Source of the DNA: Acidobacteriota bacterium
GTDB lineage: Bacteria > Acidobacteriota > Thermoanaerobaculia > Gp7-AA8
Direction of reading: 5' to 3'
Assembly: GCA_039932995.1 (NCBI GenBank)
Contig: JBDTOZ010000826.1
Span: 1-58,096 of the forward strand
DNA length: 58,096 nucleotides
Shown: positions 1 through 58,096 of the stretch, in pieces
Layout of the letters: each line of letters starts with the position of its first letter
Position numbering within the stretch: the first letter of the stretch is position 1
Made by a program: the position numbers and the translations under genes
The notes under the pieces: model-generated
The model's input: only the letters and a program-made list of their open reading frames with translations
Database searches by the model: none
Told to the model about the DNA's origin: nothing

Positions 1-3
1 CCC

Positions 4-9
4 TATAAT
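4..9 (+). promoter_or_regulatory. candidate -10 box TATAAT within CCCTATAAT, 32 nt upstream of the kinase ATG
   Basis: Exact TATAAT preceded by CCC. The same 9-mer context recurs at 49913-49921(-), 50223-50231(+) and 55275-55283(+). The -35 region lies outside the window. Confidence 0.35.
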
Positions 10-41
10 CGTTCCCATCGTCAGATCGACCACGGTCCCCC

Positions 42-1667
42 ATGCCTTTCTTCTGCATCCACTGCAAATCGGAGATTGACTCCAAGTACAAGGCCTGCCC
101 CTATTGCGGTGAGGTGATCACCGATTTTCTCCGGCGGCACCTGGAAACGCCCCTCGACGGCAAGTACAAAATCCTCTCGCGGCTCGGTGTGGGCGGCATG
201 GGGGAGGTCTACAAGGTTCTGCACACGCATCTGAACTCGATCCGGGTGATCAAGCTGATGCGCGCGAACATTTCCGCCGACCCCGGCGCGCATGAGCGCT
301 TCCTGCGCGAGGCACGGCTGGCCACGAAGATCCAGCATCCGAACGTGGCCGCTCTCTTCGACTTCTCCACCCTCGAGGATGGCGCGCACTACATGGTCTG
401 GGAGTACATCGAGGGGATCAACCTGCACGAGTTGATCGCCGAGCGCGGCCCGCTCTCGCCGAGCTACGCGGCGAAGCTCTCCGTGCAGGCCCTGCACGGT
501 CTCGACGCCATCCACCGCGCCGGCATCGTCCATCGCGACATCAGTCCCGAGAACCTCATGATCACGCACGACGACGAAGGACATGAGCGCGTCAAGATCA
601 TCGACCTCGGCATCGCCAAGTCGGCCGCCAGCGAAGACAACAAAACCAAGACCGGCATGTTCGTCGGGAAGTGGAAGTACTGCTCTCCCGAGCATCTGGG
701 CATGCTCCCGCCCGGCGAGCGCATCGACGCGCGCGCGGATCTCTACTCGTTTGGCATCGTGATGTACGAGATGCTCACCGGCGTTCCTCCGTTCGTCGCC
801 GATACGCCTCACGCCTATCTGCTCAAGCACGCCTCGGAACGACCGAAGGCGGTACGTGAAGTCAACCCTGCGGCGGTGACGGCGCCCGAGCTCGAGGCAC
901 TCATGTTCCGCGCGCTGGAGAAGGATCGCGGCAAGCGATTCGCGACGGCGCGCGAATTCGCACAGGAGATCGAGCGCATCGCCGCGGATCTGCCCGACAC
1001 GCCCGGGGCCCCGCCACCTCTGCCACCCGCGGCCGACGTGACGAAAGAAGCGACCCGGCCGATGAGCAGGATCTCCGGCGATGCCGTGACCGTGGCGCGC
1101 GAGGAAGTGCCCGCGGAGCGCGAGGCCCTGACGCTCGTGACCGAGTCCCAGGTTCCGATCGGAAAGACGTTGGACCGCGTCGCGGCCTACGGAGTCCCGG
1201 CCGAGCCCGCGGCCGAACTGCCGTCCTCCACGAAGACCCGCAGCTCCGCGTGGATCTTGTACGCGGCGGTCATTCTGCTGGCGCTCGTGGCGGCCGGAGC
1301 CTGGATGTTCACGCGCCAGCGCGGGGCGACGGTGGTTGCTCAGGAGCCGCTGCCGACGACCTCCGCGACGGCCGTCGTGCCGCCGCCCCTGGCTCCGCAG
1401 GGTCACCTGGGCGTGAACGCGTTTCCGTGGGCGACGATCACGAGCGTACGCAACCTCGAAACAGGACAGCTCGTCGACCTCGGAGCCGACGTCACCACGC
1501 CCGTGCCGCTCGATCTGGCTCCTGGACGGTACGAGGTCACACTCGCCAATCCGAAGTTTCGCGAGGCCATCACGCGCAAGGTGACGGTCGAAGCGGGACG
1601 CGACGCCACGCTTTGGGTGAGCTTCCGCGATCCCGCGTCCTCGCCCGATTTCGGAGGTACGCGATGA
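42..1667 (+). CDS. Ser/Thr protein kinase with N-terminal zinc ribbon, one TM helix and C-terminal PEGA domain
   Basis: CIHC..CPYC zinc ribbon; G-loop LGVGGMGEVYKV; IRVIKLM lysine; catalytic HRDISPENL; DLG; SPE. TM helix ILYAAVILLALVAAGAWMF. PEGA-like LAPGRYEVTLANP at the C-terminus. Confidence 0.9.
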   Translation: MPFFCIHCKSEIDSKYKACPYCGEVITDFLRRHLETPLDGKYKILSRLGVGGMGEVYKVLHTHLNSIRVIKLMRANISADPGAHERFLREARLATKIQHPNVAALFDFSTLEDGAHYMVWEYIEGINLHELIAERGPLSPSYAAKLSVQALHGLDAIHRAGIVHRDISPENLMITHDDEGHERVKIIDLGIAKSAASEDNKTKTGMFVGKWKYCSPEHLGMLPPGERIDARADLYSFGIVMYEMLTGVPPFVADTPHAYLLKHASERPKAVREVNPAAVTAPELEALMFRALEKDRGKRFATAREFAQEIERIAADLPDTPGAPPPLPPAADVTKEATRPMSRISGDAVTVAREEVPAEREALTLVTESQVPIGKTLDRVAAYGVPAEPAAELPSSTKTRSSAWILYAAVILLALVAAGAWMFTRQRGATVVAQEPLPTTSATAVVPPPLAPQGHLGVNAFPWATITSVRNLETGQLVDLGADVTTPVPLDLAPGRYEVTLANPKFREAITRKVTVEAGRDATLWVSFRDPASSPDFGGTR

Positions 1668-3016
1668 GACGCGCCGCCCTTCTGGGTGCACTGCTGTTCG
1701 TCGCGGCCAATGCGCTCGGCGCTGAGAAATGGTGGGATGCGTACAACCGTGGCGTCACCGCCGTGAACGGGAAGAGCTACGCGGCCGCCGATGCGGCGCT
1801 GCAGAAGGCGATCTCGGAGAATCCGAACGAAAGCACCAGCGTGCGGGCGGGCAACTCGATCATCACCTACGTTCCCCACTTCTGGCTGGGGATCGCCAAG
1901 TTCAACCTCGGCGATACGGACGGTGCCTTGCGCGAGTGGCGCACCTCCGAGGAGCAGGGCGCCGTGGCGCGCACCGCGTACTACTCCAAGATGAAGGACT
2001 GGGTGGCGCGTGCGCAGAACGAGAAACAGCGCCAGGCGCAAAGCGCCGCCTCGGGAGCCAAGCGGGAAGCGGAAGCAGCTCTCAGTCACGCCGTCGATCT
2101 GCAGGGCACGGCCATGAGCGAAGGCGGCGACCGGACAACCACCTATCGCGATGCCGAGCGCAAGCTCCAGGAGGCGCTCGGACAGTTTCGTAAGGCCGGG
2201 ACCGATTCTTCTGCCTATCGTGCCTCCGAACAGACCGCGCAGCAGGCCTCATCCCTCTTCGCCTCGGCAGCCGAGGAAGGGAAGAAGCTGCGGGCCGCGG
2301 CCGTCGTGAAGCCCAAGCCGGTGCAGCCCAAACCGGCGGCACCGGCGGTGATCAACTTACCGATGAATCTCCCGCCTGCCACGGACACCGCTCCGAAACC
2401 GATCATGCCGGAGCCTCCTGCGCCCGTGATCAGTGCGGCGAAGGTGGCCTCCGAGCTGGCGGTGCAGGACTACCGGCGCCGGATCACCGAAGCGCAACAG
2501 AAGGCGCGCAACGGGTCAAAGGCTCTGCGTGATTTCCTGCGGGCGGAGACGCCCCGCGGCGAAGCATTGCGCGATCAGTTGCGCGGCGCGAAATCCGACG
2601 CCGACTACGAGCGCATCCGCGCCGCCGCCGACTCCGGTGTCGCGCAGATGACGGCCCGGATCGTCGAGCTCTCCGCGCCGGCGTCGGTCGTTCCTCCGGT
2701 TTCAGTAGCGGTCGTTGCGACGGGGAAGGTCGATGTCACGCCAGCCTATCGTGCGTTCGCCACGGGTGACCTTACTTCGGCGGAGCGGCTGCTGACGCGC
2801 ATTCTCTCGACCACGCCGGCAGCCGAGGCGTATCTGCTGCGCGGGTGCGTGCGCTACACGCAGGCCATGTTGTCGCGCGCAGCTGATGCGCAGCTCCTCG
2901 CCGCGACCGACGACTTTAAGGCCGCGCTCGACCGCAACGGATCTCTTCGGCTCGATCCCAGCGTCTTCTCTCCGAAGCTGGTGGCGCGCTTCGAACAGAT
3001 CCGCCGCGGACGGTGA
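1664..3016 (+). CDS. secreted TPR-like/coiled-coil protein of unknown function
   Basis: ATG at 1664 overlaps the kinase stop (ATGA). Signal peptide MRRAALLGALLFVAANALGA. Pro-rich linker and helical repeats. The track ORF from 1250 overlaps the kinase and is an over-extension. Confidence 0.7.
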   Translation: MRRAALLGALLFVAANALGAEKWWDAYNRGVTAVNGKSYAAADAALQKAISENPNESTSVRAGNSIITYVPHFWLGIAKFNLGDTDGALREWRTSEEQGAVARTAYYSKMKDWVARAQNEKQRQAQSAASGAKREAEAALSHAVDLQGTAMSEGGDRTTTYRDAERKLQEALGQFRKAGTDSSAYRASEQTAQQASSLFASAAEEGKKLRAAAVVKPKPVQPKPAAPAVINLPMNLPPATDTAPKPIMPEPPAPVISAAKVASELAVQDYRRRITEAQQKARNGSKALRDFLRAETPRGEALRDQLRGAKSDADYERIRAAADSGVAQMTARIVELSAPASVVPPVSVAVVATGKVDVTPAYRAFATGDLTSAERLLTRILSTTPAAEAYLLRGCVRYTQAMLSRAADAQLLAATDDFKAALDRNGSLRLDPSVFSPKLVARFEQIRRGR

Positions 3017-3109
3017 TGGACGAGGCCATGCGTGAAGAGGTGCAAGGCAAACGCGTAGTGGGGATCGCCAACGGAGCGAACCTCACGCAGGAACTGTTCG
3101 CGAGGCTGC

Positions 3110-3643
3110 ATGGCTGACGTTCTCCTGCTGGGTGATCCACGGTTGCGCGTTCGCTCGCGGGAAGTGGAGACCTTCGACCCGGCGGTCTTCGGTGAGCTGG
3201 CCGCCACGCTGGAGGCGTTCCGTCGCCGTCACGGCTTCGGTCGTGCCATCTCCGCTCCACAGATCGGGGTCGCCCGACGCTTTATCGCCGTCCACCTTGG
3301 CCGGCGGCCGTTCTTCGTCCTCAATCCGATCATCACTTCACGGAGCGAAGAAACGTTCACGATGTGGGACGACTGCATGAGCTTCCCCGACCTGCTCGTG
3401 CGTGTTCAGCGGGCCCGGTCGATTTCCCTCGAATACGTCGACGAGCACGGGAAGCGGCACGAATGGCGCGACCTCGACCAGGCCGCCGCCGAGCTGTTGC
3501 AGCACGAGATCGATCACCTCGACGGAATCCTGGCCGTGGATCGCGCCATCGATCGCGACGCCCTGATCATGCGCGCCGTGTACGAAGCGAATCGCGAGGC
3601 GTTCGACGCGCAGGTCGACTACACGATCGCGCCGACGGTGTGA
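3110..3643 (+). CDS. def: peptide deformylase
   Basis: Motifs GRAISAPQIG (GxGxAAPQ), DDCMSFP (EGCLS-like) and HEIDHLDG (HExxH metal site). Confidence 0.85.
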   Translation: MADVLLLGDPRLRVRSREVETFDPAVFGELAATLEAFRRRHGFGRAISAPQIGVARRFIAVHLGRRPFFVLNPIITSRSEETFTMWDDCMSFPDLLVRVQRARSISLEYVDEHGKRHEWRDLDQAAAELLQHEIDHLDGILAVDRAIDRDALIMRAVYEANREAFDAQVDYTIAPTV

Positions 3644-3698
3644 GGGAAGGGCGTACTCGCCAGGAGGAGATCGATCGCGTGAGCTAGACTTCGCAAGC

Positions 3699-3935
3699 AT
3701 GCCCACGCTTCTTCGTCAGGGTCCGTATCGCTTCTACTTTTACAGCGGTGACCTCGGCGAGCCTCGACATGTGCATGTTGATGGGGGCGATGCGACGGCG
3801 AAGTTCTGGCTGACGCCCGTCACACTCCATTACAATCTAGGCTTCTCGGCGCGTGAACTGCGTGTGATCGAGCTGATCGTTCTTGAACATCGCCGAGAAT
3901 TCGCGGAGGCTTGGGATGCGTACTTCGGAACCTAA
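3699..3935 (+). CDS. DUF4160 family protein
   Basis: 78 aa. The N-terminus GPYRFYFYSGDLGEPRHVHV is typical of DUF4160. Confidence 0.7.
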   Translation: MPTLLRQGPYRFYFYSGDLGEPRHVHVDGGDATAKFWLTPVTLHYNLGFSARELRVIELIVLEHRREFAEAWDAYFGT

Positions 3936-4185
3936 GGCGGGTGAGAGGATCAAAGCCGTCCGGCTCGACGAGGATATGCTGACCGTCGACCTCGCCGATG
4001 GGCGTACGTTGAGCACACCGCTGGCCTGGTATCCCCGTTTGCTTCATGCGACGCGTGAGCAACGAAGAAACTTCGTCATTGCTGGGGCCGGATTCGGACT
4101 TCATTGGCCCGAGATCGATGAGGACTTGAGCGTCCAGGGGATGCTGGCCGGGGTTGCTGCGCCAAGCGTCAGGATTGCCGTCTAG
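3916..4185 (+). CDS. DUF2442 family protein
   Basis: IKAVRLDEDMLTVDLADGRTLSTPLAWYPRL...HWPEIDEDLSV pattern. The start at 3916 (MRTSE) overlaps the DUF4160 end. The ORF could also start at 3883. Confidence 0.65.
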   Translation: MRTSEPKAGERIKAVRLDEDMLTVDLADGRTLSTPLAWYPRLLHATREQRRNFVIAGAGFGLHWPEIDEDLSVQGMLAGVAAPSVRIAV

Positions 4186-4234
4186 GCAATCCCTACTCAA
4201 TCCTGGCGGGGTCCGGTGCTCACGTTCTGGAGCC

Positions 4235-4678
4235 CTACTTCGTCAGCTCGATGCCGCTGGCCACGAACGACACTTCATTCGCAGTTCCGTCTTCATTGCG
4301 CTTGAGTTTTGCGCCCTCGCCCTCGATGTGATCGGCGTCGGCCTTGGAGAGCTTCTTCACGGTGGTCACGCCTTCGGCGCGAGCTTTCATCCCCTTCGAA
4401 TCGAGCGGGACGAAGAACGCGTAGTCCTTGAAGGTCACGCGGACGGAAGGCTGGCCCTCGCCGGCGGCGAGCTGCATCCAGCAGCCTTTGCGCTCGCAGG
4501 CCGTCGTGATCAGACCCTCCACGACCACGGCGTCTTTGGTGTAGGCGTCGGGGCTCTCCAGGACCTTTGTGAGCGGGACCACCTTGGCGTCGCGGGAGAC
4601 TGCGGCGCCGCGCGTGATGATCTCACCGGCGGAGACAGCGGTGGCGAAGAACACGAGAGCGAGAGCGAGCTGTTTCAT
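4235..4678 (-). CDS. secreted DUF4920-like protein
   Basis: Signal peptide MKQLALALVFFATAVSA; CERKGCWMQL motif. The track ORF extends upstream to 4903, but that extension is Arg-rich and not protein-like. Confidence 0.7.
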   Translation of the reverse strand: MKQLALALVFFATAVSAGEIITRGAAVSRDAKVVPLTKVLESPDAYTKDAVVVEGLITTACERKGCWMQLAAGEGQPSVRVTFKDYAFFVPLDSKGMKARAEGVTTVKKLSKADADHIEGEGAKLKRNEDGTANEVSFVASGIELTK

Positions 4679-4820
4679 GGTGTCACCTATTATCGCGCGT
4701 CGCGCATGAGGAATTCCTGATTCGCGCTTCCGGAAATGACCTACGAAGCGGAAGCGTCGGCGAACTGTTTCTGTCCCGTGCCGGCCGGTGCTTGGCTGAA
4801 GAGGCGCCTTGGGCCGCGTC

Positions 4821-4853
4821 AAAAGCAAAAGGCCGGCGTCTCCGCCGGCCTTT
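4821..4853 (-). terminator. rho-independent terminator downstream of hppA
   Basis: Stem AAAGGCCGGCG/CGCCGGCCTTT with a 4-nt loop, followed on the minus strand by TTTTGCTTTT. Confidence 0.6.
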
Positions 4854-4874
4854 CGTGAATCCGTAGAAACAGCG

Positions 4875-7373
<2,499 letters not shown>

Positions 7374-7462
7374 TGGATGCCTCCGTGTTGGATAAGGTAC
7401 CCCGGGTCGGGAGCCGGCGCAGAGGCACCTCTCCCGGGAACGAGGGTCGTTCAGGACGGGCG

Positions 7463-7497
7463 GATTGTAGATTGAAAAGCGGAAATTGAGAATTGAA
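7463..7497. repeat. one-armed heptamer array (GATTGTA GATTGAA ... AATTGAG AATTGAA)
   Basis: 7-nt periodicity read directly. The unit is related to the GGATTGA array at 15003-15044. Confidence 0.5.
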
Positions 7498-7825
7498 AAG
7501 GCCGGCAGGGCGGGTCGCGGCGGACCTCAGGCGACCGCGGTCGCTTCGAGCGGAGCCGGTCGGCGTTGCCCCGTCGTCCCGGATCAGGTCCGTTCCACCA
7601 ACTCCAGGTCCGCGGCGATCTCGAGGGATTCCACAGGATCCGGCCCGGGACGTTGCGGATGAGGTACTGGTCGTCCAGGAAGATGGTGTCGTCGTTGCGG
7701 TAGTAGGTGAAGGTATGGCGGGCCCGAGTGGTTGGCCTGGCCTTGGCACGTGCGGTCGCTCCGTCGGGGCGTCCTCGCGAAACCGCGCACTCCTAGTCGG
7801 ACAACTGAGATTTGGACCGCACTCC

Positions 7826-7865
7826 AAAGAAAAGGGCCCGTTCCGCACGTGGCGAAACGGGCCCG
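7826..7865 (-). terminator. rho-independent terminator downstream of the first OmpA-like gene
   Basis: Stem GGGCCCGTT/AACGGGCCC, followed on the minus strand by TTTTCTTTGG. Confidence 0.6.
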
Positions 7866-7887
7866 GAGGCTGGCGTGGGTGGGCGAC

Positions 7888-8532
7888 TTACTGCTGCGGG
7901 GCGCGGATGTGGATCTCGACCCGGCGGTTGAGCTGACGCCCTTCGGCCGTGTCGTTCGAGGATTTGGGGTTCTCTTCGCCATAGCCATACACCGTGATGG
8001 CGGACGAGCGGACACCGCTGTCGATCAGGTAATCGGCGACGGCTGAGGCGCGCTGCTCGGAGAGACTCTTGTTGTGACTGTTGGTGCCGGTCGAATCGGT
8101 GTGCCCTTCGACGCTGATCAGGTTGTCCGGATACTGGCGAAAGTTGGTGCCCAGTTCCTGAAGCGTGGTCCGGGACGCCGCACGCAGGGCGGAAGAGTCC
8201 GTGTCGAAAAGGATGTCGTTGGTCAGACGGACGTTGATCTCGCCCTCGGAAGGACGCGAGACTTCGACGCCTTCGATCTGCCGGAGCTCCTGCTCCTGCT
8301 TGTCCATCCGGCGGCCGATGACCCCTCCGACCGCGGCGCCCGCTGCAGCGCCGGCCACGGCTCCCGTGCGGTTGTTGCCTGACTGATTGCCGATGACCGC
8401 GCCTGCAACGCCACCGATGACGGCTCCAATGGCGGCACCACGCTTGGTCTTGCGGTTGGGATCGTCGGTCGTCGATGCACAGGCAACGACGAAGACTGCG
8501 ATGAATGCGAGGATGAGGCTCTTGCGTAACAT
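7888..8532 (-). CDS. OmpA-family lipoprotein with glycine-zipper segment
   Basis: Start MLRKSLILAFIAVFVVAC (lipobox); Gly-zipper GAAIGAVIGGVAGAVIG; OmpA_C motifs GHTDSTG...N..LS..RA..V. The upstream part of the track ORF is not protein-like. Confidence 0.85.
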   Translation of the reverse strand: MLRKSLILAFIAVFVVACASTTDDPNRKTKRGAAIGAVIGGVAGAVIGNQSGNNRTGAVAGAAAGAAVGGVIGRRMDKQEQELRQIEGVEVSRPSEGEINVRLTNDILFDTDSSALRAASRTTLQELGTNFRQYPDNLISVEGHTDSTGTNSHNKSLSEQRASAVADYLIDSGVRSSAITVYGYGEENPKSSNDTAEGRQLNRRVEIHIRAPQQ

Positions 8533-8692
8533 ATTCAGAAATACCTCCGTTTGCTCAGAGCGAGAAAGTCCGCTCGGTTTCCTTGGGGGTCCTTCGCAAC
8601 ATTGATACCGCTTTGATGTTGCGCGGAACAGCACGGGCAAGATGCCCATACGCGCTGCTTTTTGAGAAGGACGGGAGGGCGTGGGTGGGAGC

Positions 8693-8880
8693 CTCTGTGG
8701 AGCGGTGGACTTTAGTCCACTGGGCACTCGCGACGCGCGTGCCGAAGGCGGGTGAGGCGCTCGGGACGGTCGTGCCGGGAGCCTCGTTCAGTGACGCCGC
8801 CACGACGGCAGAGGGGAAGTGTCTCGCAAGAGCCTGGCAGGCTAAAGCCTACCGCTCCACAGGCACGCCTCCCTCCGATC
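8693..8880 (+). mobile_element. MITE-like non-coding repeat, copy 1
   Basis: About 90% identical to the reverse complement of 49983-50176. Near-terminal inverted repeats CTGTGGAGCGGTGGACTTTAGTCC / GGCTAAAGCCTACCGCTCCACAG (about 20/24). No ORF. Confidence 0.75.
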
Positions 8881-8896
8881 CCCCCTTTGTCACCTC

Positions 8897-8934
8897 AAAA
8901 CAGAGCCGCCCGCCCTGAGTCTCGGGGCGGGCGG
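8897..8934 (-). terminator. possible terminator downstream of the second OmpA-like gene
   Basis: GC stem CCGCCCGCCC/GGGCGGGCGG. Only a short TTTT follows, 5 nt after the stem on the minus strand. Confidence 0.4.
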
Positions 8935-8957
8935 GATTCACTGCCGCCGACTGCCGC

Positions 8958-9614
8958 CTAGGCGTTGGCTCTCACGTAGAGCTCGACTCTACGATTGGCC
9001 TGACGGCCGCTGGCGCTATTGTTCGAGGATTTGGCCCGCGACTCACCGTAGCCGACCGCGTCCAGGCGCGATCCGCGAACGCCGACATCCTCGAGATAGT
9101 TGGCCACTGCGGTGGCGCGGCGGTCCGACAGGCGCTGGTTATAGGAGGCAGAGCCGGTCGAATCGGTGTGTCCCGCGACCACGATGGTGGTGTCGTTGTA
9201 CTGATTGAAGACCCGAGCCATCTCCCGCAGTTCGTCACGCGAGCTGGAGCGCAGGCCGGCTGAATCGAAGTCGAAGAGGATCTCATTGCGGACGGTCACC
9301 TTCAGTTCGTCTTCACCCGTGCGGGCCACGTCGATTCCGTCGATCTGGCGGAGCGCGCGCTCCTGTTTATCCATCATCGCTCCGACGATGGCACCGGTTG
9401 CGGTTCCGACCACGCCTCCGATGACCGCGCCGCGCTTGGCGCTTCCCTTACCGCCGAGGCGCTTGTTGTTTCCGATGATCGTACCGGCGATGACTCCGGC
9501 GACACCGCCGATGATGGCACCCTTCTTCGTCTTGTCGCGCTCGCTGGCAACATCGGCGAAGGCCATGGGGGCTGCCAGGAGGGCGATGAGCACTGCTGCG
9601 ATGAACTGTTTCAT
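8958..9614 (-). CDS. OmpA-family protein with glycine-zipper segment (paralogue of 7888-8532)
   Basis: Signal peptide MKQFIAAVLIALLAAPMAFA; GAIIGGVAGVIAGTIIG; GHTDSTGSASYNQRLSDRRA. AAGGAG RBS at 9622-9627 on the minus strand. Confidence 0.85.
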   Translation of the reverse strand: MKQFIAAVLIALLAAPMAFADVASERDKTKKGAIIGGVAGVIAGTIIGNNKRLGGKGSAKRGAVIGGVVGTATGAIVGAMMDKQERALRQIDGIDVARTGEDELKVTVRNEILFDFDSAGLRSSSRDELREMARVFNQYNDTTIVVAGHTDSTGSASYNQRLSDRRATAVANYLEDVGVRGSRLDAVGYGESRAKSSNNSASGRQANRRVELYVRANA

Positions 9615-9702
9615 GGTCTTGTTCTCCTTGTGTTCGCACTCCTCCATCGCAACGGCACTGCCAAGCGGGGATTGAGTAAGGAGGAAAACGGGCCGCCCGC
9701 CG

Positions 9703-10836
9703 GTGTACCATCCCGCCGTGTCCCTTGAATCCTCCGTGTCGGGCGTGCTGCGTAACCGACTCAAATCAGGAGACTTGCCGTTCGGCGAATTCGTCGAGCT
9801 GGTCCTCTACCACCCGCAATTGGGCTACTACGCCCGGGGTCAGAACCCGGTGGGGAAGGAGGCCGATTACGTCACCGCGCCCTTGCTCAGCCCGGTCTTT
9901 TCGTTCGCTTTGGGCAACCTCATCCAGGAGTTCCTGCGCCGACATGAGGGCGAGCTGTGCTCAATTGTGGACATCGGTTGCGGAGATGGCAGCCTGATCT
10001 GCGATCTCGCCTCGCGAGGTGAAGGGCAAACCACTCGATTCATTGGCGTCGATCGCGCGCTGGCCAGAGTGAACAGGGGTTCGTCTGAGAAGGGCCGGCC
10101 CGTCGAGTTCGTCAGCTCCCTCGAAGGGGTCCCGCGTGGGGGTTGCCATTTGATCGTGTCCAACGAGCTCTACGACGCTTTCCCGTTCTCCCGGCTGGTC
10201 CGGCGCGGCGACCGGATTCACGAGCTTTACGTGACGGAACGCGGAGGCGCGCTGGATTGGAGCGAACAGAGGGCACCTGAGGCTTACGAAGACTACTTCG
10301 CGGAACGGGGAGTGGCCTTGGACGAGGGACAGTTCGCGGACGTCTCGCTGGCCTGGGAAACCTTTCATGAGGAGGTCCTGCGCCTCGTGAAGCGGGGCCT
10401 CATCGTCACCATCGATTACGGATTCCCGGCGGAGAAGCTGTTTCATCCGCGCGCGCGTCGATTCGGAACGGCGGCGGCGTATGCGGGGCAGCGGGTCTCC
10501 CGCGATCTGCTGGCGAGCCCCGGCCAGCAGGACCTCACGGCGCACATCAACTTCACCGATTTGGAGCGGGCGGGAGCGCGCGAAGGTGCGCGAACCCTCT
10601 TCTTCGACCGGCTGGCCCGGTTTCTTCTGACCCTCGACATCACCAGCCACGAGCTGTTCCGTCCCGTACACGAGGTGGAGATCGCCAGCGCACAGGAAGG
10701 GGTGGACCTGCTTCAGGCTCGCGAGGACGCACGCCGGCTGGTGCTTCCTGACGGCATCGGCGAGGAGATGCGCGTGCTCGTCCAATCCAAGGGGGCGGAG
10801 ATGGAAGGCTGGTCGTTTCAGCGGGCGCTGTTTTAA
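9703..10836 (+). CDS. class I SAM-dependent methyltransferase, MidA/NDUFAF7 (DUF185) family
   Basis: FGEFVELVLYHPQLGYY...DYVTAP and IVDIGCGDGSL (SAM motif I) are typical of MidA. GTG start at 9703; an alternative GTG lies at 9718. Confidence 0.8.
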   Translation: MYHPAVSLESSVSGVLRNRLKSGDLPFGEFVELVLYHPQLGYYARGQNPVGKEADYVTAPLLSPVFSFALGNLIQEFLRRHEGELCSIVDIGCGDGSLICDLASRGEGQTTRFIGVDRALARVNRGSSEKGRPVEFVSSLEGVPRGGCHLIVSNELYDAFPFSRLVRRGDRIHELYVTERGGALDWSEQRAPEAYEDYFAERGVALDEGQFADVSLAWETFHEEVLRLVKRGLIVTIDYGFPAEKLFHPRARRFGTAAAYAGQRVSRDLLASPGQQDLTAHINFTDLERAGAREGARTLFFDRLARFLLTLDITSHELFRPVHEVEIASAQEGVDLLQAREDARRLVLPDGIGEEMRVLVQSKGAEMEGWSFQRALF

Positions 10837-10849
10837 CGCTTTGCGTTTT

Positions 10850-10999
10850 GTTGCTGGTTGCTGGTTGCTGGTTGTCTGCGGTGTATCGCCAGCCGGCAAC
10901 GCCGCGGAAGTACAACGTAGCAACCAGCAACCAGCAACCAGCAACCAGCAACCAGCAACGTAGCAACGTAGCAACGTAGCAACCAGCAACCTTCAGCAA
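10850..10999. repeat. heptamer-array palindrome, GTTGCTG type
   Basis: Left arm is (GTTGCTG)x3 then GTTGTCTGCGG (10850-10881). Right arm is CCGCGG ... (CAACCAG)x5, (CAACGTAG)x3, CAACCAG (10902-10999). Confidence 0.85.
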
Positions 11000-11052
11000 C
11001 TTTTGAAACGAAAACGTGATCCGCGTCACTACAGAGCGTGGGTACCGCTTCG

Positions 11053-11391
11053 ATGAGCTTTCCTTCCCCCGACCACTCCGCCGCGGACGAGCGGTGGGGC
11101 AACCAATGGCAGGCGCGGGCGATGCGGCTGCGCTCGATCGAGCGTAGCGCGCGCACGGGCGACGTGTCGTTCGGAGCCAGGCGCTGGGCCGTGACCACGT
11201 TGCGGAGAGAGGCGGCGTTCCTCGAGCGCCGCTTCCTCCGCACCGGCGAGCCGCTCGAGGAAGGATACGGAAACTACTACCTGGCGCTCGGTCTCTTCGT
11301 GGCCGGAATGACCCGTTCCCTGAGCGTGGCCACGCGTCACGCACGGGATGAGGATCGGGCCTTTCCGCACTCATTGATCTTCCTTTCTTGA
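11053..11391 (+). CDS. hypothetical protein (weak call)
   Basis: G/C-rich third codon positions and mixed amino-acid composition. No recognisable motif. The competing antisense ORF is Arg-rich. Confidence 0.3.
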   Translation: MSFPSPDHSAADERWGNQWQARAMRLRSIERSARTGDVSFGARRWAVTTLRREAAFLERRFLRTGEPLEEGYGNYYLALGLFVAGMTRSLSVATRHARDEDRAFPHSLIFLS

Positions 11392-11415
11392 CTCTCCCGG
11401 AACGCGGGCTAGAAT
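11388..11415 (+). promoter_or_regulatory. candidate sigma70-type promoter of the nuo operon
   Basis: TTGACT (11388-11393), 16-nt spacer, TAGAAT (11410-11415). The ATG at 11414 lies inside the -10 box, which argues for the nuoA start at 11447. Confidence 0.5.
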
Positions 11416-11446
11416 GGCCGCGGTCTCCAAGTCAGGCGAGCGAAGA

Positions 11447-11806
11447 ATGGCAAACTACTCAGTGCTGCTGGTAGCCGTGCTCATCGTATTGTCGGTCCCG
11501 GTGTTGACTCTGTTCGTCCTTGCGCCCCTGGTCCGCGCTTCGGTCCGAAACAAGGTCAAGCTCGAGCCCTACGAGTGCGGTGTGGCCCCCACGTCCCTTG
11601 CATTCGACCACCGTTTTTCGGTGCGGTACTTCCTCATTGCCGTCCTCTTCATCGTCTTCGATGTCGAGACAGTCTTCCTCTTCCCCTGGGCAATCCGGTT
11701 CAAACAGCTCGGCTGGCTCGGAGCCGCCGAGATGGCAGTGTTCCTGGCGATTCTCCTGGTCGGCTATTACTACGCCTGGAAGCGGAAGGTTCTCACATGG
11801 GTCTGA
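11447..11806 (+). CDS. nuoA: NADH-quinone oxidoreductase subunit A
   Basis: [16 protein letters not shown]..., YECG, FDVE..FLFPW motifs. The ORF is open from 11414, but that start overlaps the predicted -10 box. Confidence 0.85.
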
Positions 11807-12816
11807 TCGAGAACCGCTTCGAACCGAACGTTCTCACGACGACCGTCGACAAGTTTTTCAATTGGGCCCGCAAATCGTCGTTGTGGCCGATGCAGTTCGG
11901 TCTGGCCTGCTGTGCCATCGAGATGATGGCGGTTCTGGATCCCCGGCATGACATGGCCCGGTTCGGGGCCGAGGTCTTTCGCGCCACTCCACGCCAAGCG
12001 GACCTGATGATCGTCTCCGGCACGGTCACCGAGAAGATGGCCCCGATCGTCCGCCGCCTGTGGGATCAGATGCCCGATCCGAAGTGGGTGATCGCCATGG
12101 GCTCCTGTGCGACCTGCGGCGGTCCCTATGACACGTACGCCGTCACGCAGGGAGTCGATCGTCTCATCCCGGTGGATGTCTACATCCCTGGTTGTCCTCC
12201 CCGCCCCGAAGCGTTGATCTGGGGCCTCATGGAGCTGCAGAAGAAGATCGAGAAGATGCACATCCTCCGCAAGGGGGGAGAGGCGTACGACTTCGCTCGC
12301 GCCGCGGTGCGCGATTCGCTTCGTCCGGTCCATGAGGGGCCGGCGCTCCGCGCCGAGCAGGCGGCGCAGCTCAAGCCTGCTCCGATCTCGGGAGTGAAGC
12401 GCGCTCCGTCGGTTCCGGCCCCACCGAAACCGGTCCGTCCGGTGGCCGAGGCTGCGGCTCCGGTGGAAGGGGACGTCACGCAGGCGGACATCGAGCAGGC
12501 GGCCGCGCCTGAGCTGGTGCCGGGGGACGGCTCGGATGGTGCGTCGCCCACGGCGCCGTTCCACCGCGAAGATCTGATGCTCGTCGAGCGCATGCAGCTC
12601 GCCAACGAGATGGGCGGCAAGTTGGAGACGAAGTTGTTCGCGGCCATGGCGCAGACCGACTGCGGAGCCTGCGGCTGGGATTGCGAAGGCTACGCAAACG
12701 CCATCGCCACCGGGGAGACCGACGACATCTCATTGTGCGTCCCCGGCGAGACGGAGACGCTGGACATGCTCAAACTGTTGATGGAGGAGGCCGGGAAGCC
12801 GTTCACGGGCGCGTAA
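11797..12816 (+). CDS. nuoB: NADH-quinone oxidoreductase subunit B fused to a C-terminal RnfB-type 4-Cys Fe-S domain
   Basis: Canonical N2-cluster motifs [18 protein letters not shown] and GCPPRPE lie in residues 1-155. A Pro/Ala-rich linker follows, then [34 protein letters not shown]. The start overlaps the nuoA end. Confidence 0.9.
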
Positions 12817-12822
12817 GAGTCT

Positions 12823-13009
12823 GTTGCTGGTTGCTGGTTGCTGGTTGTCCGCGGGCCGTCGCTGAGCGATGGTCTTTCGGAGAACCGGCAACCGGGAACC
12901 TGCAAGTGAAGGTCGCAGGTTCCCCGTTCCTGTTTGCTGGGTGTTGGTTTCTCCGAGCGGATCGCTTGCGCGATCGGCCGCGGACAACCAGCAACCAGGA
13001 ACCAGCAAC
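12823..13009. repeat. nested heptamer-array palindrome filling the nuoB-nuoC spacer
   Basis: Outer arms 12823-12854 and 12978-13009 are complementary at 31/32 positions. An inner imperfect hairpin spans 12879-12903 / 12915-12954. The left arm differs by 1 nt from 10850-10881. Confidence 0.9.
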
Positions 13010-13012
13010 CGA

Positions 13013-13783
13013 ATGTCAGAGCAACCACCGCCAGGCCCGACTCCTCCTCCCGTCGCGCCGCCCGCGCCCGCGGGCCGGACCGTCGACGACATGAAGCGCG
13101 ACCCACTCGTGGCCGCGGCGGTCTCGCGCGCCGGCGAGGCCGTCCTCGATGCCCGCGAGATGGTGGGGGAGTTGACGCTCTTCATCGAGTGTGACCGGAT
13201 CGCGGAGGTCTGTCGCGTCTTCAAGGACTCCGGATTCGTCTATCTGGTCGACCTCTGCGGCGTGGACTACTCGCAGTTCCCGAATCACACCGGTCCGCGC
13301 TTCACCGTGGTCTACACGCTCTACTCTTTTCAAAAGAACGCGCGCGTGCGTCTCCGCGTCTGGACCGACGGCACCGTCCCGTCGGTGACCTCGGTCTGGA
13401 AGACCGCGAACTGGCATGAGCGCGAGACCTTCGACATGCTGGGCATCGACTTCACCGGTCACCCGAACCTCGAGCGCATCCTCATGTGGGATGGCTTCAA
13501 TGGTCATCCACTGCGCAAAGACTTTCCGGTGCGCGGCATCGACACCGGCGCGCGCATCTATCCCGAGGTCTTCCCACCGGGTGGCGGCCCAAAGGCGGGA
13601 TCGACGGGCAAGGACGTGAAGGACGTGAACGTCTACAAGGGCGAGTGGAAGCGCTACGGGCAATGGCCGGTCGCGCAGATCGGCGGCGGAGCTCCGGCCG
13701 CGAAACCGGCCGCACCGAAACCGGTGGCCAAACCGGTCGTCGCCGCGGCGCCTGTCGAAGCTCCGCCCGAGGAGGAAGCGTGA
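13013..13783 (+). CDS. nuoC: NADH-quinone oxidoreductase subunit C with Pro/Ala-rich N- and C-terminal extensions
   Basis: NWHERE.FDM.GI.F.GHP..RIL core motif. Alternative start ATG at 13091 (MKRDPLV). Confidence 0.85.
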   Translation: MSEQPPPGPTPPPVAPPAPAGRTVDDMKRDPLVAAAVSRAGEAVLDAREMVGELTLFIECDRIAEVCRVFKDSGFVYLVDLCGVDYSQFPNHTGPRFTVVYTLYSFQKNARVRLRVWTDGTVPSVTSVWKTANWHERETFDMLGIDFTGHPNLERILMWDGFNGHPLRKDFPVRGIDTGARIYPEVFPPGGGPKAGSTGKDVKDVNVYKGEWKRYGQWPVAQIGGGAPAAKPAAPKPVAKPVVAAAPVEAPPEEEA

Positions 13784-13802
13784 TGTTGCCGCCGACGCTC
13801 CC

Positions 13803-13830
13803 GGCAACCGCCAACCACCAACCGCCAGCA
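13803..13830. repeat. one-armed heptamer array (GGCAACC GCCAACC ACCAACC GCCAGCA) in the nuoC-nuoD spacer
   Basis: 7-nt periodicity read directly. No clear complementary arm nearby. Confidence 0.5.
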
Positions 13831-13888
13831 GGCGAGGCATCTCTCCTGCCGGCTGCCAACTGCGACCTGCCGAGCGCGGAGGTGGGGA

Positions 13889-15004
13889 ATGTTTGACGTC
13901 CATGAGATGGAGGTCAACTTCGGGCCGCAGCACCCGTCGACCCATGGCGTGCTGCGCGTCATCCTCAGGATCGACGGCGAGCGGATCATCGACGCCAAAC
14001 CGATCATCGGCTATCTCCATCGCGGCACCGAGAAGCTCTTCGAGCACATGGCCTATCCGCAGTGCATTCCGCACACGGACCGCATGGACTACGTGGCCTC
14101 GGCCACCAACAATCTGGGGTTCGTCGAGACCGTCGAGAAACTGCTCGGCGTCACGCACCTGATTCCCCGCCGCGCGCAGATCCTGCGCGTGATCCTGTCC
14201 GAGCTGCAGCGCATCTCCTCACACCTGCTCTGGCTGGCCACGCACGCCATCGACCTCGGTGCGATGACGCCGTTCTTCTACACCTTCCGCGAGCGCGAGC
14301 AGGTCCTGGACTTTTTCGAGTCCTACTGTGGTGCCCGTCTGACGCTGAACTGCATGCGCATCGGGGGCATGCCCGAAGACATTCCGCCGCGCTGGCTCGA
14401 GGACATCGAAGCCTTCATCGACAAGTTCGAGGACGCCATCGACGAGTACGAGTCGCTGCTGACGAACAACCGCATCTGGAAGAAACGCACCATCGGCATC
14501 GGCGTGCTCTCTCCCGAAGACGCGATCGACTGGGGCATCACCGGACCGCCGCTGCGCGGGAGCGGCGTGGAGTGGGATCTCCGCCGGGCCCAACCCTACG
14601 AGATCTACCCCGAGCTCGAGTTCGAGGTCCCTATCGGGAAGAACGGCGACACCTACGATCGCTACCTCGTACGCATGGCCGAGATGCGCCAGTCGCGGCG
14701 CATTCTCAAGCAGTGCATTCCCCTCATCAAAGCCACGCCGGTGGGGGATCTGAAAGCCAAGATCTCCAAAGTGATCCGGCCGCCGGCAGGGGAGGTCTAT
14801 CACTCCATCGAGTCCCCGAAGGGGGAGCTGGGCTATTACATCGTCAGCGACGGCAAGACCCAGAACGCCTATCGCTGCCACGTGCGGCCCCCCTCCTTCG
14901 TGAATCTGCAGGCACTGCCCGCGCTCACCAAAGGACACCTGGTCTCGGACCTCGTGGCCCTCATTGGAACGATCGACATCGTGCTCGGCGAGGTGGACCG
15001 GTGA
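13889..15004 (+). CDS. nuoD: NADH-quinone oxidoreductase subunit D
   Basis: NFGPQHPSTHGVLR, YLHRGTEK, and C-terminal DIVLGEVDR. Confidence 0.95.
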   Translation: MFDVHEMEVNFGPQHPSTHGVLRVILRIDGERIIDAKPIIGYLHRGTEKLFEHMAYPQCIPHTDRMDYVASATNNLGFVETVEKLLGVTHLIPRRAQILRVILSELQRISSHLLWLATHAIDLGAMTPFFYTFREREQVLDFFESYCGARLTLNCMRIGGMPEDIPPRWLEDIEAFIDKFEDAIDEYESLLTNNRIWKKRTIGIGVLSPEDAIDWGITGPPLRGSGVEWDLRRAQPYEIYPELEFEVPIGKNGDTYDRYLVRMAEMRQSRRILKQCIPLIKATPVGDLKAKISKVIRPPAGEVYHSIESPKGELGYYIVSDGKTQNAYRCHVRPPSFVNLQALPALTKGHLVSDLVALIGTIDIVLGEVDR

Positions 15005-15099
15005 GGATGGGATTGAGGATTGAGGATTGTGGATTGAGGATGGGAAGAGGACGGATGGCCACGCCCATCCTCAATCCTCAATCCTCAATCCTCAATCCC
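15003..15099. repeat. heptamer-array palindrome, GGATTGA type, in the nuoD-nuoH spacer
   Basis: 15009-15044 pairs with 15064-15099 at 35/36 positions; 19-nt loop. It begins inside the nuoD stop codon and ends 20 nt before the nuoH ATG. No U-tract follows. Confidence 0.9.
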
Positions 15100-15119
15100 G
15101 TTCTCCCAGGAGAGACGCG

Positions 15120-16256
15120 ATGAGTCCCGTGATCCTGAAGTATCTCCTCTGGCCGCTGGTCAAGTTCCTGGTGGCCTTCCTGATCGTTCAGATCATCGTG
15201 GCGGCGATGAACTGGGTGGAACGGCGGCTGCTGGGCTTGTTCCAGGCCCGGCTTGGACCCAATCGCGTCGGTCCGGGCGGGCTGCTGCAGATCATCGCCG
15301 ACCCGATCAAGTTCCTGCTCAAGGAAGACATCGTTCCGTCGAGCGCAGAGCGGATTGCCTACTTTCTCGGACCGATCTGGCCACTCATCCCCGCCTTCCT
15401 GGTCTTCTGCCTGATCCCGTTCGGTCCGCCGCCGATGTTCATCGCGGCGCGCGTCAACGTCGGCCTGCTGCTGATCCTGGCCATGACCTCCACCGCTGTT
15501 TACGGGATCATCCTCGGCGGCTGGGCCTCGAACAACAAGTACTCGCTGATGGGCGGCCTGCGCTCGGCCGCACAGATGGTCTCGTACGAAGTTCCCTTCG
15601 GACTCTCCATCGTGGGCGTGCTGATGATCTGCGGCACGCTCGATCTGGTGACGATCGTCCGGTACCAGGAGACCAACGCCTGGAACTTCCTCCCGCAGAT
15701 CGTGGGCTGTTTCATCTTCTTCGTCTCGATGGTGGCGGAGAACAACCGCACGCCCTTCGACCTCCCGGAAGCGGAGTCCGAGCTGGTGGCGGGTTATCAC
15801 ACCGAGTACTCGGCGATGAAGTTCGCGTTCTTCATGCTGGCCGAGTATTCGATGATGATCGTCAACTCCTGCCTCATCGTGACGCTCTTCTTCGGGGGCT
15901 GGACGCTGGGGATGTTCGAGCTCGGTCTGACCACCGACGTCCTGGTGGGGATGGGGGTGATGGGCGGCGTCATCGGCGCGGTGATCTTCTTCGTCAAGGT
16001 GATGCTGTTCCTGCTGGTGTACGTCTGGTTCCGGGCCACGTTCCCGCGGTATCGCTTCGATCAGCTCATGGACCTCGGCTGGAAGTTCCTGATTCCCCTG
16101 GCGCTGGCGAACATCGTCGTGACCGGGGGGTTCATCCTGGCCGGTCAGGAGCGGCTGATGTACTGGATCGGCGCCGGGACCATCGCCCTCACGGCATTCT
16201 TCCTCTTCCGACCGAAACGCAAGCGCGCCCCGCAGAAGGTGGCTCATGCAAGTTGA
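15120..16256 (+). CDS. nuoH: NADH-quinone oxidoreductase subunit H
   Basis: ERRLLGLFQARLGPNRVGP, polytopic, EAESELVAGYHTEYS motif. GGAGAG RBS at 15109-15114. Confidence 0.95.
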   Translation: MSPVILKYLLWPLVKFLVAFLIVQIIVAAMNWVERRLLGLFQARLGPNRVGPGGLLQIIADPIKFLLKEDIVPSSAERIAYFLGPIWPLIPAFLVFCLIPFGPPPMFIAARVNVGLLLILAMTSTAVYGIILGGWASNNKYSLMGGLRSAAQMVSYEVPFGLSIVGVLMICGTLDLVTIVRYQETNAWNFLPQIVGCFIFFVSMVAENNRTPFDLPEAESELVAGYHTEYSAMKFAFFMLAEYSMMIVNSCLIVTLFFGGWTLGMFELGLTTDVLVGMGVMGGVIGAVIFFVKVMLFLLVYVWFRATFPRYRFDQLMDLGWKFLIPLALANIVVTGGFILAGQERLMYWIGAGTIALTAFFLFRPKRKRAPQKVAHAS

Positions 16257-16782
16257 GTATCCGAAGCCGAGGTGGACGGACAAGTTCCTGCTCCTGGACA
16301 TGCTGGAGGGGTTGAAGACCACGTTGCGTGAGCTCTTCAAGCCCAAAGTCACGATCCGTTACCCGGAAGAGCGCATGGAGCCGGCGGATCGGTTCCGGGG
16401 CATGTTCAAGTTCTCCTACGACCGCTGCATCGCCTGCAAACTGTGCGCGGTGGCCTGTCCCATCGACATCATCTACATCGACGTCCACGACGACATCATC
16501 GAAGAGGGCGGCAAGAAGAAGAAGGTCAAGGTCCTGGACCGGTATGACATCGACGTGAAGCGCTGCATGTTCTGCTCGCTTTGCGAGGAAGCCTGTCCCA
16601 CGAAGCCGAAGTCGATCTGGCTGACCACCAAGACTTACGAGCTGGCCAGCTACGACCGCAACGATCTGTACTTCAACATGCAGCAGCTCGAATACTGGGA
16701 CGACCGGCCCAAGTACACGGGATTGCCCGGCGATGACACCGGTGCGGATGACGGGAAGCTGATCGCAGGAGGCACGAAGTGA
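16246..16782 (+). CDS. nuoI: NADH-quinone oxidoreductase subunit I
   Basis: Two 4Fe-4S motifs, CIACKLCAVACP and CMFCSLCEEACP. Confidence 0.95.
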   Translation: MQVEYPKPRWTDKFLLLDMLEGLKTTLRELFKPKVTIRYPEERMEPADRFRGMFKFSYDRCIACKLCAVACPIDIIYIDVHDDIIEEGGKKKKVKVLDRYDIDVKRCMFCSLCEEACPTKPKSIWLTTKTYELASYDRNDLYFNMQQLEYWDDRPKYTGLPGDDTGADDGKLIAGGTK

Positions 16783-16793
16783 GCGATGCACGC

Positions 16794-16863
16794 GGAAGGA
16801 TGAACGATGAACGTGGGCACGCTGCCCGGCTCATCGTCCATCACTCGTCGTTCATCGTTCTCC
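16794..16863. repeat. heptamer-based palindrome (GATGAAC type) in the nuoI-nuoJ spacer
   Basis: GAACGATGAACG pairs with CGTTCATCGTTC. The right arm shows a 7-nt period (CTCATCG TCCATCA CTCGTCG TTCATCG). Confidence 0.7.
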
Positions 16864-16873
16864 ACGAACACAC

Positions 16874-17554
16874 ATGGAATCCGTAACGAGCCAGATCCCT
16901 CTCCTCGTCTTCATGGTGATCGGAACGATCGCCGTGGCTTCCGCCATTCTGGTGGTGGCCATGCGCAATCCCGTGCACTCCGCGTTGTTCCTGCTCCTGA
17001 CGTTCCTCTGCGTGGCCGTGCTGTTCGTGATGCAGTCCGCCGAGTTCGTGGCGGCCGTGCAGGTGCTCGTGTACGCGGGCGGAATCATGGTGCTGTTCCT
17101 CTTCGTGGTCATGCTCATCAATTACCGGCACCTCCCGGAGGAGGCCGTGTTGTCGAAGGTCTGGCTGGGGGGAGTGGGCGTCGGCCTGGCGGTCTTCATC
17201 CTCTTTTTCACCATGGTGCGCAACGGGGTCTACGCGGACCAGGTGCCTGACGCTTCGAAGAAGCTGGGCACCGTCACCGAGCACTACGTCACCGAGCACC
17301 CCAGCGATCCGAACAAGATGGTGCGACGCACACGCGAACGCGAGAACCGCAACTCCGAAGCGGTGGCCATGGCGCTCTACAACAAGTACCTGGTCCCCTT
17401 CGAAGTGGCCTCGCTGTTCCTGCTCGTGGCCATGATCGGCGCGATCGTGATTGGCAAACGCGAGCTCTCCGCCGAGGAAGAGGAGTCCACGCCGCAATTC
17501 ATCCTGGAGCGCGCGGAAGTGGAGAAGGAAGTGAAGGAGGCCATGAGTGCGTGA
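16874..17554 (+). CDS. nuoJ: NADH-quinone oxidoreductase subunit J
   Basis: [40 protein letters not shown]. Confidence 0.9.
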
Positions 17555-17607
17555 CGTGCGCCGGATGCTCGTGGCTTCTTCGCCGGCCTTCTCCCAGGGA
17601 GGGCGGC

Positions 17608-17910
17608 ATGCCTAGCACCGCTCAATATCTGATGCTGTCGGGCACTCTGTTCGCCATTGGACTGATCGGAGTGATCGTGCGACGCAACATGATCACGGTG
17701 CTCATGTCCATCGAACTGATGCTCAACGCCGTGAACATCAACCTGGTGGCCTTCTCCCACCGCCTGGCCGACCTGGAGGGTCAGGTCTTCACGGTCTTCG
17801 TGATCACCGTGGCCGCCGGCGAAGCAGCCGTGGGCCTGGCCATCATCATCCAGTTGTACCGGCTGCGCAGCACCGTGAATGTGGACGAGGTGAAGACCCT
17901 TCATGGTTAA
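17608..17910 (+). CDS. nuoK: NADH-quinone oxidoreductase subunit K
   Basis: 100 aa from the ATG at 17608, with a GGGAGG RBS upstream. [16 protein letters not shown] and [11 protein letters not shown] motifs. Confidence 0.9.
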
Positions 17911-20062
17911 AGAAGCCCTGATCCTCGTGGTCCTGCTCCCCGCGCTCGGCGCGCTGATCAATGGTCTGCGCGCCGCCGCGAATCCGCATGCGCCGAAGAA
18001 CAAGACCGTGACCAAAGCGGTGGCGTTGGGAGCGACACTGCTCTCGGCCCTGACGGCCACAGCCGGTGTGGTCCTCCCGTACCTGGGCCAGCACCAGGCT
18101 TTGAAGTTCTCGTATTACGAGTGGATCCCCGCGGGCATGGGCTCGGTCGGCTCCGCCATTGCGAACTTCTCGGTCGAGCTGGCCTTCCGGATCGATCCGC
18201 TGTCCTGCACCATGCTCATGATCGTGACGTGGGTGGGCTTCCTCATCCACGTCTACGCCACCGGCTACATGGCCCACGAAAAGGGCTACACGCGCTTCTT
18301 CACCTACCTCAATCTGTTCATGTTCATGATGCTGCTGCTCGTCCTCGGGGCGAACTACATGGTCATGTTCGTGGGGTGGGAAGGGGTCGGGCTCTGCTCC
18401 TATCTCCTCATCGGGTTCTATTACGACAAGAACTTCGCCGCCGACGCCGGGAAGAAAGCGTTCATCACGAACCGCATCGGCGACTTCGGCTTCATCCTGG
18501 GCGTCTTCCTGATCTTCAACACCTTCGGCACCGCGGATTACGAGAAAGTGTTCGCGCTCGCTGCCAGCGGCGGGATGGCGCAGTACGGCGGGATGGCCAC
18601 GGCCATCTGCCTGCTCCTGTTCGTCGGCGCGGCCGGCAAATCCGCCCAGGTGCCGTTGTACGTGTGGCTACCCGACGCGATGGCCGGACCGACTCCCGTC
18701 TCCGCGCTCATCCACGCCGCGACGATGGTCACGGCCGGCGTCTACATGGTCGTTCGCTCCAATGTGCTGTTCCGCATGAGCGAGACCGCCTCCATGACCG
18801 TGGCCATCGTGGGCGCGGTCACGGCGATCTTCGCGGCCACGATCGGGATCGCCCAGAACGACATCAAGAAGGTCCTCGCGTACTCGACGGTATCGCAGCT
18901 GGGATTCATGTTCCTGGCCGCAGGGGTGGGCGCGTATACCGCCGCGATCTTCCACGTGATGACGCACGCCTTCTTCAAGGCCTGCCTCTTCCTCGGCGCC
19001 GGATCGGTCATTCACGGCTGCGGCGGGGAACAGGACATGCGCAAGATGGGCGGTCTGCGAAAGTACATGCCGTCCACGCACTGGACCATGGCCATCGCCA
19101 CCTACGCCATCGCCGGGCTGCCTTTCGCCGCGGGATTCATCTCCAAGGACGAGATTCTCGCCAATGCCTGGGGCTATGCGCCGGCCATCTGGACCGTCGG
19201 GGCCATTGCCGCGGGCTTCACCGCCTTCTACATGGCCCGGCTCTATTTCATGACGTTCTGGGGCACGTATCGGGGCGCACAGACCGTGGGAATCGAGCAG
19301 TCCGAGCCCGAGCACGCGGGCCACGATCTGATCCCGGACCGTCCGCACCTCGATGATGGGGACGCGCACGCCGGCAAGGCCCACGGTCACCACGCGCACT
19401 CCCATGATCCGCACGAGTCCCCGGCATCGATGACCGGCGTGCTCTGGATTCTCGCCGCGCTTTCCGTCCTGGGCGGTTTCATCGGCTGGCCCGCGGCGTT
19501 GGGCGGCTCGCATCCCACGCCCTTCCAGCGCTGGCTGGAGCCGGTGCTGTTGCCCATCGCTGGGCAGGCATTTCATTTCCACGAGGCCGCGCACTCGCTG
19601 GAATGGATCCTGATGGCCATTTCCGTGGGCATCGCGGCATTGGGCGTGCTGCTCGCGTATCGCCTCTATGTCCGCAGGCCGCCCGTTCCGGACGTCCTGG
19701 AGCCGCGTCTCGGCCCCGTGTACCACCTGCTCGCCAACAAGTATTGGGTGGACGAGCTCTATGACGCCACCGTCATCGCCGGAACGCTGGCCTTCAGCAG
19801 GATCCTCTGGTGGATCGATGCGAACATCGTGGACGGCATCGTCAACGGCGTTCGGCACGTGACGGTGATCGCACTCGGATACGGCTCCAACCTGTTCGAC
19901 CGCTATGTCATCGACGGCGCCGTGAACGGCGTGGCCGCGGGTGCCAAGGGCGGATCCATGATGTTTCGACGCATGCAGAGCGGTCTGGTGCAGAACTACG
20001 CTCTGGTGATGGGCGGTGGCATCGTCCTGATTGCACTCGTGTACCTGTTCATGAAGCCGTAA
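17903..20062 (+). CDS. nuoL: NADH-quinone oxidoreductase subunit L
   Basis: 719 aa antiporter-like subunit. [14 protein letters not shown], and a His-rich loop before the C-terminal lateral helix. Confidence 0.95.
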
Positions 20063-20078
20063 GGGAGAGCCAGTCGCG

Positions 20079-21686
20079 ATGATTCTCAACCTGATCACTT
20101 ACATCCCGCTCATCGGAGCGCTGTTGATCCTGTTCTTCGTGAACAAGGCGAACACACGGGCCATCCGCTGGCTGGCCACCGCGACCGTGGTCGTGGACTT
20201 CATCGTCTCGCTCTACATCTGGTTCAACTTCAATCCCGCGGGGACCGGGGATGGTCTTTGGCAGTTCCAGTACATCGCGGACTGGATTCCGTCCCTCGGA
20301 GTGAAATATCACTTCGGTGTCGACGGCATTTCCGTGCTGCTCATCCTCATGACCACGTTCATGGGCATCATCGCCGTGGTCTCTTCCTATACGGCGGTCC
20401 ATCATCGCGAGAAGGAGTACTACGCCCTGCTGCTGATGCTCCAGACGGGCATGATCGGCACGTTCTGCGCGCTGGACTTCTTCCTCTTCTATGTGTTCTG
20501 GGAAATCATGCTCGTGCCGATGTACTTCATCATCGGCATCTGGGGTGGACAGCGAAAGCTCTACGCGGCCATCAAATTCTTCCTCTACACCCTGGCCGGC
20601 TCCGTATTGATGCTGTTGTCGATCCTGGCGCTCTTCTTCTTCAATGATGGCGGCATCTCCTTCCTCAACATTCAGGGGCTGGGCAACGGGGCCTCGTTCA
20701 GCGTGCTGAAGTTCCATGAGATCGGGCATCTCATCCCGCCTTCACTGCAGTTCTGGATCTTCCTGGGCTTCTTCTTCGGCTTCGCCATCAAGGTGCCGAT
20801 GTTTCCGTTCCATACCTGGCTGCCCGATGCGCACGTGGAAGCTCCCACGGCCGGCTCCATCATCCTGGCGGCGGTGCTGCTGAAGATGGGCACGTACGGG
20901 TTCGTGCGGTTTGCGTTGCCGATTCTTCCCGATGCCACGAGGCAGCTCCTGGTGCCCATCGCGGTGCTGGCTCTCATCGGGATCATCTACGGTGCGCTGG
21001 TGTCGCTGGTGCAGAAGGACATGAAGAAGCTGGTGGCCTACTCTTCGGTCTCCCACCTCGGCTTCGTGATGCTGGGGATGTTCGCTCTCAACCCGATGGG
21101 TCTGCGGGGCTCCATCCTGCAGATGATCAACCACGGCATTTCCACGGGGGCGCTCTTCCTGCTCGTGGGGATGGTTTATGAGCGCCGCCACACCCGCATG
21201 ATCGCGGACTACGGCGGTCTCGCGAAACAGATGCCCCTGTACGCGGCCCTGTTCCTCATCGCGGCGCTCTCTTCGATGGGCTTGCCGGCGCTCAATGGCT
21301 TCATCGGCGAGTTCACCATCCTGCTCGGTGTAGCCAATTCCACCGCCTACGGGACGATGGCCTATGCGGTCATCGCCGCGGTGGGAATCGTGCTTGGCGC
21401 CGCCTACCTGCTCTGGCTCTATCAGCGTGTGTTCTGGGGACCGCTCGACAATCCCGCCAATGCCGCGCTGCAGGACGTCAACCGGCGCGAGTTGGGGATG
21501 ATGCTGGCCCTGGTGGTGCTCATGATCTGGATCGGCATCTATCCGAAGCCACTCTTCGACGCTATCGAACAGCCGGTCGATTACATCGTACGGAAGGTCG
21601 ACCCCACCTATTTCGACAAGAAGCCCCTTTCGTATCCGGCTACTCCCGCCGCGGTCGAAGAGCACCATGAGGTCGCGGTCAAATGA
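20079..21686 (+). CDS. nuoM: NADH-quinone oxidoreductase subunit M
   Basis: Antiporter-like; FYVFWEIMLVPMYF, HTWLPDAHVEAPT. Confidence 0.95.
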   Translation: MILNLITYIPLIGALLILFFVNKANTRAIRWLATATVVVDFIVSLYIWFNFNPAGTGDGLWQFQYIADWIPSLGVKYHFGVDGISVLLILMTTFMGIIAVVSSYTAVHHREKEYYALLLMLQTGMIGTFCALDFFLFYVFWEIMLVPMYFIIGIWGGQRKLYAAIKFFLYTLAGSVLMLLSILALFFFNDGGISFLNIQGLGNGASFSVLKFHEIGHLIPPSLQFWIFLGFFFGFAIKVPMFPFHTWLPDAHVEAPTAGSIILAAVLLKMGTYGFVRFALPILPDATRQLLVPIAVLALIGIIYGALVSLVQKDMKKLVAYSSVSHLGFVMLGMFALNPMGLRGSILQMINHGISTGALFLLVGMVYERRHTRMIADYGGLAKQMPLYAALFLIAALSSMGLPALNGFIGEFTILLGVANSTAYGTMAYAVIAAVGIVLGAAYLLWLYQRVFWGPLDNPANAALQDVNRRELGMMLALVVLMIWIGIYPKPLFDAIEQPVDYIVRKVDPTYFDKKPLSYPATPAAVEEHHEVAVK

Positions 21687-23161
21687 CGTGGGGCGACACG
21701 CTGTACCTTCTTCCGGAGATCGTCATCTCCCTGGGTGCATGCCTGCTGTTGCTTGCGCCGGTGAGCGGCCTCCGGATGGGGAGTGGGGCGGCGAAATGGG
21801 TGATGCTGGCTTTGCTCGCGCTCACGGCCGGCGCGCTCTTCGCCGCCTCGTATCTGGTGACCACCGGCCCCGATCCGACCCCCGGCTTCGCGTCGATGTT
21901 CGCTCTCGACTCGTTTTCGATCTTCTTCAAGCTCCTGTTCATCGTGACCATGGCCATGATCACGCTGCTTTCGGATACGTTCCTGCGCGATTCGCGGTAC
22001 TCGCCATGGGAGTATTACTCGCTGCTCGCGTTCGCGTTGTGCGGAATGATGTTCATGGCCAGCGGCATCCACCTGGCGGCCATCTACATCGGCCTGGAGC
22101 TGATGTCGCTGTCGAGCTACATCCTGGCCGGATACTTCAAGAACGAACAGAAGAGCACCGAGGCGGCCATGAAGTATTTCGTGCTCGGCGCGGTGAGCTC
22201 GGCCATCCTGCTGTATGGGATCTCGCTGATCTACGGAGTGACCGGCACGCTCAACCTGGCAGGTGTGTCGCGCTCCCTCTCCACGCTGGTCAGCAATGAC
22301 GCCTTGATGTTCGGGATCATGATGTTGGGCGCGGGGCTGTGTTTCAAGATCGCCGCGGCTCCGTTTCACATGTGGACCCCCGACGTGTACGAGGGGGCGC
22401 CCACCCCGGTCACGGCGTTCCTCTCCACCGCTTCCAAGGCCGCGGCCTTCGCCATTTTCGCGCGCATCTTCTACACCGGCATGCACCACTTCCGCCTGGA
22501 CTGGCAGAACGTCCTGGCCGCAATCGCCGCTCTCTCGATGGTGGTGGGCAACCTGGCCGCCATCACCCAGGACAACGTGAAGCGCATGCTCGCCTACTCG
22601 TCCGTGGGTCATGCGGGCTACGTGTTGCTGGGTGTTCTCGCGGCCAACGAGATGGGCCTGTATGGCGTGCTCGTTTACGCCGTGGTGTACGTGTTCGCCA
22701 CGCTGGGGATCTGGGCCACCGTGCTGATGCTGGAGCGCGGCGACTACGCCGGGGAGAAGGTGGACGACTTCAATGGCCTGAATTCCCGGGCCCCGTTCTG
22801 GGCCTTCGCCATGATCGTCTTTCTGCTGTCGCTGGGCGGCATTCCCCCTACGGCCGGCTTCATCGGGAAGTACCTCCTCTTCTACGCCGCGGTGCAGTCC
22901 GGGTTCGGCTGGCTGGCCGTGATCGCCGTGCTGATGTCGGCGGTCTCGATGTTCTTCTACTTCCGCCTGGTCATGGCCATGTACCTGAAGGAAGGGCGAG
23001 AGGCCAGACTGACCGGCGGCGGCTCGCTGAAAGTGGTGGCCTTGATCGCGCTGGCGGTCACCCTGATTTTCGGAATCCTTCCGCAGCCGTTGATCCAGTC
23101 GGCGAAGGATTCGGGGCGCAGAGTGGCCACCCGGCCGACGGCCGCCCTGCTCGGACGATGA
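21683..23161 (+). CDS. nuoN: NADH-quinone oxidoreductase subunit N
   Basis: Antiporter-like; GLELMSLSSYILAG, APFHMWTPDVYEGAPT. The start overlaps the nuoM stop. Confidence 0.95.
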   Translation: MTWGDTLYLLPEIVISLGACLLLLAPVSGLRMGSGAAKWVMLALLALTAGALFAASYLVTTGPDPTPGFASMFALDSFSIFFKLLFIVTMAMITLLSDTFLRDSRYSPWEYYSLLAFALCGMMFMASGIHLAAIYIGLELMSLSSYILAGYFKNEQKSTEAAMKYFVLGAVSSAILLYGISLIYGVTGTLNLAGVSRSLSTLVSNDALMFGIMMLGAGLCFKIAAAPFHMWTPDVYEGAPTPVTAFLSTASKAAAFAIFARIFYTGMHHFRLDWQNVLAAIAALSMVVGNLAAITQDNVKRMLAYSSVGHAGYVLLGVLAANEMGLYGVLVYAVVYVFATLGIWATVLMLERGDYAGEKVDDFNGLNSRAPFWAFAMIVFLLSLGGIPPTAGFIGKYLLFYAAVQSGFGWLAVIAVLMSAVSMFFYFRLVMAMYLKEGREARLTGGGSLKVVALIALAVTLIFGILPQPLIQSAKDSGRRVATRPTAALLGR

Positions 23162-23164
23162 GCA

Positions 23165-23374
23165 GTGGAAGATAAGAAGAAGGAAGAGGCCCGGAACCTG
23201 CTCGAGGCCTCGTCCATCGCCTGGATGTTCCCGATCGCCATCGGGCTGGGGTTCGGCTGGGGCTACCTGATGGACCGATACTTCGGGACCTCTCCCTGGT
23301 TGACGGCGATCTTCACGGTCTGCGGCGTCGTTGCCGCGTTCGTCAATCTCTTCCGCATCGGCCTCAAAGAATGA
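23165..23374 (+). CDS. AtpZ/AtpI-family small membrane protein
   Basis: 69 aa, two TM helices, GTG start 4 nt after the nuoN stop. It occupies the usual position ahead of atpI and atpB. Confidence 0.7.
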   Translation: MEDKKKEEARNLLEASSIAWMFPIAIGLGFGWGYLMDRYFGTSPWLTAIFTVCGVVAAFVNLFRIGLKE

Positions 23375-23775
23375 CCTCCCAGCCCCCGTGGTACGAGCGG
23401 GAAGAGCCGGCCGATGTGCTCCGGCGCATCAAGCGGACGGCCTTGGTGGCGGCGGTCGCGTTTGCCGCTTTCTGTGCGTTTTCAGGGGGTTTTCGCGGCT
23501 TTCTCGGGTTGACTTGTAGTGCTGCCGTCACTATGATCAGCTTCCTTTGGTTGGAGGAGATCGTGAATGTTCTCCTGCAACCGGCGGCACACCTGCACGC
23601 TCGGAGGCTGACGTTGCGTACCCTGGCGCGCTTCGCTCTCCTTGGTGTGGCGCTCACGGTCACGATCATCATTGCTCGTTTCAACGCGGTCAGTGTGTTG
23701 CTGGGATTCTCAATCATCGTGGTGGGGATTTGCGGCGAAGCTCTGTATTCGCTCTATCGAAGTATCGCTGAGTAA
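23371..23775 (+). CDS. atpI: ATP synthase protein I-like membrane protein
   Basis: 134 aa, 3-4 TM helices. ATGA overlap with the upstream gene; lies immediately before atpB. Confidence 0.65.
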   Translation: MTSQPPWYEREEPADVLRRIKRTALVAAVAFAAFCAFSGGFRGFLGLTCSAAVTMISFLWLEEIVNVLLQPAAHLHARRLTLRTLARFALLGVALTVTIIIARFNAVSVLLGFSIIVVGICGEALYSLYRSIAE

Positions 23776-23793
23776 AAGGATCCTCGAAGGTCG

Positions 23794-24492
23794 ATGGAAC
23801 ATCACTCCTTTCTTTACGAACCGGTGAATGGCCTGTTGCAGCCGCTCCTCGGTTTTCCCGTGCCGGATCACGTGATCATGGCCGCGCTGGTGCTCGTCGT
23901 CAGCTGCATCGTCTTTCCGCTGATGAGCCGCCGGATCAGCCGGGACAACCCCAGCGGATTCCAGCACGTCCTGGAATTGATCGTCTCGGGCCTGAAGGGC
24001 CTGATGGAAGACATCATCGGCCACGGCGCGGGCAACAAGTACCTTTACATCATCGGCGGATTCGCCTGCTTCATTTTCGTCTCCAACCTCTTCGGCCTGA
24101 TCTTCTTTCTGCAGCCGCCCACGGGGAACCCGAACACCACGTTCGCGCTCGGTCTGACCGCTTTCCTGTACTACAACTGGCAGGGAGTGCGGACGCAGGG
24201 CCTGGGCCATTACCTGAAGCATTTTCTCGGGCCGATCCCCCTGCTTGCCCCGCTCTTCCTGGTCATCGAGATCATCGGGCATCTGGCGCGCATTCTCTCG
24301 CTGGCCATGCGTCTCTTCGGGAACATCTTCGGGGAGCACACGGCCACCGGCATCTTCATGGGCATGCTTCCGCTGGTGCTGCCCTGGCCGATGATGGGTC
24401 TGGGCCTCTTCGGCGCCTTTCTGCAAACGTTCGTCTTCATCATGCTCACGATGGTGTACATCGGTGGCGCCGTCACGGCTGAAGAACACTAA
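23794..24492 (+). CDS. atpB: F0F1 ATP synthase subunit a
   Basis: LSLAMRLFGNIFGEH contains the essential Arg motif; polytopic. Confidence 0.9.
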   Translation: MEHHSFLYEPVNGLLQPLLGFPVPDHVIMAALVLVVSCIVFPLMSRRISRDNPSGFQHVLELIVSGLKGLMEDIIGHGAGNKYLYIIGGFACFIFVSNLFGLIFFLQPPTGNPNTTFALGLTAFLYYNWQGVRTQGLGHYLKHFLGPIPLLAPLFLVIEIIGHLARILSLAMRLFGNIFGEHTATGIFMGMLPLVLPWPMMGLGLFGAFLQTFVFIMLTMVYIGGAVTAEEH

Positions 24493-24547
24493 ATCGAAAC
24501 CCTAGGGTTCGCATCCAGTTCGCATTTCAACAAGGAGGAGTTCAAAA

Positions 24548-24865
24548 GTGACCAAGAAGCACATCCTGTTATTCGTGCTCGTCGTGCTGACCGCGGTCTC
24601 CGCGTTCGGCCAGGAGGGAGCCGCTGTGGCTGCGACCACGAGCGTCGTTCGGTGGGGCGCCATCGCCGCCGCGTTCGTTCTCGGCCTCGCGGCAGCAGCG
24701 GGTGCCATCGGCCAGTCTCGCGCCATCGTGGCAGCCTGCGAAGGCATCGCTCGCAATCCCGGCGCCGCCGGACCGATTCGTCTGTCGATGATCATCGGTC
24801 TCGCGCTCATCGAGTCGCTCGTCATCTACGCGCTGCTCATGGCGTATCTGATGCACACGCTGTAA
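24548..24865 (+). CDS. atpE: F0F1 ATP synthase subunit c
   Basis: Hairpin protein with ARNPGA loop and carboxylate IIGLALIESLVIYAL. GTG start with an AAGGAGG RBS at 24533-24539. Confidence 0.9.
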   Translation: MTKKHILLFVLVVLTAVSAFGQEGAAVAATTSVVRWGAIAAAFVLGLAAAAGAIGQSRAIVAACEGIARNPGAAGPIRLSMIIGLALIESLVIYALLMAYLMHTL

Positions 24866-24887
24866 TTCGATCGATACGCAACACCCG

Positions 24888-24922
24888 AAAAGCCCCGCGC
24901 CGAAAGGTGCGGGGCTTTTTTT
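24888..24922 (+). terminator. rho-independent terminator ending the nuo-atp transcription unit
   Basis: Stem GCCCCGC/GCGGGGC with a 10-nt loop, followed by seven T. Confidence 0.8.
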
Positions 24923-25049
24923 GTGGCTCGGGACGTGCGCGCTCCCGCCCATCCGCCGGCGGGCAGGCCCTCTAGCGACACTAGGGCGAGAGCGCAGGTC
25001 GTCGAAGGCGGCAGGGGCAGCTCGCCTGTTTTCCACGCTCCGGTGGACG

Positions 25050-25217
25050 TCAGATCCTCGGCTTCGACGACTTGACCGAGGTGATGATCCCCATTCCCAG
25101 CAGGAGCAAAGCGCCAATCCCGATCCAGAACGCCGGGACGTCGAACTTGTAGGCCACCAGGGCCAGGGCGACGATCACGATCAGCCACCCGATGAAAGAC
25201 AGATTGAACCAGTTCAC
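25050..25217 (-). CDS. small two-TM membrane protein
   Basis: GTG at 25217 sits 7 nt downstream of a GGAGG RBS (25225-25229 on the minus strand). Product VNWFNLSFIGWLIVIVALALVAYKF...; the ORF is open to 25247. Confidence 0.55.
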   Translation of the reverse strand: MNWFNLSFIGWLIVIVALALVAYKFDVPAFWIGIGALLLLGMGIITSVKSSKPRI

Positions 25218-25331
25218 AGCAGTACCTCCGCCAGCCTGACTCAGCAAGAAGACTGCCGGATCGCCGCGTCAGGCCGCGGGTAGACGAGGAAAACGACAGG
25301 TCGGGGTTGTCTTCAGGAACTTTCGGGCAAG

Positions 25332-25356
25332 AAAAAGCCGGCGCACCGCGCCGGCT
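25332..25356 (-). terminator. rho-independent terminator downstream of 25383-26399
   Basis: 9-bp stem AGCCGGCGC/GCGCCGGCT with a 3-nt loop, then TTTTT on the minus strand. Confidence 0.65.
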
Positions 25357-25382
25357 TTCGGGAGGCTGCTGAGGAGGAGAGA

Positions 25383-26399
25383 TCAGTGCTCGCTGATCAA
25401 CCGGCGAAGCGCATCGACCGCGGCGCTGCTGGTGAGCTGGTCGTCCAGAGTGATCGCATGATTGACCGACCACTGACCGTCCTTGAGCACTACGTAACGG
25501 AGTTTGCCTTCATCGTCGTTGGCGTAAAAGGCCATCCGGTCGTCGTCGCCATAGACACCTTCGATGCGGTTGGCGCCGGCGTCGAGGGTGGGGGTCTTGA
25601 AGCCGCTGTTCTCACGCTTGCCGCCCGGGACACGGAGCCGGCCGTTGACTGCGATCTTCGGCCGGATTCGTACGGTCTGCATCGTGCCGCTGGCGACGTC
25701 GCCGAAGACGAGGAGGACGTTGTCCTGCTTGGGAGAGGGGAAGAACACCGGCTGGCTGATGACGTTCTCGTCGACCGCTTCGGTGGCAGACTCCAAGTCC
25801 GAGGGAACGAACTGGTTCAGGTCCAGGGACTCGAGGCTGGCGACATGACCTTCGTCGATCGTGGCCAACGCGTAACGCGCTCCGGACTTGGCGTTGGTGT
25901 AGTCGAACTCCCACCAGGCCAGGTGAACGCTGAGACCGGACTGCGTCTGGCCGTTGGCATCTTCGTACTTGCGCGAAACGGCAAGCCGCAGGTTTCTCCG
26001 CGTGTCGTAGAGCGCGCCGAAGGACTTTGCTTCGGCCCACGTGCCTTGCGCGTCGCGAGAGGCGAACATGAGCTGATTGGACAGCGAGAACGTCGAGGAG
26101 TTGTGGATCCAGAAGACGAACAGCATGCCGGAATCGGCATCGAAGGCGATGACCGGATTGAAGTGCGAGCCTTTCTCCAGGGTGGCCGGCACGATCTCCC
26201 GCGTGATGCCATCCACGCGGCGCGTGGTGAGGGTGAGATACGCGCTGGAGGCCGTCTGCACTTCTGGATGTTCCTCGGCGCGGTCGAACCGGATGCTGTA
26301 GATCGTTCCGTCCGGGGTGAGCAGAGTGTCGCCCTGCTGCTCCGCGCTGGCCAGCAGCGGGATGAAGAGCAGGACGGCGATGAAAATCAGTTTTTTCAT
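25383..26399 (-). CDS. secreted protein of unknown function
   Basis: Signal peptide MKKLIFIAVLLFIPLLASA. No motif I recognise. ATGA overlap with the upstream TPR gene. Confidence 0.75.
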   Translation of the reverse strand: MKKLIFIAVLLFIPLLASAEQQGDTLLTPDGTIYSIRFDRAEEHPEVQTASSAYLTLTTRRVDGITREIVPATLEKGSHFNPVIAFDADSGMLFVFWIHNSSTFSLSNQLMFASRDAQGTWAEAKSFGALYDTRRNLRLAVSRKYEDANGQTQSGLSVHLAWWEFDYTNAKSGARYALATIDEGHVASLESLDLNQFVPSDLESATEAVDENVISQPVFFPSPKQDNVLLVFGDVASGTMQTVRIRPKIAVNGRLRVPGGKRENSGFKTPTLDAGANRIEGVYGDDDRMAFYANDDEGKLRYVVLKDGQWSVNHAITLDDQLTSSAAVDALRRLISEH

Positions 26400-27289
26400 A
26401 ACTTGAGGTTCACCATGGACCGCAGATCGATCGCATACAGGAGATGTTTGAGGTTGCGGAACTGCGGATAGAACTTGGAGAGCTCGCTGAAGTGGAAGTC
26501 CGCACCTTCGGTGTCGCCCGATTTGTACGAGGCCTCGCCCAGCAGGTAGTGCGCGTTGCGCGTCTGACGGGGATCCTTGGCAATGTCCAATCCGGCCTGC
26601 CCGTAGAACAACGCCTTTTCGAACTGCCCCTTCTCGAGGTAGCCGTAACAGAGGTCGATGTAAGCCTCGGCGCGGCCAATCGGATCATGCAGCAGCTCGA
26701 GCGCCTCGTAGATGCGCTTCATGCCGCCGTCGAGATCTCCCTGCAGCAACAGGCAATACCCGAGGTTCTCGAGCGCGTAGCTGTGGCTGAGATCCTTTTC
26801 CTGCAGTGGCGACTCTTCGGTGATGGCCAGAGACTCGTTGAAACAGTCGATGGCCTTGCCGATCTGGGAGTCGAGCTCATAGATGTTGCCGAGCTCCAGG
26901 AGGACGATACGGCGCCACGAAGGCTCGCCCGCTTCCTCCGCGGTACGCAGGGCCAGTTGACCGTAAAAGAGTGCTCTCTTGAGATCGTTCTCGAGACGAT
27001 GTTTGTACTGAAGCGCATACGCTGCGAGGTAGACGTGACGTGGCTGGCGCCGGCGCATGATCACGCGCGGCAGCTCGAGCACTTCCGGTCCGGTCCGTTC
27101 CAGAGCGATCATCGCATCGGCCTTGTTGATGGAGATCAGCTCGCGCGTCTCTTCGTCCTCGGCCAGAGTCAATGCTTCGTCGTAGACCTCGAGGGCCTGT
27201 TCGTAGTCGCCGCGGCGGAGCCGTGCACGCGCTTCCTGGCGAAGTTCTTCGATCCGCATCTGCAGGCGGTCCTGTTGCTCGTTATGCAT
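26396..27289 (-). CDS. TPR-repeat protein
   Basis: Start MHNEQQDRLQ at 27289. Repeated A..Y/G..Y..LG TPR-like helices throughout. Confidence 0.75.
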   Translation of the reverse strand: MHNEQQDRLQMRIEELRQEARARLRRGDYEQALEVYDEALTLAEDEETRELISINKADAMIALERTGPEVLELPRVIMRRRQPRHVYLAAYALQYKHRLENDLKRALFYGQLALRTAEEAGEPSWRRIVLLELGNIYELDSQIGKAIDCFNESLAITEESPLQEKDLSHSYALENLGYCLLLQGDLDGGMKRIYEALELLHDPIGRAEAYIDLCYGYLEKGQFEKALFYGQAGLDIAKDPRQTRNAHYLLGEASYKSGDTEGADFHFSELSKFYPQFRNLKHLLYAIDLRSMVNLKL

Positions 27290-27638
27290 CGGCACCTCCA
27301 CCCTCCCCCCCGTCGAATCCTTCGTCTTCCTGATTCCGCTTGAATTCGATGAAACTTTCCACTTCCTTCTGGGCATTCGGGCTGAGCTGACGGAACTTAT
27401 CGAGGACGGTGTTCGTGCGGCTGGTCTCATCGAAGAAGTCGCCGATGCTCAGATCGAAGCACTGGAGGATCTTGAGTAGTGTATCGAGACCGACCTTGTA
27501 TTCGCCCTGCTCCATCCGGGAGAGGTCGGATTGATGGATGCCGATCTTCTCGGCGAGCTCCACCTGGGTCAGCTTCCGCTGCCGCCTCAGTTGGCGGATC
27601 TTACGACCGACGAGTTCTAGTTGGGCTGGCCTGCTCAT
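27282..27638 (-). CDS. XRE-family helix-turn-helix transcriptional regulator
   Basis: GRKIRQLRRQRKLTQVELAEKIGIHQSDLSRMEQGE is a canonical HTH_3/XRE motif. 8-nt overlap with the TPR gene. Confidence 0.85.
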   Translation of the reverse strand: MSRPAQLELVGRKIRQLRRQRKLTQVELAEKIGIHQSDLSRMEQGEYKVGLDTLLKILQCFDLSIGDFFDETSRTNTVLDKFRQLSPNAQKEVESFIEFKRNQEDEGFDGGEGGGADA

Positions 27639-27657
27639 TTGGGTTCGTTGACTTTTT

Positions 27658-28509
27658 ATGCTGTTGAACAATAAAGTTGCGCAGGTTCAATATGCGGGCA
27701 AAGCATGGCCCTGTCAAGTGCCAGATCGACCGCCCGAAAGGTTCCTTCCTACGTACGCCGCCCTCCACCTGCTCCGCGAGCTCGTCAAGCGTGACTTCCA
27801 GGCCCGCTTTGCCGGCTCGGTCCTCGGCGTGGTCTGGGCTGTCCTCCAGCCCCTGAGCCTCGTCGCCCTCTACTGGTTCGTGTTCACGTTCATGATCCCT
27901 GGAGGCCGGGTCGGCGGTTCCGGACCTGACTACATCTACTTTCTCATCTGCGGCCTGCTCCCCTGGCTCGGCTTCAACGAGGGGCTGATTCGATCCACGA
28001 CGGCCATTGTCGAGAACGGCACCATGGTACGCCGGTTGCCCCTCAGGAGCGAGCTTCTCGTGGTGGTGCCCAACGTCTCGGCCATGATCTTCGAATGTAT
28101 CGGTCTGGCGATCTTTCTGGTGGTGATCGTCGCGCGGGGGATGTCGCTCCGATTCCTCTGGCTCCTCCCGCTGGTGCTGCTGCTCCAACTGGCGCTGCAG
28201 GTGGGGATCGGATTCTTTCTCGCGGCGAGCTACGTTTTCTTCCGCGACCTGACCCAGATCCTCGGTTTCCTGCTCTCCATTGTTTTCTACCTCAGCCCCA
28301 TCCTGTACCAGGTGGGGGGGCGTTTCGAGGCGCTCTTCTTCTGGAATCCGCTGACCGCGCTCTTCGGTTTGATGCGCAGCGCTCTGCTGGCGTCACCGTT
28401 ACCTGAAGCTGCCTCGATCGTCTTCTTAGTGATCGTCGTCAGCTCGATGCTGGGCGCGGGGCTGCTCTTCTTCCGGCGGACTCGTTCCACGCTGGTGGAT
28501 CTCATCTAA
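27658..28509 (+). CDS. wzm: ABC-2 type polysaccharide export permease (Wzm-like)
   Basis: LRELVKRDFQARFAGSVLGVVWAVLQPL signature and six TM segments. The start is uncertain (ATG 27658 or GTG 27718). Confidence 0.85.
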   Translation: MLLNNKVAQVQYAGKAWPCQVPDRPPERFLPTYAALHLLRELVKRDFQARFAGSVLGVVWAVLQPLSLVALYWFVFTFMIPGGRVGGSGPDYIYFLICGLLPWLGFNEGLIRSTTAIVENGTMVRRLPLRSELLVVVPNVSAMIFECIGLAIFLVVIVARGMSLRFLWLLPLVLLLQLALQVGIGFFLAASYVFFRDLTQILGFLLSIVFYLSPILYQVGGRFEALFFWNPLTALFGLMRSALLASPLPEAASIVFLVIVVSSMLGAGLLFFRRTRSTLVDLI

Positions 28510-28530
28510 TCAAAACTAGGAGCAAAGAGA

Positions 28531-30291
28531 ATGTCTGTTCGGAAGGTCCTTTTGACATTGATCGTCGCCGCGGTGCCCGCCTTCGGGGCTCTGGCGCAGA
28601 GACCGGCGCCCACCACTCCGGCACTTGCGCCGACTCTGACCCCGGCCCCGGACGAGGCGGACACGTTGGAGGGTGGAATCCCGGCCTACGTCAAGCCGGA
28701 GACGCCGGAGCAGCGTCGCGAGCGCGTCGGCACCCAGGAGGACCCAGGCCTCAATCCTTCTCCCGACAGGATCTTCGTCCGTTTTGGCAAACGCTACACG
28801 ATCCGCAAGTACGAGCGTGAGTTCGCGCGCTATCTGCCGGACCAGCCCACCGCGGTTCGTCCCATGGGGATGGTCAACTTCACGTTCGAGATCTATCAGC
28901 AGAACGAGAAGTACGTCTGGGTCTGGATCGATGAGCTGGATCCGGCCGACACCCCGACGCGCGCCGAGCGGAAGAAACAGGAAGAGACCAAATCCATGAC
29001 CAAGGAGGCGGTCGACTATCTGAACCTGATCCGCGACGAGTTCACGCCGCTCGAGCCGCCGCCCTCGCCGGTTCACGTGCGCTTCCAGGAGTCGTCCGAG
29101 GGCTTGCCGGACAACGGCTCCTGGCGCAACGCCCTCGCGGTCGCGGACATGAATGGCGATGGATTCGCCGATCTGATCCTTCCTCCTCAGCGTGCCGGTA
29201 ACGGCATCCCGGCCATCTTCCTCGGTGACGGCAAGGGCGGATGGAAGCAGTGGGCGATCGAGTGGCCTTCGCGGCTGAATTACGGCGGCGTGGTCGCGGC
29301 GGATTTCAACAAAGACAAGAAGATGGATCTGGCGTTCGCCGTCCACCTCGCGGGAGTGGCCGTCTTTCTCGGTAACGGCAAAGGTGGATTCGAGGAGGTC
29401 TTCTACGACCGCGCGTTTCCTTCCCGCCGCCTGATCACCAGCGACATCGACAACGATGGCGCCATGGACCTGGTGGTGATCTCCGAAGGTCCGACCGGAC
29501 GCACCGCCGACCCGAAAGGGAAAGACTACACGGCGTTGCGTGGATATCTGAACCGGAACAAGGGTCGCCAGTGGGAAGGGTTCAACATCGCCAACCCCAA
29601 AGACAACATGAGCGGGGACTGGCTCGCGGCCGGAAACTTCAACGACGACCGCTATCCGGACTTCGTGGCCTCGACGATCTATTTCAACGGTACCTCGACC
29701 ATCCAACTCAGCAAGGGCGAACCGAAAAAGTACGATTTCTTCTGGGACGGAGTGGGGCGGGTCATCCCTTTCCGCTCCTATTACTACGCGGTGACGACGG
29801 GGCGCTTCGGCAGCAAGGATCGCGATGACGCCATCGTCACGCACTATCGAATCTGGCCGGGCAAGGTCGATCTCGATCAACTCCGCGAGCCGCCGCTCCG
29901 CGCCGTCGTCGGAATCGATCGCATCAGCTTCACCAACAAAGGGAAGGAAGCTACCCGGACGCCGATCATGCGCTGGGAGCCGGGTCGCGCCGTGCCCGGA
30001 GTGGCGCATGGGGATTTCGATCGCGACGGAAAGCAGGACATTCTCTTCACGCGCCATGATCCGCGGGAGGCGGTGTTGCTCCTCGGTGACGGCAAGGGCG
30101 GATTTGGACGCGCAACCGTGGAAGGGATCACGCTGCGGCCGCAGGCGAACTACGACGTCACGGTGGCGGACGTGAACGCGGACGGCCGTCCGGATGTGGT
30201 GGTGATGTACGAGGCCGAGTCGGCGACGTCCCTGTCGGCGAAGAACGGGAGCGTGCACGTGTTTCTCAACCAGGGGGCGTCGGCGCAGTGA
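28531..30291 (+). CDS. secreted FG-GAP/VCBS-repeat protein
   Basis: Signal peptide plus at least 7 repeats of the D.N.DG..D type (ADMNGDGFADL, ADFNKDKKMDL, SDIDNDGAMDL, GNFNDDRYPDF, HGDFDRDGKQDI, VADVNADGRPDV). RBS AGGAG lies 21 nt after wzm. Confidence 0.85.
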   Translation: MSVRKVLLTLIVAAVPAFGALAQRPAPTTPALAPTLTPAPDEADTLEGGIPAYVKPETPEQRRERVGTQEDPGLNPSPDRIFVRFGKRYTIRKYEREFARYLPDQPTAVRPMGMVNFTFEIYQQNEKYVWVWIDELDPADTPTRAERKKQEETKSMTKEAVDYLNLIRDEFTPLEPPPSPVHVRFQESSEGLPDNGSWRNALAVADMNGDGFADLILPPQRAGNGIPAIFLGDGKGGWKQWAIEWPSRLNYGGVVAADFNKDKKMDLAFAVHLAGVAVFLGNGKGGFEEVFYDRAFPSRRLITSDIDNDGAMDLVVISEGPTGRTADPKGKDYTALRGYLNRNKGRQWEGFNIANPKDNMSGDWLAAGNFNDDRYPDFVASTIYFNGTSTIQLSKGEPKKYDFFWDGVGRVIPFRSYYYAVTTGRFGSKDRDDAIVTHYRIWPGKVDLDQLREPPLRAVVGIDRISFTNKGKEATRTPIMRWEPGRAVPGVAHGDFDRDGKQDILFTRHDPREAVLLLGDGKGGFGRATVEGITLRPQANYDVTVADVNADGRPDVVVMYEAESATSLSAKNGSVHVFLNQGASAQ

Positions 30292-30298
30292 GTGGGGA

Positions 30299-30328
30299 GC
30301 TTCAACTGTGGTTGCAGTTGGGGCTTTT
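30299..30328 (+). terminator. possible terminator after the FG-GAP gene
   Basis: Imperfect stem GCTTCAACTG/CAGTTGGGGC (8/10) followed by TTTT. Confidence 0.4.
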
Positions 30329-30395
30329 CCCGAGTATAGTTCGCCAAATCGGTAGCACAGATATGTCGTCACCGCATAAGAACGCCCGTTACCTA

Positions 30396-30424
30396 TTGAC
30401 TTTGAGAATATTTCGGCCTAACTT
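30396..30424 (+). promoter_or_regulatory. candidate sigma70-type promoter for the 473-aa secreted protein gene
   Basis: TTGACT, 17-nt spacer, TAACTT, in a locally AT-richer spacer. Implies a 5' UTR of about 150 nt. Confidence 0.5.
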
Positions 30425-30578
30425 AGGGCAGCTCAGCCGACAGAAGGTCGGTTAGTTCGTCAAACTCAGAGAAGAAACTTTGAAAAAAACTGAACGCCGG
30501 AGGTGATCGTATCGTTTGGATCGGGTGAGCAAACCTTCGTTCGTTTTCAACTCAATCGCTGAAGTGTAGGAGATAGAT

Positions 30579-32000
30579 ATGAAGAAACTTACCGTTTGGG
30601 CCATGTTAGCCCTGCTCGTCGTGGCAGGCTCGGCGATGGCCGCCCCGGGCAAGATTGCGGCAAACGCAACCTTCGATGAGGGTGGTCCGTCGACGACGAA
30701 CAACGACGACAGCTGCGACATCAGTGTGACGCCAGCCGCCACGCTGCTGCTGCCGTATTTCGAGGTCGACCTCGAGAACGCAGCTGGCGAGACCACGCTG
30801 TTCACCATCACGAACACGTCGCACCTCGACCAGATCGCGCACGTCACTCTCTGGACGGATTACTCGTTCCCGGTCATCGATTTCAACATCTACCTGACCG
30901 GTTACGACGTCCAGGCGATCAACCTGTATGACATCATCGCGCGTGGTGTCATCGCCCCGGATGCCGGCACCGGCACCGCGGTGACGAAGCGTGGACCGTA
31001 TTCGGACTCGAACGCAGGCAGCCTGTCGCTTGGCGCTTGCGACCGCCTCCCGGGCGCGCTCGATCCGATCTACGTCACCCGCATGCAGTCGGCGTTCACC
31101 CTGGGCCGCGTTCCGGCTTTCGGTGCGGCTCCGGGTTGCAACTTTGTGGGCGGCGCTCATGACAACGCCGTTGGTTACGCGACGATCGACGTTGCGGACC
31201 TCTGCTCGACCTCGCTGCCGACCGACGATGGATACTTCACGACGGAAATCCGTTTTGACAACGTCCTGATCGGCGACTACCAGCAGGTCAACAGTGCGCA
31301 GAACTTCGCGCAGGGCAACCCGATGGTGCACATCCGTGCGATCCCTGAGGGTGGCGAGCCGGGTACCCCGGGCGTCATCGTCAACTTCGACCGCACGTTC
31401 TACAGCCGCTACCAGCTCGGTGGCGACACGGCCGACCGTCGTCAGCCGTTGCCTTCCGTCTTCGCCGCTCGCTGGATCCAGGGCGGAGCGGGGTCCTTCC
31501 AGACCTCGTACAAGATCTGGCGCGAAGGCCAGACCGACGCGGTCGACCAGTCTTGCACCGACTTCCCGGACAACGTCACCACCGTCGCCGAAGTGGTTCG
31601 CTTCGACGAAGCTGAGAACGCTGTCGGCGACGTCCCGGTGTCCCGTGTTTCGCCCCCGGTGACCGTTGAGAACACGCTGCCGGAAACCTCGCTCACGAGC
31701 GTGACCGACAACAGCGTCTATCCGCAGCTCACCAATGGTGCGGTTGGTGGTTGGATGTACCTCAACCTCGACAACGACGGTTTTGACGACCTCGCGTCGC
31801 AGAACTGGGTTGTCGTCTCGATGCGCGCCCAGGGTCGTTACTCGGTCGACTTCGACGCGGCGTGGCTGGCCAACGGCTGCACCCCGGAGGAGCCGATCTC
31901 CGAAGTGACCACTGGTGTCGAGATCATCGGACCGGCGGTCGCCACGGATCCGACGGTTGAAGGTCCGGGCAACCCGAACTGGAACCCGTCGAACCTGTAA
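30579..32000 (+). CDS. secreted protein, no recognisable domain
   Basis: Signal peptide MKKLTVWAMLALLVVAGSAMA and AGGAG RBS. It has its own promoter candidate and a strong terminator. Confidence 0.85.
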   Translation: MKKLTVWAMLALLVVAGSAMAAPGKIAANATFDEGGPSTTNNDDSCDISVTPAATLLLPYFEVDLENAAGETTLFTITNTSHLDQIAHVTLWTDYSFPVIDFNIYLTGYDVQAINLYDIIARGVIAPDAGTGTAVTKRGPYSDSNAGSLSLGACDRLPGALDPIYVTRMQSAFTLGRVPAFGAAPGCNFVGGAHDNAVGYATIDVADLCSTSLPTDDGYFTTEIRFDNVLIGDYQQVNSAQNFAQGNPMVHIRAIPEGGEPGTPGVIVNFDRTFYSRYQLGGDTADRRQPLPSVFAARWIQGGAGSFQTSYKIWREGQTDAVDQSCTDFPDNVTTVAEVVRFDEAENAVGDVPVSRVSPPVTVENTLPETSLTSVTDNSVYPQLTNGAVGGWMYLNLDNDGFDDLASQNWVVVSMRAQGRYSVDFDAAWLANGCTPEEPISEVTTGVEIIGPAVATDPTVEGPGNPNWNPSNL

Positions 32001-32027
32001 GTAACTCAAGCAGTTTGCTGTAGCCGA

Positions 32028-32064
32028 GAGGCGGGCTGGGAATCCAGCCCGCCTCTTTTTTTTT
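32028..32064 (+). terminator. rho-independent terminator
   Basis: 12-bp stem GAGGCGGGCTGG/CCAGCCCGCCTC, loop GAAT, then nine T. Confidence 0.85.
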
Positions 32065-32135
32065 ACCTGTCGAACGGAGCGCCGCACCCTCGTTTCGCTC
32101 CGTTGGACCGGTCTAAAAATCGATTCCACAGAAAT

Positions 32136-32178
32136 AGTGCTTGCAATCAACTGCACAGTGCTTACAATAACAGTGCTT
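32136..32178 (+). promoter_or_regulatory. candidate promoter overlapped by three AGTGCTT direct repeats
   Basis: TTGCAA (32141-32146), 16-nt spacer, TACAAT (32163-32168). AGTGCTT occurs at 32136, 32157 and 32172; the first two form AGTGCTTnCAAT, 21 bp apart. Confidence 0.45.
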
Positions 32179-32223
32179 CTCGTCCGTCATCGGATTCGAT
32201 ACAAACTCATCGGGGGTGTCAAA

Positions 32224-35200
32224 GTGAAGTTCGCTCGGAATCTCGTGCTCGGCCTGCTCTTGTGCGGAGCGTCAACAGTACGCGTAGATGCACAGTTGTA
32301 TCCCCTGCCTGGTGCGAAAAGTGAGGCGCCGGTTCTCTGTCAGGGTTGCTCAGGTGCGAACTCGTTTGGGCAGAACAATGATGCTCTGCCGACGTATCCG
32401 TACGGGCCCCCGGTCGTCGACTTCGTCGGTCGCTATGTCGATTCGCAGATGACGGCGAATTACCAGCACATCGGCTTCCGCACCGCCCGGGCTCGCGGCG
32501 TTCGCATTTTCCCGCAGCAGGCCGGCTCGGCACCTCCCCGGGTGTACATGCAGATCGGAAACGCTGTCGCCGCGTATGCGCTCGACACCTTCTTCACCTC
32601 CAGACTCGCGGCCGGCACGGTCTCGATCGGCGTCGTCGGCAAGGAAACCGGCTCCCAGGTGGGCGGATTCGGGCGGACTCCGCTCGAGCGCATCGCCATG
32701 TGGGATGGATTCATGTATCCCGAGGCGGTGGCTTCCCAGTGGTATGCCCCACTCATCGACAAACAGGATCCGATGGGGAAGGGCGGCGCGTTCGACGCCG
32801 ACGACCGCGGAAACCTCTACAGCATTCACATGTTCGGTTGGGGAATCGCGAAGGACGACGGGCGCACCAACGGCTCGCACTTTCCTAAAGTCGTCCAACT
32901 GACCAGTTGCTACACAGGCACCAAACCTACAGGCACCGCGTGCGACGTTCCCGCGGCCTATCCCTTCACCAAGCATGACGGCTCGAACGTCTCCGGACAG
33001 TCCATCCTGGCCTTCCGCGAAGGAAGCCGGTACTACGCGGTGGTGGCTGGGGGCAGCAAGGATCAGGCGCTCTTCGATGTGACCGATGCTTCATCCCCGC
33101 AGCTCTCGGCGACGCGGACCGGCTTCGATAAGTCGATGCTGCGTTACGACCGCTCTGACGCGTTCAGCCGGATCGCTTATGTCGACAGCAAGAAGGTCCT
33201 GCACGTCTATAGCTACGGCGGCATGGTCAATGGGACGGAAATTGGCTCTTACTCGGGCCGGGACGGCGGCTTCGTCGACGTCGCGATCGACGAGAGCGGC
33301 AACATCTGGGCGGCGGAGAGCTCCCGCGTCCTTCGTCTCACTCCGGCCGGCAACGGCTACACGGAATCGGACTCGTCTCCCTTCGGCGCCGGCTTCCGTA
33401 CGATCGAGGCGATCGCAGCCGGTGGCGGACACATCGCCGCCATGGGCACGGATTTCAATGACGGCGTCCATTACGACGTCCGTCTCGCCAAGGTCGAAGC
33501 CAGCGGGCCCCGCCTGGTCGATACGGACAACTTCTTCAAGAACTACTACCACAGTGGCAAGACCGGCTACGCCGAGCCAGGACAGTACACCAATCCATTT
33601 GACGTGCAGTTGGCCAAGTGGAACGGCAAGACTTATCTCTTCTACAGCGCTGAGGGTCTGGGCGACGTCTTCGAGATTCAGGGCGGCGACGCCATTTCCG
33701 CGACCATGAGGACGGCGTCCTTTGGCACGGTGAACCCGAACTCCAAGGCCACCGTGGCCGGTCCGTATCCTGGTGACATCGTCACCTTCGCGGCCACTTC
33801 ATCGAACCCTGCCTCCTCCTATACGGTCAGCTGGGATTTCGGCAATAGTGAGTCCGGCACGAACAACTTCAAGACGCAGACGACCGGAATCGACGTCACT
33901 CACCAGTACACCGGTTTCGACACGTCGGGGAAGGTCACGACACCGAAGCAGGTGCGAGCGGTCGCGGTCCAGGACTCGGCCATGAGCTCTCAGTTCAATG
34001 TCGTGTTGAAGCTTCCCACCACTCGCGTGGGGATCTCCGGTACGACCACACCAATCACCGCCTCCAGCGTCGTTCCTCTCGACATCGTGGAAGGGGCAAC
34101 CTTCAACGACGCATCCGACGGTTCGGTGGAAGGTCACTATGGTGTCTGGGTGATCGACGGGACGCCGACGAAGTTGAAGCCCAATGAAACCATCCCGGTG
34201 GGTGGTGTAGGCGCCCACACGCTTCAATTCCAGGCTTACTACGGCAAGTACGACGCCTCCTTTGTCGGAACTTCTCCCTATGCCGCATCGGCGATCACCA
34301 TTCCTTATGTCGTGCGTCCCTTCCGGGTGCGTCTCAACGTACCGACGACCGTGGGAAGCTCGATTCGCTTCTCGGCCACTCCGGAGTGGACCAGCGACAG
34401 GTCCACGCTGCAAGCCACACAGTGGAACGTGAGTTGGACTCTGACCGGCGGCGTGGCCGCGGGTGGTGTCTCCACGCAGTCCGTCCCGGGATTGAGCGGG
34501 ACGTACGCGGTCGGTGTCATTCCGCAATACGACGTGCTCAAGACCGATGTCCCTTCGGGCAGCACCATCATGCTCGAGGTCAGTGTTGATCCAGGCTCCC
34601 TCTCCACGGCCGCCGCGCCGTACGCATCGACCAGCACCAGCTCGCTGTTGACCACACCGGATCCGCTGATCGAGCAGGCTGGTTGTGCGAACACCGGCAG
34701 CCCCTGCTCGTTCACTGCGAAGTCCGTCGGAGGCGGCTCGATCTCCGATTGGGCGCTCCTCTGGACCGTCAAGCAGGGGAATACTACGGTTGCGACCAGC
34801 GCCGCCAACCCCTATGCGCCGACGTTGGCGCAGGGAAGCTACACGGTCTATCTGAAGGCCACCAAGACCGTCTTCGAGAAGGAAGTCACAAAAGCGCTGA
34901 CGGTCCAGCAGAGTCTTTGCGGACCGCTGCCCGCGGACTCGGCCGTCACGTTCAACATAATCGGCTGCGGATCCGGCTGCCCGGTGGGCACCACCGTCTC
35001 CTTCACTCCCAGCATCTCCGGCTATTCCAAGCAGGCCTGCGATACGTTCTCCTGGAACTTCGGGGACGGGACTCAGGCCTCGGGTGAAGAGGTGTCGCAC
35101 GCGTACAGCTCGGCCGGCACCAAGACCGTCACCTTCACGATCTCGAATACCGGCGGAGGAGCTGCCGTCTCCAAATCGAGGAGTGTCAACATCACCGGCG

Positions 35201-37527
35201 GAGGCAACACCAACACCTGCACCGCGCCCTCCCAGATCGCCATGTCGTTCAGTGGTTGCACGGCGACGAATGATTGCCGGACCACGGACAGCATCCGGTT
35301 CACAGTCACCAAGGCGGGCGGATCCCTGCAGACATGCGACACGGTGGCCTGGTCGTTTGGAGACAACAAGACCAGCACCAACTCCAGCCCCACGCATACG
35401 TTCGACGCGACCGGAACATTCACCGTGACGGCCGTGGTGTCGAATTCTCAGGGGTTGTCGGCCTCAGCCACCAAACAGATCACCATCGGTACCGGGTCCA
35501 GCGGCGGAAACTGCGCCATCGCGCCCGGTCCGGCCAACTTCGTCATCACGTTCTCCGGGCCCACCAGCGGATGCGTGTACGCCGGTGCCAATTGCACGGT
35601 GAACGAAGCCATCGCCTTCGAAGCGCTGAACTACTTCTACGTCCCGGCGAGCTGTGACTCGTACGCGTGGAACTTCGGAGACAACAACACGTCGACGGTC
35701 CGCAACCCGCTGCACTCGTACACGAACAACGGCACCTACAGTGTGCAACTGACGGTGACGAACAATCGGGGGAGCTTCACCTACACACGGTCGGTGGTGG
35801 TCTCCGGTGGCGCGCCCGCCAAGCCGGTGCCGACCATCAGCGGCTCCTTCCCGACCACTGCGCAGAAAGGCAAGCCGGTCTCGTTCACCGCGAGCTCCAG
35901 CATGAGCACGACCACGGGCTGGACCTGGACGTTCGGCGACGGGACCCCGGCGGACACCTCGCAGGCCGGAACCGTGGCCCAAACCAGCACGATGTCCCAC
36001 ACGTTCAACACGGCCGGGACGTACACGGTCACTGCCAAGGCGCGCAACTCCGAGGACGTAGCCTCCGCGCCGACGAACAGTACCCAGTCGCAGATCACGA
36101 TCACCAATGCCCCGGCCATCCCCGAGTACATCTACCTGTTGCCGGTCGCGGTGCACGCCGCGGGTCAAGGCAACAGCTCGTGGCGCACGGACGTGCAGAT
36201 CTACAACCCCGATCCCGCGGTCTCGGTCGACAAACCTCTGGAAATGACGGCGGCCTTCAAGGGCCAGACCTTCAACCTGGTGGTGACCAAGGCCACGCAC
36301 ATCTACGAAGACTTCCTCAGCAAGATCCTCGATCACGACGATCAGGGGCCGGTGATCATCACCACCAAGACCGCCCTGGTCGCCCCGCAGATCTGGACGC
36401 GCACCTACAACCAGACCGAGCAGGGTGGCACCTTCGGCCAGTTCATCCCGGCCATCCGTCTCGACAGCGCCGGCTCCGGCAGTGCGTTCGGTGAGGGCAA
36501 GTACTACCTCTCCGGCCTCCGTCATGACGACCGCTTTCGCACCAACGTCGGCTTCGTGAATCCGAACGCCGTGGCCATCAACGCCACCGTGACCGTTCGC
36601 GACGATCGCTTCCTGGCCATTGCCCAGTTCACACGCACGCTGCAGCCGTTCCAGCTCGATCAGTTCACGCTCAAGAACCTGGTTCCGACACTCCCGACCG
36701 CCAGGCCGTTCAGCCTGCAGATCGAAGTGCCGCCCGGCCAGTGGGTCATCGCCTACGCATCGTTCATCGATAGCATCAGCAATGACCCGGTCTTCCTGCA
36801 GGCCGTTCGTGAGAGTGAAGTGGCCTCCATCGATCACCGCGTGAGCGTGATCCCGGGCGTGGGCCACGTCGGTCAGTGGCGCAGCGACGTGACCATCTTC
36901 AATCCCGACATCGAGAACCCGGTGCAGTTCGACCTCGAGTACTTCGACAACGGCGGCAACAAGCTGGCCGGAGCCACGGGCATCGTCCTCGACTCCCGCA
37001 AGTTCCTGCAGTACTCAGACATCCTGGCGCAGGGTGTTCTCGGCAGCAATGTGCCGGAAGGTCTGGGAATGCTGAAGATCAGCGCCACCACTCCGGTCCC
37101 GAACTCGCGGTATCCGATGACCTTCGCGCGGACCTACTTCGACGACGGAGCCAATGGCACCTTCGGCCAGGGCATCGTCGGCTTCTCGGGTGGGAAGCCA
37201 AACGTGAAGGTGAACAAGCCGGGCATCATCGCCGGTGTCCGTCAGAACGCCTCCTATCAAACGAACATCGGTCTCGTGAACGTGTCGTCGACCGCCACGG
37301 TCCACGCCACGATCACTCTGCTCGATCCGTTCACCGGCGCGGCGGCCTCCTCGCTGCAGTACACGTTGGCACCGAACCAGACCATCGTCGGGGCCTACAA
37401 TGGCTGGGGCGCCATCGAGAGCGGTACATTGAAGGTTGAAGCCGACGGTGACGTCTGGGCCTTCGTCTCGATCAAGGACAAGAAGACCAACGATCCGGAG
37501 TACGTGCCGGCCACCGCGACGCAGTAG
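32224..37527 (+). CDS. giant secreted PKD-repeat protein (~1767 aa) with a tandemly duplicated C-terminal domain
   Basis: GTG at 32224 follows GGGGGT and gives the signal peptide VKFARNLVLGLLLCGASTVRVDA. At least 5 PKD-type repeats (W.FGD......H.Y...G.Y.V.L.V.N). Two ~230-aa C-terminal repeats. Confidence 0.85.
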   Translation: MKFARNLVLGLLLCGASTVRVDAQLYPLPGAKSEAPVLCQGCSGANSFGQNNDALPTYPYGPPVVDFVGRYVDSQMTANYQHIGFRTARARGVRIFPQQAGSAPPRVYMQIGNAVAAYALDTFFTSRLAAGTVSIGVVGKETGSQVGGFGRTPLERIAMWDGFMYPEAVASQWYAPLIDKQDPMGKGGAFDADDRGNLYSIHMFGWGIAKDDGRTNGSHFPKVVQLTSCYTGTKPTGTACDVPAAYPFTKHDGSNVSGQSILAFREGSRYYAVVAGGSKDQALFDVTDASSPQLSATRTGFDKSMLRYDRSDAFSRIAYVDSKKVLHVYSYGGMVNGTEIGSYSGRDGGFVDVAIDESGNIWAAESSRVLRLTPAGNGYTESDSSPFGAGFRTIEAIAAGGGHIAAMGTDFNDGVHYDVRLAKVEASGPRLVDTDNFFKNYYHSGKTGYAEPGQYTNPFDVQLAKWNGKTYLFYSAEGLGDVFEIQGGDAISATMRTASFGTVNPNSKATVAGPYPGDIVTFAATSSNPASSYTVSWDFGNSESGTNNFKTQTTGIDVTHQYTGFDTSGKVTTPKQVRAVAVQDSAMSSQFNVVLKLPTTRVGISGTTTPITASSVVPLDIVEGATFNDASDGSVEGHYGVWVIDGTPTKLKPNETIPVGGVGAHTLQFQAYYGKYDASFVGTSPYAASAITIPYVVRPFRVRLNVPTTVGSSIRFSATPEWTSDRSTLQATQWNVSWTLTGGVAAGGVSTQSVPGLSGTYAVGVIPQYDVLKTDVPSGSTIMLEVSVDPGSLSTAAAPYASTSTSSLLTTPDPLIEQAGCANTGSPCSFTAKSVGGGSISDWALLWTVKQGNTTVATSAANPYAPTLAQGSYTVYLKATKTVFEKEVTKALTVQQSLCGPLPADSAVTFNIIGCGSGCPVGTTVSFTPSISGYSKQACDTFSWNFGDGTQASGEEVSHAYSSAGTKTVTFTISNTGGGAAVSKSRSVNITGGGNTNTCTAPSQIAMSFSGCTATNDCRTTDSIRFTVTKAGGSLQTCDTVAWSFGDNKTSTNSSPTHTFDATGTFTVTAVVSNSQGLSASATKQITIGTGSSGGNCAIAPGPANFVITFSGPTSGCVYAGANCTVNEAIAFEALNYFYVPASCDSYAWNFGDNNTSTVRNPLHSYTNNGTYSVQLTVTNNRGSFTYTRSVVVSGGAPAKPVPTISGSFPTTAQKGKPVSFTASSSMSTTTGWTWTFGDGTPADTSQAGTVAQTSTMSHTFNTAGTYTVTAKARNSEDVASAPTNSTQSQITITNAPAIPEYIYLLPVAVHAAGQGNSSWRTDVQIYNPDPAVSVDKPLEMTAAFKGQTFNLVVTKATHIYEDFLSKILDHDDQGPVIITTKTALVAPQIWTRTYNQTEQGGTFGQFIPAIRLDSAGSGSAFGEGKYYLSGLRHDDRFRTNVGFVNPNAVAINATVTVRDDRFLAIAQFTRTLQPFQLDQFTLKNLVPTLPTARPFSLQIEVPPGQWVIAYASFIDSISNDPVFLQAVRESEVASIDHRVSVIPGVGHVGQWRSDVTIFNPDIENPVQFDLEYFDNGGNKLAGATGIVLDSRKFLQYSDILAQGVLGSNVPEGLGMLKISATTPVPNSRYPMTFARTYFDDGANGTFGQGIVGFSGGKPNVKVNKPGIIAGVRQNASYQTNIGLVNVSSTATVHATITLLDPFTGAAASSLQYTLAPNQTIVGAYNGWGAIESGTLKVEADGDVWAFVSIKDKKTNDPEYVPATATQ

Positions 37528-37549
37528 TCCCTCCAGTTGCTTCCTTTCC

Positions 37550-37585
37550 GAAGTGGCGGGCCCTCGGGCCCGCCACTTCGTTTTT
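37550..37585 (+). terminator. rho-independent terminator
   Basis: 13-bp stem GAAGTGGCGGGCC/GGCCCGCCACTTC followed by GTTTTT. Confidence 0.85.
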
Positions 37586-37612
37586 GGACGGGCTCTTTCA
37601 CAACTCCGTAGA

Positions 37613-38839
37613 ATGTCGCCGATGGAGATTGCCGTCCAAGCCGCCGATGTGTCGAAGCACTACGACATGTACCGCCGGCCCGCGGACCGTCTCATCGAGC
37701 TCCTCACGCGGCGCCCGCATCACGTGGTCTTTCCGGCGCTGGAAGGAGTTTCCTTCGAGGTGGAGAAAGGGGAGACGGTCGGCATCATCGGCCAGAACGG
37801 CGCGGGCAAGAGCACGCTCCTCAAGTTGCTTTGCGGAGTGACGCGCGCGAGCTCCGGGACGCTCCGGACGCAGGGCACGATCGCCTCGATCCTGGAGCTG
37901 GGAACGGGGTTCCATCCCGAGTTCAGTGGCCGCGACAACGCCGCGCTGAACGCCGCCATCCTCGGTCTCACCCCGGCCGAGGTTCGCGAGCGGCTGCCGG
38001 CCATCCTCGAATTCTCCGAGCTCGGCTCGTTCATCGACCGGCCAGTGAAGACTTACTCCTCAGGCATGTACATGCGGCTGGCCTTCTCCGTGGCGGTGAA
38101 TGTGGTGCCGGACATCCTGGTCATCGATGAGGCCCTGGCCGTGGGAGATGGGCACTTTCAGAAAAAGTGCGTCGACAAGATCCGCGAGTTCCAGGAGGCG
38201 GGACGGACCATTCTCTTCTGCTCCCACGCGTTGTACTACGTCTCCTCGATCTGCCGCCGCACGCTTTGGCTGGATCAGGGACGACTGATGCGGTATGGGC
38301 CGTCGCTCGATGTGGTCCACGAATACGAGACGTTTCTTCTGGAGCGCGACCGGCGGCATCCAGCGACCGAGACCGTGCCCGAGTCGCACTCCCCGGTGCG
38401 CTTTCGCAGCGTGGAAGTGTTGGACCGGTCCGGGGTGACCCGCGATCTCTTTGCCCGCGGGGAGGACGTTCACGTGCGGCTGCGCATCGACGCGGACACC
38501 CCGCGCCAGCCGGTACACGTCCTGGTGGGCGTTCACCGCTCCGCGGACGACCTGCAGTGCTTCGCCGTCGGAACCCACGCGGATGGGGTGACCCCCTTGT
38601 CGGGCAGCACGGAGTACGACATTACGGTGCGTCTGGTGAATGTGCCTCTGTTGCGCGGCGACTACTCGATCATCGCTTTCGTGGGCGATGAGAACGCCAT
38701 CACCGTCTTCGATCGAAGGGACGTGCGTCCGGCCTTCTCGATGACTGGAGATCGGTTCGAGATCGGCCTGATCTCGGTCGACCATCGGTGGGAGCTCCAG
38801 CCTCGTCCGGCCAGTCTGGCTACGCTCGAGCGGCGATGA
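37613..38839 (+). CDS. wzt: polysaccharide ABC exporter ATP-binding protein (Wzt-like) with a C-terminal glycan-binding-type domain
   Basis: Walker A GQNGAGKST; signature YSSGMYMRLAF; Walker B ILVIDEAL. The ~170-aa beta-rich C-terminal extension resembles Wzt_C. Confidence 0.9.
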   Translation: MSPMEIAVQAADVSKHYDMYRRPADRLIELLTRRPHHVVFPALEGVSFEVEKGETVGIIGQNGAGKSTLLKLLCGVTRASSGTLRTQGTIASILELGTGFHPEFSGRDNAALNAAILGLTPAEVRERLPAILEFSELGSFIDRPVKTYSSGMYMRLAFSVAVNVVPDILVIDEALAVGDGHFQKKCVDKIREFQEAGRTILFCSHALYYVSSICRRTLWLDQGRLMRYGPSLDVVHEYETFLLERDRRHPATETVPESHSPVRFRSVEVLDRSGVTRDLFARGEDVHVRLRIDADTPRQPVHVLVGVHRSADDLQCFAVGTHADGVTPLSGSTEYDITVRLVNVPLLRGDYSIIAFVGDENAITVFDRRDVRPAFSMTGDRFEIGLISVDHRWELQPRPASLATLERR

Positions 38840-39870
38840 TCTCTCTGCTCCTGATCAACTTTCGCTCCGCCGCGCTGACGGCGGAGGCCGTGCGAACGGC
38901 GCGCGAAGGCACTTCCGCTCCGCTGCAGGTCGTCATCGTGGACAACAGTTGCGATCCCGGCGAAGCGAACGCGTTGCGTGATCTGGGCGAGGTGCTGATC
39001 GTCAGTGGAAGCAACCGCGGCTATGCCGGGGGGATCAATGATGGGCGCCGGGCCTGCCGCGGCGAAACGATCATCGTCTCCAATCCGGATGTGACCTTCG
39101 CAGCGAAGGCGCTCGACCTGCTGGCCGGAGCTCTCGGACCTTCGGTCGCCGTCGCCGGTCCGGCCCTCTTCTGGGATGACGCCCACCAATGGCGTCTTCC
39201 TCCAGGTGATCTGATGACCGCACCGGAGAAGCTCGATGCGATTTTGGCGGCTCGTTCCGAAGCGTGGCGCGCGCAACGGGACCGGCGACGATTCCGGCAA
39301 CGGGTGGCCTTCTGGTCGCTGGCGCGGACCACGCCTGTGCGGATGCTCTCCGGCGCGGTCATGGCCATCCGCAGCGCGGATTTTGACGAAATGGGTGGCT
39401 TCGACGAGCGCTTCGCACTCTACTTCGAAGAGAACGACTTCCTGCGTCGCGTGGCCGCGCGGCGAAAGGGAATCGTCTACGTTCCTGCGGCACACTGCCG
39501 GCATCTCTACAATCAGAGTGCAGCCCAGGAGGGGGCCGCCGCGGCCGTCCGCTATGCCGAATCACAACGGAAGTATCTGGCCAAGTGGAATGGACCCTGG
39601 TTGGCGGGGATCCTCGAGCGGATGGAGCGCCCGCCCCACAGGGCGGACCTGCCGTCACTTCAGGGTGCCATTGCTCCGGGAGGGTCCTCCGTGGTCGTGG
39701 AGGTCTCCCCACTGGCGACCTTCGCCACGGCTGCCGGACTGATGAGCGCGTCCTCGGCGGTGGAACTGCCGGCGGAAGTGCGGGCCTCCGCGGGTGGGAC
39801 ACCGTTGTACGCGCGGGTGGTCGAACGGGACACGGCTCGGGTGCTGGCCATGTATAAAATTACGTCATGA
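38836..39870 (+). CDS. family 2 glycosyltransferase
   Basis: LLINFRS...VVIVDNSCDP...SNRGYAGGINDG. ATGA overlap with wzt. Confidence 0.85.
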   Translation: MISLLLINFRSAALTAEAVRTAREGTSAPLQVVIVDNSCDPGEANALRDLGEVLIVSGSNRGYAGGINDGRRACRGETIIVSNPDVTFAAKALDLLAGALGPSVAVAGPALFWDDAHQWRLPPGDLMTAPEKLDAILAARSEAWRAQRDRRRFRQRVAFWSLARTTPVRMLSGAVMAIRSADFDEMGGFDERFALYFEENDFLRRVAARRKGIVYVPAAHCRHLYNQSAAQEGAAAAVRYAESQRKYLAKWNGPWLAGILERMERPPHRADLPSLQGAIAPGGSSVVVEVSPLATFATAAGLMSASSAVELPAEVRASAGGTPLYARVVERDTARVLAMYKITS

Positions 39871-41339
39871 GCTCGACGAGCGTGTCGGTGGTGATCCCTC
39901 GACGACCGGGCTCGTCCAACCCGTTGGGCGCCGTGACCGGCTATCTGCAGACGACCGGCCTCACCTTCGAGGTGCTCGTCTCGGACGGGGAGACTCACGG
40001 CGCCGCGCTCCGGCGGGGAGTGAGCGACGCGAAAGGAAGCGTCATCGTCGTGGTCGATCCGGAGCTTCCCTATCCGGTTGAAGCGATCGGTGATGCGGCA
40101 GCCATGATTGATTCTGCGGCCACCGATGTGGTGTTTGCCTCGGCCGCGCCGGACGATCGTGGAACGGCTCTGTTGCGTTGGCTGCTGGTTCCGGAGCTTC
40201 CCGATCTCACGATCCGGCTGGCGGCCTTCTCGAACGTGGCCGCGAAAACGGTGGCCGGCGAATCCCGGTTGCTCGATGGTGCCTGTGAGCTGGAGATGGC
40301 TTTCCTCGCGAACAAATACGGCTTTCGGGTCGAGCACCTGGTCGTGCGCACCGACCGGAAATCGCGGCCGCTTGGCAGGGTGCGTTCGTTGATTGCGGCC
40401 GTGACGATCCGCCTGGCCAACCGCCGTCACGAATATCGGGCGGCACGGCGCTGCCCGGTCTGTTTCTCGAACGAGGTCTGGAGCTGCGCGCAGATTCCCG
40501 GAAACGTCGTGCGTGCCTGCCGGAGGTGCAAGAGCCGGTACTTGAACCAGTTTGCGGACGAGGAAGGGACGCACCCGGTGCGTCGTGTGCTGCGCGCGCA
40601 TGCCGCCCCTTTGTCGCCCGCGTATGAAGCGCATTCTCCGTCAGCGCGTGAGAGCACGAGTGCGCGCCGGCTCAAGTGGGTGCGCCAGCAGCTTCCTTCG
40701 CGGGCGCGGATCCTGGAAGTCGGTGTGCGGGATGGCAGCTTCGGCGCACTGGCCTCGCGCGACTACGAGTACGTGGGGATCGATCCAGCGTCCGCCGTGG
40801 CGCGCTCGGCCCGAGGTCGTGGGCTGGATGTCTACTGCGCGTCTCTGGCGTCGTTCGTCAATGTCGGACCGGCCTTCGACGCCATCACGCTCTTTCACGT
40901 CTTCGAGAACATCGCCGAGCCGCATGACGCCCTGGCGCGGATCAAAGACCTGCTCAAGCCGGGAGGGGTGCTGTTCCTCTCCACCTTCGATACAGAAGGA
41001 TTGATCTACCTGTCCTTCGAGCGGAAGCGCATGGCCCAGAACTTCCGCACGCACCTGATCCTCTATTCGCGTTCGGCGCTCATCGAACTGCTCGAGCATT
41101 CGGGCTTCGAGATCATCGGGATTGGGCCGGACTTCGAGCATCGCGACCACAAGTTCCTGCGGCACTGGCTGGCCTCGCATCATCCGGTCGCGGCGCCCGT
41201 GGTGCGGGCCTTCCTGACCGTTCTGCCCGATCCGGCCATCGTCAGTACGGGCTCGATCCGGATCGTGGCCCGCCGCCGGTCCGGGACGCCGCGGAACGTC
41301 CGCGCCATCCGCTCGGTGGAGCCGACACATGCCCGGTGA
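39867..41339 (+). CDS. fusion protein: GT2-like N-terminal domain, zinc ribbon, class I SAM methyltransferase
   Basis: VSVVIPRR...VVVDPELPY (GT-A-like); CPVCFS...CRRCKSRY; ILEVGVRDGSFG...LKPGGVLFLSTFD (methyltransferase motifs I and post-II). Confidence 0.8.
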   Translation: MSSTSVSVVIPRRPGSSNPLGAVTGYLQTTGLTFEVLVSDGETHGAALRRGVSDAKGSVIVVVDPELPYPVEAIGDAAAMIDSAATDVVFASAAPDDRGTALLRWLLVPELPDLTIRLAAFSNVAAKTVAGESRLLDGACELEMAFLANKYGFRVEHLVVRTDRKSRPLGRVRSLIAAVTIRLANRRHEYRAARRCPVCFSNEVWSCAQIPGNVVRACRRCKSRYLNQFADEEGTHPVRRVLRAHAAPLSPAYEAHSPSARESTSARRLKWVRQQLPSRARILEVGVRDGSFGALASRDYEYVGIDPASAVARSARGRGLDVYCASLASFVNVGPAFDAITLFHVFENIAEPHDALARIKDLLKPGGVLFLSTFDTEGLIYLSFERKRMAQNFRTHLILYSRSALIELLEHSGFEIIGIGPDFEHRDHKFLRHWLASHHPVAAPVVRAFLTVLPDPAIVSTGSIRIVARRRSGTPRNVRAIRSVEPTHAR

Positions 41340-42306
41340 CACGCGCGGCTATCGCGAAGGCGATGAAGCGGCGATTCTCGAGCTCTTTTCGCGCTCCTTC
41401 CCTCACGCTCCGAGAAGCCTGAAGCACTTCGAATGGAAGTATCGACGCAATCCGTCGGGCAACGAGCGCATCAGCCTCACCTTCGACGAGGGCTCGCGTC
41501 TGATCGGCCACTACTCCGGTTATGCCGTTCCCTTCCGCGCTTACGGGAAGGACGTGCTCGCGCACCAGATCGGCGACACCATGACCGACGTGGCCGTACG
41601 CCACATAGGCCGCGGGCCGACGAGCATCCTGGGTCGAACCGCGCTCGATTTCTACGCCCGTTTCTGCGAGGAGCGGATCGCCTTCAACTATGGGTTCAAC
41701 GTTGCCAACATCCAGAAGTTCTCCCTGCGCTTCCTGCGTAGCGATCGCGTCGAGCCCGTGACCTATCGCGTGGCCCCGGTCCCCCGCCCACTCCCGCGGC
41801 TGGAACGGTGGGCCCGGGGATTTCAGCTGGAGCTCGTGCGGGAAACAGGTCCCGAATGGGACCGGTTCTTCGAGCGGGTAGCCGGGACCTACCGCTTTCT
41901 CGTGCGCCGGGACGCCCGGTATCTGCAGTGGCGCTATCTCGATGCGCCGGACGGCGAGTACGCGCTCGTGGCGGTGCGGAAGTGGCGGCGGCTGGTCGGG
42001 TGGATCGTGTTCCGCATCCGGGAGCATCGCTTCACCTGGGGAGACGCGTTGTTCGACCCGCGCTTTCCCGATGCCGTCGAAGTTGCCTTGCGGCACGTCG
42101 TTCCTTCGTATCCGGTCGACTCTATCGAGGCCTGGTTTCCGCCGCGCCCGCGCTGGTTTCATGCGATCCTCACGGACCTCGGGTTCGAGACCCGTCCCGA
42201 GCCTCAGAATCTTTCGGTGATGTGTGTGCCCTTCACCTGGGCCGAGGTCGTCGACCGGATGCGAGAAGATCTGTATTACGCCTGGGGGGACAGTGATCTG
42301 TTCTGA
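41329..42306 (+). CDS. GNAT-family acyltransferase-like protein
   Basis: YREGDEAAILELFSRSF... N-terminus and overall length resemble two-lobed GNAT-type acetyltransferases. This call rests on motifs only. Confidence 0.55.
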   Translation: MPGDTRGYREGDEAAILELFSRSFPHAPRSLKHFEWKYRRNPSGNERISLTFDEGSRLIGHYSGYAVPFRAYGKDVLAHQIGDTMTDVAVRHIGRGPTSILGRTALDFYARFCEERIAFNYGFNVANIQKFSLRFLRSDRVEPVTYRVAPVPRPLPRLERWARGFQLELVRETGPEWDRFFERVAGTYRFLVRRDARYLQWRYLDAPDGEYALVAVRKWRRLVGWIVFRIREHRFTWGDALFDPRFPDAVEVALRHVVPSYPVDSIEAWFPPRPRWFHAILTDLGFETRPEPQNLSVMCVPFTWAEVVDRMREDLYYAWGDSDLF

Positions 42307-42416
42307 GCCCGCGATATGTAGCCAGCACCCGGGCCCGCCAACGGGCTACGGGCCTGCATCCTGCATGGCGCTCTCATCCATCGGACGAAAGAACGTCCGA
42401 TGAGCCGGTGCGAACG

Positions 42417-42833
42417 ATGAACACAGAGCAACAGCAATCCGGGTCGAGGGAGCGGCGGCTGAGCGACGTGGATAGGAAGCGTGTGCTCGTGATCGACGAC
42501 GACCTGCCAATACGAGGGATGCTGGCCGCGGCCTTGCGCCAGCGCGGGTATCAGGTGCTGCTGGCCGGAGATGGGGCGGAAGGCCAGCGCGCGCTGACCA
42601 TCCACAAGCCGGATGTCGTGCTACTGGACCTGGCCATGCCGGACGTCAACGGCTGGGACTTTCTCCAGCGCCTCAGCGAGACCGGCCACCTGGGCACCAT
42701 CCCCATCATCGTCGTCTCCGCCCACGTGCGTGTAGAGCCTCAAGCGTTGTTGCAGATGGGGGTGGCGGCCATTCTGCCCAAACCGTTCCACCTGCCCGAC
42801 CTCATCGATCTGATCGAGCACCTCGCCGCGTGA
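42417..42833 (+). CDS. stand-alone response-regulator receiver domain protein
   Basis: VLVIDDD...DVVLLDLAMPDVNG...IIVVSAH...KPF, with all CheY-like acidic, Thr/Ser and Lys positions present. No output domain. Confidence 0.85.
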   Translation: MNTEQQQSGSRERRLSDVDRKRVLVIDDDLPIRGMLAAALRQRGYQVLLAGDGAEGQRALTIHKPDVVLLDLAMPDVNGWDFLQRLSETGHLGTIPIIVVSAHVRVEPQALLQMGVAAILPKPFHLPDLIDLIEHLAA

Positions 42834-43453
42834 ATGTACCTGAACGACTGGCCACTCTTTTTCCCGGCAGGGCGCTGCGGAGCTACGTGCACTGGAAGGT
42901 GCGTACCGATCCGGCCTACGCAGCGGTGCGGGAAGCCCTGGGCCCGCGGGAGCGCTCGCTGGTGGACGTCGGGTGCGGGATCGGCCTCCTGGCCTTCTAC
43001 CTCCGCGAGCACGGATATGAGGCGCACATCATCGGCATCGACTTCGATCCACGCAAGATCGATCTGGCTCGCAAAGCGGCCACACGCTATCGCAAGATCG
43101 ACTTCGTCACCGGCGACGCGCGCAATCCTCTGCCCGAGAATCACGCCATCGTGATGCTGGATCTCCTGCACTACTTCGACCCGGCCTCGCAGCGTCAGAT
43201 CCTCGGCAACGCGGCCCGTGCAGGCACGTGCGTGATCCTCCGCCAACCCGTGCGCGATTCGTCTCTCCGTTATCGCCTGACTCGTCTCGTCGACTCGCTG
43301 GCGCGGATCTTTGGCTGGATGAAAGCGGAGTCGTTGCACTATCCGACGAGGGAGGAGATCGTCTCCGCCTTCGAGGGCTTCCGCAGCGAGGTCCGTCCGT
43401 TGTGGGGTCGCATGCCGTACAACACGCACTTCTTCGTCTTTCGGCGCAAGTAG
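42830..43453 (+). CDS. class I SAM-dependent methyltransferase
   Basis: LVDVGCGIGLLAFYL (motif I). GTGA overlap with the receiver gene. Confidence 0.8.
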   Translation: MNVPERLATLFPGRALRSYVHWKVRTDPAYAAVREALGPRERSLVDVGCGIGLLAFYLREHGYEAHIIGIDFDPRKIDLARKAATRYRKIDFVTGDARNPLPENHAIVMLDLLHYFDPASQRQILGNAARAGTCVILRQPVRDSSLRYRLTRLVDSLARIFGWMKAESLHYPTREEIVSAFEGFRSEVRPLWGRMPYNTHFFVFRRK

Positions 43454-43475
43454 CGCGACGCCGTCAGCCCGACCA

Positions 43476-44219
43476 TCAAACAGCCCGGAGCTGGGCGTCC
43501 TCCGGGACCACGAACGCATAGCCGCGCGTCTGCAGCTCAGTGACGACGCGCTCGATGACTTCAAGCGAATGGGCACGGCCCTGGTGCAGGAGCACGATTG
43601 CCCCGGGAGCCACGTCGGGAAGGATGCGCCGCACGACCTCGTCCGGGTCGGAGAGCACGGCGTCGAAAGCGCGTGCACTCCACCCGATCAGACGCATCTT
43701 GCGGCGCGACAGCGCAGGATGGACGGCCGGATTCTTCATTCCCACGGGCGCGCGGAACCAGCGCGGGACGGCTCCGGTGATCGCGCGCAGCTCCCGATTG
43801 CAGTCGTCGATCTCCATCGCCACGCGCCCCGGAGGGAGGCACCAGAAGCTGGCACTGGGATGGGTCTGACTGTGATTGCCGACCGTGTGCCCTCGCTGCA
43901 ACAACGCGGCGATCCAGTCGGGGTGACGCCGGGCCAGCTCCCCCTTCACGAAGAACGTCGCCTTGACGCCCAGCTTGTCGAACGCGTCCAGCAGGGCCGG
44001 GGTGTCGTCGGTGGGTCCGTCGTCGATGGTCAACCACAGTTCCCGGCGCGAGGTGTCGAAGCGCGTGATGACCGGACCGAGCCACTGCACGTTTGGGCGC
44101 AGGATCGGATAGAGGAGGAGCGCATGCGAAAGCGCCAACAGGGCCACTCCCGCGAACGGTGCGCGAGGCCATAGGAGGATCAGCGCCAGCGGCGCCGTCA
44201 CCGCGAAGCCGAGGATCAA
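43476..44219 (-). CDS. polysaccharide deacetylase (NodB homology domain) with N-terminal TM segments
   Basis: TIDDGP, HTVGNHSQTHP and RAPVG motifs. Proposed TTG start at 44219 overlaps the upstream stop (TTGA). The start is uncertain. Confidence 0.75.
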   Translation of the reverse strand: MILGFAVTAPLALILLWPRAPFAGVALLALSHALLLYPILRPNVQWLGPVITRFDTSRRELWLTIDDGPTDDTPALLDAFDKLGVKATFFVKGELARRHPDWIAALLQRGHTVGNHSQTHPSASFWCLPPGRVAMEIDDCNRELRAITGAVPRWFRAPVGMKNPAVHPALSRRKMRLIGWSARAFDAVLSDPDEVVRRILPDVAPGAIVLLHQGRAHSLEVIERVVTELQTRGYAFVVPEDAQLRAV

Positions 44220-44749
44220 AGCTCGGATGAGTAGCCTCCCAGGGAGGTCTCCCACCGCGCGATGACCCCGCGGAAGGGCAGCAGAGCGACCGCCGCCACA
44301 CCGTTGAGAGCCAGGATCGCCAAAAACTGCCAGGCCACGAACCTCACCCACGACGGGTCGCGTGCAAAGTACGCCGCGGCGCCGGTCAAGGACGCCATCA
44401 GGATCATCGAGTTCAGCCGGAGGTTGTTTCCGCGCTTCATGAACAGCACGCCGAAAGTGACGATGGGGACGTGCATCAAGACGATGGCCAGCGGCAGCGC
44501 AGCGATGGCTGCCAGCGTCCAACTCCTGGCCGAAAGGACATGCGCCGCGTAACACGACAGTGTGAGAGTGGTCCAGGCCCCCACCAGGAAGTTCTCCCCG
44601 GCGCTCTGATGGCGGTCCACCACCACGGCCACATCACCCGGGACCGGCCGGGAGTTGACCATCCCGACCAGCGCATACAGACGGAAGAGCGCGAAGTTAT
44701 GGCGCAAGGGAAGCCATTGGGCGTCCACGCGTCCGCGGATGATGTTCAT
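44216..44749 (-). CDS. polytopic membrane protein of unknown function
   Basis: ATG at 44749 overlaps the upstream stop (ATGA). 4-5 hydrophobic helices. Confidence 0.65.
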   Translation of the reverse strand: MNIIRGRVDAQWLPLRHNFALFRLYALVGMVNSRPVPGDVAVVVDRHQSAGENFLVGAWTTLTLSCYAAHVLSARSWTLAAIAALPLAIVLMHVPIVTFGVLFMKRGNNLRLNSMILMASLTGAAAYFARDPSWVRFVAWQFLAILALNGVAAVALLPFRGVIARWETSLGGYSSEL

Positions 44750-45651
44750 CGCGGCGGCTCCTTGGAGAACGGATCGAAGTGGAACCACTGGAACCACGCC
44801 TCGCGCAGCACGACCTCCAATTGGTTCGTCCAATGAGTCATCGCCTTTTCGAACGCTTCCGTCCGATCCCGGGTCCGGACGACGTGGAAGGGCTCAGCGG
44901 CCAGGACGCGATATCGCCTCCTGCCGAGGCGGAAGATGAAGACCGGATAGATAGGCACCCGCGCGGCCATGGCCAGGGCGAACGGACCTGAGGGGAGCTC
45001 AGTGCGTCTGCCGAACAGCGTGGCCGGATGCGAGGCGATGCCGGGAGTGACGCGGTCGCCCTGGACGGCGATGAGCTCTCCCCGCTGGAGCGCGTCCAGC
45101 AGGTCGATGGCCAGGTCGCTGGAGCGCGTACTGAAATCCACCCGCAGCGCCTCGGCCGAAGTGCGCGCGTCCAGGTCCTGCTCGAACCGACTCGTGTCCG
45201 GGTCGAGCTCGGGAGCGCGCACCATGACCATCTTGCGTTTGGAGAGAGCGGCGAACAGATGCGCGCCGAGGTCGTAGTTGCCCATGTGGGCGGTGAGGAA
45301 GATGGCTCCGCCCTTCTCCTCATTCAAGCGATCCACATTCTCCCGTCCGATGAACTCCCAGTCGGGAGAGACCCGCAACTCCTTGAAGCGGACCTTGTCG
45401 TCGATCGTCCAGGCGAAGTTCCAGAACACGCGGCAAGTGCGAAAAAAAATGGACAGCCAGGAGGACCCGGGGAAAATCGCCTGCAGGTTGTACATCACCC
45501 CGCGCCGGCCCTCCGTCCAGAGCAGGGCAAAGAGAAAGGCCCAGAGCGCGAGGATGTACGGCTCGATCCAATAGGGGACGTTGAGGACGGCCCAGCGGAG
45601 ATACTGCCGCCAGAACACGCCGCGCGCTCGGAACCGGCCCAGCCACTTCAC
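44746..45651 (-). CDS. LpxL/HtrB-like lysophospholipid (lipid A-type) acyltransferase
   Basis: N-terminal TM segment and LTAHMGNYDL (H(x)4D-type acyltransferase motif, compare HxGNWE). GTG start with GTGA overlap. Confidence 0.75.
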   Translation of the reverse strand: MKWLGRFRARGVFWRQYLRWAVLNVPYWIEPYILALWAFLFALLWTEGRRGVMYNLQAIFPGSSWLSIFFRTCRVFWNFAWTIDDKVRFKELRVSPDWEFIGRENVDRLNEEKGGAIFLTAHMGNYDLGAHLFAALSKRKMVMVRAPELDPDTSRFEQDLDARTSAEALRVDFSTRSSDLAIDLLDALQRGELIAVQGDRVTPGIASHPATLFGRRTELPSGPFALAMAARVPIYPVFIFRLGRRRYRVLAAEPFHVVRTRDRTEAFEKAMTHWTNQLEVVLREAWFQWFHFDPFSKEPPR

Positions 45652-46802
45652 GGGCTCATGATCTCCGCGATCTTCCGATCCTGTGCGGGAAGAGGAGGCC
45701 GAAGGATCCGGAAGAGCGCACTCTCCATCAATCGCTCGTCGCCCGGATACGTGGCCACGAACTGCAGCGGGAAACGCTCGAAGATCTCGGCATCGCTCCG
45801 TTTCCGCCGCTGCTGCACGGCCCGCCGTTTGTGCGCCAGGTGGCCATCGTTCCGCAGAATCCAGTCGAGCGCCCGGAACTGCATGGCCGTCAGGGGATCG
45901 TCGATGGCCACCAGGGGTCTACGCCGCCATCCGCGTGGCCGCGGCTTCTCTCCGAAAGGCCGCGTCAGTTCGTCCGCGCCCGGATTGCGTGTGGTGGCGT
46001 AATGGTGGATGCGGTGCAGGTACGCGTATAGCACCGCGGCCCCGCTCTCGGGCAGGTTCTCGTAGTTTTTGATGGCCGTCTGCAGCGCGTTTCGCTCGAA
46101 GAGAACGCCGCGCTCGAAGTCGCCGAGCCGGTTGCTGGTCGTGCTCGAAGCATGGCGGACCAGCGCGTCCGGCTCGAAGAGCACACGGTACCCGCAGATC
46201 CAGCTCCGCCAGCCGAAGTCGACGTCCTCGAGATAGGCGAAGAAATCGTCGTCGAAAGCACCGAGCTCCATCAGCGCCGCGCGGCGGGCGATCATGTTCC
46301 CTCCGCAGGCGAAGAGAATCTCGTCGCCGCGGGCCGGTTCTTCGCGTGAGCCGACGGGATAGCGGAACCCGTTCTGGAACGCGTGGCCATCGAACGTGAG
46401 CAGGCCGCCGATGAAGTCGATCCTGGTGCCCGTGGGGTCGACGATCCTCCCGCCGATGGAAATCACGTCCTCGGGCGCTCCCTCCATCGCGGCCGTCAGC
46501 GCGGACAGCCATCCCGGCTCCGGGACGGCGTCGTTGTTGAGGAAGATGACCTGTGTGGCCGTCGATCCGGCCAGGGCCGCGGCCAGGCCGCCGGTGAAGC
46601 CGCGATTCTCCGTGAGTGCGAAGAGCTTCACCTGCGGGTGTCCGGCTGCAATGGCCGTGGGGCTCCCGTCGCTCGATCCGTTGTCGACCACCGTGATGCT
46701 GGCCCCGGGGACGCCGGCGAGCTGTGCCTCGACCGCGCGCACGCACTCCAGCGTCTCGGCGCGGTTGTTCCAGTTGACGATGATGATCTCAGTGGTGGTC
46801 AT
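45648..46802 (-). CDS. family 2 glycosyltransferase
   Basis: IIIVNWNN...VVDNGSSDGS...ENRGFTGG. Confidence 0.85.
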   Translation of the reverse strand: MTTTEIIIVNWNNRAETLECVRAVEAQLAGVPGASITVVDNGSSDGSPTAIAAGHPQVKLFALTENRGFTGGLAAALAGSTATQVIFLNNDAVPEPGWLSALTAAMEGAPEDVISIGGRIVDPTGTRIDFIGGLLTFDGHAFQNGFRYPVGSREEPARGDEILFACGGNMIARRAALMELGAFDDDFFAYLEDVDFGWRSWICGYRVLFEPDALVRHASSTTSNRLGDFERGVLFERNALQTAIKNYENLPESGAAVLYAYLHRIHHYATTRNPGADELTRPFGEKPRPRGWRRRPLVAIDDPLTAMQFRALDWILRNDGHLAHKRRAVQQRRKRSDAEIFERFPLQFVATYPGDERLMESALFRILRPPLPAQDRKIAEIMSP

Positions 46803-46805
46803 GCG

Positions 46806-48002
46806 TTAGCGGAGCCGCCGCTTCAGACGGTCGAGGACGGTGATGGGGCGTTCAGGGATCCCGGGCCGGGCGGCGAAGCCGTCCCTAGTGCGGTCGGTCT
46901 TCGGTGCGCGGCAGAACGTCCGCAATGGTCCAAGCGTGTCGTCCCACTGATGATCGTTCACGAACCCTTCCGTCCCGCGCGTCATCCCTTCGGGATCGAT
47001 GCTCACGATGGCCGCCGCGTACGCATTGGGAGTGTGGTCGCGCACCACGATCCCGCTGTCGTAGCGCGCGAGGATCTCGTCCGTGCCGGGCGCGGAGCTG
47101 GAGACGATCGGCAGACCGCACCACAGGTAGTCGTAGATGCGTGTGCGCATGGAGAGGTCGGTCTCGAGCGAGCGGGGGAAGGTGATCAGCGCCAGCGCGA
47201 AGCGCTCGAAGAATTCCGCGCGGCGCTCGTAGGCCACCCAGGGCTCGAAGCGGATGAAGTCGTAGCCGTTCGTGCGCGCGTAGCTCATCGCCTCCGCCAG
47301 CTTTCCCTGCGGCGTGATGTCCGGATTGGGGTGATGAGTGAACGTCAGCGTGGCATCGGGCACGGACTTGCGGACGATGGCCACCGCCTCGATTGCCGCG
47401 ATCGGGTCGTACCAGTCGTAGATGCCGCCGAAGAGGATGTCGGGGGCGGAAGGCCCGCGTCGAGCGGATCGCGGGGGAGGGACTCCGAACGGGGCCACCG
47501 CGATCAGACTCCGCAACTCGGGATCGCTCTCGAAAAGGACTGGATTGAGCCGCCCCGCCGCGAGAAGAGCCCCGAGGTAGAACATCCGCTGCGCCTCGGA
47601 AGCGCAGAGAAAAAAGTCTCCTCGTACCAGAGAGCTGGTGAGCGTGAAGTGATCGTGGCGAAAGACTTCTCCGCCCCGCTCGGCGTAGTAATGCATGTTC
47701 TCGATGATGTACGGATCGTAGAGATCGACCACCGTGGGGATCGAGTGGGCTTGCAGGAAGAACGCATTGGCCACGTGACCCTGGACCACCGCGACGTCGC
47801 TGCGCTCACTCGCGGCCAGAAGCGTCTCAGGCTGGATGGGGCCGGAGGCGCAGCCATTCACCTCACCCCCGTCCGCGGAGAGCACCGTCAGCGTGTGTCC
47901 GTCCTCCCGCAACACCCGCGCGATCTCGAGAAAACGGATTCCCACTCCGGCCGGTTGACCGTGACCGAGAGGCTCGGGACAGACGAGCAGGACCCGGCTC
48001 AT
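46806..48002 (-). CDS. GT-B fold glycosyltransferase (GT4-like)
   Basis: MSRVLLVCPEPLGHGQPAGVGIRFLEIARVL N-terminus. ATGA overlap with the upstream gene. Confidence 0.75.
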   Translation of the reverse strand: MSRVLLVCPEPLGHGQPAGVGIRFLEIARVLREDGHTLTVLSADGGEVNGCASGPIQPETLLAASERSDVAVVQGHVANAFFLQAHSIPTVVDLYDPYIIENMHYYAERGGEVFRHDHFTLTSSLVRGDFFLCASEAQRMFYLGALLAAGRLNPVLFESDPELRSLIAVAPFGVPPPRSARRGPSAPDILFGGIYDWYDPIAAIEAVAIVRKSVPDATLTFTHHPNPDITPQGKLAEAMSYARTNGYDFIRFEPWVAYERRAEFFERFALALITFPRSLETDLSMRTRIYDYLWCGLPIVSSSAPGTDEILARYDSGIVVRDHTPNAYAAAIVSIDPEGMTRGTEGFVNDHQWDDTLGPLRTFCRAPKTDRTRDGFAARPGIPERPITVLDRLKRRLR

Positions 48003-49906
48003 CCGCGTCCCCGGATTTTTTCGAGAGTGGTGTGTACCTTCCACGTCTTGGAGCCATAGATCATGTTCAGCAGCCCATTCAGACGGGCAATCTCCACGCG
48101 AAGCAGATCGATCTCGCCCGTGGCGTGATGGAACGCGCCGGTGGCCTCGCCGTGCAGACGCTGCAGCTCCGCAAACCGTTCGCCGGCCCGTTCCAGCTCA
48201 CGGGTCAGGCGCTCGACCTGGAGGGTCTTCTGCTCGTAATCGCCGACGATGCCGCTCATTGCGGCCACGGCTCCTTCGAGCTCGCGGTGGCGCAACGCGT
48301 ACCCGTTGAGAGTGTCCTGCCCAGCAGCAGCTTGTGCGATGAGGGCGTCCTTCTCGCGGGTCAGTCGCTGGATGTCCCGGTGCGCGTGATCGAGCTCGCC
48401 TCGGGACTCGACCCACTCCGACTGCAATGCGCCGGCGCGTTTCTTCTGACGCTCGAGCACATTCGCGAAAACCGTGTTTCCGATGCGGCCGGCGTGTTTT
48501 TTCCAGACGCTCAACTTGGCCGCCCGGTAGCGCTCCGACCCTTCCGGCGCCGCTAATACGACGGAGGAGCCTCCTTCGAAATGGCGGATCTCGCAGGTGA
48601 CGCGGGGCACTCTCAGAAAGTCGCCGCGTGCGGACAACCGGATCAGGTAGTCCCAATCCTCGAAGAGGTCGAACGCGGGATCGAATCCGCCCAGCTCGAG
48701 GAAGGTCTCCCGCCGCAGAAGGAGCGTCGGGAGAGGGATGTAGTTGTCTGCCAGCAGCAGGTCGCGGTCGTAATCCTGCGCAAAGAGCCGCATGCGCGAG
48801 TGCACTTCGTAGGTGCCGTCGGCCGTGGGCCGCAGAAACGCGGAAACCGCGTCCGTGTACCACGCCGCGTGCTCGGTTTCCGCCGCGGAGGCGAGTGTCT
48901 GCAGATGTTCGGGATAGAAGAGATCGTCGTCGTCGAGGAAAACCAGCAACGGGTGGGATGCCGCGCGGACGCCCGCATTCGCGGCTTCGGCCCGGCCGCG
49001 GGCAGTTTCATGCTCGACGAGCAGGACGCCTTCGACGTCGGGGCGAATCCCACCATCGTTCACGACGACGATCTCGGCCGGATAGCCTGTCGAGCGAACG
49101 GAGTCGATGGCCTGGCGCACCAGGGAGGGGCGATCCTTCGTGCGAATGACGACGCTCACCGGGGCCGCCTCGCGCACGCTCACGAGATCTGGCGGGGTTC
49201 CGACACGCCGGCGCAGATCGCTGAAGGGTGTCGTCCGCAGCGAGGGGAGATCGACGAGAAAGTAAGCCTCCGCATACTTCGTCTCCGGAGGCATGGTCAT
49301 GGCGCGGTAGGCATTCAGTCCGCGTGCATAGCCAATGTAGTCGCGGTGGGCATTCTGCGTCGCGTGCTCGCCGATGGCGGCGTACTTGGCTTCGGCGACG
49401 GCGGTAATGTCCACGATGGCGTTGGGGCGGATGGGCTGACCGACTTCGTAGAAGGCGACGCGGGCCACGGCCAGATCGGCGAACAGCGTCTCGTCGCGCT
49501 GCACGAGCTCGCAGAAGATCCGGGACAAGGAGAGGTGATCGGGGTGGATCTCGATCGGGCTGGGAACGGCGATCAGGTCGGGACGAAAGGCAAGAAGCTC
49601 CTCGCGCAGACGCGCCCCTGCTTCGTCGCCGAGGGCGCGGTCGGGAAAGCGGAGGAACTCGAGCTCCACGCCTTCGCCGAGACGGTCCAGCGCCCGGCGG
49701 GACTCCTGCTCGCGCGTGGAGGCCGCGCCGGCCTGGGCACCATCGGTGGCCACGACCACCCGCACCGGGCGCCGGTCGAGGAGATGCTGCGCGACCAGGC
49801 CGCCGCACCCGATCACCTCATCGTCCGGGTGGGGAGCCAGGATGAGCAGCCGCTCGCCGCGGAGCAGCGCCGGTTCGTACGGAATCGCCTCCGCCTCGAT
49901 CAACAC
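47999..49906 (-). CDS. three-part enzyme: PIG-L/LmbE-type deacetylase, GT2 glycosyltransferase, C-terminal coiled coil
   Basis: LILAPHPDDEVIGCGG (PIG-L); VSVVIRTKDRP...VVVNDGG...FLDDDD (GT2); about 150 aa of heptad-rich helix at the C-terminus. GTG start at 49906. Confidence 0.8.
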   Translation of the reverse strand: MLIEAEAIPYEPALLRGERLLILAPHPDDEVIGCGGLVAQHLLDRRPVRVVVATDGAQAGAASTREQESRRALDRLGEGVELEFLRFPDRALGDEAGARLREELLAFRPDLIAVPSPIEIHPDHLSLSRIFCELVQRDETLFADLAVARVAFYEVGQPIRPNAIVDITAVAEAKYAAIGEHATQNAHRDYIGYARGLNAYRAMTMPPETKYAEAYFLVDLPSLRTTPFSDLRRRVGTPPDLVSVREAAPVSVVIRTKDRPSLVRQAIDSVRSTGYPAEIVVVNDGGIRPDVEGVLLVEHETARGRAEAANAGVRAASHPLLVFLDDDDLFYPEHLQTLASAAETEHAAWYTDAVSAFLRPTADGTYEVHSRMRLFAQDYDRDLLLADNYIPLPTLLLRRETFLELGGFDPAFDLFEDWDYLIRLSARGDFLRVPRVTCEIRHFEGGSSVVLAAPEGSERYRAAKLSVWKKHAGRIGNTVFANVLERQKKRAGALQSEWVESRGELDHAHRDIQRLTREKDALIAQAAAGQDTLNGYALRHRELEGAVAAMSGIVGDYEQKTLQVERLTRELERAGERFAELQRLHGEATGAFHHATGEIDLLRVEIARLNGLLNMIYGSKTWKVHTTLEKIRGRG

Positions 49907-49912
49907 GGCCGC

Positions 49913-49918
49913 ATTATA
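49913..49918 (-). promoter_or_regulatory. candidate -10 box (CCCTATAAT on the minus strand) 6 nt upstream of the GTG start at 49906
   Basis: The minus strand reads CCCTATAATGCGGCCGTG. The spacing predicts a leaderless transcript. Confidence 0.45.
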
Positions 49919-49982
49919 GGGCGCAGGGGCGGCACGGCCGCCAGCGCTGGTTGGGCCCGCTGGAGATCGGGATCACGCGCGG

Positions 49983-50176
49983 GTCCGGAGGGCGGCGTGC
50001 CTGTGGAGCGGTAGGCTTTAGCCTGCCAGGCTCTTGCGAGACACTTCCCCTCTGCCGTCGCGGCGGCGTCACGGGACGAGGCTCCCGGCACGGCCCGTCC
50101 CGAGAGCCTCACCCGGCTTCGGCACGTGTGTCGCGAGTGCCCGGTGGACTAAAACTAAAGTCCACCGCTCCACAAC
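49983..50176 (-). mobile_element. MITE-like non-coding repeat, copy 2 (inverted relative to copy 1)
   Basis: Its reverse complement aligns with 8693-8880 at about 90% identity, with a 5-nt TTAGT duplication. It lies between divergent gene starts. Confidence 0.75.
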
Positions 50177-50225
50177 TCAAAGTTAGCTCGTATGCCCTCC
50201 TGCCTCCTGCCTCGAGCCCTGCCCC

Positions 50226-50231
50226 TATAAT
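50226..50231 (+). promoter_or_regulatory. candidate -10 box (CCCCTATAAT) 14 nt upstream of the GGDEF gene ATG
   Basis: Exact TATAAT. No Shine-Dalgarno sequence between it and the ATG at 50246. Confidence 0.45.
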
Positions 50232-50245
50232 GCGTCCGGGTTCGT

Positions 50246-51286
50246 ATGACGGAAGACAGTACGCTCGACGAGCTGGTGCGACTGCGCGCCGAGCATCGTC
50301 AGCTGAGCGATCTCCTGAAGCTCATCCAGGAGTTGACGTCCACGGTCGTGCGGAGCGAGTCCGTCAGCGACCTGTTCGCGCGCGCCTTCGCGACGCTGTT
50401 CGGGTGCGTCAAGTTCGACGCCGGTGCCGCGGTGATGATCGAACAGCACCTGGAGCTTTTCGTCAGCACCCGTGCCGACGCCGCTGAACTGCTCGACGAC
50501 CGCTTGGTGACGAGCATCCGCCGCACGTTGGAGGAGCGGATTCCGGTCTCCTTCGCCTCGACGGAGATCGTAGTCATGGCCGAGAGTCATGACCTCCCGG
50601 TGGACGACAGGGTCGCGGGGATCGACTTCCAGTCCTCCGCTCTGCTCGCGCACGAGCAACGAACCGCGGGGTTGCTGCTAGTGGCGCGCATGGAGCCTTT
50701 CTCCGATCGCGAGGAACAGATCCTGGCCATCTTCGCCACGCAGGTGTCGATGCTCCTGGACACCATCCGGGCGCGGGAGCGCATCGTCAACCTCTCCGAG
50801 ACGGACGACCTGACCGGGGTCTGGAACCGCCGCTACTTCCGCCGTCAACTGCCTCATGAGATCGAGCGGGCGCACACGTTCGGCGTGCCTCTGGCCCTGC
50901 TGATCTTCGACATCGACGCCTTCAAGGAGATCAACGACAACTTCGGGCACCTGATCGGCGACGTCGTGCTTTCCGAGTTGTGCGGATCGGTGAGGGAGAC
51001 CCTCCGTCCCACGGACATGCTGGCGCGCTACGGCGGCGACGAGTTCGCGGTCATCCTTCCTCATACGGATCTGGGCGGAGCCACCGCGGTGGCCGAGCGG
51101 ATCCTCACGCGCATCCGCGCGGTGACCATCCCCACCGACGACGAAGGGGCCATTCAATGCTCCGTCTCGATCGGCATTGCCGAATATCACCGCGACGAGG
51201 ACCGCTCCAGCGAGGATCTCGTGCGCCGCGCGGACGAACGACTCTATCTCTCGAAACGGCACGGCAAAAATCGATACACTGCATAG
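50246..51286 (+). CDS. GAF-domain diguanylate cyclase (GGDEF)
   Basis: DDLTGVWNRRYF, DIDAFKEINDNFGH, and ARYGGDEFAV active site. N-terminal ~170 aa are GAF-like. Confidence 0.9.
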   Translation: MTEDSTLDELVRLRAEHRQLSDLLKLIQELTSTVVRSESVSDLFARAFATLFGCVKFDAGAAVMIEQHLELFVSTRADAAELLDDRLVTSIRRTLEERIPVSFASTEIVVMAESHDLPVDDRVAGIDFQSSALLAHEQRTAGLLLVARMEPFSDREEQILAIFATQVSMLLDTIRARERIVNLSETDDLTGVWNRRYFRRQLPHEIERAHTFGVPLALLIFDIDAFKEINDNFGHLIGDVVLSELCGSVRETLRPTDMLARYGGDEFAVILPHTDLGGATAVAERILTRIRAVTIPTDDEGAIQCSVSIGIAEYHRDEDRSSEDLVRRADERLYLSKRHGKNRYTA

Positions 51287-51287
51287 G

Positions 51288-51354
51288 GCTGGTTGGCGGT
51301 TGACGGTTCAACCGCGACGACAACCCCAACCGCAACCGCCAACCGATACCAACC
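51288..51354. repeat. heptamer-array palindrome (GGTTGGC/GGTTGAC type) abutting the tpiA ATG
   Basis: GGTTGGCGGTTG (51291-51302) is exactly complementary to CAACCGCCAACC (51333-51344). Both arms show 7-nt periodicity. Confidence 0.75.
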
Positions 51355-52089
51355 ATGTCCCTTCACCTCATCGCCAATTGGAAAATGAACCTTCCGCCGG
51401 AAGGGATCGAGCGCTATCTGGCCACCATCGGCGGGACGGATCCTCGCGATGTGGAGCTGGTCATCGCTCCGCCGTTTCCGTTCCTCCGGCACGTGGTGAG
51501 TTGCGGGCAGGGACTGGGCGTGGCCGCCCAGAACTGCAGCGAGCAGGAGGCGGGCGCGCTGACAGGAGAGGTCTCGCCGGTCATGCTGCGGGAGTGCGGC
51601 GTGGAACGAGTGATCCTCGGACACTCCGAGCGCCGCACGCTCTTTCACGAGACCGATGCGCTCATCGCGCGCAAACTATCGTTGGCCATTCGTACGGGGC
51701 TGCGCCCGATCCTCTGCATCGGGGAAGACCTCCGCGTGCGCGACCTGGGCAAAGTCGCCACCCACCTCGCGGATCAGCTCAGAGTCGCCGCCGTTCCCGA
51801 GCTCGAGTCCGCCAGCGGCCTGATCGTGGCCTACGAACCGGTGTGGGCCATCGGGACCGGTCGCAGCGCCACCGGGGCCATGGTGGCGGACACCGTGGCC
51901 GACATCCGTACCGCTCTGCAACGATTCTGGCCGTCCCATCTGACGAGCTCGCCGATCGTCTACGGAGGCAGTGTCACCCCGGAGAACGTCATCGAGCTCA
52001 TGGAGCATGGGACGATCGACGGCTTCCTGGTGGGAGGAGCCAGTCTCGATTCCCGGAAGTTCCTGGCGATCCACGCCGGAATGCGCTGA
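51355..52089 (+). CDS. tpiA: triose-phosphate isomerase
   Basis: NWKMN, GHSERR, YEPVWAIGTG, YGGSV. Confidence 0.95.
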   Translation: MSLHLIANWKMNLPPEGIERYLATIGGTDPRDVELVIAPPFPFLRHVVSCGQGLGVAAQNCSEQEAGALTGEVSPVMLRECGVERVILGHSERRTLFHETDALIARKLSLAIRTGLRPILCIGEDLRVRDLGKVATHLADQLRVAAVPELESASGLIVAYEPVWAIGTGRSATGAMVADTVADIRTALQRFWPSHLTSSPIVYGGSVTPENVIELMEHGTIDGFLVGGASLDSRKFLAIHAGMR

Positions 52090-52230
52090 CGGCACGGACC
52101 TGGGGAAGGGTGGGGCGGCCGGCAACCAACCGTCGGAAATGGGGAAAGCCACAACGCTTGACGTCTCCGCCGTTTGCGGGAACAATGCGCAGCCCGGGCC
52201 GGTTTGCGGTCTGGCATCACCGGAGAATTC

Positions 52231-52527
52231 ATGATCGTTTTCCTCGTCACCTTGCACGTCCTCATCAGTCTCTTCCTGATCCTCGTGGTCCTGGTCCAAC
52301 AGGGCAAAGGCGCGGATCTCGCGGGAGCATTCGGGGGAGGCGGCTCGCAGACCGCGTTCGGCGCGCGCGGCGCGACCACGCTTCTGCACAAATTGACGAC
52401 CGGTTTCTTCGTTGCCTTCGTCATCACCTCTCTGGCTCTGGCCGTGTTGCAGGCCCGGCCTCGCAGCTCGGTCATGTCCGGGGATACCCCGGCCGCAGCG
52501 CCCACGGCGCCTGCGACCAAGAAGTAA
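52231..52527 (+). CDS. secG: preprotein translocase subunit SecG
   Basis: LILVVLVQQGKGADLAGAFGGGGSQTAFG. GGAGA RBS at 52222-52226. Confidence 0.9.
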   Translation: MIVFLVTLHVLISLFLILVVLVQQGKGADLAGAFGGGGSQTAFGARGATTLLHKLTTGFFVAFVITSLALAVLQARPRSSVMSGDTPAAAPTAPATKK

Positions 52528-52549
52528 GCGCAGCTTCGCTCTTTGACCT

Positions 52550-52634
<85 letters not shown>

Positions 52635-52649
52635 ATCAGCATTCCACGC

Positions 52650-52678
52650 AAAAAGGCTCGCCACTGGCGAGCCTTTTT
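52650..52678 (+). terminator. rho-independent (bidirectional-type) terminator after tRNA-Leu
   Basis: Stem GGCTCGCC/GGCGAGCC with a 3-nt loop, flanked by AAAAA and TTTTT. Confidence 0.8.
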
Positions 52679-52689
52679 GCGTTGCACGC

Positions 52690-52781
52690 GGTTACTGGTT
52701 GCTGGTTGTCTGTGGTGTTCGGTTCTTGCGATCCGCATCGCTAGTTACGAAAAACCCCAGACAACCAGCAACCAGCAACAG
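52690..52781. repeat. heptamer-array palindrome, GTTGCTG type
   Basis: GTTACTGGTTGCTGGTTGTCTG (left) against CAGACAACCAGCAACCAGCAAC (right), 21/22 complementary, with a loop of about 40 nt. It lies between convergent genes. Confidence 0.85.
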
Positions 52782-52796
52782 ACTTTGGCAACCGAA

Positions 52797-53117
52797 TCAC
52801 TTTTCCGTGATGCGCCGATCGTATTCCGCGGCGCGATCCAGGAAAGACTCGATCGAACGGCCCAGGGCGAGTTTCTCGGCGAGCTCGGCAGCGTTGTCGA
52901 AGTCGGCGCGGAGCCGCTCGGATTCGGCCAGGTAATAGTCGCGCAGGCCCACCTCGATCTTGAACTCCGGATACTTCTCCGCGAGGGTGCGCATCCACTC
53001 TTCCACCTGACGGCGGCGGTCCTTGTCTCCCACCCCTGACTTGAGGTCGGCCAGAAGTGTGCCCACGACACCGGAGAGGATCTGCATGCGCTGCTGGTGG
53101 ACCGCATCATTGGCCAT
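52797..53117 (-). CDS. hypothetical helical protein
   Basis: Start MANDAVHQQRM at 53117 with a balanced composition. The overlapping ORF 52745-53245 is Arg/Ser/Trp-rich and rejected. Confidence 0.55.
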   Translation of the reverse strand: MANDAVHQQRMQILSGVVGTLLADLKSGVGDKDRRRQVEEWMRTLAEKYPEFKIEVGLRDYYLAESERLRADFDNAAELAEKLALGRSIESFLDRAAEYDRRITEK

Positions 53118-53183
53118 GGTGGCGCATTGTAAGTCAGAGGACGCATCGACGCCCCCTGTGCACCCTCCGCCCTCTGGGCTCTG

Positions 53184-53189
53184 TACAAT
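53184..53189 (+). promoter_or_regulatory. candidate -10 box TACAAT 9 nt upstream of the accC ATG
   Basis: Reads CTGTACAATGCCCGCCGCATG. There is no room for a Shine-Dalgarno sequence. Confidence 0.4.
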
Positions 53190-53198
53190 GCCCGCCGC

Positions 53199-54698
53199 AT
53201 GAAAGTCCTCATCGCCAATCGGGGCGAGATCGCGGTTCGCATCATCCGCGCCTGTCGGGAGCTCGGCTATCCGACGGTGGCGGTTTACTCCGAGCCTGAC
53301 CGGGCCGCCCTGCACGTCGTCTCGGCCGACCAGGCCATGCCCATCGGGGCGGCGCCCTCACGCGAGAGTTACCTGCGCATCGACCGCATCCTCGAAGCCG
53401 CGAAGAAGAGTGGCGCGGACGCCATCCATCCAGGCTATGGCTTCCTGGCCGAGAACGCGGGGTTTGCCCGTGCCTGCCGGGACGCGGGCCTGCTTTTCAT
53501 CGGCCCCTCTCCCGAGTCGATCGACGCCATGGGGTCGAAGACCGAGGCGCGGGCGCGCATGCAGGCCGCCGGCGTGCCGGTGGTCCCCGGACTCATAGAC
53601 CCGGTGAAATCCTTCGACGAGATCGCCGCCTTCGCGCGGGAGGCCGGCTTCCCGATCATGATCAAGGCTGCCGCGGGTGGAGGGGGGAAGGGCATGCGGC
53701 GCATCGATCGGGAGGAGGAGCTCTTTCCTGCCTTCGAGCGCGTGACCAGCGAGGCCGCCTCCTTCTTCGGCGACGCCTCGGTTTACGCCGAGAAGTTCAT
53801 CGAGTCGCCGCGGCACATCGAAGTGCAGATCCTCGGCGATCAGCACGGCAACATCGTTCACGTGGGGGAGCGCGAGTGCACTCTGCAACGCCGTCATCAG
53901 AAAGTGATCGAGGAAGCGCCCTCGCCCGTCGTCGATGCCGAGCTCCGCGAGAAGCTCGGTGCGATGGCCGTCAAGGCCGCGGCCGCGGTGAACTACTACT
54001 CCACCGGTACGATCGAGTGCCTGATGGGTCCGGACCGCGCGTTCTATTTTCTGGAGATGAATACACGTCTGCAGGTCGAGCATCCGGTCACCGAAATGGT
54101 CTGGGGCCTCGATCTGGTCAAGGAACAGTTGCGTGTGGCGCGCGGGGAGAAGCTGACCTTCACCCAAGCCGACCTGCAGCCGGCCGGACACGCCATCGAA
54201 TGCCGCATCTACGCGGAAGACCCGTCCCGGAAGTTCGCGCCCTCGCCCGGTCTGATTCGTTACATCAGCCTGCCCGAGGGTCCGGGCGTGCGTAACGATC
54301 AGGGCGTCTACGCGGGCTACACCGTGCCGGTGTTCTACGATCCGATGCTCTCGAAGTTGATCGTGCACGGACAGACGCGCGAGGCGGCCATTGCGCGCAT
54401 GCGCCGGGCCCTCTCCGAGTACCGCGTCGAAGGGATCATGACCACGATCCCGTTCTTCAGCTTCATCATGAACCACCCCGATTTCGTGGCCGGCCGGTTC
54501 GACACCGGATTCATCGACCGCATCCTTCCTGACATCGACTTCGATCAGCAGAAGGCCGATCCGCGGTACCGCGACGCGGCCATCGCCGCGGCGGCCATCC
54601 TGGCCTTCGAGGACTCGCAGAAAGTGAAGCTGCCGGATGACGTCCCTTCGCGCTGGCGGGATGCCGCGCGCGAGGAAGCGGTCGGAGGCCGGCAATGA
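53199..54698 (+). CDS. accC: biotin carboxylase (acetyl/acyl-CoA carboxylase)
   Basis: MKVLIANRGEIAVRIIRA, ATP-grasp GGGGKGMR, EMNTRLQVEHPVTE. Confidence 0.95.
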   Translation: MKVLIANRGEIAVRIIRACRELGYPTVAVYSEPDRAALHVVSADQAMPIGAAPSRESYLRIDRILEAAKKSGADAIHPGYGFLAENAGFARACRDAGLLFIGPSPESIDAMGSKTEARARMQAAGVPVVPGLIDPVKSFDEIAAFAREAGFPIMIKAAAGGGGKGMRRIDREEELFPAFERVTSEAASFFGDASVYAEKFIESPRHIEVQILGDQHGNIVHVGERECTLQRRHQKVIEEAPSPVVDAELREKLGAMAVKAAAAVNYYSTGTIECLMGPDRAFYFLEMNTRLQVEHPVTEMVWGLDLVKEQLRVARGEKLTFTQADLQPAGHAIECRIYAEDPSRKFAPSPGLIRYISLPEGPGVRNDQGVYAGYTVPVFYDPMLSKLIVHGQTREAAIARMRRALSEYRVEGIMTTIPFFSFIMNHPDFVAGRFDTGFIDRILPDIDFDQQKADPRYRDAAIAAAAILAFEDSQKVKLPDDVPSRWRDAAREEAVGGRQ

Positions 54699-55192
54699 AG
54701 TATGTGGTGCGCGACGGCGATACAGACCTCTCCGTGGAGGTCCACCGTCACGGTGCCGGCTATCGGGTGCGCATCGATGAGCGCTGGCTGGACGTCGACC
54801 TGGTCGATGCCGGCGGCTTCGTCCGCTCTCTCCGTCTCGAGGACGGAAGCCAGTTCTCGATCGTCCATCATCAGGAGGGAAACCGTCACGAGATTTCGTT
54901 CCCCGAGTCGACGGTGGTCCTCGAAGTGATCGATCCCCTGGCGGCGAAACGGCGTGGTCGCGACGACGAGATCGGCGCCACCGGCGCCATCAAAGCCCTC
55001 ATGCCCGGTCGCGTCGTCCGTGTCCTGGTGGCCGAGGGTGAGGTCGTGCGCAAGGGCACCGGTCTGCTCATCCTGGAGGCGATGAAGATGGAGAACGAGA
55101 TCCTGGCTCTGGCCGACGGCACGGTTCAGCGGATCTTCGTCACCGCCGGCCAGACCGTGGAGCTCGGCGTGGAACTGATGTTCCTCGAGTAG
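54695..55192 (+). CDS. biotin carboxyl carrier domain protein (BT-like N-terminus plus biotinyl domain)
   Basis: LILEAMKMENEI biotinylation motif. ATGA overlap with accC. Confidence 0.85.
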   Translation: MKYVVRDGDTDLSVEVHRHGAGYRVRIDERWLDVDLVDAGGFVRSLRLEDGSQFSIVHHQEGNRHEISFPESTVVLEVIDPLAAKRRGRDDEIGATGAIKALMPGRVVRVLVAEGEVVRKGTGLLILEAMKMENEILALADGTVQRIFVTAGQTVELGVELMFLE

Positions 55193-55246
55193 CGGTCGTC
55201 GCCGGAGCCGGGGCCGCGGAACATGCGGTGAGAACAGGCCGGTTCG

Positions 55247-55270
55247 GACCAGTAGCCAGTAACCGGCAAC
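55247..55270. repeat. short heptamer array (CCAGTAG CCAGTAA CCGGCAA)
   Basis: 7-nt periodicity. CCAGTAACC is the reverse complement of the GGTTACTGG unit at 52690. GCCGGTT/AACCGGC can pair across it. Confidence 0.45.
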
Positions 55271-55277
55271 ACGCTCC

Positions 55278-55283
55278 TATAAT
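55278..55283 (+). promoter_or_regulatory. candidate -10 box (TCCTATAAT) 9 nt upstream of the ATG at 55293
   Basis: Exact TATAAT. The spacing predicts a leader of 2-3 nt. Confidence 0.45.
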
Positions 55284-55292
55284 CCTTCCACC

Positions 55293-58096
55293 ATGTCCTC
55301 CGCCCCTCTGGGACCCTTCCTCATCGGTGAACGTGCCGGTTCGTCGGTGTGGTTTGCCGAAGACACACGCAATGGGAAGGCGATCGCGATCAAGTTGCTC
55401 ACGCGTCAGCTTCCGAAAGAGAGTGCCAAGCGCGAGGCACTCATCCGTGAAGTGCGGGTCGCGGCCGCGCTGTACCACACCTTCCTCGTGCCCATCCTGG
55501 AGATCCTTCAGCACGAGGACAACTTGCTCATGGTCATGGATCGACTGGAGGCCGTGCCCGTTCCACGGAAGGTGCAAGCGCATCCCTCGGAACGGACGGA
55601 GTTCTTCCAGCTCGCCTACCAGCTCGCCTCGGTGGTGAAGTACCTCCACACCAAGAACATCCTTCACGGCAACATCAACGGCGATTCCGTCCTGGTGACG
55701 CCCGACGGGCAGATCAAATTGGGCGGACTCAACACCGGGAATCTGCTGCGCCGCGATCACTCCTCGAACGCCTATCAGCAGAAGAGTAGCGACGCGCGTT
55801 GTGTGGCGTATTTCGCGCCCGAGCAGATCGCCACGTCCACGCTCGAAGAGCGAACCGATCTCTTTTCAGTCGGTACGGTGCTGTATGAGCTGGCCACCGG
55901 CAAGCTGCCGTTCCAGGGCGCAACCCCCGTGGACATTGCGCGCGCGATTGTGGAGGGACAGCCACTCTCCCCGAAGGCGGCCAATCCTCAGATCGACGGT
56001 GGGGTGATGAGTGTGCTGGGTGCGTGTCTCTTCAAAGATCCGTTCAAGCGGGTCAAGGATGCGCGAGCACTGGTCGAGGCAATCGACAGACTCGATCCGG
56101 CGGCGGCGCAGTTCGCCCATCAACTGGAGAAACGCGTCGCCACGCCGGCGACCGCGGCCGCGGAAGTGCGGCGCTCCATCCTTCTGGTGGCCGAGGTTCC
56201 GCACTACGACGACTTGGCTGCCGAAGATCCGGAACAGGCCGCCAAGGTCGCCGCGCAGATGCAGCAGATCCTCGGGGAATCGGTGTATCTCTTCGATGGC
56301 AAGGTGATCGACCCGTTTGCGACGAGGCTTGTGGCGGAGTTGCCCAGCGTCGAGGCGGCGTTCGAAGCCGGCCGCAAGGCGGAGTTCGACCTGACGCCCG
56401 AACAGCAGGAGGGAGAGCCGCTCGATGTGCGCATGCTCCTGCACGCGGGGGAGCTGGAGATCCGCGACGGAGTGGCCACGGGCGCCGCGGTGGAGCGAGC
56501 CCTGAACACGCTGCGTCACCTTCCGCCGAACGTCCTCTTCATCTCCGAGGAGCTCGTCAAAGAAGGGCGAGGAAACCTCCGCCTGCGCGATGCAGGGGCC
56601 AAGGCGGGACTGAAGCTCTACACCATCGTCCCTCCCGAGCCGGCGGCAACGCCGGAGACCGAGCTCACTCCGGTGCCGGTAGCGGCATCGTCCGAGGCAC
56701 CCCTGCCTGAAGAGGTACCGGTCGTCCCCAAGGCGGGGATGCGCAATCCGTTGCTGTTGATCGGCGCCGTGGCCGGGCTGGTCCTGCTCGTGGGTCTCGC
56801 GGTCGGCGTCATGTGGATGCGGGGACGGAGTCGCGGCGAGGTTGCTGCACCGACGACCACCGCCTCCGCGGCGTCGCAGATCCCCACGGCGCGAAATCCA
56901 AAGAGCGTGTACTTACCGCCCGTCGTCGTGGAAGGGACAGATCCCACGCTGACCGAGCGCGCGAATGCGATCCGTCTTGGCGCGATCGAGATCCTGCGCT
57001 CCTTCCCCGAGTTGCGCATCGTGGACGGGGCTTCCCCGGACGCCGCCGTCGTGTCGACGCGCGTGCGCACCGGCGCGGCGGGACCCGAGCTCGTGACCGG
57101 TGACGGAGTCAAGGCGGCCGCGCCTGTGGCCCTGCTGGATCCGGCCAGCGGCATCCGCGCGATCGTGGAGCAGGTGATCCGCACCACGGGAGCGAAGCCT
57201 CGAAGCTTCGCCGTAGCCGAGGCGCTGAACTCGTTTGCCGACGCGGTGGTCGCGCAGTCTCTCAACGACGGCGCGCGGACCGATGCCTCTCTGCGCCATG
57301 CGCTGGTCTCCGATCCGACCCTTCTCCCGGCGCAGCTCATGGCCATGCAGTTCTTCACCGATGCGGGGAAGAACGAGGACGCGCTGGCCGCGGCCCGCCA
57401 GGTGGCCACGCTCGATCCGTCCAACATCGATGCGGCCCGACGGGTGGCGCGCGCGGGCATGGCCAGCGGAGATCTGCTGCAGGCCTTCACGTTCTACAAC
57501 ATCGTTCTGCAGCGTGAGCCGGCCGACGCGGAGGCGCTCAATCTCGTGGCGCGCTACGCGCTCTCGGTCAACGACGCGGCGAAATTCAACGCCACGCTCG
57601 TCAGGCTCAAGGCCGTTCCGGCCATGCAGGTGGGGGCACACGAGCCCGATCTGCTCGCGGCCACCGGCCGCCTCGGCGTGGCCGCGGAGAAGTACTACGA
57701 CGTGGCCGCCTCGGGCCGAGGGAACGCCGATCTCTCCCTGAAAATGGGCCGGCTGTACGTGCTGCGGCATACGCTCTCCCTGGCGGACGAAGAGCTGAAA
57801 AAGCTCAGCCAGTCGGATCCGCTGTATGGTCAACCGATGCTGAAGGCGTACATCGCGGCGGAGAACCGGGATGCAGCAATGGCCAGAAGCGAGCTGACCC
57901 GGGCCTTGACGGCGGCCACCCCGGGAGATGGCTCGTCGACGTCGGCTGCCGAGGTCTACGCGATCCTCAACGACACCGGGGGTGTGTTGACCTCCCTTGA
58001 AAATGCGGCGAAGCGCAAGGAGCCGACGGCTGCCTACGTGCTGGCCAATCCGCTGTTCCGCTACCTGGAGAGCGAACCGCGCTTCCAGAAAGTGCG
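55293..58096 (+). CDS. pseudokinase / degenerate cyclase-homology domain / TM / TPR-like protein, 3' end outside the window
   Basis: My own translation of this frame is open from the ATG at 55293 to the window end. The gene is absent from the ORF track because it has no stop. Kinase fold with IAIK and APE retained, but HRD is replaced by HGN and DFG by GGL. TM helix LLLIGAVAGLVLLVGLAVGVMW. Confidence 0.8.
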   Translation, partial: MSSAPLGPFLIGERAGSSVWFAEDTRNGKAIAIKLLTRQLPKESAKREALIREVRVAAALYHTFLVPILEILQHEDNLLMVMDRLEAVPVPRKVQAHPSERTEFFQLAYQLASVVKYLHTKNILHGNINGDSVLVTPDGQIKLGGLNTGNLLRRDHSSNAYQQKSSDARCVAYFAPEQIATSTLEERTDLFSVGTVLYELATGKLPFQGATPVDIARAIVEGQPLSPKAANPQIDGGVMSVLGACLFKDPFKRVKDARALVEAIDRLDPAAAQFAHQLEKRVATPATAAAEVRRSILLVAEVPHYDDLAAEDPEQAAKVAAQMQQILGESVYLFDGKVIDPFATRLVAELPSVEAAFEAGRKAEFDLTPEQQEGEPLDVRMLLHAGELEIRDGVATGAAVERALNTLRHLPPNVLFISEELVKEGRGNLRLRDAGAKAGLKLYTIVPPEPAATPETELTPVPVAASSEAPLPEEVPVVPKAGMRNPLLLIGAVAGLVLLVGLAVGVMWMRGRSRGEVAAPTTTASAASQIPTARNPKSVYLPPVVVEGTDPTLTERANAIRLGAIEILRSFPELRIVDGASPDAAVVSTRVRTGAAGPELVTGDGVKAAAPVALLDPASGIRAIVEQVIRTTGAKPRSFAVAEALNSFADAVVAQSLNDGARTDASLRHALVSDPTLLPAQLMAMQFFTDAGKNEDALAAARQVATLDPSNIDAARRVARAGMASGDLLQAFTFYNIVLQREPADAEALNLVARYALSVNDAAKFNATLVRLKAVPAMQVGAHEPDLLAATGRLGVAAEKYYDVAASGRGNADLSLKMGRLYVLRHTLSLADEELKKLSQSDPLYGQPMLKAYIAAENRDAAMARSELTRALTAATPGDGSSTSAAEVYAILNDTGGVLTSLENAAKRKEPTAAYVLANPLFRYLESEPRFQKV

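Follow-up and report, generated by a model that had tools for sequence, protein, structure and literature searches.

The 58,096-nt stretch of DNA analysed here (the window) carries a dispersed set of intergenic palindromes, whose arms are tandem arrays of heptanucleotides and which add members from Acidobacteriota to a kind of repeat that is known but unexplained. They are probably cargo-less members of a widespread class of insertional hairpins, similar to the intervening sequences (IVSs) of 23S rRNA and to the STRR repeats. The evidence comes from the window itself, from the nuo loci of related genomes and from loci encoding PF05635 (IVS) proteins, with which heptamer arrays show a strong, cross-phylum and apparently unreported association.

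Heptamer arrays and hairpins in the window

The window has a G+C content of 63%. A NuoD search places it nearest, among public genomes, to MAGs of the Acidobacteriota class Thermoanaerobaculia, with JANMSA01 as top match (96% protein identity). Tandem Repeats Finder (TRF) identified 13 period-7 arrays, compared with a chance level of 0.52 per resample in 50 second-order Markov resamples of the window. In the tally by period, 10 arrays have period 7 and none has any other period from 1 to 11 (zero arrays of at least 2.8 copies in the window).

Period-7 arrays identified by TRF, first part: 10850-10874, 10919-10991, 12823-12847, 12883-12905, 12985-13010, 13801-13827, 15002-15041
Period-7 arrays identified by TRF, second part: 15067-15098, 16780-16813, 16831-16860, 50196-50213, 52690-52708, 52757-52779

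The arrays are distributed over 10 sites, all of them intergenic on a gene map built from GC3 and Pfam. Five sites belong to the 11-subunit nuo operon, as recognised by Pfam: one follows the Methyltransf_28 gene, and the others occupy the nuoB/nuoC, nuoC/nuoD, nuoD/nuoH and nuoI/nuoJ spacers. Of the remaining sites, one separates a GGDEF gene from tpiA, one follows a tRNA, another follows accB, and two lie upstream of one further gene each. The sites, none of which is assigned to a strand, are reported below; the segment used for RNA folding is given in brackets.

7463..7497: degenerate one-armed GGATTGA/GAAATTG-like array, upstream of a minus-strand gene ending at 7373; below the TRF threshold
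10850..10991: GTTGCTG-type hairpin between the Methyltransf_28 gene (stop 10836) and nuoA (11038); left arm 10850-10881, GTTGCTG x3.6 and then GTTGTCTGCGG; right array 10919-10991, AGCAACC x10, three 8-mer variants among them; -80.5 kcal/mol (10846-10994), z = -10.0
12823..13010: GTTGCTG-type hairpin filling the nuoB-nuoC spacer; arms 12823-12854 and 12978-13010, 107-nt loop with a nested hairpin at 12883-12935; -130.6 kcal/mol (12817-13013), z = -13.0
13801..13830: one-armed C-rich array, CAACCGC/CCGCCAA x3.9, in the nuoC-nuoD spacer, with an orthologous array in related locus L060; fold not significant (z = -1.0)
14998..15110: GGATTGA-type hairpin filling the nuoD-nuoH spacer; -85.2 kcal/mol (14995-15112), z = -12.3
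16794..16863: decayed GATGAAC-type hairpin in the nuoI-nuoJ spacer, 65% matches; -37.1 kcal/mol (16785-16870), z = -3.7
50196..50213: short array, CCTCCTG x2.6, beside a REP-like element in the spacer that precedes the GGDEF gene
51288..51354: degenerate GGTTGGC-type hairpin between the GGDEF gene (stop 51286) and tpiA (51355); -31.5 kcal/mol (51284-51356), z = -4.7
52690..52779: GTTGCTG-type hairpin with inner boundary GTTGTCTGTGG / CCCCAGACAAC, directly downstream of the tRNA (52550-52631) and of a terminator-like palindrome (52639-52689); -53.2 kcal/mol (52686-52785), z = -7.9
55247..55270: remnant C-rich arm, CCAGTAG CCAGTAA CCGGCAA, downstream of the biotin-carboxyl-carrier gene (54695-55192); read by eye from the sequence, being too short for TRF

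The dispersed intergenic palindromes with heptamer arms, which a first-pass annotation of the same DNA had proposed, are confirmed. The array at 50196-50213 had not been included; the hairpin at 51288-51354 mixes periods 6 and 7, that at 16794-16863 is decayed, and of the arrays at 7463-7497 and 55247-55270 no more than weak traces are left. The window also contains a REP-like family distinct from these.

Six of the 10 sites fold into hairpins, with predicted energies ranging between -31 and -131 kcal/mol. The z-scores of the best three range between -10 and -13, and no shuffled sequence equals any of the six. Inverted partners extend over 47 nt at 14998-15044/15064-15110 (89%), 43 nt at 12820-12862/12970-13012 (88%), 29 nt at 52691-52719/52751-52779 (90%) and 25 nt at 10850-10874/10921-10945 (100%). 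The last pair can form in three registers. Expansion of arms by slippage, proposed in the first-pass annotation, is supported, arrays of 3.6 and 10 units facing each other at 10850/10919 and arrays of 4 and up to 15 units in L038.

The units found in the window are GTTGCTG, GGATTGA, GATGAAC and GGTTGGC, and the inner boundary GTTGTCYGYGG is common to four arms. The left arms at 10850-10881 and 12823-12854 differ by a single base, just as had been claimed. Their description as copies of one element agrees with the finding that an 18-mer of the arm core, GTTGCTGGTTGTCYGYGG, occurs 17 times in the Acidobacteriota loci fetched for comparison.

No Rfam family covers the arrays, in either gathering or permissive mode. 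At gathering score the tRNA is the sole match in the window, and no rRNA is found there; permissive searching adds nothing but sub-threshold hits to eukaryotic miRNA precursors, explained by a generic long-hairpin shape. A literature search with the GTTGCTG dimer as exact sequence returned chance matches only. A consensus scan for intrinsic terminators (GC-rich stem plus U-tract) over positions 9500-18000 gave 7 matches vs 5.4 expected, none of them at the hairpins. The reading of the hairpins as intrinsic terminators was discarded on this ground.

Occupation of the nuo spacers in related genomes

Eighty nuo loci, showing conserved synteny, were fetched by NuoD similarity. The close set used below includes the 36 nearest genomes, all Thermoanaerobaculia, with NuoD 77-96% identical, for a total of 369 kb.

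In about 24 of these 36 relatives a hairpin or array of period 7 occupies the nuoD-nuoH spacer, with units that vary by genome (GGATTGA, GAACGAT, GGCAGAA, GAAAATT, GAATGTT, GAATGCA, GAATTTC, AACCAGA, GGCAGTG and others). Similar hairpins of period 8-9 are found in three genomes and an unrelated palindrome in one. About nine relatives have no element in this spacer, stop and start codons overlapping as ATGA in four of them, and in two of the 36 the arms enclose a PF05635 gene. Occupants of the spacers already differ between nearest-neighbour genomes, whose nuoD genes are 93% identical in nucleotide sequence. One unit may recur at several spacers of a genome, and at different spacers across genomes; copies of one hairpin family have unrelated loops. 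A second and unrelated class of palindromes, GTCATCCTGAGC...GAAGGATC, occupies the same spacers in some genomes.

Some of the window hairpins have recognisable orthologues. The one at 14998, where the nuoD stop codon lies within the first unit, TGAGGAT, and the nuoH Shine-Dalgarno sequence follows the 3' arm, shares with L061 the same units in the same order, variants included. The decayed hairpin at 16794-16863 has perfect orthologues in L060 and L067. Wherever orthologous hairpins are recognisable, conservation is higher in the arms than in the loops (L062, L068, L070).

The statement that no palindrome lies inside a confident CDS holds for the window but fails for its relatives. In five of them (L061, L071, L078 and L118 among these) in-frame heptamer arms lie inside the coding sequence of the Methyltransf_28 gene (mt28), adding up to 39 residues, and in two of the five cases they flank a conserved RFFGVDR segment, which is native host sequence. 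The arrays are nevertheless far from being equally common in coding DNA: in the window plus the 36 related loci, core-CDS calls, which are crude and deliberately generous, take in 22 of 127 arrays, vs 74% expected (p = 1e-40).

Such a distribution might be expected from host-selected operon RNA elements, that is, intercistronic stem-loops which stabilise mRNA, uncouple translation or attenuate nuo transcription, and which drift by compensatory evolution. In agreement with this, the elements consistently sit behind a stop codon and ahead of the following Shine-Dalgarno sequence, the nuoD-nuoH spacer is occupied in most close genomes whatever the sequence of its period-7 element, the arms are more conserved than the loops in the three loci mentioned, the folding energies are extreme, and a role in transcript stability or translational coupling was proposed for STRR hairpins (PMC2670836). 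However, about nine relatives do without a spacer element, four of them with an ATGA overlap, and unrelated GTCATCCTGAGC-type palindromes are found at the same sites. The same modules are also found ahead of genes, behind a tRNA, within coding sequence and surrounding a selfish ORF, and no hairpin coincides with a terminator-like match. Moreover, among sense-strand mismatches G.U is not favoured over A.C (29 vs 46; 51 vs 44), so that complementarity is seemingly kept at the DNA level, or by recency, and selection of pairs at the RNA level receives no support. Selection by the host for operon RNA elements is therefore considered an unlikely origin.

An exact 27-mer of the window arm was found at no fewer than 59 loci, where it often runs straight into arrays of related units such as GTTGTCG, GTTGTCA and GTTACTG. 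The taxa include Acidobacteriota, Lysobacterales, Chloroflexota, Verrucomicrobiota, Planctomycetota, Bacteroidota, Actinomycetota, Pasteurellaceae and others; the version with inner boundary TGYGG is confined, among the loci fetched, to Acidobacteriota (17 copies). A single metagenome scan for unit-number polymorphism, with a 30-mer from the 3' end of nuoD, produced 58 loci, none from the same species (best upstream identity 0.78).

Regularities of the arrays

Period 7 is near-exclusive in the 36 related nuo loci, with 117 arrays vs at most 27 for any other period. The G-rich arm (G>C) is the 5' one in 75 of the 80 inverted pairs. An inverted repeat reads alike on both strands, so this polarity is a true property of the element, and not the result of strand choice. 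Units in G-orientation are composed of 42% G and 12% C.

Arm length has its mode at 30-33 nt (75 of 163 arrays), and hardly any arm exceeds 34 nt, a few runaway arms of 65-103 nt aside. These figures come from nuo loci, which were not chosen for their repeats, and the distribution is the same at PF05635 loci. It is not the geometric tail of free slippage.

A protective role of period 7, by which a stop codon in all three frames and a G-rich 5' arm would shield the host gene, was rejected as the driver, since stop triplets are not enriched beyond composition: they occur in 42% of distinct units vs 38 +/- 3% in composition-matched shuffles. Neither a target duplication nor any other mark of transposition was identified.

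The arrays could also be ordinary simple sequence repeats (SSRs), produced by slippage that favours 7-nt units (the polymerase-footprint idea of Mrazek 2007) together with quasi-palindrome template switching, with no identity as elements, no mobility and no function. Local growth of this kind is suggested by the often very unequal arms, by the local amplification of variant 8-mers, by the host stop codon that often falls within the first unit, as if the array had been seeded there, by a mismatch spectrum showing no sign of RNA-level selection, and by the native host sequence that forms the mt28 loop. It does not account for arm lengths with a sharp cliff beyond 34 nt, for the fixed polarity, for the recurrence of the same unit with the same non-repeat inner boundary at many sites of several genomes, for the swapping of entire occupants between near-identical genomes, or for the association with one protein family (p ~1e-71), which is described below. 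Simple slippage as the whole explanation is thus regarded as quite improbable.

Association with PF05635 genes

In two of the close relatives, L092 and L093, a GAGTTGT arm and its complement in the nuoD-nuoH spacer enclose a gene of about 150 codons. Its product matches PF05635 (23S rRNA intervening-sequence protein) at 9.9e-35 and TIGR02436 ('four helix bundle protein'), with a weak match to bAvd. The closest homologues of this protein, 74-75% identical (L284-L288), are encoded in the same spacer, within the same GAGTTGT arms. In the L092/L093 lineage the 3' arm codes for the C-terminal tail of the PF05635 protein.

Eighty PF05635 loci from about 20 phyla (456 kb) were collected, which were chosen solely by conserved peptide patterns of the protein. 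They contain 181 period-7 arrays vs at most 18 of any other period. When arrays of at least 2.5 copies are considered, 108 of 192 are located no more than 200 nt from a PF05635 gene, in a zone corresponding to 7% of the bases (binomial p = 8.6e-72). Of 82 PF05635 genes, an array precedes 51 and follows 56, and complementary arrays flank 30 on both sides. Polarity is as described above: upstream arrays are G-rich in 45 of 53 cases, and downstream arrays C-rich in 43 of 56.

The association extends to cultured strains. PF05635 members in PLSDB are found mainly in plasmids of Nostoc, Calothrix and Anabaena, where STRR was described, and arrays accompany all six of the plasmid copies inspected (Nostoc, Calothrix, Geminocystis, Riemerella, Gemmatirosa). 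In Nostoc edaphicum, AGTAGGG x7.9 and TCCCTAC x4.9 surround a PF05635 gene wedged between two ribonucleotide reductase genes; the arms are GGTTTAA/TAAACCT in Riemerella, and an octamer version is present in Gemmatirosa. In Xanthomonas campestris, repeat #15 of Xcc (GGGAATC x4) occupies the bccP-XCC0516 interval and extends over the annotated start of XCC0516 (Rehm et al., supplementary table). XCC0516 is the PF05635 member of solved structure (2GSC, an entry with five chains), which the literature presents as a homopentameric toroid. Earlier work also noted PF05635 genes wedged amid cas genes and within rRNA insertions of CPR bacteria. No published statement of a general association between heptamer arrays and PF05635 was found in the searchable literature.

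The relation between arrays with and without the gene is not a simple one. No PF05635 gene is present in the 58-kb window. Cargo-less arrays far outnumber PF05635 genes in the close nuo loci (117 vs 2 in 369 kb), and their units are usually unlike those of the cargo-carrying copy at the same site, so that a direct parent-offspring relation would be conjectural. A pattern scan for GTTGCTG arms at PF05635 genes found no example within Acidobacteriota and a single true match, in a Ruminococcaceae MAG (L280); mixed GGTTGTC/GGTTGCT arms occur in L140 (Lysobacterales). Pairs of PF05635 proteins associated with the same unit are slightly more similar (56% vs 51% identity), but covariation of protein and unit was not retained as support, the signal being weak and confounded by phylogeny.

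Relation to known repeats

The first-pass annotation knew of no described bacterial repeat class with exactly this build, a claim contradicted by STRR, by the GGGAATC pairs of Xanthomonas, by the families of Geobacter and by the Coxiella IVS; its choice of STRR as the nearest analogy was apt. Rfam holds no family for the heptamer arrays of STRR, Xanthomonas, Beggiatoaceae or Geobacter.

Tandem CCCCAGT, TTGGTCA and CAACAGT, the classical STRR1-3 units, are absent from the window. STRR are 'usually made up of 7 bp repeats', and in Nostoc and Anabaena they form hairpins between the co-transcribed hupS and hupL genes and upstream of hoxW (PMC2670836). They are also reported from within the cyanobacterial RNase P RNA gene (Vioque 1997). 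The window elements resemble them in being dispersed, multi-copy and intergenic, in their 7-bp tandem units and in forming hairpins between co-transcribed genes (here nuoB/C, D/H and I/J). The hosts differ, heterocystous cyanobacteria in one case and Acidobacteriota of the class Thermoanaerobaculia in the other. Fixed polarity, an arm module of 30-33 nt, site turnover and the link to PF05635 are observed here and form no part of the STRR descriptions compared.

Two Xanthomonas genomes contain 186 and 183 GGGAATC arrays, with a modal number of four units and 70-75 convergent inverted pairs; the arrays are strongly intergenic, and conserved between species in position but variable in length (PMC4692102). 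Heptamers are, according to the same study, over-represented among the long SSRs of many bacteria. Families of four or five tandem heptanucleotides are known in Geobacter metallireducens (Aklujkar et al. 2009), and TAACTGA arrays in Beggiatoaceae, cyanobacteria and Bacteroidetes (MacGregor 2015).

Convergent inverted pairs of about four units are common to Xanthomonas and the window. The Xanthomonas units have G3 tracts and were read as G-quadruplex elements, whereas the window units have none and cannot form G-quadruplexes. This bears on the possibility that heptamer arrays act as DNA-level sites, either as G-quadruplex-forming repeats (Rehm 2015) or as tandem sites for a global transcription factor (Aklujkar 2009). 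The strong G-rich strand bias of the arms fits such a role, G-quadruplex formation was shown for GGGAATC repeats (PMC4692102), and in other systems proteins are known to bind direct repeats of heptamers. Most units, however (GTTGCTG, GGATTGA, GATGAAC, GAAAATT, GAATGTT), lack G-runs, the arrays are positioned at 3' ends and in the gaps separating cistrons and not at promoters, and the units at one site vary from genome to genome, all of which makes DNA-level sites very unlikely.

[quoted passage not shown] ORF-containing IVSs (Coxiella, Leptospira) share with the window an inverted-repeat stem with heptamers, of about 28 bp vs 25-47 bp here, and their build, a stem around a PF05635 ORF, is found again at the nuoD-nuoH spacer of L092, L093 and L284-L288. 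They differ in location, as they lie in helix 9, 25 or 45 of 23S rRNA, while the window copies lie in mRNA spacers and have no ORF.

Dispersed intergenic inverted doublets within operons are likewise typical of REP, BIME and REPIN sequences, and mRNA stabilisation was proposed for REPs. The palindromic elements of Rickettsia, attributed to Ogata and colleagues in 2000, are said to be palindromic selfish DNA that persists in frame inside protein genes. They recall the in-frame copies of mt28, but lack heptamer periodicity and any sequence relation, and the copies described here are mostly intergenic.

A REP/REPIN system, moved by a RAYT (an IS200/IS605-like Y1 transposase), would produce multi-copy inverted doublets with a variable linker, as seen here, and a separate REP-like family does exist in the window. 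Each REP unit, though, is palindromic and has a RAYT partner; the arms described here have a period-7 structure, absent from REPs, and a single arm holds no palindrome of its own, any self-complementary stretch being shorter than 4 nt. No RAYT is evident: the only recurrent cargo is PF05635, and a partial scan, covering 20 window ORFs, found no Y1 or other transposase gene. Mobilisation as REPINs is accordingly judged extremely improbable.

Discussion

The shared period, polarity, arm length, placement and multi-copy family structure lead to classing the window hairpins with the stems that bracket PF05635 genes, with STRR and with the Xanthomonas pairs. That empty, cargo-less and cargo-carrying states all occur at one orthologous spacer places them among the cargo-less members. 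The class is likely to take in STRR hairpins, Xanthomonas GGGAATC pairs, PF05635-bracketing stems of about 20 phyla and ORF-carrying 23S rRNA IVSs.

The arm module of this class would be made of 4-5 tandem heptamers, about 30-33 nt, with a G-rich and C-poor arm on the 5' side and its complement on the 3' side, whichever strand is read. The elements sit in permissive non-coding gaps, mostly immediately downstream of a stop codon and ahead of the following Shine-Dalgarno sequence, and rare ones lie in frame within variable protein loops. They form multi-copy families in each genome, are replaced at their sites faster than the approximately 7% nucleotide divergence of the neighbouring gene, and change in arm length by slippage.

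Rapid site replacement, shared units, conserved non-repeat inner boundaries and in-frame copies argue for insertion or ectopic copying over purely local growth; unequal arms and locally amplified 8-mers indicate that slippage is clearly acting as well. A simple cut-and-paste model fails to explain the absence of PF05635 from the window, the differing units, the unrelated loops and the native mt28 loop, and the last of these makes insertion as a single unit hard to argue. To judge from the mismatch spectrum, arm complementarity may be maintained in the DNA itself, through copying or recent insertion, rather than through selection of individual RNA pairs.

The nuo hairpins are presumably co-transcribed, as near-perfect stems of 25-47 bp with no U-tract. 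Given the IVS precedent, the length of the stems and the lack of terminator-like matches at the hairpins, they might be processed by RNase III or protect 3' ends, by analogy with known systems, rather than act as terminators. A trans-acting partner could be the PF05635 pentamer, encoded elsewhere in the genome, which might recognise the heptamer arrays; an arm of about 4.5 units would suit five protomers.

A more general proposal, tentatively put forward and rather doubtful as it stands, is that STRR, Xanthomonas and Geobacter arrays, the acidobacterial hairpins and the ORF-containing rRNA IVSs form one pan-bacterial selfish class, whose sole protein is the PF05635 pentamer. The pentamer would read about 4.5 heptamers, approximately one unit per protomer, and promote the copying or maintenance of arms, and the ORF-less hairpins would be non-autonomous, MITE-like derivatives. 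If true, this would explain the long-noted excess of heptanucleotides in bacterial genomes, and give a function to free-standing Avd-like proteins.

The window hairpins are a further case of a repeat type known since 1990, as STRR, and never explained. What is new are the rules of the class, namely polarity, arm length and site turnover, and its association with PF05635 and IVSs. The comparison joins the heptamer-repeat excess, STRR hairpins, Xanthomonas pairs and ORF-carrying 23S IVSs to PF05635, a very widespread 'four helix bundle' family, functionless so far and homologous to the DGR accessory protein Avd. For genome annotation, the hairpins account for spurious extended ORF starts and odd in-frame insertions. 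If the stems are RNase III sites in operons such as nuo, they would be relevant to the segmentation of polycistronic mRNAs in many soil bacteria. The association with PF05635 and IVSs makes the old question of the heptamer hairpins testable, and the fixed polarity, the arms of about 30-33 nt and the pentameric partner provide hypotheses that can be addressed in Xanthomonas campestris and Nostoc PCC 7120.

Organization of the nuo operon and neighbouring sites

The features of the window discussed here are listed below (forward-strand coordinates).

Features of the window
8695-8862 and 50002-50174: REP-like inverted pairs
11038-23161: operon nuoA-B-C-D-H-I-J-K-L-M-N
11575-12816: nuoB
52550-52631: tRNA
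52639-52689: palindrome, followed by a heptamer hairpin
54695-55192: biotin-carboxyl-carrier gene
55247-55270: remnant heptamer arm

The operon contains no nuoE, F or G, and is therefore of the 11-subunit type. Its NuoB product, 413 aa in size, is longer than usual, with PF04060 ('putative Fe-S cluster') as its C-terminal domain. The palindrome immediately after the tRNA is near-perfect, 25 nt, with A/T runs on either side, and looks like a bidirectional terminator.

Heptamer arms within coding sequences

The Methyltransf_28 coding sequence of relatives holds in-frame heptamer arms, which contribute up to 39 extra residues.

In-frame heptamer arms in Methyltransf_28, by locus
L061: 2199-2293
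L071: 2626-2787
L072: 2824-2853
L078: 3295-3371
L118: 2711-2809

In L061 and L118 the conserved RFFGVDR segment sits between the two arms, and the 'loop' is thus native host coding sequence.

Variation in units and loops

Some elements, otherwise built like the heptamer hairpins, have units of 8 or 9 nt (GAGGGCAG, CAAAGTCT, AATAGGACG), as found in L062, L075, L118 and Gemmatirosa kalamazoonensis plasmid 1 (L290); period 7 is therefore strongly preferred, not obligatory. A stretch of roughly 90 nt is conserved within GTTGCTG/GTTGTC hairpin loops of loci L007, L008 (two copies) and L032 (MAG JANMSA01); this module, …gattgtttgcagccgctggaggcggcKcgtagggtagccggtggtgcgagc…gcgagcgaccaccgg…, has no match in Rfam.

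Other palindromic repeats

The REP-like sequence of the window, CTGTGGAGCGGTrGrCTTTAGyCyrCC, forms inverted pairs spaced by 90-133 nt, and represents a second repeat family, unrelated to the heptamer hairpins and similar to the TGTGGGAGCGG REP sequences of Lysobacterales loci. Some nuo spacers that carry heptamer hairpins in one genome hold, in another, a further class of palindrome (GTCATCCTGAGC...GAAGGATC with its complement). It is also present within the L057 loop, and adjoins arrays in L018 and L037.

Sites of the GTCATCCTGAGC...GAAGGATC palindrome in nuo spacers
L061: nuoJ-nuoK
L077: nuoD-nuoH
L078, L079 (three tandem copies), L085: nuoI-nuoJ

Association with PF05635 genes

The window's biotin-carboxyl-carrier gene is followed a short distance downstream by the remnant arm. 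A heptamer array is likewise found beside bccP in Xanthomonas campestris, where the neighbours are the PF05635 gene XCC0516 and its GGGAATC array. Either the spacer next to accB is a place where such elements land repeatedly, or the resemblance is a coincidence.

Identical arm units (AGGTGTC, AGGGATC) accompany PF05635 proteins 65-74% identical to each other in different phyla: one unit is shared by L204 and L213 (Terriglobia) and L207 (Acidimicrobiia), another by L158 (Dehalococcoidales) and L170 (Deltaproteobacteria). Because proteins at this level of identity have the same arm units across phyla, these sequence comparisons suggest that the PF05635 gene and its arms move between hosts as one.

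Follow-up and report, generated by a model that had tools for sequence, protein, structure and literature searches.

What delivers electrons to a complex I that has no NADH-oxidising head? Enzymes without the NuoEFG head are widespread in anaerobes and soil bacteria, and examples of such 11-subunit (NUO11) enzymes are the NDH-1 of cyanobacteria and chloroplasts (NdhS/V/O), archaeal Fpo (FpoF), the Nuo of Campylobacter and the NUO11 of Desulfitobacterium and Chlorobium. NDH-1 uses extra, non-redox docking subunits for soluble ferredoxin, Fpo a separate F420H2 dehydrogenase subunit, and the Campylobacter enzyme two non-EF subunits that bind flavodoxin. To our knowledge, in none of these NUO11 enzymes is a tether present that links NuoB, NuoC or NuoI covalently to a redox domain. 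According to a 2011 survey no designated partner protein was found as donor to NUO11 (PMC3144371), and the donor of the 11-subunit complex I is still listed as unknown in a 2024 study (PMC11238625).

The same question is raised by a nuo operon in the stretch of DNA analysed here (the window: contig JBDTOZ010000826.1 of a soil Acidobacteriota bacterium from the Thermoanaerobaculia, 58,096 nucleotides), where the nuoB gene continues well beyond the NuoB core. A preliminary description of the DNA had proposed that this extension ends in an RnfB-type Fe-S domain on a Pro/Ala-rich tether, and that the domain is a plausible device for electron entry. We followed up both proposals with profile and similarity searches, comparison of orthologous loci and structure prediction.

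The nuo operon and its surroundings

The operon consists of the 11 subunit genes nuoABCDHIJKLMN, and the order A, B-FeS, C, D, H to N was found conserved in 78 loci with tblastn. The genes and one inserted element are the following.

11414..11806, forward strand: nuoA, 130 aa (ORF; the orthologue in loci L001 and L002 matches PF00507)
11797..12816, forward strand: nuoB-FeS fusion gene, 339 aa plus stop, an ORF without break
12820..13012, no strand assigned: hairpin element built from runs of the heptamers (GTTGCTG)n / (CAGCAAC)n, lying between the stop of nuoB and the start of nuoC
13013..13783, forward strand: nuoC, 256 aa (PF00329, E 1.6e-43), without the Fe-S domain
13889..15004, forward strand: nuoD, 371 aa, with nuoH directly next (PF00346 on the orthologue)
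15120..16256, forward strand: nuoH, probable start at 15120 in an ORF open from 15027 (orthologues of 374-384 aa, PF00146)
16246..16782, forward strand: nuoI, 178 aa, two CxxCxxCxxxCP motifs (clusters N6a/N6b; Fer4 families on the orthologue)
16874-17554, forward strand: nuoJ, membrane arm
about 17608-17910, forward strand: nuoK, membrane arm
17903-20062, forward strand: nuoL, membrane arm
20079-21686, forward strand: nuoM, membrane arm
21683-23161, forward strand: nuoN, membrane arm

The five membrane-arm genes nuoJ to nuoN were assigned from the ORFs, the Pfam matches of orthologues and gene order. As the preliminary description had stated, the NADH-oxidising N-module is missing from the operon: nuoH is the next gene after nuoD. 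No nuoE, nuoF or nuoG was found in the operon, and across 64 loci the gap from nuoD to nuoH is at most 273 nt, with a median of 115 nt. The absence is stated for the operon, on the basis of the window plus flanking sequence of at most 10 kb. No N-module genes were detected among 20 other window ORFs scanned with Pfam, a set that covers part of the ORFs after 32 kb. With the NUO11 enzymes the locus shares the 11 core genes, an operon without nuoEFG, and an electron entry at NuoI that has to be explained.

The operon is flanked by a gene for an H+-pyrophosphatase and by ATP synthase genes, and a methyltransferase gene of the complex I assembly type (PF02636) is conserved beside it. No gene for a donor (FNR, ferredoxin, PFOR or hydrogenase) was found in the scanned part of the window and the conserved flanks.

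The hairpin element is an inverted repeat with 43-nt arms that are 88% complementary, and its heptamer motif gave 12 matches against 0.01 expected. It is absent from loci L001 and L003, in which nuoB and nuoC abut. The insertion accounts for a false upstream extension of the nuoC ORF; a nuoC start at 12869 was rejected in favour of the true start at 13013. The element plays no part in the electron-transfer mechanism. Downstream, NuoC ends in an Ala/Pro/Glu-type tail encoded by 13691-13780. The Pro/Ala-rich tail had earlier been placed from about 13570 onwards, and of this region 13570-13690 turned out to be conserved NuoC sequence.

The nuoB-FeS fusion gene is genuine and conserved

The frame of the fusion gene is continuous from stop to stop (11575-12816) in ORF analysis, and the gene starts with the ATG at 11797, overlapping the stop codon of nuoA. 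In a public collection we found a protein (P0330) with 100% identity to the window protein. The polypeptide can be divided as follows.

11797..12261, forward strand: NuoB core, residues 1-155, with the N2 cluster cysteines C38/C39, C104 and C133
12262..12405, forward strand: conserved basic proximal segment, residues 156-203 (48 aa), GPALRAEQ...GVKRA, net charge +4
12406..12552, forward strand: variable Ala/Pro/Glu-rich linker (the tether), residues 204-252 (49 aa)
12553..12813, forward strand: acidic Fe-S domain of the PF04060 type, residues 253-339 (87 aa)

The core was recognised by PF01058 (residues 38-147, E 1.5e-29, 102.8 bits against a cut-off of 27), TIGR01957 (239.5 bits against 142.7) and NF005012 (251.1 bits against 116). 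The N2 ligand sites are all found, C38/C39 in ACCAIEM, C104 in GSCATCGG and C133 in PGCPP, and are invariant among 70 orthologues, in agreement with the complete NuoB core described before. Mean identity of the core to these orthologues is 96%, with a dN/dS of 0.016.

The extension beyond the core comprises 184 aa (12262-12813) in three parts. The proximal segment has 89% mean identity among the 70 orthologues and is modelled by AF2 as two helices at low confidence (pLDDT 55-66); it probably packs on the complex and would in that way anchor the tether. The linker has 43% identity, varies from 35 to 62 aa across orthologues, is rich in Ala (34%), Pro (19%) and Glu (10%), and is predicted to be disordered (AF2 pLDDT of about 48-58). 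The P/A-rich linker of the preliminary description is confined to residues 204-252, residues 156-203 being a separate conserved segment. The Fe-S domain has 80% identity among orthologues and a dN/dS of 0.081 (dS of about 1). All nine cysteines of the NuoB-FeS protein are invariant in the 70 orthologues, and in-frame GC3 is 0.85.

A stop or frameshift between core and extension was looked for and none was found, core and extension lying in one frame in every intact orthologous locus. This applies to 72 of the 78 loci from Thermoanaerobaculia species; of the remaining six, five are truncated where their contig ends, and in one there are indels by which nuoA is split as well. At least 70 Thermoanaerobaculia species have the fusion. 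Full-length proteins of 336-348 aa with both PF01058 and PF04060 make up at least 120 database clusters, which also answers whether orthologues encode the extension as a separate, unrelated ORF: they do not. The NuoB-FeS fusion is genuine, conserved and under purifying selection.

Identity of the Fe-S domain

The domain carries the motif C289-x2-C292-x3-C296-x17-C314-V-P-G, ending in C-x-PG, and the four cysteines are invariant in the 70 orthologues. Their codons lie at 12661, 12670, 12682 and 12736, exactly where the preliminary description had put them, and the peptide that it quoted occurs verbatim in the nuoB translation. The HMM search that it had proposed gave a match to PF04060 above the curated gathering cut-off of 23 (residues 286-316, model positions 3-33 of 33). 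The score was 27.5 bits with the whole nuoB protein as query and 29.5 bits with the domain alone. The domain is expected to carry one [4Fe-4S] cluster. It is strongly acidic, as ferredoxins are (net charge -10, pI 4.2), and the AF2 model of the domain alone is compact with four helices (pLDDT 92.3, pTM 0.85).

In a search of a domain profile against PDB sequences, chain 8ahx_B, the RnfB of the solved Azotobacter vinelandii Rnf complex, was matched with E 0.006 and all four cysteines aligned. Phmmer with the single-sequence extension found nothing among PDB sequences. Foldseek against the PDB returned only noise for the model of the 184-aa extension. With the domain-only model no match reached E <= 0.001, and the 50 matches listed include neither RnfB nor CoFeSP chains. 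The identity of the domain rests on sequence profiles, since Foldseek gave no confirmation at the level of the fold. A small, loop-rich domain modelled without its cluster is perhaps a poor Foldseek query.

The term RnfB-type applies to the Pfam domain only. The N-terminal "FdI" domain of RnfB/RsxB belongs to the same PF04060, its four cysteines align with those of the window domain, and both are small domains on flexible, solvent-exposed linkers in a membrane redox complex. However, the cysteine spacing is CX2CX3C in the window domain and CX2CX4C in RnfB. RnfB has an N-terminal membrane helix in front of the domain and, after it, at least two 2x[4Fe-4S] ferredoxin domains, whereas the window domain closes the NuoB chain at its C-terminus, where neither a membrane anchor nor Fer4 domains are present. 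The RnfB models TIGR01944 (32.8 bits against a cut-off of 68.7) and NF003475 (RnfB/RsxB; 29.2 bits against 203) matched only at model positions of about 40-90, and no Fer4 Pfam match was found in the nuoB protein. We therefore rejected the extension as RnfB proper. For the RnfB of Clostridium tetanomorphum, the Rnf study describes the FdI domain as highly mobile between two flexible linkers and proposes that it moves to bridge a 25 Å gap, shuttling single electrons; it also names the CoFeSP N-domain as a member of the PF04060 family (PMC9588780).

The best family match of the domain was the N-terminal domain of a group of proteins that we call FeS-FNR (NF004859 / PRK06214), a family that is annotated "sulfite reductase subunit alpha". 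NF004859 matched the nuoB protein over model positions 42-146 of 539 (E 3.7e-26, 91.9 bits against a cut-off of 432). The architecture of FeS-FNR proteins is PF04060 followed by PF00667 (FAD_binding_1) and PF00175 (NAD_binding_1), and neither PF00667 nor PF00175 matched the nuoB protein. With the score below the cut-off and the FAD and NAD domains absent, the nuoB protein is not a full FeS-FNR protein and the kinship is one of the domain only. NCBIfam also gave weak matches of the nuoB protein to MobB/FeS-domain proteins.

FeS-FNR proteins as nearest relatives

At the level of the domain the likeness is close. FeS-FNR proteins have the same CX2CX3C spacing and the motif PWHD/PFH...ERM...AAMAQxDC, with 42-50% identity, and their Fe-S domain likewise sits on an Ala/Pro/Gly-rich linker. 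They differ in that a flavin reductase module comes after the domain, whereas the window protein has no FAD/NAD domain and is part of complex I. FeS-FNR genes were found immediately downstream of NIR_SIR siroheme reductase genes at three Pseudomonadota loci, one from Hyphomicrobiales and two gammaproteobacterial. Pfam scans covered these three loci; a fourth resembles them in the sizes and arrangement of its genes.

The Fe-S domain of FeS-FNR proteins is placed between an FNR module and a siroheme reductase, and therefore the route would run from NAD(P)H through FAD and the FeS domain to a ferredoxin-type acceptor. In this setting the domain has the look of a built-in ferredoxin, and such a role is suggested here for the family labelled sulfite reductase alpha. 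No experimental characterisation of FeS-FNR proteins was found in the literature searched.

The domain on other Nuo subunits and in other phyla

The same Fe-S domain was found on NuoC, after an Ala/Pro/Glu-type tail, in 36 of 76 relatives; in the other 40 NuoC ends as it does in the window, without the domain. In Verrucomicrobiota the domain is fused to NuoI at five loci, four of them inside a visible nuo(A)BCD-I cluster. In Planctomycetota it is part of a separate protein of 250 aa whose gene lies 4-14 nt after nuoN, in EFG-less operons with nuoB/C, D, H, I, J, K, L, M and N in which D adjoins H. Across three phyla, NuoB, NuoC and NuoI have each acquired the domain independently, and it also occurs as a separate gene.

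Two further candidates did not add to this series. A NuoC-FeS lineage with a short linker (P0141) was sought in species genomes, where the matches covered the NuoC core only. One protein that joins a NuoD N-terminus to the FeS domain (P0079) is probably a chimeric or partial gene call and was left uncounted as a NuoD fusion.

Some Acidobacteriota have an EFG-less operon without the fusion (locus L124), and the domain is therefore not obligatory for such enzymes. The recurrence of the domain in two other phyla on or beside head-less complex I makes it a strong candidate for electron entry. The electron-entry idea of the preliminary description is strengthened by the occurrence on NuoC, on NuoI and after nuoN in EFG-less operons, and it continues to be a proposal as far as function is concerned.

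No description of a fusion between a Nuo subunit and PF04060 was found in the full-text literature searched, which covered journals without subscription. New here are the domain on NuoC, on NuoI in Verrucomicrobiota and as a separate gene in Planctomycetota, and its kinship to FeS-FNR proteins.

Proposed function and alternative explanations

We lean slightly towards the explanation that the extension is a tethered, swinging-arm [4Fe-4S] carrier which feeds, and may possibly drain, the NuoI-NuoB cluster chain of an N-module-less complex I. The cluster binding, mobility, docking site, donor and direction of flow that we infer would be as follows. The Fe-S domain would bind one [4Fe-4S] cluster and serve as a covalently tethered, ferredoxin-like one-electron carrier. 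It would take electrons from a cytoplasmic reductase, dock on the exposed outer face of NuoI as the presumed acceptor site, and pass the electrons on to N6a, N6b, N2 and finally quinone. The tethered domain would in this way take over from a soluble ferredoxin and from the missing NuoEFG input module alike.

The proposed layout, in which a long Ala/Pro-rich tether lets a small cofactor domain serve two or more active sites, is that of known swinging-arm carriers, such as the E2 lipoyl domains of 2-oxoacid dehydrogenases, the CysJ/CPR FMN domain and the [4Fe-4S] N-domain of the corrinoid iron-sulfur protein AcsC/CdhE. These carriers have other cofactors (lipoate, FMN) or other host enzymes, none of them complex I, and their likeness to NuoB-FeS is one of mechanism only. 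As to docking, a basic patch was sought in the NuoI loop that separates the two cluster motifs, and no consistent complementary charge was found: GKKKKVKV is conserved in Thermoanaerobaculia, yet the net charge of the loop is about -1, and in the Planctomycetota with the FeS gene the loop is acidic.

More tentatively, and with a little less than even expectation, we suggest that three or more phyla equip their N-module-less complex I with this PF04060 subfamily as a dedicated, hitherto unrecognised electron-input module, a "ferredoxin on a leash". If so, the module would in effect be a twelfth functional part of the enzyme, and cytoplasmic reductases would feed the quinone pool via a proton pump without NADH or soluble ferredoxin. 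An FNR-type NAD(P)H reductase is a candidate donor on this reading, since the nearest relatives of the domain are wired to an FNR module, and a species with arms on both NuoB and NuoC might be served by two donors. Among head-less enzymes outside cyanobacteria and archaea, the module would be the first case of a designated device for electron delivery, and for these lineages it would answer what donates electrons to the 11-subunit complex I.

It is rather unlikely, in our judgement, that electrons run in the opposite direction, from quinol with the help of the proton-motive force to N6a and on to the tethered domain, which would then be an electron exit to ferredoxin-dependent enzymes such as nitrite or sulfite reductase in an organism presumed to have no other sources of reduced ferredoxin. 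The closest homologous domains do serve ferredoxin-type NIR_SIR reductases, the nearby H+-pyrophosphatase and ATP synthase genes encode proton-motive-force machinery, and no measured result here fixes the direction. The wider family also includes RnfB, and Rnf is described as bidirectional (PMC9588780). However, no gene for a ferredoxin-dependent acceptor is linked to the operon in the 78 loci, and reaching the potential of ferredoxin from the quinol pool is energetically costly. Characterised head-less relatives such as cyanobacterial NDH-1 and Fpo take in electrons from ferredoxin or F420H2 (PMC11238625), which argues for input.

Long flexible linkers and the independent attachment to three Q-module subunits fit a roving carrier better than a domain that carries no electrons at all. 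Such a domain could be a redox or O2 sensor gating the enzyme, a scaffold or chaperone for Fe-S insertion into NuoB/NuoI, or a tag for docking a partner, and we consider this group of explanations unlikely. It draws on the presence of PF04060 in proteins not known for electron transfer together with the weak MobB/FeS matches, on the conserved PF02636 assembly-type methyltransferase gene, and on the fold search, which gave no ferredoxin-like match. Against it, the homologous domain of FeS-FNR proteins sits on the electron path from flavin module to reductase, and in the Rnf study the RnfB domain is assigned a role as electron shuttle (PMC9588780).

It is highly improbable that the fusion is functionally meaningless because an internal Met codon at 12256 starts a free Fe-S protein of 186 aa. 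Several PGAP, JGI and ENA records hold only the last 140-197 aa, and a purine-rich GAGAAG precedes the internal ATG. These shorter calls are a subset, however, and the majority of database entries are full-length at 336-348 aa. Core and extension have no intervening stop in the window and 72 orthologous loci, and ribosomes on nuoB must therefore read through. The candidate internal starts belong to the C-terminal helix of the NuoB core, which is conserved, and any extra internal product would leave the fusion protein in place. An artefact, in which a frameshift or chimera joins nuoB to a downstream gene, is effectively refuted: broken frames were seen only in L070 and L078, which are long-read assemblies whose indels also hit nuoA or the Fe-S domain itself, while independent assemblies from 70 or more species, and 120 or more protein clusters, show the same in-frame layout and the identical protein is found in another data set.

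With the carrier explanation, records that give the extension alone as a stand-alone "(Fe-S)-binding protein" are to be regarded as annotation errors. The shorter calls are labelled either in this way or as "sulfite reductase flavoprotein alpha".

The Fe-S extension is part of NuoB

The frame of nuoB was open from 11575 to 12816 in an ORF scan of the window, and translation from ATG 11797, in overlap with the stop codon of nuoA, gives a product of 339 aa. Residues 1-155 were a complete NuoB core, as had been noticed from the sequence alone. Family HMMs recognised them as standard NuoB (PF01058, E 1.5e-29; TIGR01957, 239.5 bits with a cut-off of 142.7; NF005012, 251 bits with a cut-off of 116), and the N2 ligands C38/C39, C104 and C133 were all in place. 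The peptide cited in the preliminary description was found in the NuoB translation, and its cysteine codons (12661, 12670, 12682, 12736) proved exact, corresponding to C289, C292, C296 and C314. An RnfB-type Fe-S domain had also been proposed, and PF04060 indeed matched residues 286-316 above its gathering cut-off of 23, with 27.5 bits for the whole NuoB and 29.5 bits for the isolated domain.

Mean identity of window NuoB to 70 aligned orthologues, by region
Residues 1-155, NuoB core: 96%
Residues 156-203, proximal extension: 89%
Residues 204-252, Ala/Pro/Glu-rich linker: 43%
Residues 253-339, Fe-S domain: 80%

Identity differed sharply between the regions, and the linker length varied from 35 to 62 aa among the 70 orthologues, in which all nine cysteines of NuoB-FeS were invariant. 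At a dS of about 1, pairwise dN/dS against the window was 0.016 in the core and 0.081 in the Fe-S domain. Based on the regional conservation, the invariant cysteines and the low dN/dS, the extension is a translated and selected part of NuoB.

A species-level scan with one genome per species gave 78 loci, without exception in Thermoanaerobaculia or Acidobacteriota MAGs. The Fe-S motif and the core motif ACCAIEM shared one stop-to-stop frame in 72 of them, and the window also has a single open frame with no stop or frameshift between core and extension, in agreement with the continuous ORF described earlier. Five of the other six loci end at a contig end. The sixth, L078, has core and Fe-S domain in separate frames in a long-read assembly where nuoA is also split by indels, and in L070, likewise a long-read assembly with indels, the common frame is broken within the Fe-S domain. 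An assembly artefact as the source of the fusion is effectively refuted and retains practically no probability. It is also very improbable that the Fe-S domain is a separate product translated from an internal Met; such a product could not abolish the fusion protein, which stays intact because no stop codon lies between core and extension.

At least 120 database clusters (90% identity) of 336-348 aa matched the full-length window protein, one of them with 100% identity, and nearly all carry PF01058 and PF04060. Their labels say no more than 'NADH-quinone oxidoreductase subunit B' or 'hypothetical protein'. Some PGAP, JGI and ENA records annotate only the last 140-197 aa, leaving the NuoB core without a gene call, under the names '(Fe-S)-binding protein' or 'sulfite reductase flavoprotein alpha'; the JGI label for similar fragments is 'sulfite reductase (NADPH) flavoprotein alpha-component'. 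Since the ORFs are continuous in those very loci, the extension-only calls are an annotation artefact and represent a systematic mis-annotation of the fused gene.

Calls for the last 182-189 aa of the nuoB-FeS ORF, named '(Fe-S)-binding protein', in GenBank MAG records (L numbers, here and below, are genomic loci compared with the window)
L001, 3898-4467
L002, 6001-6549
L003, 612-1178

The operon lacks the NADH-oxidising head

Genes around nuoB-FeS in the window
4878-7373, minus strand, H+-translocating pyrophosphatase gene, upstream of the nuo operon
9703-10836, plus strand, PF02636 (Methyltransf_28) gene, directly upstream of nuoA
11414-11806, plus strand, nuoA ORF
13013-13783, plus strand, nuoC ORF, corrected start
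13889-15004, plus strand, nuoD ORF
After nuoD, to 23161, plus strand, nuoH, I, J, K, L, M and N ORFs
23371-24865, plus strand, atpI (Pfam-confirmed) and probable atpB and atpE (from ORF sequence), downstream of the nuo operon

The reported absence of the N-module from the operon held: nothing lies between nuoD and nuoH, the operon contains no N-module gene, and none was found among 20 other window ORFs scanned with Pfam. The gene order (PF02636 gene, nuoA, B-FeS, C with or without FeS, D, H, I, J, K, L, M, N) was conserved in all 78 Thermoanaerobaculia loci as far as the contigs reach, with a D-to-H gap of 115 nt in the median and 273 nt at most (64 loci), too short to accommodate nuoEFG. In other Planctomycetota nuo operons this gap is about 3.8 kb, as would be expected if E, F and G lay there. 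The pyrophosphatase gene heads the conserved block in many of the 78 loci, and together the pyrophosphatase, nuo and ATP synthase genes form a compact proton-motive-force gene block. An acidobacterial EFG-less operon, L124, also has atpB downstream of nuoN; its NuoB has no extension, and so, with at least one such operon, the Fe-S module on head-less complex I is frequent but not universal.

The Pro/Ala-rich tail of NuoC, previously placed at about 13570-13783, does exist but covers only 13691-13780. In 36 of the 76 Thermoanaerobaculia loci with a complete nuoC, comprising all the more distant relatives (for example L002, 6550-7515), NuoC carries the Fe-S domain as well as NuoB, giving two tethered domains per complex. 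In the 40 loci without it, which include the window and its closest relatives, NuoC ends in the same type of Ala/Pro/Glu tail. The window tail thus corresponds to the linker minus its cargo, which suggests that the cargo was lost from NuoC in this subclade or gained in the other.

Identity of the Fe-S domain

The cysteine motif of the domain is C-x2-C-x3-C-x17-C-x-P-G. A profile of the 87-residue domain matched a single relevant solved protein, RnfB from the Rnf complex of Azotobacter vinelandii (8ahx_B, E 0.006), and the alignment paired all four cysteines; RnfB has CX2CX4C, whereas the window domain differs by a one-residue indel (CX2CX3C). By a wide margin the best family match was NF004859/PRK06214, 'sulfite reductase subunit alpha' (E 3.7e-26). 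The match spans positions 42-146 of the 539 in the model. They form the N-terminal domain of proteins here called FeS-FNR, which otherwise consist of an FNR-type FAD/NAD(P)H module (Pfam architecture PF04060, PF00667 and PF00175). The window protein as RnfB itself was rejected: RnfB models match at about positions 40-90 only, with 32.8 bits against a cut-off of 68.7, and unlike RnfB proper the protein has neither a membrane helix nor a Fer4 domain.

AlphaFold2 predicted the domain confidently as a compact unit of four helices (pLDDT 92.3, pTM 0.85), and the linker with low confidence (pLDDT about 48-58), as for an apparently disordered segment. Foldseek gave no significant match in the PDB for the domain model or the whole-extension model, so fold-level support is missing. 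Like ferredoxins, the domain is strongly acidic, with a net charge of -10 and a pI of 4.2.

Other carriers of the domain

When 1.84 billion representative proteins were searched exhaustively with a profile, 1,156 clusters matched at E <= 1e-3, with 382 at E <= 1e-10. The best 150 of the 1,156 were classified by local phmmer and Pfam.

Carriers of the domain (P numbers are database protein clusters)
NuoB-FeS: for example P0077
NuoC-FeS: for example P0080; a short-linker lineage is represented by P0141
NuoI-FeS: P0125 and P0087, Verrucomicrobiota MAGs
Proteins of about 250 aa, N-terminal domain without Pfam match and C-terminal Fe-S domain: Planctomycetota
FeS-FNR: L088 7190-10575; L090 7166-10992; L091 7195-10587; L093 2634-6444
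Tandem copies, two or three Fe-S domains: P0076 (three); L089, L090, L093
Proteins of about 225 aa, Cys-rich N-domain (CPxH...CPQD...CPxC) and Fe-S domain: L179-L218, about 7600-8330 each, Acidobacteriota/Thermoanaerobaculia

The nuoI-FeS gene ends a nuo(A)-B-C-D-I cluster without E/F/G in four of the five loci L082-L086. In the Verrucomicrobiota proteins (e.g. L084, 6085-10020) the domain follows a long linker that also holds the APFxxEQRxWL motif typical of the FeS-FNR N-terminus. The genes downstream of nuoI-FeS in L084, the one locus viewed in detail, are unrelated to nuo, which places nuoH and nuoJ-N elsewhere.

The gene for the protein of about 250 aa lies directly 3' of nuoN in six Planctomycetota loci (L174-L178 and L219, about 8000-8760). 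Two loci with full context, L221 and L222 (10001-10759), have nuoB/C, D, H, I, J, K, L, M and N followed after 4-14 nt by this gene; D adjoins H, with no E/F/G. The protein is a candidate twelfth subunit of head-less complex I.

About 49 FeS-FNR proteins were among the best 150 clusters, and a further 34 or so of these 150, which show only the FeS-FNR N-terminal motif, are probably partial proteins of this kind. In three Pfam-scanned Pseudomonadota loci (one Hyphomicrobiales, two gammaproteobacterial) the FeS-FNR gene is directly downstream of a NIR_SIR siroheme reductase gene of about 590 aa, and a fourth, L093, has equal gene sizes and layout, judged by these alone. Neighbouring genes encode ABC transporters (L088) and cyanate lyase (L091), and in some loci the Fe-S domain is doubled in tandem or a 132-aa Fe-S gene is split off. 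This suggests a hitherto uncharacterised NAD(P)H-dependent, ferredoxin-independent nitrite/sulfite reductase system.

The gene for the protein of about 225 aa is away from nuo, 10 nt after a metallo-beta-lactamase-fold gene in the two loci examined; the product could be a partner or a paralogous carrier.

A possible electron carrier

The domain is thus joined to three Q-module subunits, always by a long flexible linker, and is a separate operon-end gene in another phylum; wherever its nuo context was visible, the operon had no NADH-oxidising head. Three lines, Rosetta-stone logic, the nearest homologues and the Rnf precedent, point to an electron-carrier role. In FeS-FNR the domain has an NAD(P)H/FAD reductase module on one side and, judging from the adjacent gene, a siroheme reductase of the ferredoxin type on the other, and is most simply read as a built-in ferredoxin. 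Small cofactor domains on Ala/Pro-rich tethers are the classic swinging-arm design of 2-oxoacid dehydrogenases. In Rnf, PMC9588780 describes the PF04060-type domain as 'highly mobile' between two solvent-exposed linkers and proposes that it moves to bridge clusters too distant for direct transfer.

From the convergence of these lines we propose a roaming [4Fe-4S] carrier. Residues 253-339 would carry a single [4Fe-4S] cluster and move about on the tether; a cytoplasmic enzyme would reduce the domain, which may dock on the exposed NuoI face, and electrons would then pass through N6a, N6b and N2 to quinone. What was observed directly is the domain architecture, which is conserved and under selection, an operon without EFG and the repeated association of the two; that a tethered carrier reduced in the cytoplasm feeds the NuoI-NuoB cluster chain is, on balance, somewhat more likely than not. 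The gene neighbourhoods of the nuo operon yielded no donor candidate.

Electrons could also run the other way, with quinol and proton-motive force generating low-potential electrons for export to ferredoxin-dependent enzymes. Nothing observed fixes the direction and the homologues serve nitrite/sulfite reductases, but no acceptor gene is linked to the operon, and we consider reverse flow unlikely. Quite unlikely is a non-catalytic domain acting as sensor, cluster-assembly aid or docking tag: the fold search without a match and the assembly-type methyltransferase gene adjoining the operon would suit it, whereas long tethers on three subunits fit a roving carrier better.

The window enzyme is a member of the known 11-subunit complex I-like class and the domain belongs to a known Pfam family; their combination appears undescribed. 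Other head-less enzymes have the non-redox docking subunits NdhS/V/O (cyanobacterial NDH-1), FpoF (archaeal Fpo) or flavodoxin-binding subunits (Campylobacter), solutions that, from established knowledge, differ from the tethered domain of the window. No mention of Nuo-PF04060 fusions was found in a full-text literature search, whose scope leaves out most subscription journals, or in papers checked by term search, among them the complex I genomic surveys PMC3144371, PMC4758237 and PMC12361115. A survey of 2011 had found no designated partner protein for 11-subunit complex I (PMC3144371), and its electron donor was still termed an open question in 2024 (PMC11238625). As the proteins are already public, together with precomputed hits to both Pfam families, what is new is the recognition of the pattern and of what it means rather than the sequences themselves.

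Other features of the window

A PF02636 gene was found directly 5' of nuoA in most of the 78 related loci (e.g. L001 1670-2770, L002 4156-5016). To PF02636 belongs NDUFAF7/MidA, the arginine methyltransferase that acts in assembly of mitochondrial complex I, and the family's operon-level tie to complex I in bacteria may merit attention. The ORFs at 25383-26399 and 30579-32000 had no Pfam match, and a very large ORF of 1,796 aa with coding-like GC3 lies at 32137-37527 on the plus strand.

Hairpin-forming intergenic elements with runs of the heptamer GTTGCTG and its complement
10848-10999
12820-13012
52694-52776

The motif had 12 matches, with 0.01 expected. The element between nuoB and nuoC (12820-13012) has 43-nt arms with 88% complementarity. 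Relatives lack this element, their nuoB and nuoC directly adjoining each other, and it resembles a small mobile or REP/MITE-like insertion within the operon. Since the hairpin repeat at 12820-13012 is an insertion, the apparent nuoC start at 12869 is false and the true start is at 13013.

Follow-up and report, generated by a model that had tools for sequence, protein, structure and literature searches.

The four long spacers of the nuo operon in this soil acidobacterium are probably copies, or remnants of copies, of a foldback family that is dispersed over the whole genome; they would be gene-less passengers, cleavable by RNase III at the nuoB/nuoC (B/C) and nuoD/nuoH (D/H) junctions. This reading is deflationary for nuo. 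The hairpins would be local instances of a repeat that occurs all over the genome rather than a regulatory layout, and so would give no new rule for the expression of complex I; their pattern would reflect insertion opportunity and tolerance rather than a design of Nuo expression.

The window, the whole analysed stretch of 58,096 nucleotides, is from a Thermoanaerobaculia MAG and carries the nuo operon on its + strand. nuoA (11447-11806) was located through tblastn matches in relatives rather than by Pfam. The other genes were called by Pfam, all on the + strand: nuoB (11797-12816; PF01058 and PF04060), which overlaps nuoA by 10 nt and whose product has an Fe-S domain as its C-terminal extension, nuoC (13013-13783; PF00329), nuoD (13889-15004; PF00346), nuoH (15120-16256; PF00146), nuoI (16246-16782; Fer4 families), which overlaps nuoH by 11 nt, nuoJ (16874-17554), nuoK (17608-17910), nuoL (17903-20062), nuoM (20079-21686) and nuoN (21683-23161). 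The nuoC ATG at 13013 opens an N-terminus (MSE...) that is conserved in relatives, including those with empty junctions. The junctions measure -10 nt (A/B), 196 (B/C), 105 (C/D), 115 (D/H), -11 (H/I), 91 (I/J), 53 (J/K), -8 (K/L), 16 (L/M) and -4 (M/N). Each of the four long spacers (B/C, C/D, D/H and I/J) has period-7 arrays by TRF, while the J/K spacer has no repeat by TRF and no structure by folding (z +0.25). The gene map, overlaps, spacer lengths and array-free J/K spacer given in the earlier note were all correct, and its view that the hairpins are unlikely terminators was borne out, as a scan found a terminator-like hairpin with a T-run in none of the four spacers. A consensus scan likewise found no promoter-like site in these spacers; the sole such site on the + strand from 10700 to 23500 is TTGACT-16-TAGAAT at 11388-11415, a match by consensus scan only, shortly 5' of nuoA.

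It had been claimed that heptamer hairpins stand at exactly four junctions. This holds for B/C and D/H, where the hairpins are far beyond chance (z about -10), but not for C/D, which is a half element, and I/J is only an eroded one. The B/C element (12820-13012; inverted repeats I2 and I8, and fold) has outer arms of (GTTGCTG)3-GGTTGTCCGCGG at 12820-12862 with the complement at 12970-13012, and its loop holds a nested second heptamer hairpin of the AACCGGC type (12883-12935). It folds with an MFE of -130 kcal/mol (z -10.05) and a near-continuous outer stem of 32 bp. In its right arm a GGAAC variant unit lies 12 nt 5' of the nuoC ATG and is retained in seven other species. The arms have more than 350 genome matches in 184 contigs, while the loop is unique. 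The D/H element (14998-15110; inverted repeat I1, and fold) consists of about five units each of GGATTGA and TCAATCC around a loop of 19-25 nt, depending on the arm boundaries. The 47-nt arms of I1 are 89% complementary and fold (-76.3 kcal/mol, z -9.68) into a quasi-continuous helix of 37 bp with one mismatch. The left arm overlaps the nuoD TGA and the SD AGGAGAG (15108-15114) comes after the stem; here too the loop is unique and the arms recur, with about 150-200 genome matches in 43 contigs.

The C/D spacer (13784-13888), analyzed by TRF, folding and blast coverage against the genome, contains a CCGCCAA-type array (13801-13827) and a CTGCCNN-type array (about 13843-13872), both C-rich and in one orientation, followed by the SD GGAGGTG. 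Only right-arm-type sequence is present, as in the C/D ortholog of the nearest relative (L001), and no significant hairpin forms (z -1.37; 18 of 200 shuffles fold equally well). The I/J element (16783-16860; TRF arrays at 65-66% match) has degenerate (GAACGAT)n and (ATCGTTC)n arms, folds with -37.2 kcal/mol (z -3.6) and has no further copy elsewhere in the genome; its longest perfect helix is 7 bp, against 16 bp in the intact L001 ortholog. A further foldback of the GTTGCTG family, seen as TRF arrays, lies upstream of the nuo promoter region at 10850-10991, with a left arm of 3.6 units and a right arm grown to about 10 units including octamer variants (-80.6 kcal/mol, z -8.9); its arms match hundreds of genome loci. 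The nuo loops, 19-137 nt long, are all unique in the genome. Logan contigs break at the hairpins.

In the whole genome, TRF reports 1,313 period-7 and 1,010 period-8 rows, which merge into 1,803 arrays and make up 1.06% of the genome; these figures are minima, because the repeats fragment the assembly. The typical element has two arms of about four tandem 7- or 8-nt units each (median 4.3), with the G/T-rich arm first, and the 422 strictly paired elements have a fixed polarity (GTTGCTG-first in 112 against 1). In a spacer census based on a crude home-made gene caller, arrays occupy 15.5% of the spacers between co-directional genes, 13% of those between convergent genes and 18.6% of the divergent ones. 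The stronger the codon bias of the genes on either side, the higher the occupancy, which rises from 5% to 33% (p = 8e-24); this trend is present in co-directional and convergent spacers and weak in divergent ones. Occupied junctions are clustered (odds ratio 3.0, p = 1e-8). At the co-directional rate, four occupied nuo junctions out of ten have P = 0.055, and they look ordinary when set against the 33% found for genes of strong codon bias; this number is unremarkable. Nor are the elements specific to this operon. A second set of nuo genes (C489, C197) has arrays downstream of nuoD, in the L/M gap and downstream of M, and all classes of intergenic spacer carry them. No covariance model of Rfam 15 was matched at gathering score; the weaker hits were to generic models of miRNA precursors with long hairpins.

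The same junctions were compared in 34 related species with a NuoD identity of at least 82%, a junction being counted as occupied when its spacer is at least 50 nt. Filled junctions were found in 14 of 30 species at B/C, 13 of 33 at C/D, 26 of 33 at D/H, 7 of 30 at I/J, 10 of 26 at J/K, 10 of 27 at K/L and 7 of 23 at L/M. None was filled at A/B (0/28) or H/I (0/30), where the genes overlap by 10-26 nt; A/B is -10 in 28 of 28 close relatives. In the relatives a variable junction is either a stop/start overlap or a spacer of about 60-210 nt. Where no element is present, the genes overlap by ATGA (in L006 and L017, for example) or ATGTTTGA, or lie 0-13 nt apart, at matching places, whilst filled junctions retain the upstream stop and most have an SD adjoining the downstream ATG. 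The check on relatives that had been proposed earlier thus came out for insertion, with tight or overlapping junctions in relatives that lack the elements. This comparison shows that elements were inserted at junctions that originally overlapped or were a few nucleotides long, and that any junction able to take an insertion may be occupied, which the A/B and H/I overlaps never are.

The comparison also shows that the elements, whose placement is specific to the lineage, were gained, lost and swapped rapidly between species. Parsimony on a 37-taxon tree gives 6-12 state changes per junction, and L001 has six filled nuo junctions against four in the window. Five different D/H elements occur in one tight clade (L007, L012, L013, L016 and L018), and L012 and L016, in spite of 98% amino-acid identity, differ even in unit length, with heptamers in one species and octamers in the other. 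In L001, D/H and I/J hold one and the same element, including the loop, in opposite orientations. The unit sequences at a given nuo junction differ widely between species, and 24 congeners have between 0 and about 250 matches to the (GTTGCTG)3 family, against 543 here.

The window and L002 or L025 have a 4-fold-site identity of 0.55-0.56, yet arm stretches of about 25-33 nt are identical, including a rare variant unit, and in general the arm sequence is conserved across species with 4-fold sites only 53-56% identical. Conservation so far above the neutral expectation requires either selection or continual homogenisation. At D/H of L007 and L013 the flanks and the loop are kept, while every unit in both arms is changed at two shared positions; such a concerted change means that the palindromic, periodic build is actively maintained.

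The elements have a link to a gene-bearing cassette. In two relatives (L033 and L034) the D/H junction holds this form, with a PF05635 gene (E = 1e-34; rRNA-IVS protein) in the loop, within heptamer arms. PF05635 resembles Avd, a protein of DGRs (PMC10053308), and a PF22296 match supports this likeness. The present genome has three PF05635 genes. Two are bracketed by TRF arrays, of the families GGTTGGC and CACAGTCT, and the third has degenerate complementary flanks, judged by eye. None of the three is associated with the families that occupy nuo (GTTGCTG, GGATTGA and GAACGAT), and no remnant of a PF05635 ORF was found in 267 loops genome-wide, those of nuo included. The nuo copies are at most gene-less derivatives of this hairpin cassette.

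At the RNA level, we propose that in a single nuoA-N mRNA the B/C and D/H elements would fold into duplexes of 32-37 bp, and that RNase III would probably cleave these and so split the transcript into nuoAB, nuoCD and nuoH-N pieces. An RNase III gene is present in the genome, and cutting of the 32- and 37-bp stems is plausible by analogy with the Coxiella 23S rRNA IVS, which also bears tandem heptamers and a PF05635 ORF and in which RNase III cuts in vitro within the 28-bp stem of the terminal inverted repeats (PMC4990558). The nuoC start lies directly against the B/C stem, and cleavage may also be needed to release it. Little effect would be expected from C/D and a weak one from I/J, and any shift in relative subunit output would be a lineage-specific by-product. 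No sign of sense-strand selection at the RNA level is seen in the 174 co-directional elements, of which the antisense folds slightly better (105 against 66, p = 0.003); G-U pairs number 552 in sense and 742 in antisense. Several results speak against this passenger reading: the conservation of the arms, their concerted change in L007 and L013, the clustering of occupied junctions and the link of occupancy to codon bias, which a purely deleterious passenger would not show. This last trend is compatible either with an insertion process tied to transcription or with an advantage where well-expressed genes have their 3' ends.

An unlikely option, which takes up these points, is that the foldbacks form the gene-less bulk of an "operonic IVS" system, one that is actively kept rather than just tolerated. 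Elements would insert into transcribed DNA, both where a stop meets a start and in hairpin loops that already exist, and RNase III would excise them from the mRNA, as for rRNA IVSs. Through this excision an insertion would do no harm, and might even help at the 3' end of a well-expressed gene. A templated process or gene conversion, possibly via the Avd-like PF05635 protein, would renew the arms together as one unit. This would explain the concerted change of two arms with constant flanks and loop in L007 and L013, the identity of arms in spite of the divergence at 4-fold sites, and an occupancy that reaches a third at junctions of strong codon bias.

Another hypothesis is close to that of the earlier note, in which the hairpins set subunit stoichiometry. 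Here they would be adaptive mRNA punctuation, processing sites or barriers to 3'-exonucleases, kept for segment-specific stability or translation of the nuo mRNA as in REP/BIME. We regard it as unlikely, even though the B/C and D/H stems are long and very stable and lack U-tracts, RNase III is encoded, the arms are conserved above the neutral rate, an SD is retained or gained at filled junctions, and elements are enriched next to genes of strong codon bias where the spacer includes a gene 3' end. The literature offers further support: REP325 makes the mRNA upstream of it more stable and also attenuates read-through (bioRxiv 10.64898/2026.03.23.713779), many operons are reshaped by differential decay (PMC5927463), and the STRR hairpins between hupS and hupL were proposed as transcript stabilisers (PMC2670836). 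Yet a conserved punctuation does not agree with the 6-12 flips of occupancy per junction, nor with the six filled junctions of the closest relative. Just two of the four elements are long duplexes, C/D having no hairpin and I/J decaying; the sense strand has no folding advantage, and divergent spacers are filled as often as others. The claim that the elements separate modules fails as well, as B/C and C/D lie within the Q module and the module boundaries A/B and H/I are never occupied. Furthermore, complex I contains one copy of each subunit, so differential stoichiometry is not needed. What stays of the earlier comparison with REP/BIME is a dispersed palindromic family within operons; a conserved stoichiometry device does not.

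Recruitment of a protein, instead of RNA folding, might also be the role of the tandem units, although we consider this improbable. They would be DNA- or RNA-binding sites for a global regulator, or for a PF05635/Avd-like ring protein that reads about five units, and could act in nucleoid structure, transcription pausing or maintenance of the elements. The build of each arm from about 4-5 units of family-specific sequence, and the conservation of this sequence between diverged species, point in this direction, as does the location of PF05635 genes inside arrays of particular families and the likeness of their product to Avd. The GTTGCT motif also occurs in the class 1 "global regulator binding sites" of Geobacter metallireducens, which are paired on opposite strands at a variable distance with four tandem units (PMC2700814). 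Against it, the binding protein is putative, there are only three PF05635 genes and none for the three nuo families, the units at one junction vary widely among species, and the palindromic pairing is left unexplained. That the hairpins are pause or attenuation sites, or Rho-dependent terminators reducing read-through into distal nuo genes, is very improbable: RNA polymerase can pause at strong hairpins, REP325 attenuation is partly Rho-dependent (bioRxiv 10.64898/2026.03.23.713779) and the unpaired C-rich arrays of C/D resemble a short rut-like tract, but no stem is followed by a T-run, no internal promoter-like site compensates, divergent spacers carry the elements too, and the 11 nuo genes are needed equally, so that progressive attenuation at four sites would starve the distal antiporter subunits.

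With the nuo hairpins taken as local copies, the interest moves to the repeat class itself, about 1% of the genome. Arrays terminate 281 of 1,906 contig ends (about 15%), which breaks short-read assemblies and lowers the quality of soil Acidobacteriota MAGs. In core operons this class converts translationally coupled overlaps into structured spacers of 100-200 nt, and its two arms show an unusual concerted evolution. If RNase III cuts the stems, many housekeeping operons would be expressed as segmented mRNAs with break points that differ between sister species; this, if true, would be a natural experiment on the importance of operon mRNA architecture.

Several known systems are similar in part. 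The RNase III sites of phage T7 (Dunn and Studier 1973, as cited in PMC4990558) are likewise stable stem-loops between cistrons of a polycistronic mRNA and are cut by the enzyme; cleavage here is a prediction. The elements here are repetitive, (near-)perfect duplexes, with a position that is not conserved. T7 sites, in contrast, are unique, conserved, evolved signals whose internal loops direct single cuts, and cleavage there can leave a protective 3' stem and a free downstream ribosome-binding site.

Like REP/BIME (REPIN) of E. coli and other Proteobacteria, the elements are dispersed, high-copy extragenic palindromes that lie between cistrons in operons, form stable predicted RNA stem-loops that lack U-tracts, and are found at different places in different strains or species; for some REP/BIME copies context-dependent mRNA stabilisation and attenuation were demonstrated. 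A REP is a single imperfect palindrome of 20-40 bp, while each arm here is 25-45 nt long and built of tandem 7-8-nt units, which form many families, and the loops are mostly unique and not copied. By our crude gene calls, divergent spacers are not depleted and there is no preference for gene 3' ends, unlike REP. A partnership with a RAYT (Y1 transposase, PF01797) was rejected, as none of three Y1_Tnp genes lies between paired arrays; two have single unrelated arrays about 500 nt or more away and the third has none.

The units GTTGCTG, GGATTGA, GAACGAT and CCGCCAA probably differ from those of the cyanobacterial STRR1-3. STRR heptamer hairpins share the tandem 7-bp units that can fold between co-transcribed genes, and for the one between hupS and hupL a role in transcript stability or translational coupling was proposed (PMC2670836). 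In the STRR-type fold test B/C and D/H pass, I/J is weak and C/D fails. The present elements belong to another phylum, have a paired, inverted, fixed-polarity layout as the rule, number about 1,800 arrays and are linked to PF05635.

Similar in build are classes 1-3 of Geobacter metallireducens, sites that come in pairs, one on each strand, with a variable distance between them and 3-5 tandem units of 7-8 nt apiece, whose class 1 consensus GTTGCTYN has the GTTGCT core in common with the B/C arms (PMC2700814). Those sites number tens of copies, not hundreds as here, and were described from sequence alone, without an analysis of evolutionary turnover or operon junctions in that paper. The Coxiella burnetii 23S rRNA IVS (helix 45; S23p, which is PF05635) has complementary heptamer arms as at B/C, D/H and I/J, with the PF05635 ORF in the loop between them. 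Stem cleavage is a result for Coxiella and a prediction for nuo, and the host transcript here is an mRNA whose four nuo copies are gene-less and have no detectable ORF remnant. The nuo elements are ordinary members of a partly described repeat class, and the gene-in-hairpin form of the IVS recurs at the nuoD/nuoH junction of L033 and L034.

The window belongs to an assembly of 6.78 Mb (953 contigs, 64.8% GC), and its NuoD relatives are soil MAGs labelled Acidobacteriota/Thermoanaerobaculia. By Pfam, nuoB, C, D, H, I, J, K, L, M and N lie on the plus strand, and nuoA was positioned from tblastn matches in relatives. With gene starts set by conservation, the junctions measure -10 nt at A/B (negative values are gene overlaps), 196 nt at B/C, 105 nt at C/D, 115 nt at D/H, -11 nt at H/I, 91 nt at I/J, 53 nt at J/K, -8 nt at K/L, 16 nt at L/M and -4 nt at M/N, which bears out the gene map and spacer lengths of the earlier note. 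Its heptamer arrays were also recovered: each of the four long spacers contains TRF arrays of period 7, and J/K contains none. Two short Logan contigs encode an identical NuoD and stop within the D/H spacer, ~35 nt (L081) and ~90 nt (L082) beyond nuoD. The window's NuoB carries a C-terminal extension of ~185 amino acids (12262-12816) with a PF04060 'putative Fe-S cluster' domain (E = 3.6e-6) at its end; because no nuoE, F or G is found between nuoD and nuoH, this extension may be an alternative electron-input module.

The claim that hairpins stand at exactly four nuo junctions holds only in part when the spacers are folded: those at B/C and D/H are strong and that at I/J is a decaying hairpin, but C/D is a non-hairpin remnant. 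The B/C element (12820-13012; MFE -130 kcal/mol, z -10.05) forms a near-continuous outer stem of 32 bp with a second heptamer hairpin nested inside its loop, and the D/H element (14998-15110; -76.3 kcal/mol, z -9.68) a 37-bp stem with one mismatch. The I/J spacer (-37.2 kcal/mol, z -3.6) is eroded, its longest perfect helix being 7 bp compared with 16 bp in the ortholog of the nearest relative, L001. At C/D the structure is not significant (-46.3 kcal/mol, z -1.37); this spacer holds two C-rich arrays in like orientation, which is right-arm-type sequence only, and L001 carries this half element too. A search of Rfam at a permissive threshold returned only generic long-hairpin miRNA models, all below threshold. 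In the right arm of the B/C element (12985-13015) the penultimate unit reads GGAAC and not GCAAC, ~12 nt upstream of the nuoC ATG. This unit is the sole mismatch in that stretch of the stem, is kept in 8 species and resembles an SD that was recruited out of the repeat. Other foldbacks occur in the window. The one upstream of nuoA (10850-10991) is asymmetric, with 3.6 left units and ~10 right units including three GCAACGTA octamer variants, and therefore one arm can expand without the other. A compact GGTTGGC/CCGCCAACC foldback (51291-51345) ends 9 nt upstream of the start codon (ATG) of the gene at 51355, and a GGTTGCT/CCAGCAA foldback (52690-52779) carries the GGTTGTCTG inner motif of its family.

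One of the questions raised by these spacers regards their origin. We fetched 80 nuo loci and measured the junctions from tblastn-anchored stops and starts; the starts of relatives were assigned by alignment, and single spacer lengths may be off by a few codons. Among 34 species with NuoD identity of at least 82%, a spacer of at least 50 nt is found in 0/28 at A/B, 14/30 at B/C, 13/33 at C/D, 26/33 at D/H, 0/30 at H/I, 7/30 at I/J, 10/26 at J/K, 10/27 at K/L and 7/23 at L/M. Where a site is empty, stop and start overlap (ATGA at D/H and I/J, ATGTTTGA at C/D) or stand 0-13 nt apart; examples are the ATGA of L006 and L017 and the ATGTTTGA of L003. Therefore the spacers are insertions into otherwise short junctions and are not older than the elements, as had been proposed. 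Arrays of 7 or 8 nt are present in 56 of the 87 long spacers, and some of the remaining ones hold another palindromic repeat of the GTCATCCTGAGC type. This GTCATCCTGAGC...GCTCAGGATGAC-type repeat fills D/H in L018, I/J in L019 and L026 and C/D in L034, and the I/J spacer of L020 contains a ~66-nt unit repeated three times in tandem.

Parsimony on a NuoD and NuoH tree requires 6-12 changes of occupancy per junction. L001, with 96% NuoD identity, is filled at B/C, C/D, D/H and I/J as here and also at J/K and K/L, and its D/H element is of another family than that of the window; it matches L001's own I/J copy, loop included, as one element in reversed orientation. The tight clade of L007, L012, L013, L016 and L018 has five different D/H elements, and L012 and L016, at 97.8% protein identity, carry a heptamer element in one and an octamer element in the other. 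Filled D/H sites read CGATGA, the element and a further ATGA; this pattern fits a target-site duplication, of ATGA or of a longer GAGGTGGAxCGATGA, and would be equally expected if selection had favored a stop codon, an SD and a start codon there. The array unit resembles the local stop/start sequence at some junctions (CGATGAA at D/H and I/J; the L008 array is in phase with the nuoI end), which is suggestive of a local derivation of the unit at these sites; the likeness is absent at others, such as B/C.

The same kind of repeat is abundant in the whole genome, where TRF gives 1,313 rows of period 7 and 1,010 of period 8, with AACCAGC (390), AACCGCC (366), ACGACTCG (194) and AATCCTC (74) as dominant families. 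Merging leaves 1,803 arrays, or 1.06% of the genome DNA; these counts are lower bounds, since 281 of the 1,906 contig ends lie inside an array. The 422 strictly paired foldbacks have a fixed polarity with the G/T-rich arm first (for example, GTTGCTG-first in 112 vs 1), a median arm of 4.3 units and a median loop of 68 nt, and nesting is frequent. The arms of the B/C and D/H elements match hundreds of loci and their loops are unique; across the genome, a relative elsewhere was found for 117 of 267 loops. The (GTTGCTG)3 family counts 543 matches here; 24 congeners have between 0 and ~250, and beyond the genus the family almost disappears. A second, paralogous nuo set (40-54% identity) is spread over several contigs (C489, C197, C92, C29 and C687), with arrays between L and M and downstream of nuoD, nuoH and M; its fragmented assembly may be due to these repeats.

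In a census made with a home-made, crude gene caller, the share of spacers with arrays is 15.5% for co-directional, 13% for convergent and 18.6% for divergent ones, unlike the REPs of E. coli with their 3'-end bias. Occupancy rises strongly with codon bias in the adjoining genes; with only the 3' halves of confident genes used, it is 5.4% for the lowest quartile and 33.3% for the highest (p = 8e-24). On array-bearing contigs this trend holds for co-directional and convergent spacers and is weak for divergent ones, and within contigs it is small and significant. It may reflect transcription-linked insertion, a benefit, or core as against recently acquired regions. Filled junctions also cluster (odds ratio 3.0). 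Because of this clustering and the dependence on codon bias, the nuo operon looks like other operons of strongly codon-biased genes; its 4 filled junctions out of 10 (P = 0.055 at the genome-wide co-directional rate) were rejected as a sign of special placement given the codon-bias classes.

As far as sequence comparison goes, the loci show the elements to be gene-less foldback repeats that insert into permissive stop/start junctions and existing hairpins. They are tolerated, since the stop survives insertion and an SD is retained beside the ATG in most filled junctions. We favor, with some reserve, the reading that they are passengers whose processing is incidental. An RNase III gene is present in the genome, on contig C945, and the B/C and D/H duplexes in the nuo mRNA would probably be cut by this enzyme, which would yield nuoAB, nuoCD and nuoH-N segments and might free the start of nuoC, 3 nt from the -130 kcal/mol stem.

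Constraint on the arms could speak for an adaptive punctuation of the nuo mRNA. Between the window's locus and L002 or L025 the 4-fold-site identity is 0.55-0.56, yet arm stretches of ~25-33 nt match exactly, a rare variant unit among them. In the orthologous D/H elements of L007 and L013 (4-fold-site identity 0.65) the flanks and loop are conserved and all units of both arms differ at two shared positions, (AACCAGA)n/(TCTGGTT)n vs (AGGCAGA)n/(TCTGCCT)n; this is a concerted replacement of entire arrays on both arms. Arm conservation, concerted change, the GGAAC unit and the codon-bias trend fit a continual homogenization, by array slippage and arm-to-arm correction, together with host adaptation of a passenger, and are also compatible with a benefit to the host. 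Among 174 co-directional elements the antisense RNA folds better in 105 and the sense in 66 (p = 0.003), with fewer sense G-U pairs; an excess of G-U pairs on the sense strand, which would have pointed to selection at the RNA level, was rejected, the small bias being in the opposite direction. The four-point regulatory punctuation of nuo claimed in the earlier note is not supported, as placement is not conserved among relatives and only two of the four elements form long duplexes. Nor do the elements separate modules, since B/C and C/D lie within the Q module and the module borders A/B and H/I are never filled. Complex I contains, and needs, a single copy of each subunit, and differential stoichiometry is therefore not required. 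We therefore regard adaptive punctuation as unlikely. Equally doubtful is the reading of the arrays as protein-binding sites in the manner of Geobacter metallireducens, whose paired tandem octa- and heptanucleotide sites (PMC2700814) have a class 1 unit, GTTGCTYN, with a core common to the B/C unit. Transcriptional attenuation by the hairpins is very improbable; the scans found zero terminator-like T-runs in the four spacers, in agreement with the view that they are not terminators, and no promoter-like site inside them, one such site lying upstream of nuoA.

Another question is how such elements are mobilized. At the nuoD/nuoH junctions of L033 (1321-1862) and L034 (2455-3039), a 147-amino-acid gene of the 23S rRNA IVS protein family PF05635 (E ~1e-34, with a weaker bAvd-like match) occupies the loop between inverted heptamer arrays (GAGTTGT/CTCACAA); at a junction that is filled gene-less in the window, these relatives thus have the element in its gene-bearing form. 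The genome itself has three PF05635 genes, two of them between TRF-detected arrays of families also found gene-less and the third with flanks that by eye are complementary and degenerate. The nuo copies have no ORF or detectable ORF remnant, and tblastn of the 267 loops gave zero PF05635 matches at E < 0.1; this lack neither proves nor excludes that gene-less elements arose by loss of the gene. A RAYT/Y1 transposase as cognate mobilizer was rejected on current evidence; Y1 genes are present and are not flanked by paired arrays.

REP/BIME elements are functionally close (bioRxiv 10.64898/2026.03.23.713779), and the RAYT and location evidence place the nuo elements outside REP/REPIN. The closest described things also include the STRR heptamer hairpins that lie between hupS and hupL (PMC2670836), the Geobacter sites mentioned above and the ORF-bearing rRNA IVSs. 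The 23S rRNA IVS of Coxiella combines a 28-bp stem with tandem heptamers and an S23p ORF, and its stem is cut in vitro by RNase III (PMC4990558); a PF05635 gene within heptamer arms, as in L033, L034 and this genome, is the same build. The nuo elements fit gene-less members of this known but poorly characterized heptamer-hairpin/IVS-cassette kind.
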